Source of the DNA: a virus
Reading direction: 5' to 3' (one strand)
IMG/VR virus record: IMGVR_UViG_3300044639_001144
DNA: 64,000 nucleotides
Translations under genes and position numbers: made by a program
Shown here: positions 1-64,000 of the stretch, piece after piece
Layout of the letters: each line of letters opens with the position of its first letter
Numbering within the stretch: the stretch's first letter is position 1
Notes under the pieces: model-generated
Database searches by the model: none
Seen by the model: only the letters and a program-made list of their open reading frames with translations
Told to the model about the DNA's origin: nothing

Positions 1-1630
1 GTTGAATAAGTGGATCTTCCGAACCCTCACTCATACCACTTTGATCATTAGAAGCTTTATCGTATAAATTTTCATGGTCTCCAGTTACCACATTTTCAGG
101 ATCAAGTTGTTCGCCTGTAGTATTATAAACTACAGATACAATACTTATTTCCGGACCTTCTGCTGGACTACCACCACCATCGCCCCATGTTGCAGGCTGA
201 TATGATCCCGAAGTATTATAAGAAACTGTAACTGAAATCATTTGTTCTGGTTCTGGCGGCAGAGGATTATCTTCAGTTTCCTCTGTGCTTTCCCATGCCA
301 ACCACGCTGGATTAATTATTTCAGTTTCAAATTCATAATCAGCTCCGCGAGATTCTGATACCTCTTGTGCTGGTTCCTCTAGAGATTGATTAGTTAATTC
401 TCCAATCACTTGTGCTACACCAGGATTATCTTTTAATTCTTCTAGTCTGTTAAGTATAATTTCTCTAGCATCAGCATCTGCATTTTTACTGGCCAATGCA
501 CCTAACTGTTCAAATAATTTATCATCGCCTATTAAGCTGTATAGTTGTTCAGTAACATTAATAGCATCAGGGCCAACTGGCAATTCTTGGCTTAGTAATT
601 CAACAAGTGCTATTTGTTTTTCTTTTGTGTCAGGCAATGCCCAAGTACCTTCAAGTATAAGGTTTGCCCATCCTTCGAATATATTAGCTTCTTTCATTGC
701 TTGTTCCCGTTGTAATCTTGCCAGTAAAGGTAATGCTTGTTCAACACGTGAGTCGATATTTTGTTCAACAAACATGTGGCGCAGGTCTTCAATAATAACA
801 TCTTCATCCGTTATTGCTGCTGGATCCCATGCTTCAAAGTACTTTATATATCCGGTTTTTGAACTTAAACTTTTTAAATTATGCTGTAGATTTTCGTAAT
901 ATGCGCCTGCGCTTTCAACTAACTCGGCAGTCACACCTTCAAAAATTTTGCCCTGATTGGCACGTTTGAATCTACTTAGTACATTCATTTCTTCTACGAT
1001 TTGAGCAATGTGATTGCCACGAATATCGTAAGGTTTACCACCTTGTCGTACATGTTCTATCATGGCACGACCTGCTGATAATTTTGTAAATGGTAATTTG
1101 TATCTTTCGCCTTCTGCCGTTTCTACAAATAAACTTTCAATGTAACGAAAACGAGCATCATTTTCACCAATGACACGTTTGTGTTTAATCATTAACCGTG
1201 CTTCAGTTTCCATTCCATTCCAAGAACGAGTTTTTGTGCCGGCCCAACTTTCAAACAATCCTTCTTTGATTGCTGCTTGACCTTGCATACTATATCTTAG
1301 TTTACTTAAATCGTTAGCGTTAAACCCGCCTTTCATGTCATCACGTACTGCTAAGTTCTTTAGTTGCGATAAAAAAGAAAACCATCCATCTTTATCCTCT
1401 GAATCCATGCTTTTTCCCAGATTATCTCCAAAGAAAAGTGTCAATCCTTCGTCATTAATCATAGCTACTGCTGTACCATAGTCCTTACCTGATTGTGCTT
1501 TGTAATCAAATTTGTACGATACTGGCTTAATCGTAGACCCGCTAGTATTGTTAAGCGGTACTTTTTCTGGATTGAAATCTCTAGTAACTAGTAAGTTATA
1601 TAGTTCTTGATCGGGTGTATTTTGATTCAT
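1..1630 (-). CDS. Large acidic hypothetical protein, probably virion/head-associated (partial, runs off the left edge)
   Basis: Not in the ORF track, presumably because no stop lies in the window. Manual translation of the start (MNQNTPDQELYNLLVTRDFNPEK..., LFVETAEGERYKLPF) and of the last 60 nt (DKASNDQSGMSEGSEDPLIQ) is in one open frame. An ATAAATA box lies 5 nt upstream of the ATG. Confidence 0.8.
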   Translation of the reverse strand, partial: MNQNTPDQELYNLLVTRDFNPEKVPLNNTSGSTIKPVSYKFDYKAQSGKDYGTAVAMINDEGLTLFFGDNLGKSMDSEDKDGWFSFLSQLKNLAVRDDMKGGFNANDLSKLRYSMQGQAAIKEGLFESWAGTKTRSWNGMETEARLMIKHKRVIGENDARFRYIESLFVETAEGERYKLPFTKLSAGRAMIEHVRQGGKPYDIRGNHIAQIVEEMNVLSRFKRANQGKIFEGVTAELVESAGAYYENLQHNLKSLSSKTGYIKYFEAWDPAAITDEDVIIEDLRHMFVEQNIDSRVEQALPLLARLQREQAMKEANIFEGWANLILEGTWALPDTKEKQIALVELLSQELPVGPDAINVTEQLYSLIGDDKLFEQLGALASKNADADAREIILNRLEELKDNPGVAQVIGELTNQSLEEPAQEVSESRGADYEFETEIINPAWLAWESTEETEDNPLPPEPEQMISVTVSYNTSGSYQPATWGDGGGSPAEGPEISIVSVVYNTTGEQLDPENVVTGDHENLYDKASNDQSGMSEGSEDPLIQ

Positions 1631-1644
1631 AGTATTATTTATGT

Positions 1645-3207
1645 TTAATACATCGTAGCAATGAATGGCAACGGCGGAACGATACTTTCACCATGATCAC
1701 GCATTTGAGTGTCCATCTCTGGGTGATATGTCTGCAATAGTATCATCATGCGTGTAACTAGTAGTGTAGCCATAACTAAGTCGTCAGTTGACCCGGGTTT
1801 AGCTGCATAACTAACTCCATTGGCCACAAATGTTTTAAGTTCAGAAATGAGTGGACGACTCCGTAATTTCATTTTATTTGATTCTATCAACGTTTTTAAC
1901 TTAGAACATGCTGTTAGCTTGTTTTTAGGACTAGTGTTAAAACCTTTCCGATACCTGCCGGCTCCTCTGGTAGGGTCTGACAAGAAATAGCCCTTAATGT
2001 TCTCTTCTCCAAACTGCTCTATAGATATAAGTGCAGCTTCTCCGATAGTGTTATTCTCAACCGAATAATATATTGATTGTTCGTCTTTGGTAAAACTATA
2101 AATGTGTTTTATAATGTCTGCAAGTATACGTACTTGCTCAGGAATTGTTGTTCTATTGTGTTTCCATTCACCAATTTGTTCTGTACTATTAGCTTCAAAA
2201 ATTTGTATAGCAGAGGGATCACCACCAGTTCCCAGTGATGGGTCAAGTCCGACACAGTACATTTTGCCGGCTTGTGGTTCCTTGTACCAACGTACTTGTG
2301 CTGTGCGATGTGTAGGTTCAATACCTTCTAAATCTATGAGTTTAGCTGGAGCAATGAGTGTTTCATCATTAATAATAAATTCACAATCCATCTCGCGACG
2401 GAATTGATCTTCCCCTAACTGTGCCCGCATAGATGAGGCCCAGTTGTCGTCTCTATCAGGATGTTCGCGCCAATAGCTACGGAATGCTCTAAATCCGTTT
2501 ATACCTAAATCTTGTGGATTACCATGGCTATCTTCCATTTTATTGGCGCCTTTCCACAATAGCGCAAATTGATCTTCGTCGCTATTTGGAGTGGAAGTAA
2601 TGATAGCTGATCCACCAGTTGCCAATGTTGGGCTTATAGAAGTCCAGAATTCTTGTGCTACACTTGGCCGCACGAATGCAAACTCATCGCAATATAAGAG
2701 TGAAATTGACATACCACGGCCAGTATTTTCTGTAGTTGTAGCTGATACAATACGACTTCCGTTTTCAAAATCTATTGAACCTAAATTATAATTAGTGGCT
2801 CCTGCGCGAATATGGTCAGGACATAATTCGTATGCAAAACGAATACGTTTCATAATCTCTTGCGATCCGTCGAATTTGTGTGCAGCAATAAGAACTGTTG
2901 AGTCAGGCACAAACATAGCATACCATAATAGATAGCCCGCCGCTGATGTTGACTTGCCTGTTTGGCGTGGCATCATAGCTATTGAGAAACGATAATTATG
3001 ATAAGTGTCAATTAATCGTACTTGATATTCAAAGGGTTTATATAGTGTTCTTCCACCAACTGTTTGTTGAATATAGAAGAAATTACGCATAAAATATTCT
3101 GGCCCAGTAACCGGATCGGCGCAGGCAGCAAATTCTGTAAGCTGTTGCTCTGTATATATTTCTTTTTTATGTGGCGTTTTTGCCAGCGAGTGTGAATCAA
3201 ATCCCAT
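1645..3207 (-). CDS. terL: Terminase large subunit (T4 gp17-like)
   Basis: Walker A PRQTGKS, Walker B LLYCDEFAF, coupling motif ITSTPN, RNase H-like nuclease motifs GLDPSLG and DDLVMA. Confidence 0.97.
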   Translation of the reverse strand: MGFDSHSLAKTPHKKEIYTEQQLTEFAACADPVTGPEYFMRNFFYIQQTVGGRTLYKPFEYQVRLIDTYHNYRFSIAMMPRQTGKSTSAAGYLLWYAMFVPDSTVLIAAHKFDGSQEIMKRIRFAYELCPDHIRAGATNYNLGSIDFENGSRIVSATTTENTGRGMSISLLYCDEFAFVRPSVAQEFWTSISPTLATGGSAIITSTPNSDEDQFALLWKGANKMEDSHGNPQDLGINGFRAFRSYWREHPDRDDNWASSMRAQLGEDQFRREMDCEFIINDETLIAPAKLIDLEGIEPTHRTAQVRWYKEPQAGKMYCVGLDPSLGTGGDPSAIQIFEANSTEQIGEWKHNRTTIPEQVRILADIIKHIYSFTKDEQSIYYSVENNTIGEAALISIEQFGEENIKGYFLSDPTRGAGRYRKGFNTSPKNKLTACSKLKTLIESNKMKLRSRPLISELKTFVANGVSYAAKPGSTDDLVMATLLVTRMMILLQTYHPEMDTQMRDHGESIVPPLPFIATMY

Positions 3208-3229
3208 GTTGTATTTACTTTAAAATGTG

Positions 3230-3493
3230 TTACTTCTTAGGAAACAGCGCATACCAAGCCGGCGTCCCTGGGCGTATTCCTGTTGATTTAGCATATTCAA
3301 GCTCGGGTGATATTTTAGCTTTTTGTCGTTCGGATGTAATCCTATTGTATTCTGCTAACTTTGATTGACTGCCTAACCCACCCATGTGACTGGCAATTAG
3401 CAATTGATACACAGGATCATCTGGCTCAAGATAGCAATCATCTTCGCTACTTTGAGTTAAATTTTGTGTTGTGATCCTATATTGTTTAGTCAT
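3230..3493 (-). CDS. Hypothetical protein (87 aa)
   Basis: ORF fills the gap in a co-oriented run; no recognisable motif. Confidence 0.7.
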   Translation of the reverse strand: MTKQYRITTQNLTQSSEDDCYLEPDDPVYQLLIASHMGGLGSQSKLAEYNRITSERQKAKISPELEYAKSTGIRPGTPAWYALFPKK

Positions 3494-3545
3494 AATAATG
3501 TTGGATTTTAATTAGGTATTAAAATCATTTGCCAATTTATGGCAT

Positions 3546-4361
3546 TTAACCATTTGCAGCACCGCACCTTGCACGTTTAGTCTGTACCAATTTACCAAAA
3601 TTTACAGGCCATTCTTTGCCTGGTGGTAATTCTACTGCATTAGTGGGAAACGCATACTTAACGCCGGCTGTTTGCATAATTTGTGCTACAGACACACGGA
3701 ATTTAGTTAGGTCATTGCCTAAATTTGGATATGGTGGCACATGTGGGAATTGCCAACCTGCCACTTCATTTGTTTGATTATTGATAACAATCTTATAAAA
3801 TCCACGTGGCACAACTACTCCATTGCCAATAATCTTGTCACCAGGTGCATATATGCTACCGGTTATGATTGTATAAGAATTATTAAGCTGTACTGTCCAC
3901 CCTCGGATAGATGTTTCTAGTAATTTCCAAATTCCACGGTTTAATGACCCGGCTTGCGGAACCATGTTAGTCATTAAAAATGATTCAAGTTCAACTTGCA
4001 TATTCCAACTTAAATCTCCATCCGGAGCCATATGTCCTTTATCGTAACCTGTGCCAGCATAATCATCTGGGCGAGGACCATTACGTATAGATTGATCAGC
4101 AACAAACGCATTGGTTCGTGGTATGCAACCTAATGCGTTAGTAGGAATAAGTTCGTACATTACAAACTCTGGTATTTTGGCAGCAGAATCATATCCCACT
4201 AGATATGCTTGTCTACAAATAGGTTGTATTGATCTAGAACTTTGAGGAAACCCGTATGGGGCATGTATTTGGCATGCTGCTACTGGGTTAGGAGGGCGTT
4301 GATCCCACGCAAATACAGTAGATGATAATATCGATAATAATACAACGAATAACTTCTTCAT
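3546..4361 (-). CDS. DNA/RNA non-specific endonuclease (NucA/Serratia-type His-Me finger) with a signal peptide
   Basis: YDKGHMAP (DRGH-like motif), SFLMTNMVPQAGSLNRGIWKLLE, VPRGFYKIV; N-terminus MKKLFVVLLSILSSTVFA resembles a Sec signal peptide. Confidence 0.92.
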   Translation of the reverse strand: MKKLFVVLLSILSSTVFAWDQRPPNPVAACQIHAPYGFPQSSRSIQPICRQAYLVGYDSAAKIPEFVMYELIPTNALGCIPRTNAFVADQSIRNGPRPDDYAGTGYDKGHMAPDGDLSWNMQVELESFLMTNMVPQAGSLNRGIWKLLETSIRGWTVQLNNSYTIITGSIYAPGDKIIGNGVVVPRGFYKIVINNQTNEVAGWQFPHVPPYPNLGNDLTKFRVSVAQIMQTAGVKYAFPTNAVELPPGKEWPVNFGKLVQTKRARCGAANG

Positions 4362-4763
4362 TTATTTTCTTTTGTACCCAGTAAAGGCAGTTACAGGGCT
4401 TTTTGTAATGGTACTAGCGGGTTCATCACTAGTTTTAGTGCTTACTAATCTTTTGTCAGAGCTTGGCAATCCCATATCTTTTAAAGCAATATCAATCCAT
4501 TTTTCGATATCAGGATCAGATGATATAATAATTTCATTTTCTCCCCAACTGGTAGTAGTATTAAATTCAGGATCACCTTCTTTTTTTCTTTCTTCTTTTC
4601 CTTTGGCTCCTGCTAATGCTACACTAAATCTATATTGCATGTATGCATTTTGATTTTGTAAGGCTGGAATAATATATGTTGATGGCAAACTACGAGCAAC
4701 GTCAGTCTGTATAGAGCCCTTGTCAAAACTTGTATCTTCCGCAATAAATTCACGGGCTCTCAT
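4362..4763 (-). CDS. Putative internal head protein, paralogue A
   Basis: Starts MRAREFIAE (resembles a capsid-targeting sequence), ends SPVTAFTGYKRK; paralogous to the adjacent gene. Confidence 0.65.
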   Translation of the reverse strand: MRAREFIAEDTSFDKGSIQTDVARSLPSTYIIPALQNQNAYMQYRFSVALAGAKGKEERKKEGDPEFNTTTSWGENEIIISSDPDIEKWIDIALKDMGLPSSDKRLVSTKTSDEPASTITKSPVTAFTGYKRK

Positions 4764-5137
4764 TTGCGTTTGTATCCTTTAAATGCTACCACTGGACTAT
4801 CTGTGTTCGTCGATGCTAATTCTTCACTATTTAAATTACCATCATTTAAATCTTTATATTCTACGCCGGCAGCTTTGTATGCCAATTTAAGCATATTCTG
4901 TTCTTCTTCAGTATAAGCGTGTGCAGTATTATGTTTGCCCACCCAACTTTCAGAATCCATTTCTATTGGGTTTATTCCATCACTACTTGCTACTGCCATC
5001 ATTACACGATTTAAATCATATAATTTATCGTAAGTATCTATTCTCTTGGCAAAAACATTTAGTCCGCGAGTAGCTTCTTGATGATGTTTGCTAAGTTTAC
5101 CTACAGCATTTTCAACAATAAACTCACGGGCTCGCAT
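4760..5137 (-). CDS. Putative internal head protein, paralogue B
   Basis: Starts MRAREFIVE, ends SPVVAFKGYKRK; 4-nt ATGA overlap with paralogue A. Confidence 0.65.
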   Translation of the reverse strand: MRAREFIVENAVGKLSKHHQEATRGLNVFAKRIDTYDKLYDLNRVMMAVASSDGINPIEMDSESWVGKHNTAHAYTEEEQNMLKLAYKAAGVEYKDLNDGNLNSEELASTNTDSPVVAFKGYKRK

Positions 5138-5139
5138 GA

Positions 5140-5628
5140 TTAACCTTGCCCGTTAACACCAGCCGTAGCAGATGATGCTGTTCCTAATTCTCTAGCAGTA
5201 AAGTTAGCTCCGGTAACAGTTAGATAGTTACCAGCACCAACGTAAATTTGTTGACTAGAATTAGCTGAAACTTGCGGAGCAGCTGAGTACAAATTACCAT
5301 TAGGAGGAGTTGTTACAGTAAACACATTAGTGGCATTTGCTGTAGCATTAGCACTTAGGGTTACACTAACATACGGAATTTGTGAAGCTATAGTGGTTGA
5401 AGCTGCAATGCCAGTTCCAGTAATTGCGCTACCTGCTGGCAATACCATTGATGCGGTAGTAGTGATAACATTACTAAGATTAGCAGTAGTACCACTAAAT
5501 GTAATTTGTGGAGGCAACGCAACCTGATAAACGTTATATGTGACAGCAGTATTGCCTGTAACAATTTCACATTTATCAGTGTACCAAATTACATTTGATG
5601 CTGATGTTAGTACATTTGCCTGTGCCAT
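5140..5628 (-). CDS. Small putative virion structural protein
   Basis: Thr/Ala/Asn-rich, beta-type composition with an AITGTGIAASTTI segment typical of phage fibre/decoration domains. Confidence 0.6.
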   Translation of the reverse strand: MAQANVLTSASNVIWYTDKCEIVTGNTAVTYNVYQVALPPQITFSGTTANLSNVITTTASMVLPAGSAITGTGIAASTTIASQIPYVSVTLSANATANATNVFTVTTPPNGNLYSAAPQVSANSSQQIYVGAGNYLTVTGANFTARELGTASSATAGVNGQG

Positions 5629-8600
5629 TTATACTTCCTTATTTTCTATCGCTTGGATAGTTTTATATAAATCATTCATGCGTTGTCCTTCTGAAACATG
5701 GCTATGCAATCGATTAACTTGACTTGCCACTACAGGTAAAGTAGCTTGCCCAGTTGATTTTTCTTTGGCTCCACCACCACCTGCGTAACCTCTTGTAATC
5801 ATCTGAGTATCAGCATATTCTTGGTTGCTAGGATAATCTGGCTCGTTGTTACTGTATGTAACATTAGCTTCGCCAAGGCCAGCTAGCTCCATCATTCTTT
5901 GATGCCCAGCATCATCTTCTTCTTCCATTGTTGGATTAGGCCTTTTTGGATCATATAAATCTCCGTCGTTTTCGCCCTGATCAGATTTCACATTAGAAAG
6001 TGGAATTGCAACTGTAGACGGATGACTATATATCAATGCAGCTACCCCGTCTTTCATACCTTTGAACACTCCGCGCACTCGTGCGCCTGAAGGCTGGCGC
6101 CAAATTACTTTATCGCCTATTTCAAACGGTGCAGCAGATTCATCCATTACATCAGATTCACCAGTAACTTTATCGCCAATAGCACTGCCAATAGTGCTAC
6201 CGATTGCACGTCCTGCTAATGCGCCTACTGGACCGCCGACTGCACCAAGTGCTGCACCTGCTGCGCCGCCTATGCCGCCGCCAGCTATACTACCAACTGT
6301 GCCTTCTTCCATGTCATCACATTGGCAAGGTACGCCACCACATGTATCACAAGGTTCTTCACCGCCATGCTCATGTCCAGCTTCGTCCCCGTGTGAAACA
6401 CCCATGCTATGTAACATTTCCTTAATGCGAGCAACATCATCGCCACTTACATTAATAGTGATATTCTCAACTTCTTCGCCACCATCATTTTTTGATGAGT
6501 TAGTGCTAACATTTACATCTTCTTTGAGCAAGTTACTGTACTTGCGTTCCCATGAATCATAAATGCTTCCACCAAATGACATACCGCCACCTGAAGATTT
6601 ACCACCCGATGATGTAGCTACCGAGCCAGTAGTTGTTGTTTCGTCAACTTTTTCTTCTTTCTTGGCTTTCTTTTTGCCGCCTTCTTCATCCTTACCTAAA
6701 CGTCCAGCAACAACATCACCCTGTGTTACTTTGTCGTAAGGCTTAGCATTATTGGCTAAGTTACCATCGCCTTTACCTTCTTCGGTTTTCTTAGCCTTTG
6801 GTTTATCTTTGTTAGCTTTGATAGCTTTGTCAACTGATCCAGCATGTTCTTCTTTACCAGTTTCAATTTTGCCATCGCCATCATAGTCTCTGTTAGCAAG
6901 TACTTTAGCTACACCACCCACTTTCTTAGCAGCTTTAACAAAATGACCCATGCCGCCTTTTACGCCTTCCATGTCAACTTCACGGCCTTTGCCATGTGCT
7001 GGCATTGCTTGACCGCAATGTGGACAATCGTCTCCGCCTTCAACAGCAACTATAGGTTTAGCAGTAGACCGAGTATTAGCACGTTTGCCGCTAATATTAC
7101 CGGCTTTTCCACCTTTAACTGTGCCAATGTGCTTGCTGCCCAAGCTGACTCCCGGACGATGCGGTGCGTCATTTGGTGGAACTTGAGTTACCTTTCCACC
7201 ACGGTCTACAAAATCTTCTACATCGCCTTCGTCAACTTCTCTTTCACGATTCTTCATGACATGTTTTGCCACATGTGTGCCTTTCAAACGAGCACCGCCG
7301 CCACCTGTACTGCCAGCTGGACGACCACGCCCACGTGGCTCATCACTTGCTGATTTTTGATCTGGATCGTTTACATCAACATAAGTTTCTGGCTTACGTG
7401 TATATACTGTTCCAGTTGACGTTACACGTTTGTCAAATTTACCAGTGCCTTGCTCAGGTTCGTAATCACCAAATCCAGCTTCGTCAACTTCTCTTTCACG
7501 ATTCTTCATGACATGTTTTGCCACATGTGTGCCTTTCAAACGAGCACCACCACCACCTGTACTGCCAGCTGGACGACCACGCCCACGTGGGCCATCGCTT
7601 GTTGATTTTTGATCTGGATCATTTACATCAACAAATGTATTTGCCTTGCGGGTATATTGTGTTCTGCCTGGGGAAATTTCACGTTTGTCAAATTTACCAG
7701 TGCCTTCGTCATCTTCAAATTCCATGCCGTTGTAAGCATCAGCATCACCTGCCGAACCATTGTAAGGCTGACTAGTTGCTTTGCCTGCAGGAGCTAATTT
7801 AGCTTTTAAATAATTTAAAATATCTTTATCTGATTCACTGTACATATTTGTTTCCTCAAGGTCATTGTGATCTAATCCTGGATCGCCGCGACCCTTACGG
7901 ATAAATGCTGGTATTTCTGAACGGCGTGGGCCGTCCTGTGCTGGTTTTTGTTGGACAGCACGACTATTTTTTCTAGTTTTTGCTGCTCTATTTTTTTGCG
8001 CTATAGTTTGTTGATCAAGTTCATCTGGTGTTGCTTCATACATTCCACATTCATCTACGTTGTTGTCATGCATGTATTGATCATTTGACCCTACTATAAT
8101 GTGTTTAACAATATCAACTGGGCAATCTAAATCATTAGAAATTTTATCTGCTACTTGATCTATTTGTTGCTCAGGCACAGGAATTTCGAACCCGTAATCA
8201 ACTAATGCGTCAAGTACAGCATCGGACCAAGATTCTATCATTTCGTAATGGTGTTGTTTTGGATCTCTATCAGGAGCACCTTTGCCACCTTGATGCCACA
8301 TAGAATTTGGATTAGATAGATCATTAGGATCACCGCCCCATTCGTTAACTTTTTTCTTGCCCTTGCCTTGAATATTTAACGCAAAGTTAGCACGTTTCTT
8401 TTCTAGGGGCGTACCAGATTTCTTAAGACTTTGTAATTTCTTGTTGCCAATTTTCTCGTCTTGCGGAATACCTTCTTGCTTATGTAACGCACCTTTTTTA
8501 ACTGTTTTAGCAGCTTGACTTAATGACTTCTCGGCTTCTTCAAGATGATTTGGTAATGTACCATTTCTGATAATAAGATCTAAATCTCGTTCGTTTGGAG

Positions 8601-8919
8601 TACTTCTTTTTAATCTAGCAAGCAAGTCTGGAAACTTAGGATTACGTAATATTTGTTGACCATACACTCTAGCTAATGCTTGTTTGTATTTTTCATCAGA
8701 TGGTGTCATCACAGGCGGATAACCTTCTAGTGTATTGCTGCCGGACATTCCGCCAGTAGCATCTTCCATCAAACTACGTAAGTCTGTTCGTAGTGCCTCT
8801 TCAAGTGTCTTTTTAGCAGGACTCTTAGGAGCTTGACTTTCTACAAGTGCTTTTTGCTCTTGCGTCGGCTCATTTCTAATATCATCTAATGTCTTGTTCA
8901 GTGCGTAAAATGGGTTCAT
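5629..8919 (-). CDS. Large low-complexity modular protein, putative prohead core/internal protein
   Basis: 1096 aa, charged and Gly-rich; many hydrophobic-x-E motifs (LVE, LME, LEE, VDE, MYE); duplicated RGRGRP module, DYDGDG motif, CxxC motifs, glycine zipper. Confidence 0.6.
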   Translation of the reverse strand: MNPFYALNKTLDDIRNEPTQEQKALVESQAPKSPAKKTLEEALRTDLRSLMEDATGGMSGSNTLEGYPPVMTPSDEKYKQALARVYGQQILRNPKFPDLLARLKRSTPNERDLDLIIRNGTLPNHLEEAEKSLSQAAKTVKKGALHKQEGIPQDEKIGNKKLQSLKKSGTPLEKKRANFALNIQGKGKKKVNEWGGDPNDLSNPNSMWHQGGKGAPDRDPKQHHYEMIESWSDAVLDALVDYGFEIPVPEQQIDQVADKISNDLDCPVDIVKHIIVGSNDQYMHDNNVDECGMYEATPDELDQQTIAQKNRAAKTRKNSRAVQQKPAQDGPRRSEIPAFIRKGRGDPGLDHNDLEETNMYSESDKDILNYLKAKLAPAGKATSQPYNGSAGDADAYNGMEFEDDEGTGKFDKREISPGRTQYTRKANTFVDVNDPDQKSTSDGPRGRGRPAGSTGGGGARLKGTHVAKHVMKNREREVDEAGFGDYEPEQGTGKFDKRVTSTGTVYTRKPETYVDVNDPDQKSASDEPRGRGRPAGSTGGGGARLKGTHVAKHVMKNREREVDEGDVEDFVDRGGKVTQVPPNDAPHRPGVSLGSKHIGTVKGGKAGNISGKRANTRSTAKPIVAVEGGDDCPHCGQAMPAHGKGREVDMEGVKGGMGHFVKAAKKVGGVAKVLANRDYDGDGKIETGKEEHAGSVDKAIKANKDKPKAKKTEEGKGDGNLANNAKPYDKVTQGDVVAGRLGKDEEGGKKKAKKEEKVDETTTTGSVATSSGGKSSGGGMSFGGSIYDSWERKYSNLLKEDVNVSTNSSKNDGGEEVENITINVSGDDVARIKEMLHSMGVSHGDEAGHEHGGEEPCDTCGGVPCQCDDMEEGTVGSIAGGGIGGAAGAALGAVGGPVGALAGRAIGSTIGSAIGDKVTGESDVMDESAAPFEIGDKVIWRQPSGARVRGVFKGMKDGVAALIYSHPSTVAIPLSNVKSDQGENDGDLYDPKRPNPTMEEEDDAGHQRMMELAGLGEANVTYSNNEPDYPSNQEYADTQMITRGYAGGGGAKEKSTGQATLPVVASQVNRLHSHVSEGQRMNDLYKTIQAIENKEV
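7227..7706. repeat. Tandem intragenic duplication, about 252-255 nt (84-85 aa) x2
   Basis: cttcgtcaacttctctttcacgattcttcatgacatgttttgccacatgtgtgcc occurs at 7227 and 7479. Confidence 0.95.
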
Positions 8920-8924
8920 TACTA

Positions 8925-9536
8925 TTATCCTTTGGTCTTTGCGCCAGTGGCTGGTCTTGCTGGACGCTTTTCTGCGTGTGTCATTGGGCTAACATTACCC
9001 GTTTTAAAATCATTTGTTGTTTCTGCTGGCTTAGTTTTTCCACCTGCAACAGTAAAGTTTGAACGATACGCATTTTTTAACACAGCATGGTCGTATGGAT
9101 CAGCTGAATAATCTGCTTTTAATTCTTTTTGTTCTGCATCATCAGCTGGATAGTTAGTATCGGCCAGTAATGATTCTGGTTGATCTTCAAGTTTTTTCTG
9201 ATATTCAGCAATGTCATCGCCATACACTGAAGTTTGCATAATAATTTTATTTTCATCGAATCCCATCAAACGAGCTATTTGTTTAATCTGTGGCTCAATT
9301 GCAGGATAACGTAGCATAACATCGATGCAAGTAACTTTTTCATTTTCACATGCTGGAAAATCAGCAGGTTTAGCTTGTATTGGAGTAGTTTTTTCTGAGC
9401 CAATTTTCAATGGATCAAACTGTGCCAGTTTACTTTTTAACAAATTGTAAAACCCCGATGGTAAATCACCCGCTATCTTGATACGATAGTTATAGGTTCT
9501 TTCGCTTTCGGCTAAGTAGTCTTTAAAATTTTTCAT
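8925..9536 (-). CDS. Putative head/internal virion protein
   Basis: Starts MKNFKDYLAE (resembles a capsid-targeting sequence); has its own TATAAATA box and an AGGA SD. Confidence 0.6.
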   Translation of the reverse strand: MKNFKDYLAESERTYNYRIKIAGDLPSGFYNLLKSKLAQFDPLKIGSEKTTPIQAKPADFPACENEKVTCIDVMLRYPAIEPQIKQIARLMGFDENKIIMQTSVYGDDIAEYQKKLEDQPESLLADTNYPADDAEQKELKADYSADPYDHAVLKNAYRSNFTVAGGKTKPAETTNDFKTGNVSPMTHAEKRPARPATGAKTKG

Positions 9537-9553
9537 GATTGATTCCTATATTA

Positions 9554-9561
9554 TATTTATA
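9554..9561 (-). promoter_or_regulatory. T4-type late promoter TATAAATA
   Basis: Exact T4 gp55-sigma consensus upstream of the ATG at 9536. Confidence 0.8.
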
Positions 9562-10062
9562 CTATTTGTCTTTTTGTGAGCCAGCATCTAGCAAGCGTTG
9601 AAGAAGATCATTACGCGATAATACTTGACCTTGTGCAGTTGGAATGTTACTTAACTCACCAGATTTTTTAGTTGCATCTTGATCCAACTTTAGTTTTCTA
9701 AGCTGTAGATCAATCATTTTTAATTTTTTGTTTAATTTGGTTGTTTTAGCTGTTAAAGCATGACTTAGCATTGTACTAGCAACAGCAAACAATTCAGCTG
9801 AATATCTACTGTCCACATTAAACGCAAGATCACTTAGATCCTGATAACTTTGTTTAGCAAGATCAGACAGTTCATCTAATTCTTTATCTGATGCAGCTAA
9901 ATCTCTAATAGCCGGCAACGCATCGTCAATTTTATCAAGCGTTTCATCAATGTGTACTATAGCATGTCGCGTTTCTTCTGCTGTCATATTTTCAACAACA
10001 GGCGGATCTTGAGCATCGTCAAGTTGGTCAAATCCAAAAACTTCTTCTAATCGTTTAGTCAT
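9562..10062 (-). CDS. terS: Probable terminase small subunit (T4 gp16-like)
   Basis: 166 aa, helical; LAFNVDSRYSAELFAVASTML and VLSRNDLLQRL resemble the gp16 central and C-terminal segments; next to the gp4-like gene. Confidence 0.6.
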   Translation of the reverse strand: MTKRLEEVFGFDQLDDAQDPPVVENMTAEETRHAIVHIDETLDKIDDALPAIRDLAASDKELDELSDLAKQSYQDLSDLAFNVDSRYSAELFAVASTMLSHALTAKTTKLNKKLKMIDLQLRKLKLDQDATKKSGELSNIPTAQGQVLSRNDLLQRLLDAGSQKDK

Positions 10063-10094
10063 ACTGTTATTTACAGTATTTTGGAGGATAGCAA

Positions 10095-10529
10095 TTACTT
10101 CTTGCGTCCTTGCGAGAATATATCAGATTCTGTGATTACACGAAAACTTAGGCCATTTTGTCTGGCCCATTTTTGAGCTGCTGACCATTTAGAATAGTTT
10201 ACTGCTACAATAGCACGTTGGCTATCTTTCATAGTTGATTCGACTACGCTTTGATTACGTGGTTTTATTTCTATTAATTCAGCTTTAGTAGTATTGTTTG
10301 GGCCACGATATACCACAATGAAATCAGGCACATACATGGTCATTTTGCCTGTAAGAGGATGTCGGTAAGGAATTCTAACAGGTTCACTAGCCCAATTTAT
10401 TACATTATCATTATTATCACAGAAATGCATGAAAGTCATTTCCCATCCACTGCGATATCTAGGTTTGCCTTTGCCTACATATTTGTGTGCGTTGTTTACT
10501 TCGTATAAACCTTGACGGAAACTTGACAT
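10095..10529 (-). CDS. Head completion protein (T4 gp4-like, TnsA-type PD-(D/E)xK nuclease fold)
   Basis: YRSGWE..FM.FCD, WASEP.RIPY, YVPDF, LIEIKP, FRVITESDIF. Confidence 0.9.
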   Translation of the reverse strand: MSSFRQGLYEVNNAHKYVGKGKPRYRSGWEMTFMHFCDNNDNVINWASEPVRIPYRHPLTGKMTMYVPDFIVVYRGPNNTTKAELIEIKPRNQSVVESTMKDSQRAIVAVNYSKWSAAQKWARQNGLSFRVITESDIFSQGRKK

Positions 10530-10531
10530 AA

Positions 10532-10891
10532 TTATTGTTTAATATTATGTGCAATATAATAATTAGGTGTTACAGGAGATTGTATACCCAACATTGTTGA
10601 CGGACTTTGGAATGTGTTTAAATAAAAAGCAAAATTTAATGTAATTTGAGGGCCAGTCATGCCTTCTATGCCTTGTAATAGTTGCATAACTGGAATGCCA
10701 GATGCTGCTGCTATACGAAACATAGTAGTGGTAAAATTATTGGCCTGTGCTGTTGTGCCAAAAACTGACATCAAATAACTACGAACTACATCGTATTCTT
10801 GTGCCGGCACTGATTGTTGAAAATTATAGAATCTATCAAAAATTTGTACTGTTAAATCGATGTTGGGATTAGTAGAATTAATGTTGGCCAT
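10532..10891 (-). CDS. Hypothetical structural protein (119 aa)
   Basis: Co-oriented within the tail operon with tight spacing. Confidence 0.65.
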   Translation of the reverse strand: MANINSTNPNIDLTVQIFDRFYNFQQSVPAQEYDVVRSYLMSVFGTTAQANNFTTTMFRIAAASGIPVMQLLQGIEGMTGPQITLNFAFYLNTFQSPSTMLGIQSPVTPNYYIAHNIKQ

Positions 10892-10903
10892 AATTTTATC
10901 TTA

Positions 10904-12196
10904 TTAAAAATCTTTGTTTTCTTCTTCGTCCCTAAATGCTGCATTTTGAGCATTTACACGGGCTGCTGCTGCTTGTGCTTGTTCACTAGTCAACGTACCA
11001 TTTGCTAATGCTTCGCCGACTGTACCAGGCGCATTAGCATTATTATATCCAGCTGCCCTAGGAAATGCCATTCCGTTGCCGGAATTAACTGCTCCGCGAG
11101 TGGCATTTGGTGTACTATTTAATGCGGCTTGTGTAGCAGATTTTTGTAATGCAGGTTGTACCTGTTCAATTAAATCTTGATTTTCAAATGTGTTGATAGT
11201 GGTCATAGGTCGCTGAACCCCGCCTATTACGTTTTGCAATCCGCCTTGACCTGAAGTAAGTGCTTGTAAATCTTGTATGGAACCTTCTACAGCTGGTTTA
11301 ATGCCAGTTTGACCAAATACAGAATTAGTTGCGCCCGGGCGACTAATGCTCGATGGTTCGATATCATAGTGTGCAGGATCAGCGAACCCTTTAACTGATG
11401 ACGATGGTTGAGCTCCGCCTACGGCTCCGGAATAGTATTTTACAGTTTCATATTCAACAGTAACATCATCTTTCATGGTACCGGCGCCATCGGAATAATC
11501 GAAACTATCACCATTCCATGATGAAATAATGGGATTAACTAACACCCATGCGGCAAATTTCTTTTGACTCAATGCATATATAGTAATATCTCTAAAAAAA
11601 GGTGGTTTACCATTAGAATTAGTAGCAGAGTTAGCACCGTCTGCATAACTTTCGCCTATAAAACCCCAATCGGAAGTTTGAAAAGATTGATTATAAATGT
11701 CTGAAACATTATAATTAAATCCGTTACTTTTGCCTTCAGTCAACCCCAATGTACCGCTTTGATTAGCTATATTATCGTATTTTTGTGTTGGATCTTTATA
11801 GTAATATGTAAGATAGTTATACCACAGATTACGAATTACATCAGCTTGATCATCATGTAATGTAAATCTGCATGGTTCATAATTAAGTTTAGTTTGTACA
11901 ACACGTTTACGATTGTACTGATTCATTACTGTAGTATTAATTTTATATTTAGGCAAATCGATGCTTTTAACCATCAACCCGAGAGTTTCTACAGTACCAC
12001 TTCCGTAAGCGGCTTGTAATTGCGGAATTTGCCCTGTGTTAATATTGAAATAAACATGATATAAAAACTTTAACCGCGGAGTAAGTTGAAACCCGTTGGT
12101 TAAGAAAGTTCTGGAAGCATGTGTGTAGTCTTTTAATAGAGTACCTACAGCAGGTTGCTGTAGGTCTCCGCCTTGGCCTTGATAGCCGGTACCCAT
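10904..12196 (-). CDS. Tail tube-like / baseplate-tube initiator protein (gp19/gp48/gp54 superfamily)
   Basis: PRLKFLYHVYF, VKSIDLPKY, NQYNRKRVVQTKLNYEP, TLHDD and TVEYE parallel the tube fold; directly downstream of the tube gene. Confidence 0.7.
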   Translation of the reverse strand: MGTGYQGQGGDLQQPAVGTLLKDYTHASRTFLTNGFQLTPRLKFLYHVYFNINTGQIPQLQAAYGSGTVETLGLMVKSIDLPKYKINTTVMNQYNRKRVVQTKLNYEPCRFTLHDDQADVIRNLWYNYLTYYYKDPTQKYDNIANQSGTLGLTEGKSNGFNYNVSDIYNQSFQTSDWGFIGESYADGANSATNSNGKPPFFRDITIYALSQKKFAAWVLVNPIISSWNGDSFDYSDGAGTMKDDVTVEYETVKYYSGAVGGAQPSSSVKGFADPAHYDIEPSSISRPGATNSVFGQTGIKPAVEGSIQDLQALTSGQGGLQNVIGGVQRPMTTINTFENQDLIEQVQPALQKSATQAALNSTPNATRGAVNSGNGMAFPRAAGYNNANAPGTVGEALANGTLTSEQAQAAAARVNAQNAAFRDEEENKDF

Positions 12197-12200
12197 TTAA

Positions 12201-12854
12201 TTACTGACCTAATATTGTTGCTGGAGCAGTAGCAAGGCTTCCAAATGCACGACCAATCTCTTGACCAACGCCTACTGGTACTCCAGATTGTGCATTAACC
12301 TGAATAGCATTATCATATGTAATCGCCATTGTAATTTTAACAGCTTCTGATGTATTATAATCCATTGAGTTATAGTTTACATCTTTTAAATAGCAACCTA
12401 AGATATTCCATTGCTCTAATACAACAGCTTCTTGTATACCATTGCCGCCATCTAATACTTGTAATGTAACAGTAAATTTATACGTATTAGCAGCAGTTGC
12501 AGAACTTTGTTCCAAAAAGTCTAATTGCTTTTGTAATTGCTCGCCAACTAAACGGCTTACATTACCAACAGCATCATCGCGCAAATCGCAAGTAACATCT
12601 TGCCAGCTGTGTTTTCCAGCAATTTTAACAGTACTGTTATAAATTGGCAGTTTAATTTCCTCAAATTGAACATGAGGACGATCAAACTTCATAACTTGTT
12701 TAGTTAATTCCGTGGTAGGAGTACTAACACCAAAGTTATTAAAGAAAACACGATAACGATATGCCAGCTTAGGCATTAAAAGGCCTTGTGTCGATGGACT
12801 TTGACCGTTTATTCCTAGAGGAACTGTCATGTTAGTTAGTGATGATGTTGCCAT
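12201..12854 (-). CDS. Tail tube protein (T4 gp19-like)
   Basis: PKLAYRYRVFF, KIAGKHSWQDVTCDLRDD, EQWNILGCYL, MDYNTSEAVKITMAITYDNA; follows the sheath gene. Confidence 0.9.
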   Translation of the reverse strand: MATSSLTNMTVPLGINGQSPSTQGLLMPKLAYRYRVFFNNFGVSTPTTELTKQVMKFDRPHVQFEEIKLPIYNSTVKIAGKHSWQDVTCDLRDDAVGNVSRLVGEQLQKQLDFLEQSSATAANTYKFTVTLQVLDGGNGIQEAVVLEQWNILGCYLKDVNYNSMDYNTSEAVKITMAITYDNAIQVNAQSGVPVGVGQEIGRAFGSLATAPATILGQ

Positions 12855-12875
12855 TTGTTAATCTCCGATATACTT

Positions 12876-12882
12876 TATTTAG
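12876..12882 (-). promoter_or_regulatory. Late promoter (CTAAATA) for the tube gene
   Basis: Box followed by a GGAG SD and the ATG at 12854. Confidence 0.65.
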
Positions 12883-12889
12883 TTAAATG

Positions 12890-12913
12890 AATTGGGTAGT
12901 TTCCTACCCAATT
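12890..12913 (-). terminator. Hairpin after the tail sheath gene (terminator or processing site)
   Basis: 10-bp stem AATTGGGTAG/CTACCCAATT with a GAAA loop on the minus strand; weak U-tract. Confidence 0.6.
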
Positions 12914-12916
12914 TAT

Positions 12917-15900
12917 TTAGGCTACTGCCTGTGCTGCAATCGATCCAGTATTTTCAATACGTAATGGAATGTAAATAAATTCCACTGCCTTAACTGGTTC
13001 AATAGCAATATCAACCCATAATTGATTTTGATCAATCGTTGTAGGTGTATTATTAGTTGTATCACATACCACTAGATAGTCGTAAACACCACGTTTAGCC
13101 ACTAAATCAATTAGTAAACTTGTAATTGTGTTGCTAATTTCAGTACGTGTGATTTGATCATTTGGTTCAAACAAATATTGTTTACCAATTGTCTCAAGTC
13201 TGGCACGCATATAGCAAACTAAACGAGCTACGTTGATACGATCTAATGCTGATGATGTACCTTGTAATGTTTTATTACCAAAGTTAGTAATACCAACACC
13301 AGGAATAAAGGTAATTGGATTAACTTGATTTTGATATAATACATCACGTAGTGCTTGACTTACACCCAGTGTTGTAAATGCCCCGGTAATAGACTCTATA
13401 TAACCTAATTGGAATGCATTATCAACTAGACCACGTCTTGTACCTGCCGGAGCTAACCATGGATAAGCAATTTCATCGTTACGTATAATTGTACGAACCA
13501 TCATATGGCTTGGATATGTAACAACAGTATTACCACTTAAATCAGTTGTTTGGCAACTTGGATAAAATGCCGCTGCATAACTATCGCCTGCTGCTAAATT
13601 ACCGTCAGCAGTTGGTAATCCTAATCCGTTATTATTAGTTGCCCATGCAGCAACATCAGCGGGTGATAAACGCAATGGAGTATCAATAATACTAAATGCT
13701 ACGTTGTTAATTTCATTGTTTAATGCTACCATGTTAGTAGATAGTTCCGGATATCCAGGAACTGCTATTAAGTTAAACGCATTTTGTTCTTCACGAATAG
13801 ACGAATTAGTATCTATTGCGTTCTTCAAAGCACTAACAATAATCTTACGTTGAGCTTGACGACCCATATATGGCGAACCATCCGGACGAACACCAGCAGC
13901 CGATAACCATGTGTTAGTTACTGACTGAAGTGACCAAAAAGATGGACTTGCATCTGGAATATCGTCAGTACTGTTAGCAATACACGCATACACAAGACTA
14001 TCGTATTGTACGTATTCACCAACTGTATATGTTGTAGTAGATGCCCACTCATATGTAGGAAAACTATTATTATTAAAATAGTTTGATTGATAAGTCTTAA
14101 CGTTAAATCCTGAACGGCGTGTATTCCATAACAATAGACCTGCTGGATACAATTCAGCGGTAGGAGCATCTGGATCTAAATAGTTGCTAGTTAACAAACT
14201 TTGAATTGTTGGTAACGCGGCGCTTACTGGATCTGTTATTCCATTAGGAGCCCAACGAGCATCCTGAAATAGGATACCATTAGATTGTGTAGAATCTGTA
14301 TTAACAATTTCTACCCACTGATCTACACCATTAACATTTTGCCAACGATATAACAACGGATAATTTTCTAAATCACTTGTGTTGACCCATAAATCACCGT
14401 ACGCTAATGGACTAGCTGCTGTATTAGTTTGTGTAGTAGGTGCAGTTGCACTAATGATAGGCCCAGTAGCATTACACAATGTTAAATTATATCCACGAGA
14501 ATCAGAGGTTACAGTTTGATATCCTACCCATTCACCGTTCTGTTGAATCATAATATCAGCTTGAGTTGGGTCACTGTAATACCAATATGTACCGTCTGTT
14601 GGATTTTGATCAGGTGCTGTACTAGATGCAGTATATGTAAATGTTGGGCTAGATACCCAATTGCTTAATGTGATACCTGATGCTACACCCGCTACGTAAT
14701 TTTGGAAACATAAGAAAGTGCTAGTTGTAAATCCTGCTGCTGTAACTGGAGTTCCAGTAACGTTTGTCAGGATAATATTACCACCTGCGCTGTGTGTGAA
14801 CACAATTGCACCGTTGCTGTCAATGGAAGCACTAACATATGGCACGTCAGCTGAACTTACAGCAGCAATAAAGCTACTAGGTGTAGTTCCTGTAAGGGTT
14901 ACAGTAGCAGATGTAAGTGTTTCTGTTCCCGGCTGTGTTGCTGAAATAGTAAATTCATTACCATTAGTGAATGTTTGATTTACTGTATCACCAGTAACAA
15001 TCGTTGGACCAGTTACATAACGCTTATAAATTGTAAATCCAGCAGTACTATTATTAAATGGAATAGCCTTTGCAAACAATGCGCCAGCTGGAATATTTTC
15101 GCCGCCACCCGATGGATCTAAGCCATAAATTGCTGCGCTATAACCTGTGTAAACAGGAGTATTATTAATTACATATACTCCCAACGCCGAATTATATGAC
15201 TTCATTACAATATTAACACCAAGGTTAATATTATTTGTTTTTTGCCAAATAGAACCAGTTACTCCAATAGCAGTTGACCCGCCTTGGCTCCAAGTCGGTA
15301 CTTGATAGCTAGGAGTTGCTTGATATCGTGGGCATGTATAGGTTTTTGCAGTAATTCCTAATGTAGTAAGGACTGTTCCTGTACCAGCTGCCACTACAAC
15401 AGTTCCGGTTGGTGTACCAACTGTACCACCGTCAACATATGCAGCGACTTCAGTAGAAGCATACGATACTGATGTTGTAGTACAGGCTGTGACAACATAA
15501 GTTCCATTATATTCAACTGGATCAATGTTACTAACTGAAATTGAACTGCCAACAGTAAATGGAGCTGATGCTTGGCTAGCAAATGTTAATGTTGCAGCAG
15601 TACCACTACCAGACGCGCCAGTTACTGCAATTGTGACACCAGTAGCATCATGATCAGCGTATAAATTAAGTGCACCGCCCATATTAGCAGCATAAACACC
15701 AGTTAACCCAGCCGAAGTAATAGCATCAACAATGCCTGTTACTGTATTATTTGGACTAGCCGGAACAGTAATTGTTGTTCCATTAATTATGAATGTATTA
15801 GCAGCAGTTAAGCTAGTTGGAGTATTAGTACCTTGCACTGTCGCCCAAGCTGATTGCCATTCTGTACTACCAACGAGTGCCCATGTGTTATACAAACCAG

Positions 15901-16552
15901 TAATTCTTGTGTCATCTGACTGAGTTGTTGTTGGTCCGCCACGCTTAAAATAGATAGGATTTGTAGTGTATGTAGCTGTCACTGCGTAATTACCAATACT
16001 ACCATAACTTTGTAAAGGTATAGAAGAACCTGAATTCAAATAATCAGTACTAGTAATTACTAAAGGAATTTGATTAGTAAACGCCGAAGTAGTTTGATTC
16101 CACTGATAAATGCCCCATGTGCTATTAACTGTGTCTAACCAGTATGTGCCATTATCTGGATCGCCAACTGGACGAGTTAAGCTAGCCGAAAGAGCAGCTA
16201 GGTCAATGTTAGCACGTAATACATAACATTGATTAGTTACGCCTAGTGCCGAATAAGCAGCAAGAAGACCATATTCGTTAAGTTCATATCCGTTGATCGG
16301 AGTGCCATTAGTTGTTTGATAAAAGAATGGTACGCCATAATTGGCAGATAACGCACGTTGGCTTGTTGCCAAGAATAATTTATCAGCATTAACAGCCAAT
16401 GTACCAGAAGCAATGCCTGCACCATCTGCTGACAGTTTGTTCGAAGCCGTTGCGATAACTAAGAGAGGAACCGAGTTAGTAGCAGCTGGAAGATATTGAC
16501 TTTGATCAACTACCGTAACTTGTACGCCTGGGGATACTAATGTGCTAGACAT
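12917..16552 (-). CDS. Tail sheath protein (T4 gp18-like) with large insertions
   Basis: N-terminal LVSPGVQVTVVDQSQY; C-terminal PWLAPAGTRRG, LYQNQVNPI, FGNKT, LDRINVARL, LFEPND, VVCDTTNNTP, IEPVKAVEFIYI. Confidence 0.96.
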   Translation of the reverse strand: MSSTLVSPGVQVTVVDQSQYLPAATNSVPLLVIATASNKLSADGAGIASGTLAVNADKLFLATSQRALSANYGVPFFYQTTNGTPINGYELNEYGLLAAYSALGVTNQCYVLRANIDLAALSASLTRPVGDPDNGTYWLDTVNSTWGIYQWNQTTSAFTNQIPLVITSTDYLNSGSSIPLQSYGSIGNYAVTATYTTNPIYFKRGGPTTTQSDDTRITGLYNTWALVGSTEWQSAWATVQGTNTPTSLTAANTFIINGTTITVPASPNNTVTGIVDAITSAGLTGVYAANMGGALNLYADHDATGVTIAVTGASGSGTAATLTFASQASAPFTVGSSISVSNIDPVEYNGTYVVTACTTTSVSYASTEVAAYVDGGTVGTPTGTVVVAAGTGTVLTTLGITAKTYTCPRYQATPSYQVPTWSQGGSTAIGVTGSIWQKTNNINLGVNIVMKSYNSALGVYVINNTPVYTGYSAAIYGLDPSGGGENIPAGALFAKAIPFNNSTAGFTIYKRYVTGPTIVTGDTVNQTFTNGNEFTISATQPGTETLTSATVTLTGTTPSSFIAAVSSADVPYVSASIDSNGAIVFTHSAGGNIILTNVTGTPVTAAGFTTSTFLCFQNYVAGVASGITLSNWVSSPTFTYTASSTAPDQNPTDGTYWYYSDPTQADIMIQQNGEWVGYQTVTSDSRGYNLTLCNATGPIISATAPTTQTNTAASPLAYGDLWVNTSDLENYPLLYRWQNVNGVDQWVEIVNTDSTQSNGILFQDARWAPNGITDPVSAALPTIQSLLTSNYLDPDAPTAELYPAGLLLWNTRRSGFNVKTYQSNYFNNNSFPTYEWASTTTYTVGEYVQYDSLVYACIANSTDDIPDASPSFWSLQSVTNTWLSAAGVRPDGSPYMGRQAQRKIIVSALKNAIDTNSSIREEQNAFNLIAVPGYPELSTNMVALNNEINNVAFSIIDTPLRLSPADVAAWATNNNGLGLPTADGNLAAGDSYAAAFYPSCQTTDLSGNTVVTYPSHMMVRTIIRNDEIAYPWLAPAGTRRGLVDNAFQLGYIESITGAFTTLGVSQALRDVLYQNQVNPITFIPGVGITNFGNKTLQGTSSALDRINVARLVCYMRARLETIGKQYLFEPNDQITRTEISNTITSLLIDLVAKRGVYDYLVVCDTTNNTPTTIDQNQLWVDIAIEPVKAVEFIYIPLRIENTGSIAAQAVA

Positions 16553-16579
16553 AATTTAAATCCTTATAATAATATACAA

Positions 16580-16646
16580 TATTTAGTAAATTATTGAAAA
16601 AGACCCCAACAACGGCTCCCTACTGGATAGGGTTTGGTAATAAATA
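16580..16646. promoter_or_regulatory. Divergent late promoters (CTAAATA minus 16580-16586; ATAAATA plus 16640-16646)
   Basis: Boxes upstream of the sheath ATG and 5 nt upstream of the ATG at 16652. Confidence 0.65.
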
Positions 16647-16651
16647 ACTAC

Positions 16652-16999
16652 ATGCGTCCTATATGTTCCTCTTGTAATCAGCGTCCTAGAGCGGTAGCTT
16701 ACCATAGACCCAATGGTAATATACAATATCGTAGTCGTTGCGAGTACTGTATAAAGCGAGGACGAAAGAAAAAACCACAAGAACCAAGGTGGGCTACCTC
16801 GGGATATAAAAAGAAAACAGTTTGTGATCGATGTGGATTTAGATCGAGATGGGCCGCACAGCTTTTAGTGGTTCATATAGATGGAAATCTAAATAACAAT
16901 GTAGCACAAAATCTTAAAACAATTTGTCAAAATTGCGTAGTGGATGTAGCTAAGTCTGATTTACCTTGGAAGCAAGGTGATCTTGAACCAGATCATTGA
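16652..16999 (+). CDS. Zn-binding HNH-like protein (active site possibly degenerate)
   Basis: Four CxxC pairs; CDRCGF...LLVVHIDGNLNNN...NLKTICQNC. Start moved to ATG 16652, which lies 5 nt after the ATAAATA box. Confidence 0.75.
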   Translation: MRPICSSCNQRPRAVAYHRPNGNIQYRSRCEYCIKRGRKKKPQEPRWATSGYKKKTVCDRCGFRSRWAAQLLVVHIDGNLNNNVAQNLKTICQNCVVDVAKSDLPWKQGDLEPDH

Positions 17000-17643
17000 G
17001 AATTTTTAATACCCAGCACTAAAGAGTCAACTTGAGCATATAGCTCATCCATTGTGCCGTTATTGTCTAGTACATGATTGAATTCTGTTCCCGCCCAGGC
17101 AGTTTCGCTGGCATGTACTTTATAAGTATCTAGTACTGATTTATTACTAGCCCAACTTAAATTCTGCGTAGGGCCACCATTTACTACTTCTGCTGCATGA
17201 AACCACTCTGGATCAGGACCTCGCTTGGTTCTAATGGCTAACCCTCCAGAAGATCTAATTGCTGTAAGTTCGTTGGGAAAACGACAATCTGAAATTACCA
17301 CATTATCTTTAAGATTTCGTATTTTATTTTCAATACTGGCAATCCAAATATCATCATGGAAGCCCTTACGCATTACTTCAGTACCCCAGTATTGTAATAT
17401 CCAGCGTGGAGTTAAGTGAGGCATGTGCAACCGTTCTGCCCACCATAGATCTACTTGCTCACGCCATTCCCTCGACGCTTTAGTACGACCTTCTAACAGT
17501 ACTCTATCCCAACCAAATACTGCTGATACTGCGTCCTTAAGAGTTCCTGCAAAACTTTCTCTACGAAACCCATGCACATTCACTAGATAATCAGCTACAG
17601 TATCTTTGCCGCTGCCTATTAATCCTGAAATTCCAATAATCAT
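16993..17643 (-). CDS. Deoxynucleoside monophosphate kinase (T4 gp1-like)
   Basis: MIIGISGLIGSGKDT P-loop, SFAGTLKD, TPRWILQYWGTE, ISDCRFPNE, HASE. Start at 17643 gives an ATGA overlap with the GNAT gene. Confidence 0.93.
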   Translation of the reverse strand: MIIGISGLIGSGKDTVADYLVNVHGFRRESFAGTLKDAVSAVFGWDRVLLEGRTKASREWREQVDLWWAERLHMPHLTPRWILQYWGTEVMRKGFHDDIWIASIENKIRNLKDNVVISDCRFPNELTAIRSSGGLAIRTKRGPDPEWFHAAEVVNGGPTQNLSWASNKSVLDTYKVHASETAWAGTEFNHVLDNNGTMDELYAQVDSLVLGIKNSQ

Positions 17644-18116
17644 ATGTTGTCCTTTAGTATGGATGATGACATTAAGTACCACCCTGGGCGGTAAGATCCT
17701 AACTGTATAAATCCTAAATCTGTATAAAATTTAGGAATTTCTGTTGTAATTATAATTGTTCTATCACGACTGCTAGCAAATTCTACTGCTTTTGCAGTTA
17801 TTTGTTTACCGAGACCTTGATTTCTATAATCAGGATCAACACATACCCAAGTCAAATCGTAAAAGTATTGTAAACTTGACTCGCTAACTATACCGAACCC
17901 AACTATCTTTTCTTGATCTTTTGCCAGTATGTAAAACTTGGGGTTCTCAATTAGATTAATTAGATATGTTATTTTCTCTATTTCAATCAAATGTTCTACA
18001 TTTTTAGATATTAGAGAAGGCATTTCCCCAGCAGATTTGTATAAGAATGAACGTTTCAACAGTTCACTTACACTACTTTGATTAGTTAGTTCATTGACAA
18101 TTTCTATAGAAATCAT
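17640..18116 (-). CDS. GNAT-family N-acetyltransferase
   Basis: Acetyl-CoA motif VCVDPDYRNQGLGKQI and FYTDLGF. Confidence 0.88.
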   Translation of the reverse strand: MISIEIVNELTNQSSVSELLKRSFLYKSAGEMPSLISKNVEHLIEIEKITYLINLIENPKFYILAKDQEKIVGFGIVSESSLQYFYDLTWVCVDPDYRNQGLGKQITAKAVEFASSRDRTIIITTEIPKFYTDLGFIQLGSYRPGWYLMSSSILKDNI

Positions 18117-18502
18117 TCTGAAATAGTTACCCTAGATCTTGCATTAATTTCCGTGAATATAACATCTTTAATTGTTGGTAATGCTTGTTTAGGCTGTGTT
18201 TTTAACCATTTTTCATAATCCCAATGTGAATTAAATCCGCGTATGATTGCTGCTCGTTCGACATATTGTGTAGATGTTAATCCTAACTTCCTAGCTGTAG
18301 AAGTCAACGCAGGTTCATCATTATAGTATTTTTGATTGTGGTGCTTACGACATAATCTGTTGTATAATGGCCCGTTAGTTTTTTTAGATATAGTGCAAAT
18401 AACTTTTGGCTCAGAGCAGCCTTCATGCTCACATTTGGGCCTAAAACTCTTTTCAGGAACATATGGGTTATATTTTGGGCTGGTAGATTTAAGATTAATC
18501 AT
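18113..18502 (-). CDS. Hypothetical protein with a putative Zn finger
   Basis: CEHEGC...LCRKHH; ATGA overlaps on both sides. Confidence 0.65.
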   Translation of the reverse strand: MINLKSTSPKYNPYVPEKSFRPKCEHEGCSEPKVICTISKKTNGPLYNRLCRKHHNQKYYNDEPALTSTARKLGLTSTQYVERAAIIRGFNSHWDYEKWLKTQPKQALPTIKDVIFTEINARSRVTISE

Positions 18503-19026
18503 CTAATTTCTGTTATATTCAAATGTTTAAAGGTGGCTTGCAGCATGTCAATTTGACGTTTACAATCTTCCAATGCATGATGACTAGTAAGTGGTTTTGG
18601 CAAACCAGGATAAAGTGAATAGATAGATCTAGCATCACGTATTTTATAATATTGCCACGGTTGTTTTTTGTCTTTAGAACGATAAGCATGTTCTAAAATA
18701 TTAATATCATAAGTTGGGCCATTTGCCCAAATAAAATCATGTTGCCATGAAATTTTATAAAGTCCATCTAGAGCATCTTCTAAAGAAATACGATTATTTT
18801 CGTTAAATGCTTCTTCCTGTGCTTCTTTTTGTGTTGCCCACCATGCAATTGTTTCGTCATTTATTGCACGATCTTCTTGACTTTCTAATGTTACTCGAGC
18901 ATAAAAGAATCTATTATCGTAGTAACCAGTGTCAAAGGGATTAAATGACTGTGCAGCAATAGTCAAAATAGTAGCATCTGGCGTTGTAGCCAGGCCTTCG
19001 ATATCCACCATAAGATGACTTGACAT
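18499..19026 (-). CDS. DEDD-family 3'-5' exonuclease (T4 DexA / Rv2179c-like)
   Basis: HLMVDIEGLAT, WANGPTYDINILE, PWQYYKIRD, HHALEDC. Confidence 0.88.
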   Translation of the reverse strand: MSSHLMVDIEGLATTPDATILTIAAQSFNPFDTGYYDNRFFYARVTLESQEDRAINDETIAWWATQKEAQEEAFNENNRISLEDALDGLYKISWQHDFIWANGPTYDINILEHAYRSKDKKQPWQYYKIRDARSIYSLYPGLPKPLTSHHALEDCKRQIDMLQATFKHLNITEIR

Positions 19027-19029
19027 TTA

Positions 19030-19050
19030 TTAGTATCTCGTATTGTTCAT
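19030..19050 (-). CDS. Leaderless 6-codon upstream ORF (MNNTRY) in frame with the exonuclease
   Basis: ATG AAC AAT ACG AGA TAC TAA TAA ATG; the first ATG is 6 nt after TATAAT. Confidence 0.4.
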   Translation of the reverse strand: MNNTRY

Positions 19051-19056
19051 AACACT

Positions 19057-19085
19057 ATTATAGCAGAGTAGCACAGGTTAGTCAA
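19057..19085 (-). promoter_or_regulatory. Host sigma70-type (early) promoter
   Basis: TTGACT-17 nt-TATAAT. Confidence 0.8.
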
Positions 19086-19912
19086 GCAAAAAAGTCTTCA
19101 AAAAGTTCTTCTCGAGTTTTATCACATCGCATACCCTTAATACCATTTTCGCTTAGACTAATAACACGCAGATTGGTATAATGTCCGATAATATATGGTG
19201 GTATGCAATCACGAAAACCCTGTTGTATTGAATAGATATGATCCAGGGCATTATGCGAACGATTTAATCTCGTAGGATTTATTTCATCAAAATGTGTCTT
19301 CCAACTTTCTTCAGTAAAACGCCATACTGCTTCATAATAGATCCGGCGATCTGATCTTTCTTCACGACGAGTGCAACCTCGATCTACAGCTTTCTGGTAG
19401 ATTTTTTCTTTCACTTCTTTAAGTTTACTGGGATTATCTACTCCGTATTTTTCAAGCCAGGTTTCTTTTGCTTTTACAGCATACGCCTTTGGATCTCTAT
19501 CGCGGTCTTCCCAGGGTTTATGATCACCTGATGTGAACCCAGTAGTAAAATTTTTGTTAGCTTCTTTCGATTTATCAGGATCTTTATTGCGCCAATGGCC
19601 AGTACCTTTAGTAGACTCACTTAACTTTTTTGCTACAATCTTTCTAGATGCTTTGACAGATGCGTATGTGAGATAACGATTATCAAACCAGTTGACTTCC
19701 TTTCCTGTTTCTGGACACTTGGGTATTTCCCAAATATCATTTAAAATGTGCCATACTCTCTGCTTAGGTTTAGCAGTATCTGGCAAGAAAGATGTTAACT
19801 CTAATGCCTCGCTCCATAAATCAGGATGTCGTAGGTATAGGTATTTAACAGCACGTTTCTTGTAGGTTGTATCAGTATCTATTATTTCTATTAATTGTTG
19901 TCTTAAGGTCAT
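19082..19912 (-). CDS. Putative free-standing HNH homing endonuclease
   Basis: KETWLEKYGVDNPSK segment typical of phage endonuclease-associated regions; C-terminal LDHIYSI...GHYTNLRVIS..EN..KG HNH-like core; own ATAAATA box 5 nt upstream. Confidence 0.7.
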   Translation of the reverse strand: MTLRQQLIEIIDTDTTYKKRAVKYLYLRHPDLWSEALELTSFLPDTAKPKQRVWHILNDIWEIPKCPETGKEVNWFDNRYLTYASVKASRKIVAKKLSESTKGTGHWRNKDPDKSKEANKNFTTGFTSGDHKPWEDRDRDPKAYAVKAKETWLEKYGVDNPSKLKEVKEKIYQKAVDRGCTRREERSDRRIYYEAVWRFTEESWKTHFDEINPTRLNRSHNALDHIYSIQQGFRDCIPPYIIGHYTNLRVISLSENGIKGMRCDKTREELFEDFFA

Positions 19913-19957
19913 AACATTATTTATGTTAGCCTATCATCCAAGTAATATTCTAACCAA

Positions 19958-20728
19958 TCATCCTATAATCCAGGTCAACGGAGCCGAACCATCTACATAA
20001 TCTGTTAGGTCTTTAAGACATTGTGCCATTAGTTCTTTGGCATCGGCCTTCATTGCAGCACCATTTAGTGTGGTTCCGCCTTGCGGGCCGGCAATAGTAC
20101 CAAATTTTTCTCGTGCGTCGCCAATAATCATCTTACAATTGGCGTACATATAATTACGTATCCATTGGCGAATTTGATAATCACTGAGTAAATTTACTTC
20201 AGGTTTTAAGTTATAAGTCCATAACAATACATTCTCGCCCGACCCCTTGGGATCGCGTATTAATTGGAGTTTTTTGGTAACTGGATTCCAAGTATAATTC
20301 ATATACGCACCAAACATGCGTCCAGCTAACTCAATATATTGAGAGTAAAAATCATATGTAGCTAACCCACCAGATACGTTAAAGTTCATCAAATATACAT
20401 TTAACGAAGCTTGACTAAATGGGTCAAAATTGCTGGCATTCGGGCCGGATGAATCACCAAAAGTTCTACGGAAAATCTGTCTTACTTGTATAACTTCGTC
20501 TGGCAAATCATAGATGTTTACGTTAGTAACCAGTTCCATAAACGTATAACTTTCTTCATAGGCATTTTGTGCTCGTTGACGATAAGTTCCGATACTGTTG
20601 CGATATGCCGACTCATAATGACTAGCATCCAGCTCTATATCGATGATATCATCGCCTAATTGAAGCCTAACGTATTCGATTAGATCTTGTTTAAGTGTTT
20701 CTAAAGTAGATTGTGATTGCTCTGCCAT
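19958..20728 (-). CDS. Neck protein (T4 gp13-like)
   Basis: LIEYVRLQLG..IIDIEL; WIRNY..A.CK.IIG..R.KF....GPQGGTTLNG. Confidence 0.88.
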   Translation of the reverse strand: MAEQSQSTLETLKQDLIEYVRLQLGDDIIDIELDASHYESAYRNSIGTYRQRAQNAYEESYTFMELVTNVNIYDLPDEVIQVRQIFRRTFGDSSGPNASNFDPFSQASLNVYLMNFNVSGGLATYDFYSQYIELAGRMFGAYMNYTWNPVTKKLQLIRDPKGSGENVLLWTYNLKPEVNLLSDYQIRQWIRNYMYANCKMIIGDAREKFGTIAGPQGGTTLNGAAMKADAKELMAQCLKDLTDYVDGSAPLTWIIG

Positions 20729-20758
20729 ATGGACTCCGTGTCCATATATTTAGCAGAT

Positions 20759-21904
20759 TTACCAAGCCTTCAAGATAACCAAGTTGTCATTGCTACGCCC
20801 TGTATATTTAATTTCAGTAGATTTAATATCCTTAAACGCCTTACGAGCAGCAGGTTTACCCACACTCATAATAGCTTTAATCTGCTCTTTAGGTTTGCGT
20901 AGAGTTTTTTGTACAGTTGCTAGAGCATCAAATGCCAACAATGATGAACCTTTAATAGTAAATGTACCTGCATGTGTATCTGCTACCACATAAATTAGCT
21001 TACGTTTAGTTGTGTCATAAAGGAAAGCTTCAGAAGCACCTACTAAACTTACAGGGGACAAAGATTTAAGCCCAAGTTCAACAAATTCTTTAAGATATTT
21101 AAACTTTAACGCTACTTTTTCAGGACTAACTGCCTTTTTAGCGCGGGGTTTACGTTCTACTTTCTTAAGTGAAATGTAAGATTGGCAGTCTGCCAGCACA
21201 GTTTCACAAAATTTCACACAGCTTTTCAACTGAGGTTTAGTAAGATGGCTAAAGCCTTCTACAAGTTGTGGATCTTTTCCCTCTAATACTTCTTCAAGTT
21301 CTGCTAGTCGCAACTTCCATACAGCAGTAATATTAGGAATCATTTGTGTAGAAATATTCATGCCACGAATTAGCGCAATAGGCTTGAAATTCGCTGACAT
21401 TTTGGCATCAGCTTGGATAAAATCATCATACATGCCTTCAAGTTCAGCGGCACATTCACTTGCTTTTTCACGTAAATGATCTTGAATAGTTAGCTTTTGT
21501 TGAGCTGTTTCTTCAGAGGTAGCTGCAACTTTTTGTTCTTCTTGCTTGCTAGCCAATAATTCAGTTAAGTGATCATCTAGTACAGATTGTTCAATTTCTG
21601 TGAGAATTAATCCCATAACTGACATTCTACAAATCCATCCTGTAGTGGGTTTAACGCGGTTATCTGAAATACCTCGGATTAGCTTTGCTTCTTTAGCTTT
21701 TTGATTTATTTCAAAATATTGAATAATCATATCCCTAGCTTCTTTACGGCCATAAGAATAATTATACCAATTGAATGCTTTTGTTAATGTGCTAACACGA
21801 GTTTCGTCGGAAGGTTGTGTAGGCCATTCGGGTTCTGAGCCAATAAATTTAGCATCTTCGCCGCGTGGGACAAGTCGTTTGATTGTAGTTTGTATTTTTG
21901 CCAT
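20759..21904 (-). CDS. Hypothetical early protein (381 aa, Lys-rich)
   Basis: Long ORF with its own sigma70-type promoter; no assignable motif. Confidence 0.75.
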   Translation of the reverse strand: MAKIQTTIKRLVPRGEDAKFIGSEPEWPTQPSDETRVSTLTKAFNWYNYSYGRKEARDMIIQYFEINQKAKEAKLIRGISDNRVKPTTGWICRMSVMGLILTEIEQSVLDDHLTELLASKQEEQKVAATSEETAQQKLTIQDHLREKASECAAELEGMYDDFIQADAKMSANFKPIALIRGMNISTQMIPNITAVWKLRLAELEEVLEGKDPQLVEGFSHLTKPQLKSCVKFCETVLADCQSYISLKKVERKPRAKKAVSPEKVALKFKYLKEFVELGLKSLSPVSLVGASEAFLYDTTKRKLIYVVADTHAGTFTIKGSSLLAFDALATVQKTLRKPKEQIKAIMSVGKPAARKAFKDIKSTEIKYTGRSNDNLVILKAW

Positions 21905-21913
21905 AGTGTTAAT

Positions 21914-21942
21914 AGTATAGTGGTTAAATTAAAAAAAGTCAA
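21914..21942 (-). promoter_or_regulatory. sigma70-type promoter
   Basis: TTGACT-17 nt-TATACT, 9 nt upstream of the ATG at 21904. Confidence 0.75.
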
Positions 21943-22190
21943 CCTAACAGCATCGCAAAAATTATTTGATGCTCTAGGTTGTCTAACAATTTAGTAGCTT
22001 CAACTAATAAATCCTTGTATTTTGTTGTTTCTTTTTTAAGACGTCTGCATTCTACAGATTCTCTGCTAATTTCGGTAATTACTTTATCGATATTACTGAT
22101 CATTTTTTGAAGATCACGCTGATTACGTTTCTTTTTGACAAGAAGCAGTTGTTTTTCTGCGGCCGACAAACGTTCTAAAATTTCATCCAT
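21939..22190 (-). CDS. Small coiled-coil hypothetical protein (83 aa)
   Basis: ATG is 6 nt after a perfect -10 box; helical and charged. Confidence 0.7.
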   Translation of the reverse strand: MDEILERLSAAEKQLLLVKKKRNQRDLQKMISNIDKVITEISRESVECRRLKKETTKYKDLLVEATKLLDNLEHQIIFAMLLG

Positions 22191-22196
22191 ATAGTA

Positions 22197-22225
22197 ATTA
22201 TATGTATTTTGTAATTAACTGTCAA
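22197..22225 (-). promoter_or_regulatory. Perfect consensus sigma70 promoter
   Basis: TTGACA-17 nt-TATAAT. Confidence 0.88.
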
Positions 22226-22236
22226 GTGAATCTTAG

Positions 22237-22243
22237 CTAAATA
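22237..22243 (+). promoter_or_regulatory. Late promoter (CTAAATA) for the neck/terminator operon
   Basis: 7 nt upstream of the ATG at 22251; no SD. Confidence 0.6.
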
Positions 22244-22250
22244 CTAAACT

Positions 22251-23603
22251 ATGCCAAGACTCAGCCTTTATAGACCTAACCGAACTTCAGATTACCAATA
22301 CCTGGATCGTATCATTTCCGAACGATATACCGTCGGAGGGCTTGATCTTTATGTACACAAATACATGGGACCGATTGTAGATACTACTGACAATCCTGGA
22401 AATACTGATGCTACTTTACCAGTATATACTTCGGAAAATCCCTTGTTTATCGAAGATTTATTGCTGTTAGAAAACAGAGACAGAGCGTATGACCCTAACA
22501 TTTACGTTATGCGTGGTGTATATACGCATCAGGATATCAATTTTGACCTAACGCAATTTGGGTTGTTTTTAAACAACGATACGTTATATATTACATTTCA
22601 TTACAATGATATGATTGATAGTTTTGGGCGTAAATTAATGACTGGCGATGTATTAGAATTGCCAAATATGAAAGATTACTATCCACTAAATCAAAATATT
22701 ACTCGTGCTTTGCCTAAGTATTATGTTATACAAGATGCTGCTTATGCCGCCGAAGGGTTCAGTCAAACTTGGTTGCCTCACGTTTGGCGTGTTAAAGCTA
22801 CTCCCATGGTGAATGCCCAAGAATATCAACAAATCATTAATCAACCACTAATGCCAGACAATATTTGGGATAATGGAAACTTTTATCCTCAGGGAATGGT
22901 TGTAGATAATGGTGGAAAATATTACGAAGCAACAAAAAATACACCGCCTGGTACTGATATCAACGACTCAACCTACTGGGCATTGATTGAAAAACCAACT
23001 ACGATGGGCGATGTTAATTCAACTAGAAACAAAGATTTAGCTATTAATGATGCCTTAGTTATACAGGCAAACATCGAAGTTCCACAATCAGGTTATGATA
23101 ACGTGTCGTTTTATATATTACCAACTACTCCCAATGGTCAACCAGGTGGAGAAGGATTATTTGCTGATCAAACTGCTCTCACGGTAGACGGTGCTCAGTC
23201 AGACGAGGGTACTAGTCCACAGGATTTCGGATGGACAATGGGATACTTAACCGGCGATGATATGGCGCCAAATGGATTGCCAGTTACTCCAGGAGTTAGC
23301 TTTCCGTTTAATCCTAGTAAAGGAGATTATTGTTTACGGTTGGATTATTTCCCAAATCGTTTATTCAGATTCAGCGGAGCAAATTGGCTAGCCATCAGTG
23401 AAGATGTTCGTACTCCTTTAGATTGGGGTCCACAGAATGAAACACAACGTAGTTCTTTTGTCAACAACACTTATACTGTGCCAACATCAGACCAAGGCAA
23501 CATTCCGTCTAGACAATCACTATCAGAATTACTTAAACCGCAAGCTGACAATGGCAATCAGGGCGGTAATTTGCCAGCTAAACCAAGACCTAAAGGGCGA
23601 TAA
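22251..23603 (+). CDS. Neck protein (T4 gp14-like) with an inserted carbohydrate-binding-like module
   Basis: Sits between the gp13-like and gp15-like genes; FDLTQFGLFL..D.LYITFH...GRKLMTGDVLELP resembles the gp14 core. Confidence 0.7.
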   Translation: MPRLSLYRPNRTSDYQYLDRIISERYTVGGLDLYVHKYMGPIVDTTDNPGNTDATLPVYTSENPLFIEDLLLLENRDRAYDPNIYVMRGVYTHQDINFDLTQFGLFLNNDTLYITFHYNDMIDSFGRKLMTGDVLELPNMKDYYPLNQNITRALPKYYVIQDAAYAAEGFSQTWLPHVWRVKATPMVNAQEYQQIINQPLMPDNIWDNGNFYPQGMVVDNGGKYYEATKNTPPGTDINDSTYWALIEKPTTMGDVNSTRNKDLAINDALVIQANIEVPQSGYDNVSFYILPTTPNGQPGGEGLFADQTALTVDGAQSDEGTSPQDFGWTMGYLTGDDMAPNGLPVTPGVSFPFNPSKGDYCLRLDYFPNRLFRFSGANWLAISEDVRTPLDWGPQNETQRSSFVNNTYTVPTSDQGNIPSRQSLSELLKPQADNGNQGGNLPAKPRPKGR

Positions 23604-25003
23604 TGCAACAATATTTTTTCGATGGGCAAATACGTCGTTATCTAACACAATTTGCTCGTATGTTTTCAGGCTTCCAAGTAGAGTTTGGACGTAATGAAGC
23701 AGGTGCAGCAAACACAGGAGATACATTATATCGTGTTCCCGTTAGATACGGTGACAGCACACGACAAGTTCAAACTATTCTCCAGGATAACAGCGCCAGT
23801 AACATGCCATCCACACCTTTAATGACATTTTATATTACTGGACTAGATTTTGATCGTCCTCGTATGCAGAATCCAACATATGTTGATAATAAATCTATAC
23901 GTCAACGCGAATATGATCAAGCCACTGGCACTTATGAAACTACACAAGGCAACGCATTTACTGTTGAGCGATACATGCCAGCACCGTACAAATTGTCAAT
24001 TAATTTAGACATTTGGACCAGCAATACCAATCAAAAAATGCAATTGTTAGAACAAATTTTACCACTATTCAATCCCAGTTTAGAAATACAAAGTACAGAT
24101 AATTTTTTAGATTGGACTAGTTTAAGTATAGTAGAACTAGCATCCACTGGATGGTCAAGCAGAAGTATTCCCCAGGGTACAGAAGATCCTATTGATATTT
24201 CTACCATTAAATTTGTGTTACCAGTATGGTTATCATTACCTGCTAAAGTTAAAAAATTAGGAGTTGTAGAAACCATTATTGCTTCAATTTATGATGGATC
24301 TGGTGATTTAATTAACGCCATTGCCGATAGTGATTTATTGTTAGGTACACGACAATACATTACTCCGTATGGATATCAAGTGGTATTAATTGGTAATAAA
24401 TTACAAATTTTAGCCCGTTCTGCAATAGTCGACGAAAATAATGAACAACTAGCACCTCCTGACCCAGTTGAACCTAGCAATGTACTATGGACACCGGTTG
24501 TTAATATGTATGGTGTACTACGTCCTGGGATCAGTATAGTAGCATTGACCCAAGAAGATGGTAGTCAAGTGTATGGGCACGTAAGTTTTGATCCCACAAA
24601 TGATCAATTTTTACTATTTGCAGTAATGCCAGAATCTATTCCTGCTAATACAATGTCGCCTGTAAGTTCAGTTATCAATCCTCGAGTCAGTGGACCAGGA
24701 GAGGGATTGCCCGCTGCTAGTATTGGTCAAAGATATTTGTTGACTGAATCTACCGGCAGCGATAATGGATATGCTCAAGCATGGGCAGGCACTACAGGTG
24801 AAATATTAGTAGCGTATCCTAATGATATTATACAATATGATGGATCACGCTGGGTAATTACTTTTGATTCGCAATCAAGTCCAGTAAATACACAATATGT
24901 TACTAACATCACAACAGAAATTCAATATCGCTGGACAGGATACAATTGGGTCAAGTCATACCAAGGGCAATATCCCGGAGGCCAATGGAGCCTTATAATT
25001 TAA
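23603..25003 (+). CDS. Tail terminator / sheath stabiliser (T4 gp15-like) with a C-terminal extension
   Basis: YFFDGQIRRY..QF.RMFS, RVPVRYG, PAPYKLSINLDIWT, QLLEQILPLFNP; TAATG coupling with the upstream gene. Confidence 0.9.
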   Translation: MQQYFFDGQIRRYLTQFARMFSGFQVEFGRNEAGAANTGDTLYRVPVRYGDSTRQVQTILQDNSASNMPSTPLMTFYITGLDFDRPRMQNPTYVDNKSIRQREYDQATGTYETTQGNAFTVERYMPAPYKLSINLDIWTSNTNQKMQLLEQILPLFNPSLEIQSTDNFLDWTSLSIVELASTGWSSRSIPQGTEDPIDISTIKFVLPVWLSLPAKVKKLGVVETIIASIYDGSGDLINAIADSDLLLGTRQYITPYGYQVVLIGNKLQILARSAIVDENNEQLAPPDPVEPSNVLWTPVVNMYGVLRPGISIVALTQEDGSQVYGHVSFDPTNDQFLLFAVMPESIPANTMSPVSSVINPRVSGPGEGLPAASIGQRYLLTESTGSDNGYAQAWAGTTGEILVAYPNDIIQYDGSRWVITFDSQSSPVNTQYVTNITTEIQYRWTGYNWVKSYQGQYPGGQWSLII

Positions 25004-25434
25004 AAACTGTTAACGCAGTTGGCATTTGGTTTTATAGTCAATCTACTAATCGCTATCTATATCTGCTAAGAAATGATGTTAAAAATCCTGACTCGTGGGG
25101 ATTAGCAGGTGGAAAAATAGAATCAGGCGAAAGTATCATGGCTGCTATGGTTCGTGAGTGCGAAGAAGAATTAGGCTCAATGCCTGATTATATCAAGCTA
25201 ATGCCTCTAGAAAAATTCACAAGTGCTGACAATGGATTTGTTTACAACACATTTTTTTGTATTGTAGCAGATGAATTTAAGCCTATTTTAAATGATGAAC
25301 ATTTAGGTTATGCTTGGATTGATTCTGGCACTTGGCCTAAACCGCTACACCCTGGACTATGGAGTACTGTAAATTTTGAAGCAGTACGCAGTAAGATAGC
25401 TATTATACAAACGCAACTTCAAACATCACAGTAA
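24985..25434 (+). CDS. NUDIX hydrolase
   Basis: Nudix box GGKIESGESIMAAMVRECEEELG; ATG 24985 chosen over the TTG at 24946. Confidence 0.9.
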   Translation: MEPYNLKTVNAVGIWFYSQSTNRYLYLLRNDVKNPDSWGLAGGKIESGESIMAAMVRECEEELGSMPDYIKLMPLEKFTSADNGFVYNTFFCIVADEFKPILNDEHLGYAWIDSGTWPKPLHPGLWSTVNFEAVRSKIAIIQTQLQTSQ

Positions 25435-26081
25435 GTTACAAAATCTCTATTGGTCAGGGTTTTTGTATTTGAACATGATAGCCATTCATCTGGCATATTA
25501 AATTCATTTCCTACCATAATAAACATAGTGCCAGCGTATGCCTTTATGACATCTGTAATTTGTTTAACCCAGTTATCATGTCCCGCTGTCATTTCTTTAC
25601 TGTAACCTATTAAATAAACTTCATTGTGTCCGTCAAATGCCGCGAGATAAATGGGCAATACTTCAGGGCACATATGTGGATGTTGAGGTATTAAATAAAA
25701 TTCACCAGGTTTCTTTGTACAATTTTTAGCAGTAGTATAGACAATATTATTTTCTGTATACTTACTTTCTACTAATGGAATTAGCTTATCATAATCAGTA
25801 TCTACAGTAAAATCTAATCTCATTTGTTTGGCTATTTCACTTGTGCCATACGTTTGAACTTTTAAACTTCCTAACAATCCACCACGATGTGTTGCCAGTA
25901 TGCGATAGTCAAATCTTGCTTGATCATTGCTGCTACCTATGGCAACAGCACGGCCTGATAAATGTTGATTTACGATGGGATTTGCTATCCATTCACGTTT
26001 TTCGTGTTTTCTACCACCAGAAAATTTAGTTTCTGTGATTACAAATTCGCCTGGATAATCTCGTCTGTATCTAGCTTCCAT
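25419..26081 (-). CDS. Putative MAF/DUF115 (sialyltransferase-like fold) glycosyltransferase-related protein
   Basis: RAVAIGSS...VQTYG and YLAAFDGHNEVYLIGY resemble motifs of this fold. Start MEARYRR at 26081 is adjacent to the upstream stop. Confidence 0.45.
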   Translation of the reverse strand: MEARYRRDYPGEFVITETKFSGGRKHEKREWIANPIVNQHLSGRAVAIGSSNDQARFDYRILATHRGGLLGSLKVQTYGTSEIAKQMRLDFTVDTDYDKLIPLVESKYTENNIVYTTAKNCTKKPGEFYLIPQHPHMCPEVLPIYLAAFDGHNEVYLIGYSKEMTAGHDNWVKQITDVIKAYAGTMFIMVGNEFNMPDEWLSCSNTKTLTNRDFVTYCDV

Positions 26082-26082
26082 A

Positions 26083-26463
26083 TTATTGAATATACTCAAC
26101 CCATGATAATGTTGCTTCATCCCAATAATATAAATTTCCATCAGTGGGATATGGAACTGGTGACGACCATATCCAAGTTGGTGCTGATATACTCCAGCTT
26201 GGATAAGGTTGCGGGGCATAAAATACATCATTTATGTCATCATATGTGTATCCTATGCCAGCATAATTTGCTCGTAGGGCTTTAGATTGGTCTGGTGCTG
26301 GCACTCTGGGATAAACATTTGGAATATAATAAATTCCACCTTCGGTATTATAACTGGTTTGCACCCAAAGTTCACCTGTTGATGAGTACGATGAAGATTG
26401 TTCTTCAGTAACTGACATTACTTCAGTTACTATGTTATTTTCTACTTTAGCGTAATATGGCAT
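26083..26463 (-). CDS. Fibre-associated small protein (partner of the Gly-rich fibre)
   Basis: MPYYAKVENNIV...WVQTSYNT..LRANYAGIGYTYD..FYAPQPYPSW..W.SPVPYP.DG..YYWDE; start moved to 26463. Confidence 0.75.
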   Translation of the reverse strand: MPYYAKVENNIVTEVMSVTEEQSSSYSSTGELWVQTSYNTEGGIYYIPNVYPRVPAPDQSKALRANYAGIGYTYDDINDVFYAPQPYPSWSISAPTWIWSSPVPYPTDGNLYYWDEATLSWVEYIQ

Positions 26464-26479
26464 TTTAATTTCCGTATCT

Positions 26480-27556
26480 TTATGCTGTGTAAACAGTATT
26501 AGCCGTAAATCCCAGCACAATAGCTGTGCCTGTGTTGGCGTATGTATAAGTTCCACTTACATTACCATTACCCGGATAATTAGCGATAGGAATAGATATA
26601 ACTACTACACCAGATCCGCCAGCACCGCCTGTGCCGTTGTTAGTTCCACCACCACCACCACCGGTGTTGACTGTGCCTGCTACTCCGGTATTTCCCCCGC
26701 CACCGTTACCGCCTGTGCTAGTTGTACTTGATCCAGCACCACCACCACCTGCTAACCAATAGTTGCCAGAAATTAATTGTCCCGCTGTTGAACCTGCTAT
26801 GCCATTAATTACACCAACTCCACCTGATGCTGTACTTGCTCCATTGGCACCTACACCCCCTGCCCCACCACCGCCGCAGAATACTGCACTGGAGTTTGAT
26901 CCACCATTAAAACCTTGGCCGGGAATTCCAGGACTTAATGCTCCAAACGAGGCATAGTTATTTTGACCACCTAACCCACCACCTGATCCTCCTACGTTTG
27001 CCCCTGGCCCAGCGCCGGATCCACCACCGCCTGATCCGCCAATTGCTGTGATTCGTGATAATGATCCTGATCCAAATGTACTATTTGATCCAGCTGTGCC
27101 AGCACCTGCTGATACACCACCTGCACCGCCTGCTCCTATGTTGGCAGTATAAGCAGTGCCTGGATTTAATGTGAATGCTGCAAAAGATACAACACCGCCT
27201 GCGCCACCACCACCACCTAAAAATGCCCCACCGCCACCGCCACCTGCTACTACAGCCACAGTTATATTATAAGCTACAGGACTACCTGCACTGGTATTGA
27301 CATTTGCCCAAGCTCCGTTGACATATACTTCCATTGCATTTGATGTGTTACTGTATCTGATCATGCCATTGGCGCCGGTCGGCCGCTGTGCTGTATTACC
27401 CACATTTACTGTGATTGCACCGGTACTGTTTGCTGTAATATTTTGACTGTTATTGATATGTAATGCTGCTAATCCATTGGTTTGAAATTGTAGATTACCA
27501 CTTGTATCTACTGTTTCAACTAACCCTGAACTGTTTGCGTTGATTATGACTGTCAT
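26480..27556 (-). CDS. Glycine-rich receptor-binding/adhesin protein
   Basis: N-terminal docking segment plus GNTAQRP module, then a VVAGGGGGG...GGSGVVVI glycine-rich domain. Confidence 0.8.
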   Translation of the reverse strand: MTVIINANSSGLVETVDTSGNLQFQTNGLAALHINNSQNITANSTGAITVNVGNTAQRPTGANGMIRYSNTSNAMEVYVNGAWANVNTSAGSPVAYNITVAVVAGGGGGGAFLGGGGGAGGVVSFAAFTLNPGTAYTANIGAGGAGGVSAGAGTAGSNSTFGSGSLSRITAIGGSGGGGSGAGPGANVGGSGGGLGGQNNYASFGALSPGIPGQGFNGGSNSSAVFCGGGGAGGVGANGASTASGGVGVINGIAGSTAGQLISGNYWLAGGGGAGSSTTSTGGNGGGGNTGVAGTVNTGGGGGGTNNGTGGAGGSGVVVISIPIANYPGNGNVSGTYTYANTGTAIVLGFTANTVYTA

Positions 27557-27831
27557 GCTATGTTAGCCCATGTTGAATTTATATATCCTTCAAGTCTAGC
27601 TGTAGTAGTATTGTATCTAATCATACCATTTGCTGCTGGACTAGGACGTTGTGCTGTATTACCAACTGGAACTGTAAATGCGCCAGTACCGTTGAATGTT
27701 ATGTTTTGACTGGTATTGATTGTTAATGCTGTGGTGCCATTTGTTTGAAGCGTGATATTACCAGTGGCATCTCCTGATTTGGTAAGAGTGCCTACTGTTG
27801 TGTCTGATTGTGCGTTTATACTTGATGCCAT
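27553..27831 (-). CDS. Minimal fibre adaptor (92 aa)
   Basis: Consists only of the two modules found at the N-terminus of 26480..27556. Confidence 0.75.
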   Translation of the reverse strand: MASSINAQSDTTVGTLTKSGDATGNITLQTNGTTALTINTSQNITFNGTGAFTVPVGNTAQRPSPAANGMIRYNTTTARLEGYINSTWANIA

Positions 27832-27847
27832 ATTTTATGATTCAGAA

Positions 27848-29722
27848 TTATAATATTACAGCAGTGATGACTTTTGTGCCGGTATCATTGTTAGTTTCAA
27901 GTGATTTGGCAAATACAGCCTGACCGTAACCGCAATCTCTACCAACACTGACAGCGTATCCTGCTACACTAGATGTTACTAAACTATCGCCTTTTTCAAC
28001 AGGACCAGTTACTTTTACCGGAACACGACCGCGTAAGGCTACCGGAAGCCCTGTCTGTCCAGTGTTCATTAGATAAGCTGGATTTGTAGATATTGCTCCT
28101 GCTACTCGCTCGTCAGCCATTTCTGTTGTGATTGTAATTTCGTTGTCGCCGCCAAATATAACAACAGTCCCAGGCGCATATTCATCATCAGCCAAGTAAT
28201 TTTCAGCCAAGTCAGCGTATTGTGCTGAAGTTGCTTTGGCAAATACTGTGTTGAAGTAAGTAGTGGCACTGCCAATATTACCTACACCGTTAGCGTTGGC
28301 ATTGACAATATTACCGCCAGTGATGTTACCAGTTGATACTGTTAAACTTGTGCCTGTTAGTGCGGCACCTGTAACAGCACCAGTTGCTGATATTAAACCA
28401 ACTGTGCGTAAGTTACCACCCTGTACGTTGCCAGTTGCAGTAAGTGATACAAATGTAGTACCTACAAATCCAGTACCAGCTGGTAAATATCCTGGGCTAC
28501 CAAAAAATTGTCGCCAAAATGACGTCGGGGATCCGCCATCAGATATAAGCATGATATTTTGTTGATACTGCAATGATATAGGACCATCTGTGCCCGATGA
28601 CCCAGTATATGAAAGATTAAGAGTACCATTCGCAAGATTTGATATTGATATTACTGTACCACTTGGAGCAGTCGTGGGTAGAGTAATTGTAATTCCCGCT
28701 ACAGTAACAAGTATATTTGTTCCATAATTGGAAGAAGTTAATGTGGTATTTGCCGCAATAACTTGTTGGCCCAGTGTTTTTAACGGTATACCAGTTAATA
28801 CTGAGCCATTGCCAATAAAGAAATTTCCTGTTACATTACCAGTAGCAGTTATTAGTCCAACTGTGCGTAAATTACCACCTTGTACGTTGCCAGTGGAACT
28901 TAACAAACCTCCGGTTAAAACATTACCAATTGTGGCGTTACCACTTACACCAAGACTGCCAGTTATGGAAGTAATGCCATCGGTAGTAATTTGTAAGCGA
29001 ACTGCAGCACCAGTTTCATCGGCAATAGTAAATGAACCATTGGGACTAAACTGATTTCCGTAATTGGATATTGACCAGTTTCTCACTGAGTTTACCAATG
29101 ATATTCTAGACATGACATTAGTGGATTGCGTTTGGCTTATATATCCACCAGATGTCGTTGTACCTCCGGTGGTTGTTGTACCTGTTACTGAGGTGCTTGA
29201 GCCTGTAATGACACCACCCACTACTGATGCTGCTGTGGTTGTACCTGTAACACTAGTTGAAGTACCTGTTATTACACCGCCTACTACTGACGCTGCTGTG
29301 GTAGTGCCAGTGACACTTGTTGAAGTACCAGTAATAACTCCACCCACAACCGACGCTGCTGTTACACGACCAGTAACACTTACGTTGGCACCTGTATTAA
29401 CATTACCTGTGCCATTTGGTGTCAAAACAATATTTCCGTTAGCAGCAGTAGTTTGTATGGTTAGTTCAGCAGTATCAGTGATTGCGCCTGACAATATCAA
29501 GTTACCACCGGTAATGTTACCAGTTGATACAGTTAAACTTGTACCTGTTAAGGCAGCACCTGTTACAGCACCTGTAGCACTTACAATACCAGAAACCAAT
29601 ACTCCTGTGCTGGTAACAGTGGCAATGGATACTGCATTACTTTGTAATACCAAATTACCAGTGAGATCACCAGTTTGGACTAAACTTGTTGTGGTCGAAG
29701 TTCCAGCTGATATATTACTCAT
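27848..29722 (-). CDS. Tail fibre with a C-terminal intramolecular chaperone/autocleavage domain
   Basis: GNxTGGN repeats; C-terminal SAQYADLAENY...GTVVIFGG..EIT...PVALRGRVPVKV. Confidence 0.8.
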   Translation of the reverse strand: MSNISAGTSTTTSLVQTGDLTGNLVLQSNAVSIATVTSTGVLVSGIVSATGAVTGAALTGTSLTVSTGNITGGNLILSGAITDTAELTIQTTAANGNIVLTPNGTGNVNTGANVSVTGRVTAASVVGGVITGTSTSVTGTTTAASVVGGVITGTSTSVTGTTTAASVVGGVITGSSTSVTGTTTTGGTTTSGGYISQTQSTNVMSRISLVNSVRNWSISNYGNQFSPNGSFTIADETGAAVRLQITTDGITSITGSLGVSGNATIGNVLTGGLLSSTGNVQGGNLRTVGLITATGNVTGNFFIGNGSVLTGIPLKTLGQQVIAANTTLTSSNYGTNILVTVAGITITLPTTAPSGTVISISNLANGTLNLSYTGSSGTDGPISLQYQQNIMLISDGGSPTSFWRQFFGSPGYLPAGTGFVGTTFVSLTATGNVQGGNLRTVGLISATGAVTGAALTGTSLTVSTGNITGGNIVNANANGVGNIGSATTYFNTVFAKATSAQYADLAENYLADDEYAPGTVVIFGGDNEITITTEMADERVAGAISTNPAYLMNTGQTGLPVALRGRVPVKVTGPVEKGDSLVTSSVAGYAVSVGRDCGYGQAVFAKSLETNNDTGTKVITAVIL

Positions 29723-29731
29723 ATGTTCTCT

Positions 29732-32700
29732 TTAAATAATTACCCAACGCTGCCCAGCGGTAACTGTGACAACTACACCACCGTTAGTAGTAATTGGACC
29801 CACACTAAATCCATTTGTATTCGCTGCTATAGTATAATTAGCTGTTACGTTGCTACTGTTAACTAAAATACCGTTTGTGGCTTCTACAACAGGAGCCTTT
29901 ACGCCGGATGATGTAAATGTTGCCACGTTGGCTGTGCCACCAACACCCACAGTTACATTACCACCACTTGCGGTAATGCTTACATTACTTGTACCATTGC
30001 TTATGTTTGAGCTACTGCCAGTACTAATTCCAGTCAGTTGACTGCCGTTACCCAGTATAAAGCTACCTGTAATATTACCAGTTGCTGATACAATACCAGC
30101 GGTCCGTAAGTTACCACCTTGAATATTTCCAGTAACACTTACGTTAGCGCCTGTGTTAACATTACCTGTGCCATTTGGTGTTAATACAATATTAGCATTA
30201 ACAGCAGTTGTTTGTAAGAGCAATTCGGTTGAATCAGTAATTGCTCCACTTAAAATTAAGTTACCGCCAGTAATATTACCAGTTGATACAGTTAAACTTG
30301 TTCCAGTTAATGCTGCGCCTGTTATAGCACCAGTGGCACTTATCAACCCTGCTGTTCTGACATTACCACCGGTTACGTTACCGCTAGCACTTACTAATCC
30401 TGCAGTATTTAAGTTAGCACCGGTGATGTTGCCAATTGCCGATGTTGCGCCAGCTGCTGTAACATTAAAAACCAGTGTGGTAGTATTGGATAGTGTATTG
30501 GCCCATTCGTATAGAGCTAATCCACCGGTACTGCCACCGTTTCTATTGACAATAATATCAAATTCGCCACCGCCGCCAGATCTATTCCATCCTAATAATG
30601 TTCTACCAGATGATGTAGTACCACCACCAATAGCAGCGGCTGAAATATCAGTTGATCCTAAATTCCAAGGCCCTACTATGAATCCGTTGATCCCTGTAAC
30701 AGTACCAGTGGCATACACCTGTCCGCTTGTTAGTAAGTTACCGCCAGTTACGTTAGCAGTAGCACTTACTAGTCCAACAGTTAAAATATTACCACCAGTT
30801 ATATTAGCTGCCGAAGTAATCGTTGAAGTTGCTGATACAATGCCAGCCGTTAGAATATTACCGCCAGTAACGTTTCCAGTTGCTGATACAATACCAGCTG
30901 TTCTGACATTACCACCTTGAATATTACCTGTAACACTTAAATTAGCACCTGTGTTAACATTACCTGTTCCATTTGGAGTTAATACAATATTAGAATTACC
31001 AGCACTAGTATTAATGTCTAACTGACCGGAATCAGTAATTGCACCACTTAGCAGCAAGTTGCCGCCGGTAATATTACCAGTTGATACTGTTAAACTTGTT
31101 CCAGTTAATGCTGCGCCGGTAATAGCACCAGTGGCACTGATTAATCCTGCTGTTAATATGTTGCCGCCAGTTACGTTTGCTGTTACTGAAACAACAGCAC
31201 CTAAATGACTTGATCCAGTAATAGTACCTGTTGAACTGATTAATCCAGCTGTTAATAAATTACCACCCGTTATATTGCCGGTTGCCGACACTAGGCCAGC
31301 AGTAGTAATATTTCCACCAGTTACGTTTGCAGTTACCGAAACAACAGCACCTAAATGACTTGAACCAGTAATAGTGCCTGTTGAACTAATTAACCCACCA
31401 GTTAATATGTTACCGCCAGTAATATTAGCAGCACTTGTAATAGTTGAAGTTGCTGAAATTAATCCAGCTGTTAAAATATTTCCATGTATCGCATTACCAG
31501 TACTGCTCATTAATCCAGCTGTTAACACGTTACCGCCGGTTACGTTACCAGTGGCGGTCACTAAACCAGCAGTTGTAATGTTGCCGCCAATTATGTTAGC
31601 TGCCGATGTAATTGTTGAAGTTGCTGAAATTAGTCCAGCTGTTAAGAGGTTGCCGCCAGTTACGTTACCTGTAGACGTTACAAGACCGGCAGTTGTAATA
31701 TTGCCACCAATTACGTTTGCTGCTGAAGTAATAGTACTTGTTGCTGAAATTAGGCCAGCAGTTAAAATATTGCCATGTATCGCATTACCAGTACTTGACA
31801 TAATACCAGCAGTTAGGATATTTCCGCCGGTTAAGTTTCCAGTTGCTGTTATTAACCCAGCGGTTACCACATTACCAGAAGTAACGTTACCTGTGACACT
31901 TAATCCTGAGGTATTACTCAGAGTCATGTAAGTATTTCCAGGTTGGAAGAATCTTAAATTAAGTAAATTATCAATTTCCCATGTTTGGTTTCCTGCCGAT
32001 TGGAATTGGATTCCGGCACCATCAGAGAGGCCATTGTTTAACACAATCCCCGATGTTGTAGTAATTGTTCCAGTTGCTGATATTAATCCGGCGGTTGATA
32101 TATTACCGCCGGCTAAGTTTCCAGTGGCAGTAATTCCAAGGCCCGCTGTTATATTACCAACTGAACTAATACCTAAACTTGATACCCAAACGTTTGATGC
32201 TGTGTTATATAATAATGTTGCGTATTCTGCGCCCGCAGGACCAACCCCAATACCGCCATTATTTGCTGCTGTTGCGTTAGCAGCATTGTTGGCCATATTA
32301 ATTTGTAAATCATTTGTGGTAATTGTATTAGAATTAATTGTGGTTGTTGTACCATTGACAGTTAAGTTACCTGTAATAACAACGTTACCATCAGTACCAC
32401 CCGATCCATTTGGATCAATAGTTAATGTTGGGCCAGCACCTACAATTAAGTTACCACTTAGTGTGATACCACCAACTGATATAGTTCCACTTGTTGTGAA
32501 ATTACCACCAGTCGTGTTGCCTGTTACGCTTAAACTTGTTAATGTACCTAAACTAGTGACATTTGGCTGTGCCGCTGTAGCAAGAGTACCTGTAATTAAT
32601 GTACCCGATAAATTACCGCCGGCAATATTACCAGTTGTACTGATTAATCCACTTGATGTTAAACTAGTTAATGTACCAACCGAAGTAATATTTGGTTGAG

Positions 32701-35590
32701 CATTTGTAGTAACAGTAGCAGCAGTTCCAACCGCCGATCCTGCTGATACAGCAAATGTTGCGTTTGCTACAGTACCAGTTACGTTACCACCGGTTAATGA
32801 TGTTAATGTAGAACCATTACCAATGTGATAGTTTGCTGTTATATTTCCAGTTGAACTAATCAATCCTGCTGTTAGAACATTACCGCCAGTTACATTAGCA
32901 GTAGCACTTACAATACCTGCTGTTAAAATATTACCATGTATTGCGTTGCCAGTACTTGACATAATACCGGCAGTTAAGATATTTCCGCCTGTTACGTTAC
33001 CTGTAGCAGTTACTAGACCAGCAGTTGTAATATTTCCACCAACAACGTTTGCTGCTGATGTAATTGTTGAAGTTGCTGAAATCAATCCAGCTGTTAATAA
33101 GTTACCGCCAGTTACGTTTGCAGTTACCGAAACTACAGCACCTAAATGACTTGATCCTGTGATAGTTCCTGTTGAACTAATCAATCCTGCTGTTAATAAA
33201 TTGCCGCCAGTAATATTACCATTTCCAGCTATAGTTCCAAGTACACTAACACCAGTTGGTGAAAATACAGCAACGTTACCGACTGTGCTAACTGATATAG
33301 TTACATTGGCGTTTGCCGCAGCAATGTTTAAATTACTTCCACCGTTTACAACGTTAGATACACTTGTAATAATACCAGTAAGTTGCGATCCATTACCCAG
33401 TATAAAGTTACCAGTAATATTTCCGGTTGCTGAAACTAAGCCGGCTGTTAAGATATTGCCGTGTATTGCATTGCCAGTACTTGACATTATACCGGCTGTT
33501 AGGATATTTCCACCAATAACATTACCTGCTGCGCTGAACAATGCGCTTGCTGCAAGAATAGCAGCGGTTACAGTTAATGTGCCGGCACCAGTCGTGCCAG
33601 TATTACCAGAAGCTTGTATACGAGCATCAAAATCAACATAATTAGCACTAGAATTAAAATCAATATAAGGAGTAGTAGCAGATGCGTTGTTAGCTTGAAA
33701 TCCTAATGTTAAAGATCCTCCTCCATCTGTACCTAATCCTACTCTACCAGTGGCAGTATTAGCAGTAACCGATGCTGCGACTGTAGCACCAGTAACTGAG
33801 GTACTTGAACCTGTAATAACACCGCCAACTACGCTAGCTGCGGTTACTATTCCAGCAGAACTAACTGCTCCTGCTGTTAGGATATTTCCGCCAGTTACGT
33901 TACCAGTAGCAGTTATTAATCCAGCTGTTAGGATATTTCCATGTATTGCGTTGCCAGTACTTGACATTAATCCAGCTGTTAATATGTTACCACCAGTAAT
34001 ATTTGCTGCTGATGTAATTGTGCTCGTAGCTGAAATTAGGCCAGCAGTTAAAATATTGCCATGTATTGCGTTACCAGTACTGCTCATAATACCGGCAGTT
34101 AATATATTACCACCAGTAATATTTGCTGCTGATGTAATTGTGCTAGTAGCTGAAATTAGGCCAGCAGTTAAAATATTGCCATGTATTGCGTTGCCAGTAC
34201 TTGACATAATACCGGCAGTTAAGATATTACCATGTATCGCATTACCAGTACTGCTCATAATACCGGGAGTTAGTATATTTCCAGTTGTTAAATTACCAAT
34301 TCCGCCAGTTATATTGCCAGTAGTTGAAAGTGTTGCCGCAGCCAACGTTATAGTAGTTACGTTTGACACAGTATTCATTTTTATACCATTAGTTCCGCCT
34401 GCCCATGGTATAATTGAAAATCCTACATTACCTATAGTAGGACCTGTAGTTAATATTGCTATGTCACCATTTGACTGTAAGCTGTTAAATGATCCAGCAG
34501 AAATATTGGGCAGTATAGAAATTGTATTTCCAGCATTAGTAACACTAAATGCCGCGCCAGTTCCTTGTGGCGCTGTGTCTGTGATAGATACTAATGTATT
34601 AACAGCAGCATTACCTGAAACAACTACTCTACTTGTTACAATGTTACCGCCGTTTATATTTCCAGTTGCTGAAATTAATCCAGCTGTTCTGACATTACCT
34701 GCTTGAACATTTCCTGTAACACTTAAATTAGCACCTGTGTTAACATTACCAGTTCCATTTGGAGTTAACACAATGTTAGCATTACCTGCACTAGTTTGAA
34801 TATCTAATTGACCGGAATCAGTAATTGCTCCACTCAATAGTAAGTTACCACCAGTAATATTGCCGGTTGATACAGTTAAACTTGTTCCAGTTAATGCTGC
34901 GCCTGTTATGGCGCCAGTTGAACTAATTAAACCTGCTGTTAGAAGATTGCCACCAGTAATGTTAGCGGCACTTGTGATAGTACTTGTTGCTGATATTAAT
35001 CCGGCAGTAAGTATGTTACCACCTAATATATTACCAGTAGCAGTTAATAATCCAGCAGATAAAATATTAGCGCCATTTATATTGCCAGTTGCCGTGAATG
35101 CTGATGCGCCTAATATTCCACTAATTGGAACAAAAGTTAAAAATGGTGAATTCCAAATTGTCTGAGCGTTAGCACCGTCATCTGCAACAAAATCAATGTA
35201 AAAAGTATTTGCCGAGCCGCTAAATGTTGTGTTTATAGTATTGGCAACAACGTTAGTTAGTAGGTTACCATTACCAAATAGGTAATTGCCAACAATGTTG
35301 CCCGTTGTACTGATTAAACCAGACGATGTTAAACTAGTTAATGTTCCTACTGATGTAATATTCGGTTGAGCATTGGTAGTAACTGTTTGAGCAGTAGTAA
35401 CTGTGCCGGAAATATTACCTACGATATAATTACCGTAGATATTTCCAGCAGCTGATATATTACCAGATGCACCAATATTAACAAATCCCGTCGCAGACCT
35501 AGTCCACGTGTTGTTAGCAGTGGAAAATACGTAAACAATATTGTTTACGGTTGCGGTTTGCCCATTTACGGGCGATACGGGAAATGCCAT
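29732..35590 (-). CDS. Giant repetitive tail fibre (1952 aa)
   Basis: N-terminal MAFPVSPVNGQ module, dozens of GN(I/V)TGGN(I/L)LTAGL(I/V)SAT repeats, C-terminal ...GPIT...VTVTAGQRWVII domain. Confidence 0.85.
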   Translation of the reverse strand: MAFPVSPVNGQTATVNNIVYVFSTANNTWTRSATGFVNIGASGNISAAGNIYGNYIVGNISGTVTTAQTVTTNAQPNITSVGTLTSLTSSGLISTTGNIVGNYLFGNGNLLTNVVANTINTTFSGSANTFYIDFVADDGANAQTIWNSPFLTFVPISGILGASAFTATGNINGANILSAGLLTATGNILGGNILTAGLISATSTITSAANITGGNLLTAGLISSTGAITGAALTGTSLTVSTGNITGGNLLLSGAITDSGQLDIQTSAGNANIVLTPNGTGNVNTGANLSVTGNVQAGNVRTAGLISATGNINGGNIVTSRVVVSGNAAVNTLVSITDTAPQGTGAAFSVTNAGNTISILPNISAGSFNSLQSNGDIAILTTGPTIGNVGFSIIPWAGGTNGIKMNTVSNVTTITLAAATLSTTGNITGGIGNLTTGNILTPGIMSSTGNAIHGNILTAGIMSSTGNAIHGNILTAGLISATSTITSAANITGGNILTAGIMSSTGNAIHGNILTAGLISATSTITSAANITGGNILTAGLMSSTGNAIHGNILTAGLITATGNVTGGNILTAGAVSSAGIVTAASVVGGVITGSSTSVTGATVAASVTANTATGRVGLGTDGGGSLTLGFQANNASATTPYIDFNSSANYVDFDARIQASGNTGTTGAGTLTVTAAILAASALFSAAGNVIGGNILTAGIMSSTGNAIHGNILTAGLVSATGNITGNFILGNGSQLTGIITSVSNVVNGGSNLNIAAANANVTISVSTVGNVAVFSPTGVSVLGTIAGNGNITGGNLLTAGLISSTGTITGSSHLGAVVSVTANVTGGNLLTAGLISATSTITSAANVVGGNITTAGLVTATGNVTGGNILTAGIMSSTGNAIHGNILTAGIVSATANVTGGNVLTAGLISSTGNITANYHIGNGSTLTSLTGGNVTGTVANATFAVSAGSAVGTAATVTTNAQPNITSVGTLTSLTSSGLISTTGNIAGGNLSGTLITGTLATAAQPNVTSLGTLTSLSVTGNTTGGNFTTSGTISVGGITLSGNLIVGAGPTLTIDPNGSGGTDGNVVITGNLTVNGTTTTINSNTITTNDLQINMANNAANATAANNGGIGVGPAGAEYATLLYNTASNVWVSSLGISSVGNITAGLGITATGNLAGGNISTAGLISATGTITTTSGIVLNNGLSDGAGIQFQSAGNQTWEIDNLLNLRFFQPGNTYMTLSNTSGLSVTGNVTSGNVVTAGLITATGNLTGGNILTAGIMSSTGNAIHGNILTAGLISATSTITSAANVIGGNITTAGLVTSTGNVTGGNLLTAGLISATSTITSAANIIGGNITTAGLVTATGNVTGGNVLTAGLMSSTGNAIHGNILTAGLISATSTITSAANITGGNILTGGLISSTGTITGSSHLGAVVSVTANVTGGNITTAGLVSATGNITGGNLLTAGLISSTGTITGSSHLGAVVSVTANVTGGNILTAGLISATGAITGAALTGTSLTVSTGNITGGNLLLSGAITDSGQLDINTSAGNSNIVLTPNGTGNVNTGANLSVTGNIQGGNVRTAGIVSATGNVTGGNILTAGIVSATSTITSAANITGGNILTVGLVSATANVTGGNLLTSGQVYATGTVTGINGFIVGPWNLGSTDISAAAIGGGTTSSGRTLLGWNRSGGGGEFDIIVNRNGGSTGGLALYEWANTLSNTTTLVFNVTAAGATSAIGNITGANLNTAGLVSASGNVTGGNVRTAGLISATGAITGAALTGTSLTVSTGNITGGNLILSGAITDSTELLLQTTAVNANIVLTPNGTGNVNTGANVSVTGNIQGGNLRTAGIVSATGNITGSFILGNGSQLTGISTGSSSNISNGTSNVSITASGGNVTVGVGGTANVATFTSSGVKAPVVEATNGILVNSSNVTANYTIAANTNGFSVGPITTNGGVVVTVTAGQRWVII

Positions 35591-38500
35591 TAATACCTTC
35601 CGACAGCTACTTCAATTACTCCTGTTGAATCTAAATCATAATTCTCTAGAGCTTTGCCAATGATACATCCTGGCAAGTATTTAGTGATATCTAAAGCAGT
35701 TGCTACACCTTTTATATCACTAGCAACTAATCTGTCTCCTTTTCTAATTGTTCCTACTACACTACATGGAACACGCCCAGTTAATGCTACTGGCAAACCA
35801 ACTGCACCTGAGTTCATTAAGTAAGCAGGAGCTGTTGAAATAATACCAGCTACTCTTGTATCATGTGATACAGTTGACGCAGTAATTTCATCAGCACCAC
35901 CAAATATAACTAGTGTTCCAGGAGCATATCCAGCATCAGCAATATAAGTTTCAGCTAAGTCGGCGTATTGTGCTGATGTTGATTTAGCAAATACTGTGTT
36001 AAAGTAGTTACTTGCCGAACCAATGTTACCTACCGCGTTAGCATTTGAATTAACAATATTTCCTACAGTAATTGTTCCAGTGCCGACTGATAAATTGCCA
36101 CCAATTACATTTCCTGTTATACTAACATTACTAGAAACTGTGACTATACCTGTGCCATTTGGAGTCAACGCAATATTTCCATTACTGCCCGTTATGATAG
36201 TTAATGCCCCAGTATCAACAATATTGCCTGTTACGTTTAAATTACCGCCTGATACATTACCTGTAGCACTAATTAATCCAGCAGTAGTAATATTACCACC
36301 AATTACGTTTCCAGTTGCGCTGACAATACCAGTTACATATTGTCCCGTAGTTGCCCAAACAACAACGTTTGGTGTTCCGGCTACGCCAACTGTAATGTTA
36401 GCACTAGCACTAGCAGTTACGTTACTTGTACCGTTTGTAATAGCATTAAATGTGCCATTCATTCCAGTTGATGCACCAAAATCATCAATCCAGTAGTAAC
36501 TTGTACCGTCAAATGTAAAGCGATACTGTACGTTTGTATCAGTGTTGTACCAGAAGTCACCCACGCTTGGGCTGCTTGGAGCAGTAGAGCTTGATGTTGA
36601 GCGTATACCACCACCAAATATGTTACCTGATGTGCTAATAATACCAGAAGAAACAATGTTTCCGCCAGTTATATTACCAGTTGAGCTAACGATACCTGCT
36701 GTTAGAATATTTCCACCAGTTATATTAGCTGCCGAAGTAATTGTACTTGTAGCTGAAATCAATCCAGCTGTTAATACATTACCACCAGTTACGTTACCAC
36801 TAACACTTAATAAACCAGTTACATATTCACCAGTTGGGGCAAACACAACTACGTTGCCAACACCACTTACTGATATGGTTACGTTAGCGGCAGCAGCGGA
36901 AATATTAACATTACTGTTGCCGTTTGTTACGTTTGATACTGATGTAATGATACCAGTTAATTGACTACCGTTACCAAGTATAAAGTTACCAGTTATGTTG
37001 CCAGTAGCACTAATAATACCAGCTGTTAGAATATTTCCACCAGCAACGTTTCCAGTAGCTGATACTAGTCCAGCTGTTCTGACATTACCTGCTTGGACAT
37101 TACCAGTAACACTTAAATTAGCTCCAGTATTAACATTACCTGTGCCGTTTGGAGTTAATACAATGTTAGCATTACCTGCACTAGTTTGAATATCTAATTG
37201 GCCAGAATCAGTAATTGCACCACTTAGCAGCAAGTTTCCGCCGGTAATATTGCCGGTTGATACTGTTAAACTTGTGCCAGTTAGTGCTGCACCTGTAATA
37301 GCACCAGTAGCTGAAATTAATCCTGCTGTTGTAATATTACCACCGATAATATTAGCAGCACTAGTAATTGTACTTGTTGCTGAAATTAATCCAGCTGTTA
37401 ATAAGTTACCGCCTATAATATTGGCAGCACTAGTAATTGTACTTGTTGCTGAAATTAATCCAGCTGTTAAGATATTACCATGTATGGCATTACCAGTACT
37501 TGACATAATACCAGCGGTCAATACATTACCGCCAGTTACGTTACCAGTAGCCGTTACTAAACCAGCGGTAGTAATATTACCACCAATTACGTTTGCTGCT
37601 GATGTAATTGTTCCTGTTGAACTAATCAATCCAGCTGTTAGTAAGTTAGCACCAACTACGTTACCGGTTACACTTAATACGTTACCTACTGTGTTAAAAG
37701 TTAATCCAGCTGTAGCAGCTAAATTGCCGCTATTATTAAATTGTACTTGTGTGTTTGCTCCTGCTGCCGTTACGTTACCACTAATACTACCCGCAAATGT
37801 TCCTACAAAGAAACCGGCTGTAGTAATATTACCTGTAGCACTTACTTGTCCAGCTGTTAAGATGTTGCCGTGTATAGCATTACCAGTACTTGACATAATG
37901 CCAGCTGTTAATACGTTGCCACCCGCTAAGTTTCCTGTAGCAGTAATACCAAGTCCAGCTGTTACATTACCGACTGAGCTAATACCTAAGCTAGATATCC
38001 AAACATTTGATGCTGTATTATACAACCATGTTGCATATTCTGCTCCTACTGGGCCAACACCAATACCGCCATTATTTGCCGCAGTAGAGTTAGCAGCATT
38101 ATTGGCCATGTTAATTTGTAAATCGTTTGTGGTAATTGTATTAGAATTAATTGTAGTCGTTGTACCATTAACGGTTAAGTTACCTGTAATGACCACGTTA
38201 CCATCTGTGCCACCTGATCCATTTGGATCAATAGTTAGTGTTGGACCTGCACCAACGATTGTGTTTCCACTAATTACAATTCCACCAACTGATAAAGTTC
38301 CACCTGTTGTGAAATTGCCACCTGTAGTATTACCAGTAATACTTAAACTTGTTAAAGTGCCAACTGAGGTAACATTTGGCTGTGCCGCTGTAGCTAATGT
38401 GCCAGTAACTAATGTGCCTGATAAATTACCACCTGTAATATTACCAGTGGCACTAATTAATCCAGCTGTTGTAACGTTGCCACCAATAACGTTTCCAGTG

Positions 38501-41500
38501 GCACTCGCTAATCCTGCTGTTAAAATATTGCCATGTATCGCATTACCTGTGCTTGACATGATGCCAGCTGTTAATACATTGCCACCAGTTACATTACCAG
38601 TAGCAGTTATTAGTCCGGCAGTTGAAATATTGCCACCAACAACGTTTGCTGCTGATGTAATTGTACTTGTTGCTGAAATCAATCCAGCTGTTAAAATATT
38701 ACCATGTATCGCATTACCAGTACTTGACATAATACCAGCAGTTAGTATATTGCCGCCTGTGATATTAGCAGCACTTGTGATAGTCGAAGTTGCTGAAATC
38801 AATCCAGCTGTTAATAAATTTCCGCCAGTTACATTACCACTTGCACTAATTGGTCCAGTAAAGTTTACGCCTGAGTCATAAAATACAGCAACTACGTTTG
38901 AACTTGCCCCAATACCAATACTTAAATTGCTACCACTAGTTGGAATATTAGCATAACTTCCGCCGTTGCTGATTTTGCTTGACGAAGCAGCTACGTTAAT
39001 ACCCGATAATAATGCGCCATTACCTAAGAAATAATTAGCTGTCGTAACGTTACCAGTAGCTGAAATTAATCCCACTGTAGTTACATTACCACCAATTACG
39101 TTGCCGGAAGCACTAACAACAGTACCTAATAAACTTGAACCGGTTACTGTGCCAGTAGCACTAACTAATCCGGCTGTTAATAAATTACCGCCTGTAATAT
39201 TTGCTGCTGAGGTAATTGTGCTTGTTGCGCTGATTAATCCTGCTGTTAAAACATTACCGCCAGTTACGTTACCAGATGCACTGACAACTCCCGTTACGTT
39301 AACGCCGGTCGCTGTGAATACTACAACATTACTTGTTCCGCTAATAGTAATATTAGCGTTACCGTTTAGTGCTGTGGTAATATTAGTATTACCGTTTGTT
39401 AATGCTGTTCCTGCCGTTGAGCTAATACCAGTTAGTTGACTACCGTTACCAATAAAGAAATTACCAGTTACATTACCAGTAGCAGTTATTAATCCAGCTG
39501 TTAAAATATTGCCATGTATCGCATTACCAGCACTACTCATAATACCAGCAGTTAATACATTTCCGCCGGTTACGTTACCGGTAGCAGTTACTAACCCAGC
39601 CGTTGTAATATTACCACCAACTACGTTTGCCGCTGATGTAATAGTACTCGTAGCACTAATTAATCCAGCTGTTAATAAGTTACCACCGACAATATTAGCA
39701 GCACTTGTAATAGTACTCGTAGCACTAATTAATCCAGCTGTTAGTAAATTGCCACCTGTAATATTTGCTGCACTTGTAATAGTACTTGTTGCTGAAATTA
39801 ATCCCGCTGTTAAAACATTACCACCAGTTACATTACCTGTAGCAGTTACCAAGCCAGCCGTAGTAATATTACCGCCAACAATATTGGCCGCTGATGTGAT
39901 AGTGCTTGTTGCTGATATTAACCCAGCAGTTAGTAAGTTACCGCCAGTAACATTTCCCGTAGCTGATACTAGTCCAGCTGTTCTGACATTACCCGCTTGA
40001 ACATTTCCTGTAACACTTACGTTAGCGCCTGTATTAACATTACCTGTTCCATTAGGAGTTAACACAATGTTAGCATTACCTGCACTAGTTTGAATATCTA
40101 ATTGACCTGAGTCAGTAATTGCTCCACTCAATAATAAGTTACCACCAGTAATATTACCGGTTGATACTGTTAAACTTGTTCCAGTTAATGCTGCGCCTGT
40201 TATGGCACCAGTTGAACTAATTAAACCTGCTGTTAGAAAATTACCACCGTAAACGTTGCCAGTTGCTGTTAATGTAGTTGATGCAATTACATTAGCGCCA
40301 GTGATGTTACCACTTGCGCCTGTTGTTGAAAAATTAGCACCAGTAATATTACCGCCAGCACTAATGTCAGTTATTGCGCCAATATTATTGCCATATACAT
40401 TACCAGACGCACTAACAACAGTACCCAATAAACTTGATCCTGTTACTGTGCCAGTAGCACTTACTAAACCAACAGTAGTAATATTACCACCAATTACGTT
40501 TGCGGCTGATGTAATTGTTCCTGTTGAACTAATCAATCCTGCTGTTAGTAAATTACCGCCGGCAATATTACCGGCTACAGTTAATACATTACCCACTGTG
40601 TTAAATGTCAATCCAGCAGTAGCAGCTAAGTTACCACTATTATTAAATTGTACCTGTGTATTGGCACCAGCAGCAGTTACGTTACCGCTAATACTACCCG
40701 CAAATGTACCAACGAAGAATCCAGCCGTTGTAATATTACCAGTTGCTGATACTATGCCAGCTGTTAAAATATTTCCATGTATGGCGTTACCTGTGCTGCT
40801 CATCACACCAGCAGTTAAAATATTACCGCCATATACGTTGCCGGTTGCAGTAACGCCAGCACCGGTTGTTAGGTTACCAACTGCACTAATACCTAAACTA
40901 GATACCCAGACATTTGAGGCTGTGTTGTACAATAATGTTGCATATTCAGCACCTAACGGACCTACTCCAATACCGCCATTGTTAGCCGCTGTTGCATTGG
41001 CCGCATTATTGGCCATGTTAATTTGTAAATCGTTTGTGGTAATTGTATTTGAGTTAATAGTAGTTGTTGTACCATTAACGGTCAAGTTACCTGTAATGAC
41101 CACGTTACCATCTGTGCCACCTGATCCATTTGGATCAATAGTTAGAGTTGGACCTGCTCCTACAATTGTATTGCCGCTTATTACAATACCACCAACTGAT
41201 AGTGTTCCGCTTGTAGTAAAGTTACCACCTGTAGTATTGCCAGTAACACTTAAACTTGTTAATGTACCTAAACTAGTAACGTTAGGTTGTGCGATAGTAG
41301 TTAATGTACCAGTAACCAATGTACCTGATAAATTACCACCAGTAATATTGCCCGATGCGCTAATAACACCTGTTACATATTCACCAGTCGGAGAAAATAC
41401 AGCAACATTGCCTACGCCACTTACTGAAACAGTTATGTTCGCAGCAGCAGCGGCAATATTAACATTACTATTGCCATTTGTTACGTTTGATACTGATGTA

Positions 41501-42246
41501 ATAACACCAGTTAATTGTGAACCATTGCCTAAAATATAGTTACCAGTTACGTTGCCAGTTGCTGAAACTAATCCGGCAGTTGTGATATTGCCACCAATTA
41601 CGTTACCGCTTGCTGATACAACAGTACCTAGTACACTTGATCCTGTAACAGTTCCTGTTGCTGAAACTAACCCAGCTGTTGTAATATTGCCACCAATTAA
41701 ATTGCCGGTAGCACTTACCGCACCACTTGAAAATACATTACCAAGTGAAATGTTACCATTAGCATTGGTGACTGGAATAGCATTTCCGGCATAAGTCAGT
41801 TGAGTAGCATTTCCAGTTAACTGAACTCCGCCGATATAAATTGATGTATTGCTTACATAAAGATGTTGCCAAGTATTTGTCGCATTACCTAATGAATATG
41901 TGTTAGCAGCAGATGGAATAATGTTGCCATTAAATCCTGTGCTTAAATAAGCTAAAACGTTGCTGTTGCTGTATGCACCAACAATACTATTAGCAGTAAT
42001 ACCTGTTAATTGACTACCATTACCAAAGTAATAGTTACCAGTAATATTTCCCAGTGCGCTAACAATGCCACTTGTAAGAATATTACCGCCTACGACATTT
42101 CCGCCTGCCGAAATATTAGCTGAAGCCGACAGATTTACGAATCCTGTGGCAGTTCTTGTCCATGCGTTAGACGCAGATGAGTAAACATATGTTATATTAT
42201 TAACTACTGCTGTCTGTCCGTCGGTTGGTGAGGTTGGAAATGCCAT
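35590..42246 (-). CDS. Giant repetitive tail fibre (2218 aa) with a C-terminal chaperone domain
   Basis: N-terminal MAFPTSPTDGQ, the same repeats, a PSVGDFWY module, SAQYADLAE C-terminal domain; 1-nt TAATG overlap with the next gene. Confidence 0.85.
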   Translation of the reverse strand: MAFPTSPTDGQTAVVNNITYVYSSASNAWTRTATGFVNLSASANISAGGNVVGGNILTSGIVSALGNITGNYYFGNGSQLTGITANSIVGAYSNSNVLAYLSTGFNGNIIPSAANTYSLGNATNTWQHLYVSNTSIYIGGVQLTGNATQLTYAGNAIPVTNANGNISLGNVFSSGAVSATGNLIGGNITTAGLVSATGTVTGSSVLGTVVSASGNVIGGNITTAGLVSATGNVTGNYILGNGSQLTGVITSVSNVTNGNSNVNIAAAAANITVSVSGVGNVAVFSPTGEYVTGVISASGNITGGNLSGTLVTGTLTTIAQPNVTSLGTLTSLSVTGNTTGGNFTTSGTLSVGGIVISGNTIVGAGPTLTIDPNGSGGTDGNVVITGNLTVNGTTTTINSNTITTNDLQINMANNAANATAANNGGIGVGPLGAEYATLLYNTASNVWVSSLGISAVGNLTTGAGVTATGNVYGGNILTAGVMSSTGNAIHGNILTAGIVSATGNITTAGFFVGTFAGSISGNVTAAGANTQVQFNNSGNLAATAGLTFNTVGNVLTVAGNIAGGNLLTAGLISSTGTITSAANVIGGNITTVGLVSATGTVTGSSLLGTVVSASGNVYGNNIGAITDISAGGNITGANFSTTGASGNITGANVIASTTLTATGNVYGGNFLTAGLISSTGAITGAALTGTSLTVSTGNITGGNLLLSGAITDSGQLDIQTSAGNANIVLTPNGTGNVNTGANVSVTGNVQAGNVRTAGLVSATGNVTGGNLLTAGLISATSTITSAANIVGGNITTAGLVTATGNVTGGNVLTAGLISATSTITSAANITGGNLLTAGLISATSTITSAANIVGGNLLTAGLISATSTITSAANVVGGNITTAGLVTATGNVTGGNVLTAGIMSSAGNAIHGNILTAGLITATGNVTGNFFIGNGSQLTGISSTAGTALTNGNTNITTALNGNANITISGTSNVVVFTATGVNVTGVVSASGNVTGGNVLTAGLISATSTITSAANITGGNLLTAGLVSATGTVTGSSLLGTVVSASGNVIGGNVTTVGLISATGNVTTANYFLGNGALLSGINVAASSSKISNGGSYANIPTSGSNLSIGIGASSNVVAVFYDSGVNFTGPISASGNVTGGNLLTAGLISATSTITSAANITGGNILTAGIMSSTGNAIHGNILTAGLISATSTITSAANVVGGNISTAGLITATGNVTGGNVLTAGIMSSTGNAIHGNILTAGLASATGNVIGGNVTTAGLISATGNITGGNLSGTLVTGTLATAAQPNVTSVGTLTSLSITGNTTGGNFTTGGTLSVGGIVISGNTIVGAGPTLTIDPNGSGGTDGNVVITGNLTVNGTTTTINSNTITTNDLQINMANNAANSTAANNGGIGVGPVGAEYATWLYNTASNVWISSLGISSVGNVTAGLGITATGNLAGGNVLTAGIMSSTGNAIHGNILTAGQVSATGNITTAGFFVGTFAGSISGNVTAAGANTQVQFNNSGNLAATAGLTFNTVGNVLSVTGNVVGANLLTAGLISSTGTITSAANVIGGNITTAGLVTATGNVTGGNVLTAGIMSSTGNAIHGNILTAGLISATSTITSAANIIGGNLLTAGLISATSTITSAANIIGGNITTAGLISATGAITGAALTGTSLTVSTGNITGGNLLLSGAITDSGQLDIQTSAGNANIVLTPNGTGNVNTGANLSVTGNVQAGNVRTAGLVSATGNVAGGNILTAGIISATGNITGNFILGNGSQLTGIITSVSNVTNGNSNVNISAAAANVTISVSGVGNVVVFAPTGEYVTGLLSVSGNVTGGNVLTAGLISATSTITSAANITGGNILTAGIVSSTGNITGGNIVSSGIISTSGNIFGGGIRSTSSSTAPSSPSVGDFWYNTDTNVQYRFTFDGTSYYWIDDFGASTGMNGTFNAITNGTSNVTASASANITVGVAGTPNVVVWATTGQYVTGIVSATGNVIGGNITTAGLISATGNVSGGNLNVTGNIVDTGALTIITGSNGNIALTPNGTGIVTVSSNVSITGNVIGGNLSVGTGTITVGNIVNSNANAVGNIGSASNYFNTVFAKSTSAQYADLAETYIADAGYAPGTLVIFGGADEITASTVSHDTRVAGIISTAPAYLMNSGAVGLPVALTGRVPCSVVGTIRKGDRLVASDIKGVATALDITKYLPGCIIGKALENYDLDSTGVIEVAVGRY

Positions 42247-42274
42247 TATGAATCCTTTGTTAAACTGCTATTCT

Positions 42275-42282
42275 TATTTATA
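42275..42282 (-). promoter_or_regulatory. T4-type late promoter TATAAATA
   Basis: Exact consensus followed by an AAGGA SD and the ATG at 42246. Confidence 0.75.
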
Positions 42283-42296
42283 GTATCGTACATACG

Positions 42297-43334
42297 TTAC
42301 CATGTGCCTATAGGAGATCGTTTCCATGTGTTTGTGGCTATACAAACGTATACATAGTTAGAATCCCATGCTATTTGCCCTGCTACTCCCGTGGCCGAAC
42401 TACTAGCCGGAGTGAAACTTGTTGTTACATTTAATGCTGATGTATAAAATCCTGTGTTGGCAAAAACTGCTACATTACTGGTACCATTAATGCTAACCGC
42501 AGCATTTGAATTAGTATTAGCAATGGTAATATTACTAGTTCCATTAGTAACTGCACTAAACGAACCGTTAATTCCTAAGGTTGAGCCATAATCATCTAAC
42601 CAAAAATAGTCTGTTCCATCAAAAGTATAGCGATATTGTGCGTTTGTACTAGTATCGTACCAAAAATCACCCACGCTAGGATTACTAGGAGGTGTTGGAC
42701 TAGAAGTTGATCGTATACCACCACCAAATATATTGCCAGCAGCACTGATAATATTAGTGGCAAAAACACTATTACCTGTTATATTTCCAGTAACACTTGG
42801 ATTGTTTGACAAACTAAATGTAATAATGTCAGCAGCAGCGTTGCCTGTAATTGAAATATTATTGCCGCTTCCAAAAGATACTGTGCTACTAACACCGTTG
42901 GCAACAACATTTCCGCTGCCAACTACATTAATAATACTAAATGAATTGCCTGTATTTTGTAGAAAAGTTAATCCTGTAATTCCTATTACAATAGGATCGT
43001 CAGTGACTAATTTCCAAGAAGTATCGCCCCATTCGGTACCTTCTGTGACCATTACAATCATACCAGCATTAATTTCACCGGTTTGATTGGCATCAGATGT
43101 TCTTACCCAAGTTCCATTGCTACCAGAACCAACTGTAGCAACATCATACAGTCCATTTTGACTGGTAGTAGTTTGTCCTGTAACTAGTATACGATCACCC
43201 GCGACGAGGCTTACACCATCAACTGTACTAGGAGCTCCGCCCCCAAGTGCTACATTTGTTGTTGTAAGAACTCTAACCGATTGTTTATAATCAATGTCTG
43301 ATATCTGTTCAGCACGGATTCGTGTTAAGCCCAT
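42297..43334 (-). CDS. Tail fibre connector/adaptor protein (345 aa)
   Basis: DYKQSVRVLTT..DGVSL..GDRILV..Q...QNGLY fibre domain, PSVGDFWY module, C-terminal GQIAWDSNYVYVC..TNTWKR. Confidence 0.8.
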   Translation of the reverse strand: MGLTRIRAEQISDIDYKQSVRVLTTTNVALGGGAPSTVDGVSLVAGDRILVTGQTTTSQNGLYDVATVGSGSNGTWVRTSDANQTGEINAGMIVMVTEGTEWGDTSWKLVTDDPIVIGITGLTFLQNTGNSFSIINVVGSGNVVANGVSSTVSFGSGNNISITGNAAADIITFSLSNNPSVTGNITGNSVFATNIISAAGNIFGGGIRSTSSPTPPSNPSVGDFWYDTSTNAQYRYTFDGTDYFWLDDYGSTLGINGSFSAVTNGTSNITIANTNSNAAVSINGTSNVAVFANTGFYTSALNVTTSFTPASSSATGVAGQIAWDSNYVYVCIATNTWKRSPIGTW

Positions 43335-43364
43335 CTATTTTCCTGTTATTAGTATTATTTAGTT

Positions 43365-43395
43365 AAAACAAAGGGACCATAGGTCCCAGTGTTTT
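43365..43395 (-). terminator. Intrinsic terminator after the 2148-aa fibre gene
   Basis: GGGACC-TAT-GGTCCC followed by TTTGTTTT; a CTAAATA box follows at 43356-43362. Confidence 0.75.
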
Positions 43396-43416
43396 TAAAT
43401 TAAGTTGGGTTATAGA

Positions 43417-46400
43417 TTATCTAATACCAACTACAACCTCTATAATACCATTTTCGCCAGTAAAATCAGCAAGAGCTTTACCAATTACTGTACCAACTGC
43501 TGGATTTGCTTCAGCACGAGCTGTACCGTTGCCATTACTTACTAGCATATCACCCTTACGCACAGTGCCGGTTACGCTACATGGAACACGCCCTTGTAAG
43601 GCCACGGCCACAACATTTTCACCAATTAATCCGCTGTTCATTAAGTAACTTGGATTAGTTGATACAATGCCAGCTACTTTAGCATCGCTAGCAACAGTAC
43701 TTCCTGTTACTTCTAATTCACCACCAAACGATACTACTGTTCCAGGAGCATATTCTGCGTCTGCTAAGTATAATTCAGCTAAGTCAGCGTATAAGGCTGA
43801 GGTTGATTGAGCAAATACTCTGTTAAAGTAGTTACTTGAGCTACCAATATTTCCTACTGCATTACCATTTGAATTAACAATATTTCCTGCTGTAATTGTA
43901 CCTGTACCAACTGACAAGTTACCACCGTTTATATTTCCAGTTGCTGATATTAATCCAGCTGTTCTGACATTACCTGCTTGAACATTACCAGTAACACTTA
44001 CGTTAGCACCTGTATTAACATTACCTGTGCCGTTTGGAGTTAATACAATATTAGAATTAGCAGCACTAGTTTGAATATCTAATTGACCTGAGTCAGTAAT
44101 TGCTCCACTTAGCAGCAAGTTACCACCAGTAATATTACCAGTTGATACCGTTAAATTTGTTCCAGTTAATGCTGCGCCTGTTATGGCGCCAGTTGAACTA
44201 ATTAAACCTGCTGTTAGAAGATTGCCACCAGTAATGTTTGCTGTTACAGCTAAACTACCCAAAGTACCAACTGAAGTAATACTTGTTTGTGATGCTGTGG
44301 CAATAGTACCAATTAAACTAGCACCAGAGACATTACCAACAGCACTAATACCTAAACTTGATACCCAAACATTCGCAGATGTGTTATACAGCAATGTCGC
44401 ATATGCCGAACCTACTGGCCCAACCTCAATTCCACCGTTATTAGCAGCGGTAGAGTTAGCAGCATTATTGGCCATGTTAATTTGTAAATCGTTTGTACTA
44501 ATTGTATTTGAATTAATAGTTGTAGTAGTACCATTAACTGTCAAGTTACCAGTAATAACCACGTTACCATCAGTTCCACCTGATCCATTTGGATCAATAG
44601 TTAGAGTAGGGCCAACACCTACGATTAAGTTACCACTTAATGTAATACCTCCAACTGATATTGTGCCAGCCGTAGTAAAGTTGCCGCCAGTAGTATTACC
44701 TGTTACACTTAAACTACCCAATGTGCCAACGCTAGTAATACTTGTTTGTGATGCTGTGGCAATAGTACCAATTAAACTAGCACCAGAGACATTACCAGTA
44801 GCTGAAATTAATCCACCTGTCAATAAGTTGCCGCCAGTAGTATTACCTGTTACACTTAAACTTGTTAATGTACCTAAACTAGTAACATTAGCTTGAGCAT
44901 TACCTGTTACAGTAGCCGCAGTAGTAGCTGACCCTGCAGTAGTGGCTGATCCTGCCGAAGTTGCGTAAGTTGCGTTAGCCACTGTGCCAGTTACATTACC
45001 GCCTGCTATGCTTGATAATGTTGCGCCATTGCCCACAAAATAATTACCAATAATATTACCAGTGGCACTTACTGTTGTTGCAGTAACATTACCGCCTGAT
45101 ATATTACCATTGGCATTTTGTGTTACAATTGGTGCGCCACCAAAACTTAATGTTGTGGCATTAGCAGTAATATTAGATCCACCAATGAATATTGTGTTGC
45201 CACTTATCCATAAGTTACTCCAACGATTAGTACTGTTACCTAAACTTTGTGTATTATTACCATTAGGATTTAAATTACCAGTTACTGTGATTTGCGTTGC
45301 GCTAACATTAATAACGTTTGAATTACCAACCGCCATGTAAATGTCTCCACCAGGAGAAGCAATGTTAACTTGGCTATTGCCACTTTGAATTCTTGATGCT
45401 ACAACATTACCACCACCTACGTTTGTAAGATATGTACCATCTCCGTAAATGAATCCATTTCCAGAATTAACTACTAAATTACCCGTAATAGCAACGTTAG
45501 CATTTGAATCAGTTACACCTATCACAGCGTTTCCACTGCTGTTACTAATACTCATTACAGATGTAGTAGTTGTAATTTCACGAACATCGATTGTATCGCC
45601 AACTACGGGTGCTTCTGTAAATGTCAATACACAAGTAGGATCCACTCCGCTTACTGAATATGCGGTAGTTGGAATTTGAACAATACCGTTAATAGTAACA
45701 ATACAACTATCAGTAGTTTGACTTGAACCTAAGGTAAACGCAGTAGTAACTCCGTCGCCATTAAATTGTTCATTTTGAATAATAGTGAATTCACTGCCAC
45801 TAACATCAACCCAAACAGATCCATTCCATACTTCCAAGTAACTAAATGATGTATTCCATCGGAACATACCAATTGCTGGAGATCCAGGACGCTGAGCAGT
45901 ATTACCAACTGGTAGTAACATAGAGTCTGTGGCATTAATTGCCAGTGTAGCACCTGTTGTTTGTGTAACATTAGCACCTAGTGTTACTGAGTTAGCTGCT
46001 GTATCAACTAGGAAAGTTGTACTAGATTGGATATTGCCAGTAGAACTTATAATGCCAGCAGTTAAAATATTGCCGCTAGTTAAATTGCCAGTAGAACTAA
46101 ACTCGCCAACTGTTAATACGTTTCCTGCTATAACATTACCAGTAGCACTAAATTCTCCACCAGACAATACATTTCCACTAGCACTAACGTTACCTGTGCT
46201 TACATTGCCACTAGTAACATTACCGCCCACGCTTACATTTGTTATACCATAAATGTTATTAGCTGTTACATCTAAAGAAACACTTAAATTAGAAACTACA
46301 TTACCTGATAAACTTAATTGATTAGCATTAATACTAGCATTAGTATCGACATTTCCCAATAAAGTCACACCTTGATCGTAAAATGTAGCAACTACATTTG

Positions 46401-49400
46401 AACCACCACCAACAGCAATGACTAAATTGCCATCTGCGCTCGCAATATTAGCATAACTTCCGCCGTTACTGATCTTAGTTGAAGAAACGTTAGCAGCATT
46501 AATGTTACTGATATATGCGCCATCGCCAATGAAGTAATTTCCAGTTGAAATATTACCAAGGGCACTCATTTGTCCCGATGTATCAATGTTACCAACAGTA
46601 ACATTGCCACTTGTGCTGATAATACCAGATCCAACTAATACATTACCACCTGTTATATTTCCAGAAGCACTTACAGTAACTGAACTAACAAGGTTACCAG
46701 TAATATTACCAGAAGAACTTACATCTCCGCCTGTTAATATATTTCCACCTGTAATATTACCTGCTGCTGATACACTAGCTGTTGTAAATAAATTATTTGA
46801 AGTAACATTGCCTGTAACATTCAATCCGCTAGTTACATTGCCACTTAAACTTAGCGTATTTCCATTTAATGCGTTATTAGAAACAATATTTCCAAACGCC
46901 GAAACATCGGCAACAGCAACTAAATTACCAGCCGCTACATTACCAGTTACATTCAATGTAGATGTTACATTGCCACTTAGACTTAACGTATTTCCATTTA
47001 ATGCGTTATTAGAAACAATATTTCCCAATGCCGAAACATCATATACAGAAACTACATTACCTGAAATAATATTACCAGTTACATTCAATGTTGATGTTAC
47101 ATTGCCACTTAAACTTAAATTGCCGGTATTAACAACAGTAAGAGCATTAATTACATTTCCTGTAATTTGATTATCAACGTTTAAATTGCCAAGTACATTA
47201 CCGCTTAATGAAATATTAGTAACTGAAATATTGCCAGCAGAAAGATTTCCAGTAACGCTAAATGTAGTCGCATTTATAACATTACCTGTTATACTACCAG
47301 TGACACTTAAACTTGATCCCGTCGCATCACCAATATTTGGTGTAACTAGTGGAGCATTAGCAGGAATGTAAAGTTGATTGCTACCATTTCTACTGATAGT
47401 ACTGCCATCATATAATGCGTCAATAACTGTGCCAGTTACACTGATTGCGTTACCACCAGTATATTGACCAGCACCAGAAAATTGAGACCAAAGAATTTGT
47501 GTTGTACCAACGGTAATTGGATTATTAGTTATACATACCCAACCAGTATCTGCTTGAGTTGAACCATATTCAACAAAAGTAAATGACGATGCCATTTCTG
47601 TGCCGATATCAAAATCAATGGCACGAGTCAATACATACGCAACACTTGGACTGCCCGCTGTTGTAACGGTATAGATACCGTTAAACGCAGCTGATTGTGT
47701 TGTGTTATTGACAAATGCGCCAACTTCATTTTTAATTAATACACGTTCGCCTGCTGATACTACGGTACCATCAATTGTTAAGTTACCAACTGCGGCTCCT
47801 GTTAGGGTTGCGCCAACACCGCTTGATCCATTATTGTAAGTATAGCCACCGCCAAAAATGTTGCCTGTAGTAGCATAAGCCACCGATGCTTTAAGATCAA
47901 GTCCCTGCGCTACACTATCAACATATTGTTTGTTTGCTACATCTAATGCCGCAACAGGATCTGGTACGTTTGTAATCCATGTATTACCAGCATTAATGTT
48001 ACCAGTTACACTAAATTGTAATCCCGCGTATGTGCTGGTAACAATAAGTGTGTTACCCGTAATAGCATTACCAACAAAAGTTTGATTTGTGATAATATTT
48101 CCGGCAGCACTTATAATATTTCCAGAATATACATTACCTGTATAAACGCCACCAACTGCGCTAACATCAGCAGCAGAAATTAAGTTTCCGGCAGATACAT
48201 TACCCGTTGCTGTCATGAAACCAGATGTTGATACATTTCCAACGGTAACAGTTCCTGTAGAACTAATTACACCAGGAGTGGCAATATTGCCAGCTGCTAC
48301 ATTGCCTGTTACGTTTAATGCGCTAGTTACGTTGCCACTTAGATTTAATGTATTTCCATTTAATGCGCTGTTTGCGACAATGTTACCTAGTGCCGAAACA
48401 TCGGTAGTTGCAACAATATATTGTGCAATTACATTGCCAGTTACGTTTAATGCTGATGTTACATTGCCACTTAGGCTTAATGAATTAGCATTAATTGCTG
48501 CGTTTGTCGAAACATCACCGACAAAACTTATTCCTGTATCATAGAAAGTGGCAACTACATTTGAACTTGCGCCAACAGCAATGACTAGGTTGCCATCTAC
48601 ACTGGCAATGTTCGCATATGTATTACCGTTTGAAATTTTTGTTGATGAAACGTTGGCTGCGTTAATATTACTGATATATGCGCCATCGCCAATGAAATAA
48701 TTTGCGGTTTGAATATTACCAACTGCGCTTACTAACCCGGCAGTCAATAAATTAGCACCATACACATTACCAGTTGCTGTCAATGTTGTCGCAGCAATTA
48801 CATTAGCACCAGTAATATTGCCTGATGCGCCTGTTGTTGAAAAATTCGCAGCGGTAACATTTCCGCCAGCACTAATATCTGTTGTTGCGCTAACATTGTT
48901 GCCATATACATTACCAGTAGCACTTAAATTGTTTACTGCGCTAATATTATTGGCTGTAATGTTACTTGTTACGTTTAAATCGCTGGTTACGTTGCCACTT
49001 AAACTTAATGTATTTCCATTTACTGCGTTATTAGCAACAATATTACCCAATGCTGAAACATCGGTAATAGCCACTAGATTACCGGCGGTAGCTGTGCCAG
49101 TAGCACTTACATTACCAGTAAAATCAACTCCATTGTTATAAAACGTTGAAACCAATACATTGGCAATTGTAATTACCAAGTTACTATCAACAGACCCAAT
49201 GTTAGCTGAACTATTTCCGTTACTAATCTTAGTCGCAGAAACGTTTGCAGCGTTAATATTACTAATATATGCGCCATCGCCAATAAGGAAATTGGCTGTA
49301 GTAATATTTCCAGTAGAACTTATTTGTCCTGTAGTAGCAATATTGCCAACAGTAATATTACCAGAAATATTCAATGGACTTACAATATTACCGCCTATTG

Positions 49401-49863
49401 AAACATTTCCTGCAATTAATAATTCACCAGTTACATTGGCACTACCTGTAACAAGGTTTGCATAACTAAGAATATTAATGGTTGTGTTATCGCCCGCACC
49501 AGAATCCGTGTAGACTGTCACAAATGCTGTTGAACTCTCGTCCCAAACGAAAGCTATGTTATTTGATGTACCACGTTGACCAATATAACCAATATCTAAT
49601 GTGGGGGAAGCTGTTTGGTTACTGGCTAATAGCAGTAAAGGATCTTCAATTGTTACGTTTGTTGTGTCAATTGCGGTAACATTACCAGAAACTGATAGGT
49701 TACCAGTAATTGTTAAGTCGGATCCGTATGTTAAATTGTTGGCAAGTAGAACTGAGGTCACCGAATAAGGCTGAACTTTAGTGTTCGCATTAATACCAAA
49801 ATATATATTTCCACTGATAGCATCAGTTATTTGATTATTATTAATTCTGGTTAGATTGCTCAT
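43417..49863 (-). CDS. Giant repetitive tail fibre (2148 aa) with a C-terminal chaperone domain
   Basis: GN-rich repeats; internal VANKQYVDSVAQGLDLKASV, GNTAQRP and FNGDGVTTAFTL modules; SALYADLAE C-terminal domain. Confidence 0.85.
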   Translation of the reverse strand: MSNLTRINNNQITDAISGNIYFGINANTKVQPYSVTSVLLANNLTYGSDLTITGNLSVSGNVTAIDTTNVTIEDPLLLLASNQTASPTLDIGYIGQRGTSNNIAFVWDESSTAFVTVYTDSGAGDNTTINILSYANLVTGSANVTGELLIAGNVSIGGNIVSPLNISGNITVGNIATTGQISSTGNITTANFLIGDGAYISNINAANVSATKISNGNSSANIGSVDSNLVITIANVLVSTFYNNGVDFTGNVSATGTATAGNLVAITDVSALGNIVANNAVNGNTLSLSGNVTSDLNVTSNITANNISAVNNLSATGNVYGNNVSATTDISAGGNVTAANFSTTGASGNITGANVIAATTLTATGNVYGANLLTAGLVSAVGNIQTANYFIGDGAYISNINAANVSSTKISNGNTYANIASVDGNLVIAVGASSNVVATFYDTGISFVGDVSTNAAINANSLSLSGNVTSALNVTGNVIAQYIVATTDVSALGNIVANSALNGNTLNLSGNVTSALNVTGNVAAGNIATPGVISSTGTVTVGNVSTSGFMTATGNVSAGNLISAADVSAVGGVYTGNVYSGNIISAAGNIITNQTFVGNAITGNTLIVTSTYAGLQFSVTGNINAGNTWITNVPDPVAALDVANKQYVDSVAQGLDLKASVAYATTGNIFGGGYTYNNGSSGVGATLTGAAVGNLTIDGTVVSAGERVLIKNEVGAFVNNTTQSAAFNGIYTVTTAGSPSVAYVLTRAIDFDIGTEMASSFTFVEYGSTQADTGWVCITNNPITVGTTQILWSQFSGAGQYTGGNAISVTGTVIDALYDGSTISRNGSNQLYIPANAPLVTPNIGDATGSSLSVTGSITGNVINATTFSVTGNLSAGNISVTNISLSGNVLGNLNVDNQITGNVINALTVVNTGNLSLSGNVTSTLNVTGNIISGNVVSVYDVSALGNIVSNNALNGNTLSLSGNVTSTLNVTGNVAAGNLVAVADVSAFGNIVSNNALNGNTLSLSGNVTSGLNVTGNVTSNNLFTTASVSAAGNITGGNILTGGDVSSSGNITGNLVSSVTVSASGNITGGNVLVGSGIISTSGNVTVGNIDTSGQMSALGNISTGNYFIGDGAYISNINAANVSSTKISNGGSYANIASADGNLVIAVGGGSNVVATFYDQGVTLLGNVDTNASINANQLSLSGNVVSNLSVSLDVTANNIYGITNVSVGGNVTSGNVSTGNVSASGNVLSGGEFSATGNVIAGNVLTVGEFSSTGNLTSGNILTAGIISSTGNIQSSTTFLVDTAANSVTLGANVTQTTGATLAINATDSMLLPVGNTAQRPGSPAIGMFRWNTSFSYLEVWNGSVWVDVSGSEFTIIQNEQFNGDGVTTAFTLGSSQTTDSCIVTINGIVQIPTTAYSVSGVDPTCVLTFTEAPVVGDTIDVREITTTTSVMSISNSSGNAVIGVTDSNANVAITGNLVVNSGNGFIYGDGTYLTNVGGGNVVASRIQSGNSQVNIASPGGDIYMAVGNSNVINVSATQITVTGNLNPNGNNTQSLGNSTNRWSNLWISGNTIFIGGSNITANATTLSFGGAPIVTQNANGNISGGNVTATTVSATGNIIGNYFVGNGATLSSIAGGNVTGTVANATYATSAGSATTAGSATTAATVTGNAQANVTSLGTLTSLSVTGNTTGGNLLTGGLISATGNVSGASLIGTIATASQTSITSVGTLGSLSVTGNTTGGNFTTAGTISVGGITLSGNLIVGVGPTLTIDPNGSGGTDGNVVITGNLTVNGTTTTINSNTISTNDLQINMANNAANSTAANNGGIEVGPVGSAYATLLYNTSANVWVSSLGISAVGNVSGASLIGTIATASQTSITSVGTLGSLAVTANITGGNLLTAGLISSTGAITGAALTGTNLTVSTGNITGGNLLLSGAITDSGQLDIQTSAANSNIVLTPNGTGNVNTGANVSVTGNVQAGNVRTAGLISATGNINGGNLSVGTGTITAGNIVNSNGNAVGNIGSSSNYFNRVFAQSTSALYADLAELYLADAEYAPGTVVSFGGELEVTGSTVASDAKVAGIVSTNPSYLMNSGLIGENVVAVALQGRVPCSVTGTVRKGDMLVSNGNGTARAEANPAVGTVIGKALADFTGENGIIEVVVGIR

Positions 49864-49904
49864 AAAATTCCCTATGTAGGAGTATTTATGTCAGATTGTT
49901 AAAT

Positions 49905-51548
49905 TCAATATCCGCCAGTCAATGCAGTTCTTTTCCAAGTATTTGTGGCTGTACAAACGTAGATATAATTAGTATCCCAACATATTTGCCCTATTGAACC
50001 TGTTGCATTTGATGCTTTTGTCTGTTGAGGAGATGTTAATAATCCGCCAACAGTAATGTTACCAGCAGCACTTACTGAATAATTTATATCAAAAGAACTT
50101 GAAGTCATTGTGGCAAATGTATTATTTGCTGTGGTAAACAGTATATTACCATAAGGAGTTACATTGATAGCACTATTTCCTGCACTATTAGTTAAATATG
50201 ATACTTGTGACAAGTAAGAAATAAAACGAATGTCTATTATATCTGTATTAAATGGGGTTTGAGTAAATGATATCGAATTACCAGTAACTGAATATGCGTT
50301 TCCTGGTTGCTGCCATACTCCGTTAATTGAAACCAATACGCTTGATGTAGTGGATTCTTGATTTAACGTAAATGTATTGCCAGTGCCATCCGGAGTAATT
50401 TGTTGATTAGAAATAGAACCAGGGGCAATAACATTACCACCCGCAACCCATTGTACACCATCATAAGTTTCCGCAGAATCTAATGTAATATTGAATCTTG
50501 TTGTTCCTGTTGGTGGACTAACTGGTCTTTGAGCAGTATTTCCAGATGGAAGTACTATGCCAGAATTTCCAGCAAATGCTATTAAATTTCCAGTTGAACT
50601 AAGGGTAGTATCTACGATAGTAATATTAGCAAGAGTAACATTGCCATTTACACTTAAATTGGCCAATGTTCCTAATGTTGTCAAACTACTAAAGATAACA
50701 TTACTAGATAATGTATTACCAATCAAAGAATTAGCATATGTAATAATACCAGTTAATTGACTACCGTTGCCAAGAATAAAGTTACCAGTTACGTTACCAG
50801 TCGCACTAATCAATCCAACTGTTAATATATTACCACTAGAAGTGTTTCCACTAACAGTCATTACATTAGTTGCTTGATCGAATGTGAATCCTGAACTTGC
50901 CCCTGCGTTACCACTATTGTTATATAATACCTGTGTATTTGCTCCAGGAACTGTTATGTTACCTGAAATGTTACCTATTAATGTACCAACAAAGAACCCC
51001 GATGTTGTAATATTACCAGTTGCACTGATTGTATTAGAAACTGCAACATTTCCCAATATACTAACACCAGTTGGAGTAAAGACAGCTACGTTACCAACAG
51101 TACTAACTGATATCGTTACATTAGCATTGGCTGTTGCAATATTTAAATTACTATCACCGTTTACTACATTAGAAACTGATGTAATAATACCAGTTAACTG
51201 TGATCCGTTGCCAAGTATAAAATTGCCGGTTATATTTCCAGTGGCTGAAACTACTCCTCCAGTGATAATGTTGCCACCAGTTACATTACTTGAAGCAGAA
51301 ACCAATCCACTTGTCAATAAGTTACCACCTGTAATATTACCTGAAACAGAAACAGATGATAAAGTTATAGAATTACTCCAAACTCTTGTGTTATTGGTTG
51401 ATATTGTTAAAATGCTGTTATCAGCACCTGCCCCAAGATTAGGTTCAGCTTCGCCTAATGCTAAAAATTCGTATCTAGTAGTACTAAGATTAGCATAAGA
51501 TACTACCGGAGAACGGCCGCTAAGAAGTTTTGTTGTGTTTATTGACAT
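49905..51548 (-). CDS. Tail fibre/adaptor protein (547 aa)
   Basis: Same repeats; GNTAQRP module, PDGTGNTFTL..VSINGVWQQP module, C-terminal GQICWDTNYIYVC..TNTWKR. Confidence 0.8.
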   Translation of the reverse strand: MSINTTKLLSGRSPVVSYANLSTTRYEFLALGEAEPNLGAGADNSILTISTNNTRVWSNSITLSSVSVSGNITGGNLLTSGLVSASSNVTGGNIITGGVVSATGNITGNFILGNGSQLTGIITSVSNVVNGDSNLNIATANANVTISVSTVGNVAVFTPTGVSILGNVAVSNTISATGNITTSGFFVGTLIGNISGNITVPGANTQVLYNNSGNAGASSGFTFDQATNVMTVSGNTSSGNILTVGLISATGNVTGNFILGNGSQLTGIITYANSLIGNTLSSNVIFSSLTTLGTLANLSVNGNVTLANITIVDTTLSSTGNLIAFAGNSGIVLPSGNTAQRPVSPPTGTTRFNITLDSAETYDGVQWVAGGNVIAPGSISNQQITPDGTGNTFTLNQESTTSSVLVSINGVWQQPGNAYSVTGNSISFTQTPFNTDIIDIRFISYLSQVSYLTNSAGNSAINVTPYGNILFTTANNTFATMTSSSFDINYSVSAAGNITVGGLLTSPQQTKASNATGSIGQICWDTNYIYVCTATNTWKRTALTGGY

Positions 51549-51549
51549 A

Positions 51550-51894
51550 TTATGCTGTTAATGTTTCTAGAAAACTCAAAACTAATTGTGCGCTAGTATT
51601 GGCGCTTGCAGAAAGTTGCAATGAATCTCCGTACTGTAAAATTAATCTACCAGTAAGAATACTAGCGGCATCATCAACTGGAATACTATAGTTGTTAATC
51701 AACGAAGTAGAAGCTGTTACATTACCAGTAGTTCTACTTATACCAGCAGAAACTTCAACTGTGCTACCTCCGGTATTACTAACTTGCGCCAATAACACTA
51801 CTGTAGCATATCCCAACGGAGGAGTATATACCGTTGTTGTAGTAGTCGTAACATTTGCTAAAGTTGTTTTAAATAAATTTAATGCGCCTGACAT
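51550..51894 (-). CDS. Small beta-sandwich virion adaptor (114 aa)
   Basis: LNLFKT..TTVYTPP...VVLLAQVSN...GRLILQYGDSL..LVLSFLET, a pattern seen in small T4-like fibre-associated proteins. Confidence 0.7.
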   Translation of the reverse strand: MSGALNLFKTTLANVTTTTTTVYTPPLGYATVVLLAQVSNTGGSTVEVSAGISRTTGNVTASTSLINNYSIPVDDAASILTGRLILQYGDSLQLSASANTSAQLVLSFLETLTA

Positions 51895-51915
51895 AATTTT
51901 TCCTTGTTTTGCTGG

Positions 51916-53559
51916 TTAATCGCCTGATATAGCTAAAATGTACGGTGTCATTTGAGCAAATAAACTTTTGTAAAAAGCGTCACCCGTGATAGTTGCTGTT
52001 GCTTGATTAACAATAAATCCGTCACCTACTTTAAAGTTACCTTTTTGATCAGTACTTGTATAAGTTATGACCGCGCCATTTGTGGACACTACTTCATTTG
52101 CTTCAATAGGAATGCCACCATATTGCGGTAATGCAGTGGCAGGATCCGTTCCCGCGCCCACGTACTCAAACGTATGTGCTGAAGCAATAATACTACTGCG
52201 AGTGTAAAATGATATTCCTGTACCGGGAGCAGCATTACCTAAGTATGTTTGCTGTACGCTGACTGTGCTATTTCCTACTCCTGGAATATTAGGAAGAATA
52301 ATGTCAATGGTATAATATTCTGGATCTCCGTCTATTAGTACGACGGTGTTAACATGAGGTTGACCATTAGATAAATTGTCAATAACAAATGTTCCTTGGA
52401 ATTGACTTACAATATTTCCAGAAGTTTGAAGTGGCCCTACGCCGTCAGCCACCAATCCATAGTTGCCTATTGAACAATCTGATCCGTTAAGAGTAATGAA
52501 TGATCCTGATTCAACTTTGACTCCAATATCACAGGCAATTGTATAAATGTTAACTGATTGACTATATGCCGAATTTACAAGATGTATTCCTATACCACCT
52601 CTATTGATAATGGTAAAAAAACCTACAATCATTGCTTTAGTTCCAATACACACATCACCATCAACATACACGGCAGTTCCAGTGGTAGTACTTGAGGTAA
52701 GGTTTTGAATATATGGACTAACAAAAGCTGTAGTTACAGTAGTTGGATCATAACTAAATGCTTTACCAGTATAATCCCGTACAGTTACACCCCATACATA
52801 ACTTCCGCCCGACATGTAAAACATATCACTGCTTGTTACGGTTGGTTTTATGAATACATTTCTTAAATTGTCGCCCATTAATGCTGTATTAGGTGGAATA
52901 GTAATAGGCATATCTTCAACATACGTACCAGGAGCAACGTGAATCGATACGTTGCCTCCTAACCCAGCTGCCATATTCATAGCACTTTCAATTGTTAACA
53001 AAGGGGTTGTTAATCCACCTGTATTATCGTCGTTACCATTTTTTGCTACATATATGATATTAGCACTAGCAGAAGTAATATTTATATTGGCATTAATATT
53101 TTGTGCTGTGACATTACCAGAAACACTAAGATTTCCTGCCAATAACATTAAATTTGTACTTGTGTTAAATGTTAAATTAGAATTGCCACCAAATACACCA
53201 TTAGCGTTAAACTGAATAGCTGTATCTGGACCTGCCGGAGGAGTATTAATATTAGCATAAGCTGTTATGGGCGCACCGTTTGACGTAACACTATTACTAG
53301 TTTGCCATGCATTAACAAGTGTATCAAACCGTAATCCAGCAAATGTGTTAGCACCAGTTTGCCCTAATAATCCCATATCAGTAATTGCACCAGTATTATT
53401 AGCCGCTACTGTTATAAAAGGATCAGTTGTAACTGTTGGAACAGTATAAATTACATTACCATTGAAAACTGTTTGAGCATTTACTGTAAAAATGCCATTT
53501 CCGGCTGGAGTGCCCACATTCAATGTATAGTCAGTATTGATATTTTTAACCGAAGCCAT
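51916..53559 (-). CDS. Beta-helix (pectin-lyase-like) tailspike/structural protein
   Basis: IYVAKNGNDDNTG..TTPLLTI..A, IHVAPGTYVE..PI.IP....LMGDNLR (DUF1565-like entry into a beta-helix). Confidence 0.75.
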   Translation of the reverse strand: MASVKNINTDYTLNVGTPAGNGIFTVNAQTVFNGNVIYTVPTVTTDPFITVAANNTGAITDMGLLGQTGANTFAGLRFDTLVNAWQTSNSVTSNGAPITAYANINTPPAGPDTAIQFNANGVFGGNSNLTFNTSTNLMLLAGNLSVSGNVTAQNINANINITSASANIIYVAKNGNDDNTGGLTTPLLTIESAMNMAAGLGGNVSIHVAPGTYVEDMPITIPPNTALMGDNLRNVFIKPTVTSSDMFYMSGGSYVWGVTVRDYTGKAFSYDPTTVTTAFVSPYIQNLTSSTTTGTAVYVDGDVCIGTKAMIVGFFTIINRGGIGIHLVNSAYSQSVNIYTIACDIGVKVESGSFITLNGSDCSIGNYGLVADGVGPLQTSGNIVSQFQGTFVIDNLSNGQPHVNTVVLIDGDPEYYTIDIILPNIPGVGNSTVSVQQTYLGNAAPGTGISFYTRSSIIASAHTFEYVGAGTDPATALPQYGGIPIEANEVVSTNGAVITYTSTDQKGNFKVGDGFIVNQATATITGDAFYKSLFAQMTPYILAISGD

Positions 53560-53610
53560 TAGTCCGAATCCTTTTTATTATTTATGTTGAAATACAAATG
53601 CTCTATCCAT

Positions 53611-53639
53611 AAAAAATCCCCTGTTTTACCAAGGGATTA
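53611..53639 (-). terminator. Intrinsic terminator
   Basis: AATCCCTTG-GTAAAA-CAGGGGATT followed by TTTT; an ATAAATA box follows at 53579-53585. Confidence 0.8.
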
Positions 53640-53730
53640 AACTTAACTAATTAAGTCTGCGTACACAGGCTGTATAATCTTACCTAATTACGAGTATACC
53701 GTGTCTACGTAGGACTCAGCTGTTATAATA

Positions 53731-54645
53731 TTACGGATTACTTGGTACTTTAGCCATTGTAATATTACCAACACTATCAGTAAATGTAATAGCATCAGCA
53801 CCAGATTTAACTACAGAAATAGGTAGACTTCCCACAGTAAATGTTAATCCACGTGTATTTCCTGCTGTAGTAACAATATTAGCTCCACCCACAGTGTCAG
53901 ACAATGTAAATGTTGATGTACCGTTAGTAGTTGTAACAAAATATGTAGTAGGGTCTGAATAACCAACAAGTGTAGCATTACCAGTTAAATTTCCGGCAAC
54001 AATAATCGGAGCATTTGCTAAAATAGTAGTAGCAACAGTACTAAATGTACCTGCATTGCCAGTAACTGTTGTAGTTCCTAGTGTAATATTACCGGCTGGA
54101 TCAAAAAAGTTTAAGAAATACTGAGTAGCATTGTTATTAACAATAACTCCATCTACTTGATCAGCTGTGCTAAATCCAACACCATACTTGTTGTTGATAC
54201 GCGACATATATGTTACTGTAACATTGCCAGTACCATCAGGAACACTAACTCCAACACTCATTTGATTAACTGTTAACGCACCATTTGCAACGTTAGCTAG
54301 ATAAGCAACCCCAGTTACGCCAGAAGTTTCTCCTGTAACTAAGAATTTACTTGCGCCTTTTTGACGAGTAATAAATGCTGCTTCGTTTTGTGTACCATCA
54401 ATATTAGCTGAAACTGTAATTACTGGAAATGTAGCCGAACCACCAGCCATTGTAGCATTACCATTGTTCCAACCTGTTTGTGAATTTTGTACATTACCAC
54501 CGACAATACCGTAGTAATTACTGTCTGTTAGTCCTGTTGGAGTAACAGCATTGTCTAGTGTACCAATTTGCGGATAACCTGCGTTAACTGCATCACCTGG
54601 AGTAGCAGCATAACCTTGTTTTTGAATTTTTAAAGCACGACCCAT
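53731..54645 (-). CDS. Putative abundant virion decoration protein (304 aa)
   Basis: MGRALKI N-terminus and ITRQKGASKFLV; monocistronic with its own late promoter, structured leader and terminator. Confidence 0.6.
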   Translation of the reverse strand: MGRALKIQKQGYAATPGDAVNAGYPQIGTLDNAVTPTGLTDSNYYGIVGGNVQNSQTGWNNGNATMAGGSATFPVITVSANIDGTQNEAAFITRQKGASKFLVTGETSGVTGVAYLANVANGALTVNQMSVGVSVPDGTGNVTVTYMSRINNKYGVGFSTADQVDGVIVNNNATQYFLNFFDPAGNITLGTTTVTGNAGTFSTVATTILANAPIIVAGNLTGNATLVGYSDPTTYFVTTTNGTSTFTLSDTVGGANIVTTAGNTRGLTFTVGSLPISVVKSGADAITFTDSVGNITMAKVPSNP

Positions 54646-54726
54646 TGAATTTCCTTTGTTTTAGTTGTAGGTTCTATTCTACTACGGGGGGATAAGACCC
54701 CATAAAACGCATTATTACGTTACTAT

Positions 54727-54777
54727 TATTTATTGAAACATGAATTTTTTAAACAGCACACTAAATGACAGTAAATA
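54727..54777. promoter_or_regulatory. Divergent late promoters (ATAAATA minus 54727-54733; GTAAATA plus 54771-54777)
   Basis: The plus-strand box is 5 nt upstream of the ATG at 54783. Confidence 0.6.
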
Positions 54778-54782
54778 TCACC

Positions 54783-55934
54783 ATGACTCCTGACGAATAT
54801 CTAGCACATGGTAATAATTTTCGTTCATTAACTGAACCTGAAAAAGCACTAGCTTGCTACGCACAAGCATTTATAAAAAATCCCAAGATGGGATCTGCCT
54901 ATAACAATTATGGTAACGTAGTACGTGAAATGGGTTATCCTGAACAGGCAATTGGCTTCTTACTTAATGCAATTGCCATTGATCCAAAGGATACTGTTGC
55001 TCAATTCAATCTTGCTGTAGCATATTTGCTGTCAGGCGATCTTGAACGTGGATGGAAACAGTATGAAAAACGCTGGAGTTTTGAACATTTAGACGGTAAA
55101 TTGCCACAATTTCAAAAGCCACGATGGGAAGGGCAGGATTTAACTGGAAAAACTATACTTGTAACTGGTGAACAAGGTCATGGCGACAATATACAGTTTT
55201 GTCGTTTTGCCGAACAGCTTGTACATGCGGGTGCGAAAGTGTACATCAGTGTAGACAATAATTTACGTCCATTATTTTTGGCATCATTTTTAAATGCTGT
55301 TACAATATTAGCACCAGAAGATTTACTTCCTGAGTTTGATTACTGGACTCCGATTATGAGTATACCTGGATTTTTAGGCATTACCTATGATAATTTGCCC
55401 TACAAATTACAGTATCTTAATCCCAGTGCAGCAACAGTTCAAACTTGGGCTAAAAGATTAGGTTTAAAAAATCGTTTACGAGTTGGGTTTTGCTGGAGTG
55501 GTCGTAAAGATAGCTGGATTAATCAACACAAAGCAGTACCTTTTGAGAAAATGTTAGCTTTAATACAACGAAATCCTGATTATGAATGGCTTAATCTTCA
55601 GGCTGAATGTAGTTCTGATGAAGAAGCCAAATTAGTCGCAGCGGGAGTAAAAGCATATCCTGCTAGTATTGGCAATTGGGATGATACTGCTGGATTAATG
55701 CAACATCTAGACGTTGTAATAGCAGTAGATACTTCAGTGGGACATTTAGCAGGAGCTATGGGCAGACCATTTTGGTTACCGCTCAATAAATTTGGGCAAG
55801 ATTGGCGTTGGTTACTTGACAGAAATGATAGTCCTTGGTATGGATCATGCCGCATATTCCGTCAACCTACAATTGGCAACTGGGACGATCCACTTGAACA
55901 AATTCACAATAATCTAAAGCTGTTTAAGATTTAA
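54783..55934 (+). CDS. TPR-repeat plus GT-B (family 9-like) glycosyltransferase
   Basis: About three TPRs (AYNNYGNV, AQFNLAVAYL), WEGQDLTGKTILVTGEQGHGDNIQFCRF, LDVVIAVDTSVGHLAGAMG, DWRWL..R.DSPWY...IFRQ; start moved to 54783. Confidence 0.88.
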   Translation: MTPDEYLAHGNNFRSLTEPEKALACYAQAFIKNPKMGSAYNNYGNVVREMGYPEQAIGFLLNAIAIDPKDTVAQFNLAVAYLLSGDLERGWKQYEKRWSFEHLDGKLPQFQKPRWEGQDLTGKTILVTGEQGHGDNIQFCRFAEQLVHAGAKVYISVDNNLRPLFLASFLNAVTILAPEDLLPEFDYWTPIMSIPGFLGITYDNLPYKLQYLNPSAATVQTWAKRLGLKNRLRVGFCWSGRKDSWINQHKAVPFEKMLALIQRNPDYEWLNLQAECSSDEEAKLVAAGVKAYPASIGNWDDTAGLMQHLDVVIAVDTSVGHLAGAMGRPFWLPLNKFGQDWRWLLDRNDSPWYGSCRIFRQPTIGNWDDPLEQIHNNLKLFKI

Positions 55935-55990
55935 TGTAGTAAAATTATACTAATTCAAATAAATACTTCATAATAACAAGGAGTGTTAAA

Positions 55991-58900
55991 ATGGCTGATG
56001 GTAATTTTGATAATGTATCCGCAACGGGTAATATACTAGCTGATGGTTATATTTCAGCAGCAGGAAATGTAACAGCAGAAGGATTATTGTTTAATAGTCC
56101 AACTACTGCTAATATCAGTGTAGGCAATATTGGTGTATACGATAATTTAAATATGTCTGGCACATTGTCAACTAGTGGCAACGTGACAGCAGCTAGAATA
56201 ACAGGTAATCTTGTTACAGGAAATCAGCCTAATATCACTAACGTCGGCACATTATCTAGCTTGACCGTGTCAGGTAATGCCACTTCCGGTAATGTATTAA
56301 CATCAGGCGTTATTAGTTCAACCGGCAATGCTAGACATGGCAATGTAACAGCAGGAATTGTTTCTGCAAATACTGTACTAGCCAATGCCATAACATTTAA
56401 CAGTCCAACTACAGCTAATATTGATGTTGGCAACCTTGCGTTGTATAGTAATTTAAATATGACCGGAGCTATATCTACTAGTGGTAATATTACTGGTGCT
56501 AGATTTATTGGTAATTTATTCACAGCAAATCAACCTAATATCACTAACGTTGGAACATTAACTAGTTTAACAGTAAGTGGTAATGCTACAGCTGGTAATG
56601 TATTAACGGCAGGCGTTGTTAGTTCAACTGGTAACGCGACACATGGTAATGTAGCAGCAGGAATTGTTTCCGCAAATGCTGTATTAACCAATACCATAAC
56701 ATTTAACAGTCCAACCACTGCTAACATTAGTGTTGGCAATCTTGCGTTATATAGTAATTTAAATATGACTGGCTCTGTGTCAGCTGCTGGAAATATTAGA
56801 GGCAACTATTTTCTAGGAAATGGTTACTACTTGACAGGCATAAGTGGTGTAGCAAGTACCTATGGAAATAGTAATGTAGCAGCTTACTTACCTACATATA
56901 CAGGTAATTTAACAGCAAACGTTATATCAACAACCGGTAATATTACTGGAAGTTACATTTTTGGCAATGGAAGTCAGCTAACTGGTATTACTACTAGCTA
57001 TGGAAATGCAAATACTGCTGGTTTCTTAGCAAACTTTGGTTCCAACACAATTAGTACGACAGGATCAATCAGCGCCGGCGATGTTACTTTAAATAATCTT
57101 TACTCTCCTAATTATTTTGCTAATGCTGTAGCGTTTGCTAATGCTACCGGTTATATTACTACTTCTAGTTTATTCAAGTATAATTCCGGAACAGAAGTTC
57201 TTACAGTAGGCGCTGTATCTGCTACAGGCAATATCACTGCTAATTATTTCGTTGGTAATGGAAGTCAATTAACTGATCTTCCAGCCGGTTATTCAAATGC
57301 TGATGTTTCTACATATCTCGCAAATAGCAATGTAGTAATTTCAACAACTGGTAATATCACTGCTAATTATTTCGTTGGTAATGGAAGTCAATTAACTGAT
57401 CTTCCAGCCGGTTATTCAAATGCTGATGTTTCTACATATCTCGCAAATAGCAATGTAGTAATTTCAACAACTGGTAATATTACCGGAAGTTATATTCTAG
57501 GTAATGGAAGTCAATTAACTGGTCTGCCATCTGGTAGCGGTAACACAGGCAATGTTACATTTGATGATGTCAACATCATTGGCACAGGAAACTTAAACCT
57601 ACAACCAAACGGTGCCAGCAATGAGTATTTAAATATTTACTTGACTGGGAACGCGGATATACATGTAGCAGCTGGTGGTGGCGTTGGTAATGTAATTTTG
57701 GGCACAGATGAACAAGCCAATGTTGCTGTTTTACAGGATGGCAATGTGGCCATACAGGCTGGTAATGTCAGTGGCACAAAGACTTGGAACTTTGACATTA
57801 CTGGTAACTTGACCTTGCCATTGAATAGTGTTGTTTATGAAACCAACATTCCAGACGGCGGACTTAGCGGCAGTGCTATTGCTTTAAAGCCAACAGGTGG
57901 AACAAATGCTGATCAACAGTTATTAATTTATCCAACCACTAATGATGCCAATCACCTACACTTGACTTCGGGCAACTTATACAGCACAGAATTGTTCTTT
58001 GGTAGTGATAACTTGTATGTGAAATTAGCAAATACAGGCAACGTTGTAATTAATAGTAATGATGGCATTGGCAATAGTGCTCAATGGACATTTGATACCA
58101 CTGGCAATTTAACATTACCAGGCAATACTTTCGCAGTTAACTATGCTAATGGTACTCAAGTATCAATCAGTGGTGGCAATGCTAGTACAGGTAATGTAAC
58201 ATTTGATAATAACATTGTAGTAGGTACAGGCGATGAATTCGGCGGCAGTGGATTGTATTTGGCTCCTGGCGCTAACAGCTCAGGCAATTTACAATATATT
58301 CGTGTGCGTGGTGGTGATGTTGTCACACACATACATTTAGATACCGGAAACAATGCTTATTTTGACCAATACTTTGGCGATGATGGCAAGTATGTTAAGT
58401 TAGCAAATACCGGTAATATTGAAATCAGAAGTGATGATGCCACCGGTAACGCAGCTCAATGGACATTTGATACCACTGGCAATTTAACATTACCAGGCAA
58501 CACTTTCGCAGTTAACTATGCTAATGGTACTCAAGTATCAATCGGTGGTGGCGGCAACACTGACTGGGCTAACATTGGTAATATCAACAATGTCAATGGC
58601 CCAACAAAAATAGCAGTTGGCGCTAATGCCGGACTGACCACACAAGGTGCATATTCTGTGGCCGTTGGCGAGAGTGCTGGCTCAAATAATCAAGGCTATG
58701 GGGGAGTGGCCGTTGGTAACTATGCTGGTTCTAACACACAAGGCGATTATGCAGTGGCCATTGGCGCCGATGCCGGACAAACCACACAAGGTGCTGGTGC
58801 AGTGGCCATTGGTAAAGATGCTGGAACAACCACACAAGGCGAATACGCAGTGGCCATTGGTCAAGATGCTGGAACAACCACACAAGGCGAATACGCAGTG

Positions 58901-59599
58901 GCCGTTGGTCCCCTTGCTGGAACAACCGAACAAGGCGCCCTCGCAGTGGCCGTTGGGACCGGTGCTGGCGAAACCTCACAAGGCACCCAAGCAGTGGCCA
59001 TTGGTTATAATGCTGGTCGCACTTCACAAGGCAACAACTCAATCATATTAAATGCTACTGGAGCTAACTTAAATCAAACCACAGCCAACACATTCACAGT
59101 GGCACCGGTCCGCAATGATGTGGCCAACATTGGAGAAGTGGTATTCTACAACACTGCCAGCAAGGAAATCACTTATGGCAATACCATAAATGTTACAGGT
59201 AACGTAACTGGTGGTAATATTTCTACCGGTGGTACATTAACTGCAACTGGTAAAATTGGTTATGCTTCAGGTTCAACTGTTACACAGCTTACCTCTAGAG
59301 GAACCGGTGTAATTATCAATACACTAGCAGGAACTATTATAACAACTAGTGCCGCTATGGTGGCAACCGAAATTGATACATTCTCTGTTACAAATAGTTC
59401 AGTGGATCCTAATAGTGATATTGTACTAGCGCAAATAGTTAGTCCTAACCAAGGAACATATAATTGTATCGCAAATCCTGCTACTATCGGTGGATTCAAC
59501 CCTGGATTCTTTTTAAACATTGTAAACATCAGTGGTTTTACAACTAGTGATGAAACAATTACTATAAGATTTATGATTATCAAAGCTCCCAACGCATAA
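55991..59599 (+). CDS. Tail fibre/adhesin with YadA-head-like repeats (1202 aa)
   Basis: GN-rich stalk, YGNSNVAAYL modules, about nine 16-aa AVAIG..AG.TTQG repeats; ATAAATA at 55959-55965 and AAGGAG SD. Confidence 0.82.
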   Translation: MADGNFDNVSATGNILADGYISAAGNVTAEGLLFNSPTTANISVGNIGVYDNLNMSGTLSTSGNVTAARITGNLVTGNQPNITNVGTLSSLTVSGNATSGNVLTSGVISSTGNARHGNVTAGIVSANTVLANAITFNSPTTANIDVGNLALYSNLNMTGAISTSGNITGARFIGNLFTANQPNITNVGTLTSLTVSGNATAGNVLTAGVVSSTGNATHGNVAAGIVSANAVLTNTITFNSPTTANISVGNLALYSNLNMTGSVSAAGNIRGNYFLGNGYYLTGISGVASTYGNSNVAAYLPTYTGNLTANVISTTGNITGSYIFGNGSQLTGITTSYGNANTAGFLANFGSNTISTTGSISAGDVTLNNLYSPNYFANAVAFANATGYITTSSLFKYNSGTEVLTVGAVSATGNITANYFVGNGSQLTDLPAGYSNADVSTYLANSNVVISTTGNITANYFVGNGSQLTDLPAGYSNADVSTYLANSNVVISTTGNITGSYILGNGSQLTGLPSGSGNTGNVTFDDVNIIGTGNLNLQPNGASNEYLNIYLTGNADIHVAAGGGVGNVILGTDEQANVAVLQDGNVAIQAGNVSGTKTWNFDITGNLTLPLNSVVYETNIPDGGLSGSAIALKPTGGTNADQQLLIYPTTNDANHLHLTSGNLYSTELFFGSDNLYVKLANTGNVVINSNDGIGNSAQWTFDTTGNLTLPGNTFAVNYANGTQVSISGGNASTGNVTFDNNIVVGTGDEFGGSGLYLAPGANSSGNLQYIRVRGGDVVTHIHLDTGNNAYFDQYFGDDGKYVKLANTGNIEIRSDDATGNAAQWTFDTTGNLTLPGNTFAVNYANGTQVSIGGGGNTDWANIGNINNVNGPTKIAVGANAGLTTQGAYSVAVGESAGSNNQGYGGVAVGNYAGSNTQGDYAVAIGADAGQTTQGAGAVAIGKDAGTTTQGEYAVAIGQDAGTTTQGEYAVAVGPLAGTTEQGALAVAVGTGAGETSQGTQAVAIGYNAGRTSQGNNSIILNATGANLNQTTANTFTVAPVRNDVANIGEVVFYNTASKEITYGNTINVTGNVTGGNISTGGTLTATGKIGYASGSTVTQLTSRGTGVIINTLAGTIITTSAAMVATEIDTFSVTNSSVDPNSDIVLAQIVSPNQGTYNCIANPATIGGFNPGFFLNIVNISGFTTSDETITIRFMIIKAPNA
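57230..57480. repeat. Perfect 123-nt tandem duplication (41 aa)
   Basis: aatatcactgctaattatttcgttgg...caacaactggt occurs at 57230 and 57353. Confidence 0.95.
58079..58543. repeat. About 90-nt near-identical direct repeat, 375 nt apart
   Basis: gctcaatggacatttgataccactggc...caagtatcaatc at 58079 and 58454, one mismatch. Confidence 0.9.
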
Positions 59600-59672
59600 T
59601 TGATCATATATAGATAAAAGGATAACAACTGGGAATAGTAATAAAAAGTAACAGTTAGTATTGTAGTAAATT

Positions 59673-59704
59673 AAAAAGCACCGTTTGGTGCTTGATTGTG
59701 TTGA
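59673..59704 (-). terminator. Intrinsic terminator between convergent genes
   Basis: AAGCACC-AAAC-GGTGCTT followed by TTT on the minus strand. Confidence 0.75.
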
Positions 59705-59708
59705 TTTA

Positions 59709-60368
59709 TTATTCAGATAGAGGTGTAGCTAGTATATTATTATTTTCTGTAGTAGTGTTAGTGTTTTGAATTTTTAACGGTTGGACCTGTGTTAGTTCAA
59801 CTTTCAGTGGATCGTTGCTGGATTTTAACAGGAAAGAGTCTTTGGGAATCAATCCTAGACCTTTTAGCGCATTCCAAGTAACAGGATTACTCATGGCATT
59901 ACGAATTTTTGCTGGACTTGGATGACCAGTGGCTAATATTTCTGCGTAAATTTCTTTACCTATTACTGCAGTAAATTCATTGGCAGCATTTACCTCAAAC
60001 ATCTGCTCATCAGTATATCCAGGAATACGAGTAGGCTCGGCGATTTCGTAGTATTCGGCCAACAAATTCTGCAGTATTTCTATTTCTTGACGATTGAGTT
60101 CAAATGCATAACTGGGATCACCAAAACTTTCAGTTTCTTTAATGTTCGCTTCTAATTCTAATATTTCATATTCTGGAGTGTCGGGTTGAGATTTTAAGTA
60201 TTCAAGTTTTGCTTTTTGTGCTTTGAAACGAATAATAGAAACTTCTTCCAATTTAGAGGCTCTGATACGGCCTTCTAAGAATCCCTGTAGTGTTTTGATT
60301 TTTTCCCAAACAGTTTCGCCGATTACTTGATAGCGATAGTTAAATTCTGAATTTAATTTTGATGGCAT
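59709..60368 (-). CDS. Helical/coiled-coil hypothetical protein next to the propeller genes (219 aa)
   Basis: SKLNSEFNYRYQVIGET.WEKIKTL; Glu-rich heptads; own late promoter at 60387-60393. Confidence 0.75.
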   Translation of the reverse strand: MPSKLNSEFNYRYQVIGETVWEKIKTLQGFLEGRIRASKLEEVSIIRFKAQKAKLEYLKSQPDTPEYEILELEANIKETESFGDPSYAFELNRQEIEILQNLLAEYYEIAEPTRIPGYTDEQMFEVNAANEFTAVIGKEIYAEILATGHPSPAKIRNAMSNPVTWNALKGLGLIPKDSFLLKSSNDPLKVELTQVQPLKIQNTNTTTENNNILATPLSE

Positions 60369-60425
60369 AATATTCCTTAGATACAGTATTTATTATGCCA
60401 TCAATCGAGCCTTAAATTTTATTAA

Positions 60426-61376
60426 TTAACCGTATGAGGCTGCGGCGAGGCTGTCGCGAGCAGTGCCAACTCCGGTGGTATCAGTGGCAACAACACCGGT
60501 ATTGGATACCAAGTTAGTCATACTGACGGGGGCATATCCGGCAGAAACCAAACCATAACCAAATATGGCAGTATCTGTTCCATAACCGGCTGCGGCGAGG
60601 CCGATGCGAGCAGTGCCAACTCCGGTGGTATCAGTGGCAACAACACCTGTATCAGATACCAAGTTAGTCATACTGACAAAGGCAGATCCGTCATTACCAT
60701 ATCCAAATATTGCCTTGTCCCCTCCATAACCGGCTGCAGCAAGAAGGGCGCGAGCAGTGCCAACTCCGGTGGTATCAGTGGCAACAACACCTGTATTGGA
60801 TACCAAGTTAGTTACACTGAGGGAGGCAGATCCGTCATTACCATATCCAAATATGGCAGTATCTGTTCCATAACCTGCTGCAGCAAGACCGGAACGAGCA
60901 GTGCCAACTCCGGTGGTATCAGTGGCAACTACACCGGTATTGGATACCAAGTTAGTGACTGCTGTGCCGCTCGGGGCAATACTGCCATATCCAAATATTG
61001 CCTTGTCCCCTCCATAACCTGCTGCAGCAAGCCTGGAACGAGCAGTGCCAACTCCGGTGGTATCAGTGGCAACTACACCGGTATTGGATACCAAATTAGT
61101 TACACTGAGCAGGTTGATGTCGTCATCTCCATATCCAAATATTGCCTTGTCCCCTCCATAACCTGCTGCAGCAAGACCGAAGCGAGCAGTGCCAACTCCG
61201 GTGGTATCAGTGGCAATTACACCGGTATTGGATACCAAGTTAGTCATACTGACGGGGGCAAATCCGGCATCCAAACCATAACCAAATATTGCCTTTTTTC
61301 CAGTCCCAGGCGGAGGTGGTGACGGAGGTGCAGTTATTGTCATTCCGGTTAATACTACATTAGTGATTGTTCCCAT
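60426..61376 (-). CDS. Six-repeat Kelch-like beta-propeller protein A
   Basis: 6 x about 48-aa AIFGYG-[variable]-TNLVSNTGVVATDTTGVGTAR-xx-LAAAGYG; N-terminal short peptide plus polyproline. Confidence 0.8.
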   Translation of the reverse strand: MGTITNVVLTGMTITAPPSPPPPGTGKKAIFGYGLDAGFAPVSMTNLVSNTGVIATDTTGVGTARFGLAAAGYGGDKAIFGYGDDDINLLSVTNLVSNTGVVATDTTGVGTARSRLAAAGYGGDKAIFGYGSIAPSGTAVTNLVSNTGVVATDTTGVGTARSGLAAAGYGTDTAIFGYGNDGSASLSVTNLVSNTGVVATDTTGVGTARALLAAAGYGGDKAIFGYGNDGSAFVSMTNLVSDTGVVATDTTGVGTARIGLAAAGYGTDTAIFGYGLVSAGYAPVSMTNLVSNTGVVATDTTGVGTARDSLAAASYG

Positions 61377-62398
61377 TATAATTCCTGTTAGATTTTATTT
61401 AATTAACCGTATGATGAGGCAGCAAGATCGGAGCGAGCAGTGCCAACTCCAGTGGTATCAGTGGCAACGACACCAGTATTGGATATCAAGTTAGTTACAC
61501 TGACATCGACAGATGTGTCATTTCCATAACCAAATATTGCAGTATCTGTTCCGTATCCGGCTGCAGCAAGTTGGTAACGAGCAGTGCCAACTCCGGTGGT
61601 ATCAGTGGCAACAACACCTGTATTGGATACCAAGTTAGTCATACTATACACGGTTGGTGTCGCTGGTGGAGGACCCGGTGGCGGTAGCCCTCCATATCCA
61701 AATATTGCCTTGTCCCCTCCATAACCTGCTGCAGCAAGAGCGTAACGAGCAGTGCCAACTCCGGTGGTATCAGTGGCAACTACACCGGTATTGGATACCA
61801 AGTTAGTTACACTGACAGCAGCAGATCCGGTATATCCATATCCAAATATGGCAGTATCTGTTCCGTATCCAGCTGCGGCAACACCATTACGAGCAGTACC
61901 GACTCCGGTGGTATCAGTGGCAACTACACCGGTATTGGATACCAAGTTAGTCATACTGACAACGCTCGCGCCGGTAGTACCATAACCAAATATGGCAGTA
62001 TCTGTTCCATATCCGGCTGCAGCAAGACTGGCGCGAGCAGTGCCAACTCCGGTGGTATCAGTGGCAACTACACCGGTATCAGATACCAAGTTAGTGACTG
62101 CTGTGAATGCGAAAGATCCGTTAAATCCATATCCAAATATTGCCTTGTCCCCTCCATAACCTGCTGCGGCAGGACCGACACGAGCAGTGCCAACTCCGGT
62201 GGTATCAGTGGCAACTACACCGGTATCAGATACCAAGTTAGTGACTGCTGTAAAAGGAGATCCACCAGAGCCAAAACCAAATATTGCATTTTTTCCAGTC
62301 CCAGGCGGTGGTGGCGCTGGAGGTGCAGTTATTTCCAATCCTACTAGTGTTAAACCTGTAATTTCCATTATAATTCCTGTTAGATTTTATTTAATTAA
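61373..62398. repeat. 34-nt direct repeat marking a tandem gene-cassette duplication
   Basis: ccattataattcctgttagattttatttaattaa at 61373-61406 and 62365-62398 (stop codon, spacer, AGGA SD and ATG). Confidence 0.92.
61403..62368 (-). CDS. Six-repeat Kelch-like beta-propeller protein B
   Basis: Same framework as A with different loops. Confidence 0.8.
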   Translation of the reverse strand: MEITGLTLVGLEITAPPAPPPPGTGKNAIFGFGSGGSPFTAVTNLVSDTGVVATDTTGVGTARVGPAAAGYGGDKAIFGYGFNGSFAFTAVTNLVSDTGVVATDTTGVGTARASLAAAGYGTDTAIFGYGTTGASVVSMTNLVSNTGVVATDTTGVGTARNGVAAAGYGTDTAIFGYGYTGSAAVSVTNLVSNTGVVATDTTGVGTARYALAAAGYGGDKAIFGYGGLPPPGPPPATPTVYSMTNLVSNTGVVATDTTGVGTARYQLAAAGYGTDTAIFGYGNDTSVDVSVTNLISNTGVVATDTTGVGTARSDLAASSYG

Positions 62399-63570
62399 TT
62401 CAATGATACCCAAGTTGATCCATCATATCCATAGAAATTTGGCCCAGCAGTAACAAACACTATCATTCCAGCAGCAGGTGAAGCAATTGCAGCATCTCTT
62501 GCTGTTGTATTGGCATATACTGATGTTTGTATATATCCAACACCGGATGGTAAAACAATAGCATTTGCAGTTATAACATTTGCAGTTATAATATTAGCAT
62601 TGCTAATGTTACCACCAGTTCCTGATCCTAATGTTATTGTATTGGCAGTTATAACATCTACGTTACTAATGTTACCACCGGTTCCTGATCCAAGTATAAG
62701 AGTAGGTCCTAAAATATTGCCAGTACTGCTAATAATACCGACTGTTAATACATTACCGCCAGTTACATTACCAGTAACACTTATACTTGAACCTGTAATA
62801 ACTCCACCAACAACTGAGGCTGCGGTGGTTGTACCAGTGACACTTGTTGAAGAACCTGTAATAACTCCACCAACTACACTTGCTGCTGTGGTTGTACCTG
62901 TAACACTTGTTGAAGAACCTGTAATAACTCCACCAACAACTGAGGCCGCGGTGGTTGTACCAGTGACACTTGTACTTGATCCTGTAATAACTCCACCAAC
63001 TATTGAGTCTGCTGTGGTTGTACCTGTAACACTTGTTGAAGAACCTGTAATAACTCCACCAACTACACTTGCTGCTGTGGTTGTACCAGTAACACTTGTT
63101 GAAGAACCTGTAATAACTCCACCAACTACACTTGCACCTCTGATGGCACCGGTGGCACTGACAAGGCCAGTCGTGCGGATATTACTGGCTTGTACATTGC
63201 CAGTGGCACTTACTAGACCGCCAGTTAAGATATTAGATCCAGTGACGTTACCGCTTGAACTAATAACACCCGAATTTAACGAAGTTAATGTGCCAACTGA
63301 TGTAATATTTGATTGTGCGTTAGTTGTAACTGTGCCTGCTGTAGTTGCGTATGTGGCATTGGCTACTGCTCCTGTTACATTGGCACCGGTCAATGATGTT
63401 AACCTGCTACCATTACCAATAATATTACCACCGGTTATGTTACCGGTTGTGCTTAATAGAGTAGATACTGCTACTTGGTATGTAGTTCCACCATCAACAA
63501 TGGGTAACACATCGGAAGTGCTTCCCACAGCAGATAACACCGGTAATTGACTAATTTTTATGTCTGCCAT
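62395..63570 (-). CDS. Short fibre with 21-aa repeats (391 aa)
   Basis: N-terminal MADIKISQLP module; about six SVVGGVITGSSTSVTGTTTAA repeats (63 nt); C-terminal YANTTARDAAI..P.AGMIVF...GYDGSTW. Confidence 0.8.
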   Translation of the reverse strand: MADIKISQLPVLSAVGSTSDVLPIVDGGTTYQVAVSTLLSTTGNITGGNIIGNGSRLTSLTGANVTGAVANATYATTAGTVTTNAQSNITSVGTLTSLNSGVISSSGNVTGSNILTGGLVSATGNVQASNIRTTGLVSATGAIRGASVVGGVITGSSTSVTGTTTAASVVGGVITGSSTSVTGTTTADSIVGGVITGSSTSVTGTTTAASVVGGVITGSSTSVTGTTTAASVVGGVITGSSTSVTGTTTAASVVGGVITGSSISVTGNVTGGNVLTVGIISSTGNILGPTLILGSGTGGNISNVDVITANTITLGSGTGGNISNANIITANVITANAIVLPSGVGYIQTSVYANTTARDAAIASPAAGMIVFVTAGPNFYGYDGSTWVSLN

Positions 63571-63582
63571 TTTTATTCCCTT

Positions 63583-63735
63583 TTATGATTCTGTAATTAG
63601 ATTAAGCCCAGACTCAGTGAGTAATGGTTCTAATATTTCTGTAGAGATATTGGTGGCTGTGCTAGGAGGTGGTGAGGTGATTTCAATTATGATGCCGCCG
63701 CCAATTGTGATGCCGCTGCCTATGATTATTGCCAC
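63583..63735 (-). CDS. 50-aa adaptor peptide (below the ORF-track cutoff)
   Basis: AAGGA SD plus GTG start; MAIIIGSGITIGGGIIIEITSPPPSTATNISTEILEPLLTESGLNLITES*; CTAAATA box at 63792-63798. Confidence 0.7.
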   Translation of the reverse strand: MAIIIGSGITIGGGIIIEITSPPPSTATNISTEILEPLLTESGLNLITES

Positions 63736-63807
63736 GTTTTTATCCTTAATATTATTATAAAGAATAAAAATCAGTCTTTAAAATATAATAGTATTTAGTT
63801 ATGTTTC

Positions 63808-63914
63808 AATAATCAAGCACCTTACTGTGCTTGATTGTGTTGAATACCCGGTACCAGGATTGCCGACCAACAGCCGAACGAGTTATACTCCGAACGGTTA
63901 GGAGTTTGTTGCTT
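63808..63914 (-). ncRNA. Candidate late-expressed structured small RNA (about 105 nt)
   Basis: CTAAATA box at 63920-63926, no ATG-initiated ORF, three small stems, and a terminal 10-bp hairpin AATCAAGCAC/GTGCTTGATT. Confidence 0.4.
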
Positions 63915-63944
63915 TGTATTATTTAGTGGCAGATATTCTGGCGG

Positions 63945-64000
63945 CTACAATTTTTTACAGTTATCACCGTGCCAACGAGCGTACCCGTTCACTGCTACAT
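63945..64000 (-). CDS. 3' end of a putative homing endonuclease gene (partial)
   Basis: Frame reads ...VAVNGYARWHGDNCKKL*; RWHxDNCK is a typical C-terminal Zn-ribbon motif of phage HNH/GIY-YIG endonucleases. Confidence 0.5.
   Translation of the reverse strand, partial: VAVNGYARWHGDNCKKL

What the first reader, a model, noticed from the sequence alone, without database searches (positions are those of the whole stretch)
26480..43334. Gene order suggests a plug-and-socket, branched fibre network
Seen: 42297..43334 carries a module PSNPSVGDFWYDT..QYRYTFDGTDYFWLDD, and the next gene starts MAFPTSPTDGQ..NNITYVYSS..NAWTR. That gene carries the same module (PSSPSVGDFWYNT..QYRFTFDGTSYYWIDD), and the gene after it again starts MAFPVSPVNGQ..NNIVYVFST..NTWTR. 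The latter ends in a different domain (..GPIT..VTVTAGQRWVII). The three following genes share a different N-terminal motif, (G/V)D.(T/S)GN(L/I).(L/F)Q(T/S)N, after MSNISAG, MASSINAQ and MTVIINAN. Inference: cognate N-terminal plugs dock on sockets in the upstream product, chaining fibres of about 2000 aa into a hierarchical tree tipped by different adhesins.
Basis: partly seen in the sequence, partly recalled or inferred. Interest (0 to 1): 0.78.

Follow-up and report, generated by a model that had tools for sequence, protein, structure and literature searches.

The report
Plug-and-socket joints linking phage fibres
In this large uncultured T4-like phage, and in many unrelated phage contigs, a fibre gene that carries a small internal "socket" module is usually followed by a fibre gene starting with a matching "plug" module, so gene order probably records how a branched, many-tipped fibre is assembled; binding itself has not been shown.

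Summary
The window holds exactly two sockets, two plugs and three "type B" N-termini.

The plug (M-A-F-P-x-S-P-x-x-G-Q...Y-x-Y...W-x-R) is a widespread module: 1644 protein clusters, and it starts at residue 1 in all 150 best hits.

In 156 IMG/VR loci the fibre genes read socket-only, then zero to seven plug+socket genes, then plug-only.
- Socket-only genes have a plug gene within three genes downstream only in 37 clusters and upstream only in 4.
- Plug+socket genes are followed by another plug gene in 20 of 24 clusters, plug-only genes in 5 of 52.
- The joint persists across 25 initiator N-terminal types and 42 terminator C-terminal types.
- Proteins of 69 aa (plug only) and about 110 aa (plug plus socket only) exist.

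Docking is still inferred, because no multimer fold or binding test was possible.

Caveats:
- The socket is a subtype of a common fibre module that also occurs in loci without plugs.
- Plug and socket look distantly related to each other.
- Unequal crossing-over between shaft repeats could produce much of the gene-order pattern.

This is a new variant of known branched-fibre systems. First-stage notes of this scan saw the same motif pair in other genomes.

The parts
42297..43334 (-). P0001, 345 aa. Chain initiator: N-terminal domain of a common tail-fibre type, then the socket, then a C-terminal GQIAWD..YVC..TWKR hairpin. It has no plug.
   Evidence: Translation. PHROG tail-fibre families match aa 8-167. 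Relatives in L001-L031.
42564..42713 (-). Socket 1 (P0001 aa 208-257).
   Evidence: E 1.7e-25 against profile A1.
42275..42282 (-). TATAAATA box, like a T4 late promoter, 29 nt upstream of the P0002 start.
   Evidence: It is one of only 3 copies in the window, where 10.5 are expected by chance.
35590..42246 (-). P0002, 2218 aa. Extender: a plug at the N-terminus, a socket at about aa 1890, and a C-terminal chaperone-like domain.
42112..42246 (-). Plug 1 (P0002 aa 1-45).
   Evidence: (E 2.6e-26).
36454..36603 (-). Socket 2 (P0002 aa 1882-1931).
   Evidence: E 4.6e-25.
35593..36039 (-). C-terminal domain of about 148 aa in P0002, with copies in P0004 (27851-28291) and P0007 (43420-43881). It is probably an intramolecular chaperone of the Peptidase_G2 type.
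   Evidence: Alignment A5. PF11962 matches 4 of 6 members, best E 2.3e-6, but the window copy scores below the cut-off.
29732..35590 (-). P0003, 1952 aa. Terminator of the plug/socket chain: it has a plug and no socket, and ends in a QRWVII-type C-terminus.
35456..35590 (-). Plug 2 (P0003 aa 1-45). Its ATG overlaps the P0002 stop codon (TAATG).
   Evidence: (E 6e-25).
29735..29884 (-). QRWVII-type C-terminal element of P0003, the candidate second docking site.
27848..29722 (-). P0004, 624 aa, with a type-B N-terminus and a C-terminal chaperone-like domain.
27553..27831 (-). P0005, 92 aa. It consists only of the type-B N-terminus and a GNTAQRP..G.IRYN..W hairpin, and is a stand-alone paralogue of the first 86 aa of P0006 (56% identity).
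26480..27556 (-). P0006, 358 aa, with a type-B N-terminus and a glycine-rich domain (Gly_rich_2).
43417..49863 (-). P0007, 2148 aa. Giant fibre just upstream of the finding. It shares shaft modules and the C-terminal domain with P0002, and has neither plug nor socket.

Best explanation
The fibre block encodes a chain of trimeric fibres joined by a reusable two-part connector.

One part is a socket of about 45 aa, a small beta-meander with the pattern P-x-x-P-x-x-G-D-x-W-Y-x-T..Y-x-Y..D-G..W-x-D. It can sit anywhere along a fibre. The other part is a plug of about 35 aa, a beta-hairpin module with the pattern M-x-F-P-x-S-P-x-x-G-Q..Y-x-Y..W-x-R. It sits at the extreme N-terminus of the fibre encoded next.

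P0001 (socket only) starts the chain. P0002 (plug and socket) attaches to it and offers a new socket about 330 aa before its own C-terminus, so P0003 (plug only) leaves it as a side branch and ends the chain. P0003 may in turn carry P0004 to P0006 through a second, weaker pair: a QRWVII-type C-terminus and a type-B N-terminus.

Because plug and socket look like distant paralogues, and such modules often stand in tandem within one chain, the joint may copy that tandem packing with the two halves on different proteins.

Shown: the modules, their strict positions, and their directional co-occurrence in many unrelated contexts. Inferred: that they bind each other, the stoichiometry, and the branched geometry.
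For: Position of the plug:
- It starts at residue 1 in all 150 best of 1644 protein clusters.
- 47 of those 150 also carry a socket in the same chain, 17 of the 30 that are at least 600 aa long.

Gene strings in 156 IMG/VR loci read S, PS (0-7 times), P. After dereplication:
- Socket-only genes have a plug gene within 3 genes downstream only in 37 clusters, upstream only in 4, both in 3, neither in 3.
- Plug-only genes have a socket gene upstream only in 40 clusters and downstream only in 2.
- Plug+socket genes are followed by a plug gene in 20 of 24 clusters, plug-only genes in 5 of 52 (p 3.6e-10).

Sockets are not a general feature of these fibres. The nearest large plug-less gene upstream of the first plug gene has a socket in 28 of 48 cases, other large genes of the block in 11 of 88 (p 3e-8).

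The strict socket subtype co-occurs with plugs (17, 3, 5 and 19 loci in the four cells; p 4.8e-5).

Three records that CheckV rates 100% complete hold equal numbers of plugs and strong sockets (1/1, 1/1, 3/3), all next to each other.

A gene with two sockets is followed by four plug genes, giving 4 sockets and 4 plugs in all (L152).

The joint is kept across 25 initiator N-terminal types and 42 terminator C-terminal types, with the socket 2 to 1978 aa from the C-terminus.

Some proteins consist of little more than a plug (69 aa), or of a plug, a socket and a short tail (109-110 aa). Their size fits an adaptor rather than a fibre.

[quoted passage not shown] The abstracts listed describe the branched tailspike complex of CBA120 and a branching domain with a docking peptide in Klebsiella podophages.
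Against: - No binding or multimer structure is available. Only monomer folds could be run, and the P0001 model failed (pLDDT 50).
- The socket belongs to a broad family of fibre modules that stand in tandem and occur in loci with no plug, so its basic role may be purely structural.
- Its predicted fold weakly resembles collagen XV/XVIII trimerisation domains (Z 3.7).
- Plug and socket align to each other (hhalign probability 59%, P 9.5e-5), as expected if both are simply copies of one trimer module.
- Unequal crossing-over between shaft repeats lying between the plug and the socket would generate S, PS.., P strings without any selection.
- Sequence similarity between a socket and the next plug (Mantel r 0.59) is no stronger than between a plug and the socket in the same protein (r 0.52).
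- Exceptions exist: some clusters have surplus sockets (L063, L072, L148), and 7 of 52 plug-only clusters have no socket in view.
- The loci are metagenomic fragments chosen by these same motifs.
Confidence: 0.5

Rival explanations
1. Plug, socket, the C-terminal GQIAWD hairpin and the GNTAQRP hairpin are all copies of one small trimerisation or registration module, of the foldon or collagen-NC1 type. They nucleate folding of each fibre on its own. The gene-order pattern is a by-product of tight linkage and of unequal crossing-over between shaft repeats, not of docking.
For: - Profile-profile similarity of plug to socket (probability 59%, P 9.5e-5) and of plug to the C-terminal hairpin (44%, P 2.3e-4).
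- The socket profile also hits plugs weakly.
- Generic copies stand in tandem in short fibres of records where no plug was found.
- The socket region resembles collagen XV/XVIII trimerisation domains at Z 3.3-3.7.
- The C-terminal hairpin is followed by many different gene types.
- The giant fibres are recombining mosaics.
Against: - It does not explain why sockets concentrate in the gene just upstream of the first plug gene (28/48 against 11/88).
- It does not explain why the pair survives exchange of 25 N-terminal and 42 C-terminal contexts.
- It does not explain 69-aa plug-only or 110-aa plug+socket-only proteins, which have no shaft to trimerise.
- It does not explain the match of 4 sockets to 4 plugs after a two-socket gene.
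Confidence: 0.22
2. The plug does attach each fibre to the product of the preceding gene, but at another site. That site could be a gp9/gp10-like domain, or the mature C-terminus left after the chaperone is cleaved off. The WW-like socket would then only be a linked marker.
For: - In plug+socket fibres of locus L043, the domain after the socket resembles CBA120 TSP4 residues 78-180, T4 gp9 and a Klebsiella phage baseplate protein at Z 4.9-6.7. According to the title and abstract of PMC8825819, the first 335 residues of TSP4 hold the tailspike-assembly domains.
- P0002 ends in a probable self-cleaving chaperone.
Against: - The 110-aa plug+socket proteins have no such extra domain, yet they are followed further downstream by more plug genes.
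- P0001 and P0002 show no gp9/gp10-like match after the socket.
- The Z-scores are in the range the tool itself calls common.
Confidence: 0.15
3. All plug-bearing fibres attach independently to one common site on the baseplate or on an adaptor. The plug is a virion-attachment tag and the socket is unrelated to it.
For: The plug is strictly N-terminal and well conserved across very different fibres. N-terminal attachment to the baseplate is the usual rule for tail fibres (established knowledge).
Against: - One phage contig carries about eight plug genes (L043, L142 and L134 together), which would compete for a single site.
- This reading does not predict the directional linkage to sockets.
- It does not predict that the first fibre of each block has a different N-terminus.
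Confidence: 0.08

Closest known systems
Neck fibre of Anabaena myophage A-1(L): gp82, about 14 gp81, gp80 (Yu et al. 2024, PMC10966104)
   Same: Three adjacent genes encode an initiator, a repeating middle unit and a terminator. [quoted passage not shown] The logic matches S, PS, P.
   Different: The A-1(L) N-termini do not carry the P-x-S-P-x-x-G-Q motif. There, one protein polymerises with itself into a linear bead chain on the neck. Here each link is a different, often giant, fibre, and the socket can be internal, which implies branches.
Branched receptor-binding complexes: CBA120 TSP1-4 with TSP4-N (PMC8825819), Klebsiella podophages KP32/K11/KP34 with a branching domain and a conserved docking peptide (PMC13352976), RaK2/phiK64-1 (PMC10253068), and phiKp24 (bioRxiv 10.1101/2022.03.15.484430)
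   Same: A first protein offers a docking domain and the next proteins carry a short conserved N-terminal peptide. The genes are adjacent, and several different tips end up on one appendage (abstracts).
   Different: In those systems the docking domain is described as like T4 gp10; one search counts the term gp10-like in these papers, and I did not read their full text. The socket here is a beta-meander of about 45 aa with no gp10 match. It is iterated up to about seven times in series, and plug and socket appear related to each other.
Phage T4 long tail fibre, gp34-gp35-gp36-gp37
   Same: Consecutive genes encode consecutive segments, and the N-terminus of each segment joins the end of the previous one (established knowledge). 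The window comes from a T4-like myovirus, shown by its gp15-type tail sheath stabiliser.
   Different: No Pfam or PHROG match to gp34-gp37 was listed for these proteins. T4 joints are end-to-end with a monomeric hinge. Here sockets lie 2 to 1978 aa from the C-terminus.
Branched lateral tail fibre of T5-like phage DT57C (LtfA carrying LtfB; PMC10713586)
   Same: A second fibre protein attaches to the virion only through the first fibre protein, and this widens host recognition.
   Different: It has only two proteins, its joint is not resolved structurally, and I found no shared motif.

Membership tests
Branching-domain / docking-peptide receptor-binding systems (CBA120 TSP4, KP32 type) | The primary protein carries a T4 gp10-like branching domain. 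| tested here: inconclusive
   No Pfam or PHROG gp10 match in P0001 or P0002. In an L043 relative, the socket region matches collagen XV/XVIII trimerisation domains at Z 3.7. The separate C-terminal domain matches TSP4 residues 78-180 at Z 5.9, rmsd 3.2 A over 95 residues.
Branching-domain / docking-peptide receptor-binding systems (CBA120 TSP4, KP32 type) | Secondary proteins start with a short conserved docking peptide. | tested here: met
   The plug starts at residue 1 in 150 of 150 best hits out of 1644 clusters. The two window plugs score E about 1e-25.
Branching-domain / docking-peptide receptor-binding systems (CBA120 TSP4, KP32 type) | Physical binding of the peptide to the branching domain. 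| not testable with these tools
   Only single-chain AlphaFold2 was available.
A-1(L)-type bead-chain fibre (initiator, extender, terminator) | Gene order runs from an initiator that only offers a docking site, through extenders with both parts, to a terminator with only the N-terminal part. | tested here: met
   In the window this is P0001, P0002, P0003. S, PS*, P strings recur in most of the 110 loci that hold a plug.
A-1(L)-type bead-chain fibre (initiator, extender, terminator) | Sequence relation to gp80, gp81 or gp82. | tested here: not met
   Translations of gp80-82 show no plug or socket motif by eye. No alignment or profile search against them was run. PDB profile searches with A1 and A2 listed no A-1(L) chain.
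T4 long tail fibre gp34-37 | Homology to gp34, gp35, gp36 or gp37. | tested here: inconclusive
   No such family was listed by Pfam or PHROGs for P0001-P0008. These are profile searches only.
Foldon-type C-terminal trimerisation hairpin (T4 fibritin) | Detectable sequence or fold match to the foldon. | tested here: inconclusive
   The resemblance of P-x-x-P-x-D-G-Q..W to the foldon is recalled from memory. PDB profile searches listed no fibritin. The fold searches gave only collagen NC1-type trimerisation domains at Z 3.3-3.7.
Peptidase_G2 intramolecular chaperone (PF11962), for the C-terminal domains of P0002, P0004 and P0007 | Pfam match above the gathering score. | tested here: inconclusive
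   4 of 6 aligned members match, best E 2.3e-6. The only window copy whose own score was shown, that of P0002, gives 14.4 bits against a cut-off of 25. No PDB sequence match.

The most novel reading that the evidence does not exclude
Plug and socket are two halves of an ancestral tandem beta-module that were split between consecutive proteins. Together they form a general connector that can be read from the sequence. A simple grammar (one initiator, any number of extenders, one terminator, sockets equal in number to plugs) would then let more than a thousand phage lineages build fibre trees of any branching depth. Each branch could carry its own adhesin, and tips could be swapped by recombination outside the joint.
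Probability: 0.4. Interest if true: 0.75.

Novelty: new variant of a known kind. Interest (0 to 1): 0.62.

Why it matters
If the pairing is physical, the assembly order and branching of large multi-protein host-recognition appendages could be read directly from uncultured phage genomes. That would cover a module family of more than 1600 protein clusters that has no Pfam model, no solved structure and, as far as I found, no cultured phage carrying the canonical pair. It would also provide a compact natural connector (about 35 plus 45 residues) for studying how phages combine several adhesins. It would explain why these giant fibre genes recombine freely everywhere except across the joint.

Tried and rejected
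- **Close DNA relatives among deposited phages:** none. The only hits were short, weak matches to cyanomyoviruses.
- **Whole genome:** not held.
- **PDB sequence searches** with P0001, P0004 and the socket, plug and C-terminal-domain profiles: nothing significant.
- **AlphaFold2 of P0001:** failed, mean pLDDT 50, so the initiator's N-terminal domain stays unassigned.
- **Model of the L043 protein with adjacent plug and socket:** confident over residues 1-80, but the tool returns no coordinates, so plug-socket contacts could not be read.
- **Reading one chain through the P0001/P0002 or P0002/P0003 gene boundary:** not possible, because the genes are out of frame with each other.
- **Mantel tests** for specific co-variation of a socket with the next plug: r 0.59. 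This does not discriminate, because pairs within one protein gave r 0.52.
- **Canonical plug in cultured phages:** tblastn with the plug alone found nothing. With a 110-aa plug+socket protein it found only weak matches in Synechococcus phages. S-CAM4 has a generic socket-like module and variant M-A-I-x-F-P N-termini.
- **C-terminal GQIAWD hairpin as a third socket type:** rejected, because its downstream genes are too varied.

Full report
**Context.** The window comes from a T4-like myovirus. A gp15-type tail sheath stabiliser lies at 23603-25003 (PF16724, E 1.7e-27), with neighbouring virion proteins. DNA similarity to deposited phages is limited to short matches of about 70% identity to Prochlorococcus and Synechococcus myoviruses. 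Relatives in IMG/VR are fragments of 150-177 kb that CheckV rates about 45-51% complete, so the genome is probably a jumbo of about 350 kb. No whole genome is held.

The fibre block runs on the minus strand from about 53.6 kb to 26.5 kb:
- P0010, P0009, P0008
- P0007 (2148 aa)
- P0001 (345 aa)
- P0002 (2218 aa)
- P0003 (1952 aa)
- P0004, P0005, P0006

**Observation.** Every quoted string is present at the stated place. Profile scans of all six frames find exactly two sockets (P0001 aa 208-257, P0002 aa 1882-1931), two plugs (the first 45 aa of P0002 and P0003) and three type-B N-termini (P0004-6).

Both plugs are real N-termini. P0002 has a Shine-Dalgarno box and a TATAAATA box upstream. P0003 starts within a TAATG overlap with the P0002 stop.

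The giant proteins are mosaics of shaft modules that recur at about 85% identity. Internal duplication alone therefore says little.

**What the modules are.** Neither module has a Pfam model or a PDB sequence relative.

The plug profile finds 1644 clusters (at 50% identity) at E up to 1e-3, among 1.84 billion representatives. In all 150 best hits the match begins at residue 1, in proteins of 39 to 2541 aa. About a third of these also carry a socket in the same chain, and 17 of the 30 that are at least 600 aa long do.

The socket is a subtype of a much commoner fibre module, P-x-x-P-x-x-G-D-L-W-x-D..Y..G..W. That module stands in tandem copies in many fibres, including short fibres in records where no plug was found.

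With larger profiles, plug and socket align in register over 34 columns (hhalign probability 59%, P 9.5e-5). The plug also aligns with the C-terminal GQIAWD..TWKR hairpin of P0001 and P0008 (44%, P 2.3e-4). All of these are probably diverged copies of one small beta module.

A confident AlphaFold2 model was obtained for a 241-aa relative in which plug and socket are adjacent (mean pLDDT 83, about 90 over residues 1-80). It gives three short strands for each module. The socket part weakly resembles collagen XV/XVIII trimerisation domains (Z 3.7). The C-terminal domain of that protein resembles CBA120 TSP4 residues 78-180, T4 gp9 and the phage Pa223 spike (Z 4.9-6.7). All of these Z-scores fall in the range the tool calls common. 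The P0001 model was unusable.

The C-terminal domain of about 148 aa shared by P0002, P0004 and P0007 gives sub-threshold matches to the Peptidase_G2 intramolecular chaperone.

**Comparative test of the pairing.** I fetched loci by P0001, by the socket profile and by the plug profile, and tagged their ORFs with profiles. The strings are strikingly regular: a socket-only gene (S), sometimes one or two unrelated genes, then zero to seven plug+socket genes (PS), then a plug-only gene (P). After that the block ends. Examples:
- S1779 P1477
- S840 -240 PS1889 PS1646 P313
- SS1311 P149 .. PS561 PS558 P284, with 4 sockets and 4 plugs
- The L043/L142/L134 contig, with about eight plug-bearing fibres

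After dereplication:
- 47 S-only clusters have a plug gene within three genes downstream only in 37 cases and upstream only in 4.
- 52 P-only clusters have a socket gene upstream only in 40 cases and downstream only in 2.
- PS genes are followed by a plug gene in 20 of 24 clusters, P-only genes in 5 of 52 (p 3.6e-10).
- The nearest large plug-less gene upstream of the first plug gene has a socket in 28 of 48 cases, against 11 of 88 for other large genes of the same blocks (p 3e-8). The socket is therefore not a general feature of these fibres.
- In loci ascertained by socket, the strict subtype co-occurs with plugs (p 4.8e-5).
- Three records rated 100% complete hold 1/1, 1/1 (plus one weak pair) and 3/3 plugs to strong sockets, always adjacent.
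- The pair is kept across 25 different initiator N-termini and 42 different terminator C-termini. The socket lies 2 to 1978 aa from the C-terminus.
- Proteins of 69 aa (plug only) and 109-110 aa (plug, socket and a short tail) exist. They are hard to explain except as caps or adaptors.

**The second pair.** QRWVII-type C-termini are directly followed by type-B N-termini in 7 of 21 dereplicated cases, against 10 of 306 other genes (p 2e-5). The enrichment is real but far from a rule.

**Limits.** Nothing here shows binding.
- The loci are fragments picked by the motifs themselves, and relatedness among them is only roughly removed.
- If a plug sits at the start and a socket further along, unequal crossing-over between the shaft repeats of two neighbouring fibre genes creates PS chimeras and keeps the S..P frame with no selection. 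This could explain much of the gene-order pattern. It explains less well the persistence of the pair through so many contexts, the mini-proteins, or the two-socket case.
- Co-variation does not discriminate.
- Some strings have surplus sockets (L063, L072, L148), and a few plugs have no visible socket, mostly where the upstream gene is cut off at the contig end.

**Comparison with known systems.** Four known systems are closest in logic:
- Branching-domain and docking-peptide systems: CBA120, KP32, RaK2 and phiKp24.
- The DT57C LtfA/LtfB branch.
- The T4 long tail fibre.

None of these shares the modules found here. I therefore rate this a new variant of a known kind.

First-stage notes of this scan recorded the same FPxSPxNGQ start and internal module in other genomes (e1-6018500, e1-5913481, e1-5704511, e1-5407782). 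Follow-up reports described other plug/socket pairs in other phages. The general idea therefore recurs within the scan.

Noticed in passing
L134, L148, L152, L173, L203 (for example L173:9001-9333): Many small plug or plug+socket proteins, and some long ones, end in a conserved hydrophobic tail such as ..GKAIAMSIVFGG, ..SPFLLMGA or ..PLDILMGI. This may be a third interaction tag. It is absent from the window proteins.
   Followed up: no
window 51550-51894 (P0009); L173, L152 and others: Small proteins of 109-122 aa like P0009 (phrog_1276) recur beside socket or plug+socket genes in many loci. They may be chaperones or adaptors.
   Followed up: no
window 25419-26231 (P0011; the likely true start is the internal MEARYRRDYPGEF): A conserved gene of about 220-260 aa with no family match closes the fibre block in many unrelated loci, just before the strand switch.
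   Followed up: partly
window 42275-42282, 9554-9561, 53079-53086: TATAAATA, the T4 late-promoter box, occurs only 3 times where 10.5 are expected by chance. Two copies lie 18-29 nt upstream of gene starts (P0002 and the gene at 8925-9536).
   Followed up: partly
window 54765-55934 and 55991-59599: A TPR protein with a weak glycosyltransferase-9 match, and a 1202-aa protein with a B_lectin match, lie beside fibres whose repeats are full of N-x-T/S sequons. Earlier notes of the scan raised fibre glycosylation as a possibility.
   Followed up: no
L043:9890-20114: In this unrelated phage each plug+socket fibre ends in a gp9/TSP4-like domain. Each is followed by a glycine-rich protein of about 330 aa that starts with a conserved M-P-(L/F)-(I/L)-S..G motif. 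This may be yet another docking pair.
   Followed up: partly
L285 (Synechococcus phage S-CAM4, NC_031900.1 163171-177350): This cultured cyanomyophage has a 1252-aa virion structural protein with a generic socket-like module at aa 1116-1158. Nearby genes start M-A-I-x-F-P..W-x-G..W, a variant of the plug.
   Followed up: partly
window 27553-27831 and 26480-27556: P0005 (92 aa) is a free-standing copy of the first 86 aa of P0006 (56% identity), and the two genes overlap by 4 bases.
   Followed up: no

Follow-up and report, generated by a model that had tools for sequence, protein, structure and literature searches.

Tandem Kelch-type propeller genes with a shared blade framework, variable loops and a linked helical partner gene in a viral genome

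Described parallels and layout of the locus

Kelch domains form their ligand face with long B-C and D-A loops. In several phages a fibre-assembly gene lies right after the receptor-binding gene, as for T4 gp38 after gp37, lambda Tfa after Stf and Mu U after S. Kelch-type propellers are already known to be encoded by large myoviruses: the jumbo Pectobacterium phage CBB encodes the Kelch-domain proteins CBB_550, 552 and 554, of which CBB_552 was detected in virions by mass spectrometry, and neither a hypervariable-loop pattern nor a partner gene is described there (PMC5259590). Another parallel is given by the HNWD genes (het-d, het-e) of Podospora anserina, WD40-repeat genes whose repeats are concerted within and between loci while a few interaction-surface positions diversify (PMC1805685). 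The phage propellers analyzed here present the same pattern of concerted repeats and diversified surface positions. The HNWD genes differ by their WD40 fold family, their role in eukaryotic allorecognition and a marked variation in repeat number, whereas the blade number of the phage propellers is fixed at six, except in one doubtful 5-blade contig with a B/A hybrid propeller. Literature searches returned no paper on this propeller family, and no characterisation of it or of the associated 219-aa family was found in the searchable literature.

The window, i.e. the whole 64,000-nt stretch of virus record IMGVR_UViG_3300044639_001144, comes from an uncultured large phage and contains the following features, all on the minus strand:

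62395..63570, minus strand: gene of a 391-aa fibre-like repeat protein, an ORF with five to six 63-nt repeats, first gene of the putative transcription unit
62369..62394, minus strand: 26-nt spacer 5' of gene B with an AGGA ribosome-binding site, TTAAATAAAATCTAACAGGAATTATA, identical to the spacer 5' of gene A
61403..62368, minus strand: propeller gene B, 321 aa, six Kelch-type blades preceded by an N-terminal peptide of 27 aa that has a proline-rich linker
61377..61402, minus strand: second, identical 26-nt spacer, 5' of gene A
60426..61376, minus strand: propeller gene A, 316 aa, six blades, the propeller modelled by AlphaFold
59709..60368, minus strand: 219-aa all-helical partner gene, an ORF whose product has a structural model of pLDDT 87.5
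59676..59693, minus strand: terminator-like hairpin followed by a T run, closing the unit and lying between it and a convergent 1202-aa fibre gene

The unit thus opens with a fibre-like gene and adjoins other fibre genes, with the major capsid gene nearby. Tandem Repeats Finder placed the 63-nt repeat array of the fibre-like gene at 62769-63129. Population contigs carry a 412-aa variant of its product, longer by one repeat unit, and family searches gave no assignment for this protein. The presence of the same 26-nt spacer before both B and A is a detail beyond those recorded in an earlier, sequence-only reading of this DNA. The propeller genes have a GC content of 50%, against 39% in the window, and their GC3 is only modestly raised (0.30-0.37 versus 0.14-0.32). 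A foreign origin of these genes was considered on this basis; composition is not decisive, the rise in GC3 mostly reflecting their Gly, Ala and Thr content.

Repeats, fold and variable face of the propellers

Genes A and B each consist of six repeats of 46-56 aa, with boundaries set at the AIFG(Y/F)G motif, in agreement with the sequence-only reading, which had described two tandem genes with 12 repeats of about 48 aa. Its 32-nt framework, said to be identical in 10 of 12 copies, was recovered on the minus strand in ten copies without mismatch, one with a single mismatch and another with two, and gave 0 matches in shuffled sequence. Tandem Repeats Finder returned periods of 144 and 288 nt over the propeller genes. 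According to codon tables, repeat columns 24-43 are nearly invariant, synonymous sites included. Change is almost saturated in seven columns of the first loop, in an insertion region of 0-8 residues and in the two codons after the Arg. Two variable sites per repeat had been announced, and all the listed residue pairs following TAR (FG, SR, SG, AL, etc.) are indeed present, together with the listed loops. Gene B, whose blade 5 bears a long Pro-rich loop, scores 458 bits against the family HMM. Across the family, which comprises at least 2,398 related protein clusters, six blades are the general state, and entropy is concentrated at the same two sites: in 528 blades the post-Arg sites reach 3.6-3.7 bits, and the first loop ranges from 5 to 22 residues with 503 distinct sequences. 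The loops are unalignable between the relatives at hand.

The Kelch propeller fold that had been proposed was borne out by the model of gene A (pLDDT 86.8, pTM 0.82), a six-bladed Kelch-type propeller according to AlphaFold, Foldseek and VIA-align. The top Foldseek matches are Kelch domains (E about 1e-16), with TM of 0.77-0.87 to KLHL12 and Keap1. VIA-align gave Z of 35, 35 and 34 to KLHL17, KLHL12 and Keap1, with an rmsd of 2.2 Å over 279-280 residues; other Kelch-repeat proteins ranged from 18.9 to 32, and six-bladed propellers outside the Kelch group (lectins, sialidases, NHL and YWTD domains) came to 18.7 at best. The model has six blades of four antiparallel strands and superposes on solved Kelch domains. 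Its ring is closed by the C-terminal strand LAAASYG, which is the innermost strand of the first blade; as the N-terminal strand is KAIFGYG, the repeats have a 1+3 phase. Like BTB-Kelch adaptors (KLHL17, KLHL12, Keap1), the phage propeller has six four-stranded blades, a C-terminal strand closing blade one and long B-C and D-A loops. It differs from them by a sequence identity of only 13-16%, by the lack of a BTB/BACK part and by blades that are almost identical to one another outside the loops; moreover, the phage family is viral and probably extracellular. Pfam Kelch_1 to Kelch_6 gave no match for either propeller protein at E up to 1, and Kelch_1 is found in 18% of the members of one related Atlas cluster.

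Each blade of the gene A model has four inter-strand loops. The variable elements are the hairpin after FGYG, which is the B-C loop, and the two post-Arg residues, at the end of the D-A loop. These are the first and third of the four loops and therefore fall on the same face, an assignment that is based on strand topology and on alignment ranges of the model, not on solvent exposure. We infer that both variable sites would lie on one face of the propeller, and the placement of variable positions on the Kelch ligand face by the sequence-only reading agrees with this topology.

Another kind of propeller must be considered here. With the family profile, weak matches that keep the repeat register were obtained to PLL2 and PLL3 of Photorhabdus (E 0.006 to 0.6, the lower value being for PLL2 in the PDB), and precomputed matches to PF26607 (Beta-prop_PLL) exist on some relatives. 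Together with a similar repeat length in the Photorhabdus PLL lectins (PDB 6rfz; PF26607), this would suit lectins of PLL or tectonin type that bind sugars multivalently through an equivalent site in every blade. In a local Pfam scan PF26607 matched neither the window propellers nor three relatives with the precomputed PF26607. In structure the model resembles Kelch adaptors (Z 35) much more than it does propeller lectins (Z 16-19), and PLL lectins have seven blades instead of six. In multivalent lectins the binding residues are the same in every blade, and PLL lectins follow this rule, whereas the candidate binding positions of the phage propellers differ in all 12 blades and therefore fit one composite site. 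We consider a lectin of this type improbable.

The near clusters of the propeller family in the Atlas are all viral, and the family is seen only in viruses. The DNA of the cassette region had no match among 50,697 isolate phage records; the propellers, searched as DNA and protein, gave none even at E 10, a result for which absence is not claimed, the query having probably been masked by the low-complexity filter. The genomic surroundings of relatives are mixed. Many of them are outside tail modules and adjoin DNA polymerase, endolysin or head-tail adaptor genes. Such replication or lysis neighbours, and the fact that the best structural matches are intracellular substrate adaptors, would be expected if the propellers were Kelch-type adaptors capturing host proteins inside the cell and not parts of the virion. 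This is very improbable in our view. No BTB or other effector domain is present, the domains found fused to such propellers are of fibre, lectin-like, fn3 and Mtd type (some relatives have Laminin_G_3, fn3 or Mtd_N at the N-terminus, others extended fibre regions of up to about 1,900 aa), and genes B and A come after a fibre-like gene in one unit, near fibre and major capsid genes. In line with these contexts and with the detection of CBB_552 in virions, genes B and A most likely encode heads by which the virus particle binds a structure on the host surface.

Evolution of the framework and loops

Blade cores were compared at codons for identical amino acids. Such codons differ in 12% of cases within this phage and in 52% between it and its closest relative, which indicates that the framework DNA evolves in concert within the genome, as in the fungal HNWD WD40 genes. 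The closest relative, L001, independently shows the same homogenisation (15% among its own blades), and the flanking gene differs by 32% between the two genomes. Blades are mosaic: the four-gamete test is failed by 126 of 231 pairs of sites, a minimum of 6 recombination events (Rm) is required within the 144-nt unit, and the blades of A and B intermix. As for the HNWD genes, silent sites are closer within than between genomes and exchange occurs between loci. Loops behave otherwise, with near-random DNA (15-74% identity) beside flanking synonymous sites that barely differ. Some loop pieces are nevertheless shared: the NDGSA piece pointed out earlier is real at the DNA level, with five identical codons common to A4 and A5, and the AG(F/Y)APVSM piece of blades A1 and A6 corresponds to eight codons that are one base apart.

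Gene conversion is only partly separable from repeated re-amplification of one blade. On this latter view, each gene would have been recently rebuilt by amplifying one blade, the loops then changing very fast under positive selection, with no ongoing gene conversion. The low synonymous divergence among blades would follow, and the 288-nt two-blade period suggests duplication units. We regard this history as quite unlikely, however: six blades are kept family-wide, homogenisation is observed independently in L001, the framework polymorphisms are mosaic with the recombination events counted above, and near-random loops next to barely changed synonymous sites would need extreme substitution rates.

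The sequence-only reading had held that recombination keeps the framework homogeneous. This stands within the genome, on the silent-site contrast and the mosaic blades, and fails as an account of how the scaffold is maintained across the family. In several other genomes blades are as diverged at synonymous sites as blades from different genomes; recombination is therefore not the scaffold's keeper, and the protein framework across the family is kept by purifying selection.

The same reading had also called the system antibody-like, a term that suggests ongoing diversification and is not supported. Loops are identical in eight contigs of this phage from different samples, a DGR-type template is lacking and adenines are part of the invariant core. 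Samples in which this phage is present include JGI 3300042544 and 3300042446 and ENA ERZ27272076. We rather place diversification over evolutionary time, between phage lineages, not within the population nor by a dedicated mutator. That the loops are written by a diversity-generating retroelement (DGR) or another targeted mutator is hardly credible. Some relatives do possess an Mtd N-terminal domain, and among the 108 variable codons 86 end in C or T where 72.5 are expected. This excess is gene-wide, with 325 observed against 290 expected for framework codons, and C/T-ending bias was rejected as a sign of targeted mutation, not being specific to variable codons. The 64-kb window contains no template-like 13th framework copy, only the 12 in-gene copies, and no reverse transcriptase was found among the scanned ORFs, so that a DGR target gene was rejected at the scope of the window. 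The variation is also of another kind than the adenine-limited, length-constant and population-level variation of such targets: the 6 adenines of the invariant 32-mer never vary, loop lengths differ, which is impossible by adenine mutagenesis, and the contigs from different samples share their loops.

The 219-aa gene and the proposed role of the locus

Linkage of the 219-aa gene to the propellers is what the present analysis adds. Of 80 loci with the 219-aa gene, 72 have a propeller gene directly upstream of it, and of the remaining 8, 4 lack upstream DNA. The link proposed by the sequence-only reading is thus upheld from one side, in 72 of the 76 loci with upstream DNA, and fails from the other: for about half of the distinct propeller loci, no 219-aa gene is found within 8 kb. 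In four loci the 219-aa gene has no upstream propeller, which shows that the partnership is optional. Next to the pair, the outer genes belong to 30 families downstream (75 loci) and to 23 families upstream (50 loci). By linkage, the 219-aa gene is a real partner of the propeller genes. C-terminal propeller tails do not distinguish genes with and without a following 219-aa gene. A 198-aa gene found after many partner-less propeller clusters was considered as a relative of the 219-aa gene and turned out to be an unrelated PP-loop ATPase.

The 219-aa gene might also be an unrelated conserved phage gene flanking an insertion hot spot for propeller genes. Its family counts at least 4,616 protein clusters, a very large number, and is well conserved, with about 60% identity; each of the two genes can occur without the other, as seen above, and in a subset of loci a 2OG-Fe(II) oxygenase follows the 219-aa protein, or is fused to it, instead. 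A hot spot beside a core gene would, however, be expected to keep at least one conserved flank, whereas the outer neighbours change freely and the order and spacing from propeller to 219-aa gene are kept in the 72 loci. A hot spot is consequently unlikely.

The 219-aa model comprises long helices at 20-60, 66-81, 86-113 and 120-147, then a small C-terminal hairpin and a disordered tail. Sequence searches gave no family match for the protein, none of its clusters has a Pfam domain, and it matched none of the 50,697 isolate phage records. With Foldseek nothing was found in the PDB at E 0.001 or better; in a viral library there was one match at E 5e-4 (TM 0.44-0.49) to an unnamed protein, and weaker ones to uncharacterised myovirus proteins. 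VIA-align retrieved only generic helical hairpins (Z up to 9). As with gp38, Tfa and U, a small gene directly 3' of a gene with a variable C-terminal binding part is observed, conserved in this position while its outer neighbours vary. The 219-aa protein showed no sequence or fold similarity to any of the three, and it is far more conserved than the loops, whereas the known partners co-vary with the fibre tip. From position and by analogy, we infer an assembly factor or adaptor for the propeller.

Taken as a whole, we hold it rather likely that the locus encodes two paralogous Kelch-type binding heads with a concerted framework, stable loops and a dedicated helical partner. The B-C loop and the two post-Arg residues of each blade would be its two variable elements on one face, and the 12 elements of a propeller would together make a single asymmetric, composite binding surface carried by a nearly invariant scaffold, each paralogue having its own specificity for a host surface structure. 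The propellers may be anchored to the virion by their short N-terminal peptide together with the linker rich in proline. Both inside each gene and from one gene to the other, gene conversion or unequal exchange would homogenise the framework DNA and sometimes copy parts of loops; loops would stay different through selection and through conversion tracts stopping in diverged sequence. The 219-aa protein would be dedicated, as assembly factor or adaptor, to the part of the propeller that is conserved. A broader reading is tentative and somewhat doubtful: propeller gene(s) and 219-aa gene may be a self-contained mobile host-recognition cartridge of aquatic myoviruses, in which the helical protein would be a universal adaptor docking interchangeable Kelch heads and the homogenised framework would let homologous recombination swap heads and loops, both inside one phage and among phages.

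The locus is a clean viral case of concerted repeat-protein evolution with loops escaping homogenisation. Aquatic viral metagenomes contain both families in great abundance (propellers, at least 2,398 clusters; partner, at least 4,616), and the partner gene offers a concrete handle on the folding or mounting of such heads. Should the propellers be heads that bind the host, they would be a compact, naturally modular binding scaffold and would probably help to determine the host range of many uncultured large phages.

The propeller genes and their phage setting

The two neighbouring propeller genes, A and B, were analyzed together with the genes around them. They belong to one compact minus-strand run of four genes, as follows.

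Gene layout around the propeller genes (position in the window, strand, feature)
62395-63570, minus, fibre-like repeat protein, 391 aa
61403-62368, minus, propeller gene B, 321 aa
60426-61376, minus, propeller gene A, 316 aa
59709-60368, minus, 219-aa gene
59676-59693, minus, terminator-like hairpin facing the convergent 1202-aa fibre gene

In each propeller protein, six repeats (blades) of 46-56 aa come after an N-terminal peptide of 27-28 aa that includes a proline-rich linker. The constant 32-nt framework described in the sequence-only reading was found in 12 copies, 10 of them exact, and shuffled sequence contained none; every detail checked of that observation holds, including the DNA-level loop pieces common to A4/A5 and A1/A6, and it is the interpretation that is supported in part only. 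The loops are nearly random at the DNA level (15-74% identity). B and A are each preceded by an identical 26-nt spacer that includes the ribosome-binding site; the upstream signal was therefore part of the duplication.

The window comes from a large uncultured myovirus and is its structural region, with genes for the large terminase subunit, tail sheath, tail tube, sheath stabiliser and several giant fibres. Jumbo phages Atu_ph07 and PA5oct have tail sheaths about 43% identical to the one encoded here. Just past the right end of the window, a contig of the same phage (L159:287-2361) carries a T4-type major capsid gene (Gp23), then a gene with a faint match to NUMOD3, a homing-endonuclease motif, directly upstream of the fibre-propeller unit. 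Length variation was observed in the fibre genes. The 391-aa fibre-like gene contains a tandem array of 63-nt (21-aa) units at 62769-63129, and in population contigs of the same phage it encodes 412 aa, exactly one unit more. The convergent 1202-aa fibre (55991-59599, plus strand), with a B_lectin domain and YadA-head-like repeats, contains a 48/96/144-nt array at 58691-59016 and has a 1161-aa variant in some population contigs. Three giant minus-strand ORFs at 29732-49863 (1952, 2218 and 2148 aa), overlapped by long shadow ORFs on the other strand, presumably encode repetitive fibre proteins. The 389-aa product of a gene lying among the fibre genes (54765-55934, plus) contains TPR repeats and weakly matches glycosyltransferase family 9; a non-specific DNA/RNA endonuclease gene (3546-4361, minus; Endonuclease_NS, E 9e-38) adjoins the large terminase gene.

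Fold, variable face and likely binding role

The AlphaFold model of the propeller, built with an alignment of 32 relatives, is confident and all-beta (pLDDT 86.8, pTM 0.82). Its top Foldseek matches are Kelch domains (TM 0.77-0.87), and an independent all-against-representatives structural alignment ranked Kelch proteins first.

Structural alignment of the propeller model (match, Z score)
KLHL17, KLHL12 and Keap1: 34-35 (rmsd 2.2 Å over about 280 residues)
P. falciparum Kelch protein and KLHL7: 31.8 and 27.5
Other Kelch-repeat proteins: 18.9-24
Lectins, sialidases, NHL and YWTD propellers: at most 18.7

Since Pfam Kelch models do not match the propeller proteins, a Kelch-type fold here belongs to a divergent family of sequences, a viral offshoot of a fold class already known. 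Each repeat runs through a LAAAGY strand, a short GGDK or GTDT turn, a KAIFGYG strand, a variable hairpin, a VS(V/M)TNLV strand, an SNTG turn, a VVATD strand and a TTGVGTAR loop with the two variable residues at its end. In a blade of four antiparallel strands, each loop is on the face opposite to that of the loop before it. The variable elements, being the first and third loops, would therefore lie on the same face and the two conserved turns on the other. When LAAAGY is taken as the innermost strand, the variable elements are the B-C and D-A loops, which make up the ligand-binding site in Kelch domains of the Keap1 type. The predicted topology thus agrees with the earlier proposal that the variable sites occupy the Kelch ligand face. 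Residues that we take to be the Keap1 contacts, placed through the near-gapless range of the alignment to Keap1, would fall approximately within a few residues of these sites.

In metagenomes the family forms at least 2,398 clusters (90% identity), and its neighbouring Atlas clusters are all viral. In 528 blades of 119 relatives, the entropy of framework positions is 0-1.9 bits, versus 3.6-3.7 bits at the two post-Arg positions, where Tyr, Ser and Gly are frequent; the first loop varies from 5 to 22 residues and occurs in 503 distinct sequences. N-terminal parts of relatives consist of Laminin_G_3, fn3 or Mtd_N domains or of long fibre-like stretches, and genomes carry one to five tandem propeller genes. 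These features favour an extracellular, virion-borne binding role, with which the Kelch-domain protein in virions of jumbo phage CBB (PMC5259590) is consistent. A strict tail-fibre role is opposed by the many relatives adjoining DNA polymerase, endolysin or adaptor genes. As to the binding site, repeated sugar sites as in propeller lectins are less likely than one composite site as in Keap1, because residues at the candidate binding positions differ in all 12 blades. Similarity to lectins is a distant lead only: the family profile matches Photorhabdus PLL lectins weakly (E 0.006), and PF26607 matches are present in some relatives.

Association with the 219-aa gene

Using the 219-aa protein as bait, we identified 80 viral loci at 55-94% identity. 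A propeller ORF on the same strand ends just upstream of the 219-aa gene in 72 of these loci; four others have no upstream DNA and four truly lack a propeller. Outer neighbours vary, with 30 families after the pair (75 loci) and 23 before the propeller cluster (50 loci). That the pair persists in changing surroundings points to a functional two-gene module rather than to inherited synteny alone, and bears out the proposed linkage in other genomes. Linked propeller proteins are about 300 to 1,300 aa long, with the propeller domain C-terminal, adjoining the partner gene. With the propeller as bait, the same order was found in 16 of 42 distinct loci; in 5 the partner is nearby in another arrangement, and in 21 it is absent within 8 kb. 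The link is one-sided; with moderate confidence, we take the 219-aa family to be a true partner of propellers, but not a universal one.

The rare propeller-less copies are seen beside putative sugar-nucleotide enzyme genes, a guess from sequence (L003:4635-5300), and beside small fibre-like genes (L006:6001-6684, L058:2132-2764).

The 219-aa family contains at least 4,616 clusters, in which no Pfam domain was detected; no isolate phage matched the protein. The protein was modelled with confidence (pLDDT 87.5) as all-helical: four long helices precede a small C-terminal hairpin, and the tail is disordered. The model gave no informative structural match. Family conservation (about 60% identity) far exceeds that of the propeller loops, so any contact with the propeller would be through its constant part. 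Tentatively, the protein may be an assembly factor or adaptor. A 2OG-Fe(II) oxygenase gene (PF13759) follows it in a subset of relatives (L049:6679-7284), and four protein clusters (P0121-P0124) are fusions of the two; a link with protein hydroxylation is possible, the propellers carrying proline-rich linkers.

Stability of the loops and concerted evolution of the blades

Ongoing loop variation in the population, expected by the sequence-only reading, is not supported. At least 15 contigs have a gene for exactly this 219-aa protein, and in the eight with DNA (99.7-100% identical to the window) every covered loop of both genes is the same. No thirteenth, template-like framework copy was found in the window and no reverse transcriptase among the scanned ORFs; the invariant core holds six adenines, and loop lengths differ among blades. 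These observations speak against an active diversity machine. The excess of C/T-ending codons is gene-wide, not loop-specific.

A short (2.9-kb) MEGAHIT contig from another sample (L166:321-1124) encodes a single five-blade hybrid in the order B1-B2-B3/A3-A4/A5-A6, joined inside constant frameworks. It may be a real product of unequal exchange or an assembly chimera.

Blades with an identical 21-aa core, whose differences are all silent, differ at 2.4 of 63 bases within the window versus 14 between genomes; within other genomes the figure ranges from 1 to 14.7. This range indicates that purifying selection keeps the protein scaffold everywhere; only some genomes are uniform at the DNA level. 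Homogenisation of the framework by recombination, as earlier proposed, would thus account for the DNA here and not for the protein scaffold. The closest relative, L001, has a partner protein 94% identical to that of the window.

Codons encoding the same amino acid in both sequences that differ (comparison, proportion)
Blade core, within the window: 12%
Blade core, within L001: 15%
Blade core, window versus L001: 52%
Flanking partner gene, window versus L001: 32%

Codon bias is ruled out as the cause, since the codon for one amino acid varies by position within the blade and is constant across blades at a given position. Six blades being the ancestral state, silent similarity within genomes indicates concerted evolution. 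Framework polymorphisms are mosaic, with all four combinations in 126 of 231 informative site pairs; at least six exchanges are required within one 144-nt unit, and blades of A and B intermix. All six loops of the single L001 propeller differ from all 12 of the window. Among described systems, the HNWD WD40 genes of Podospora are the closest analogue; their repeats evolve in concert within and between loci, and surface positions diversify (PMC1805685). Through comparison with a close relative, the locus adds a clean, quantified example of concerted evolution; it also adds population evidence for loop stability and a comparative test of the 219-aa partnership.
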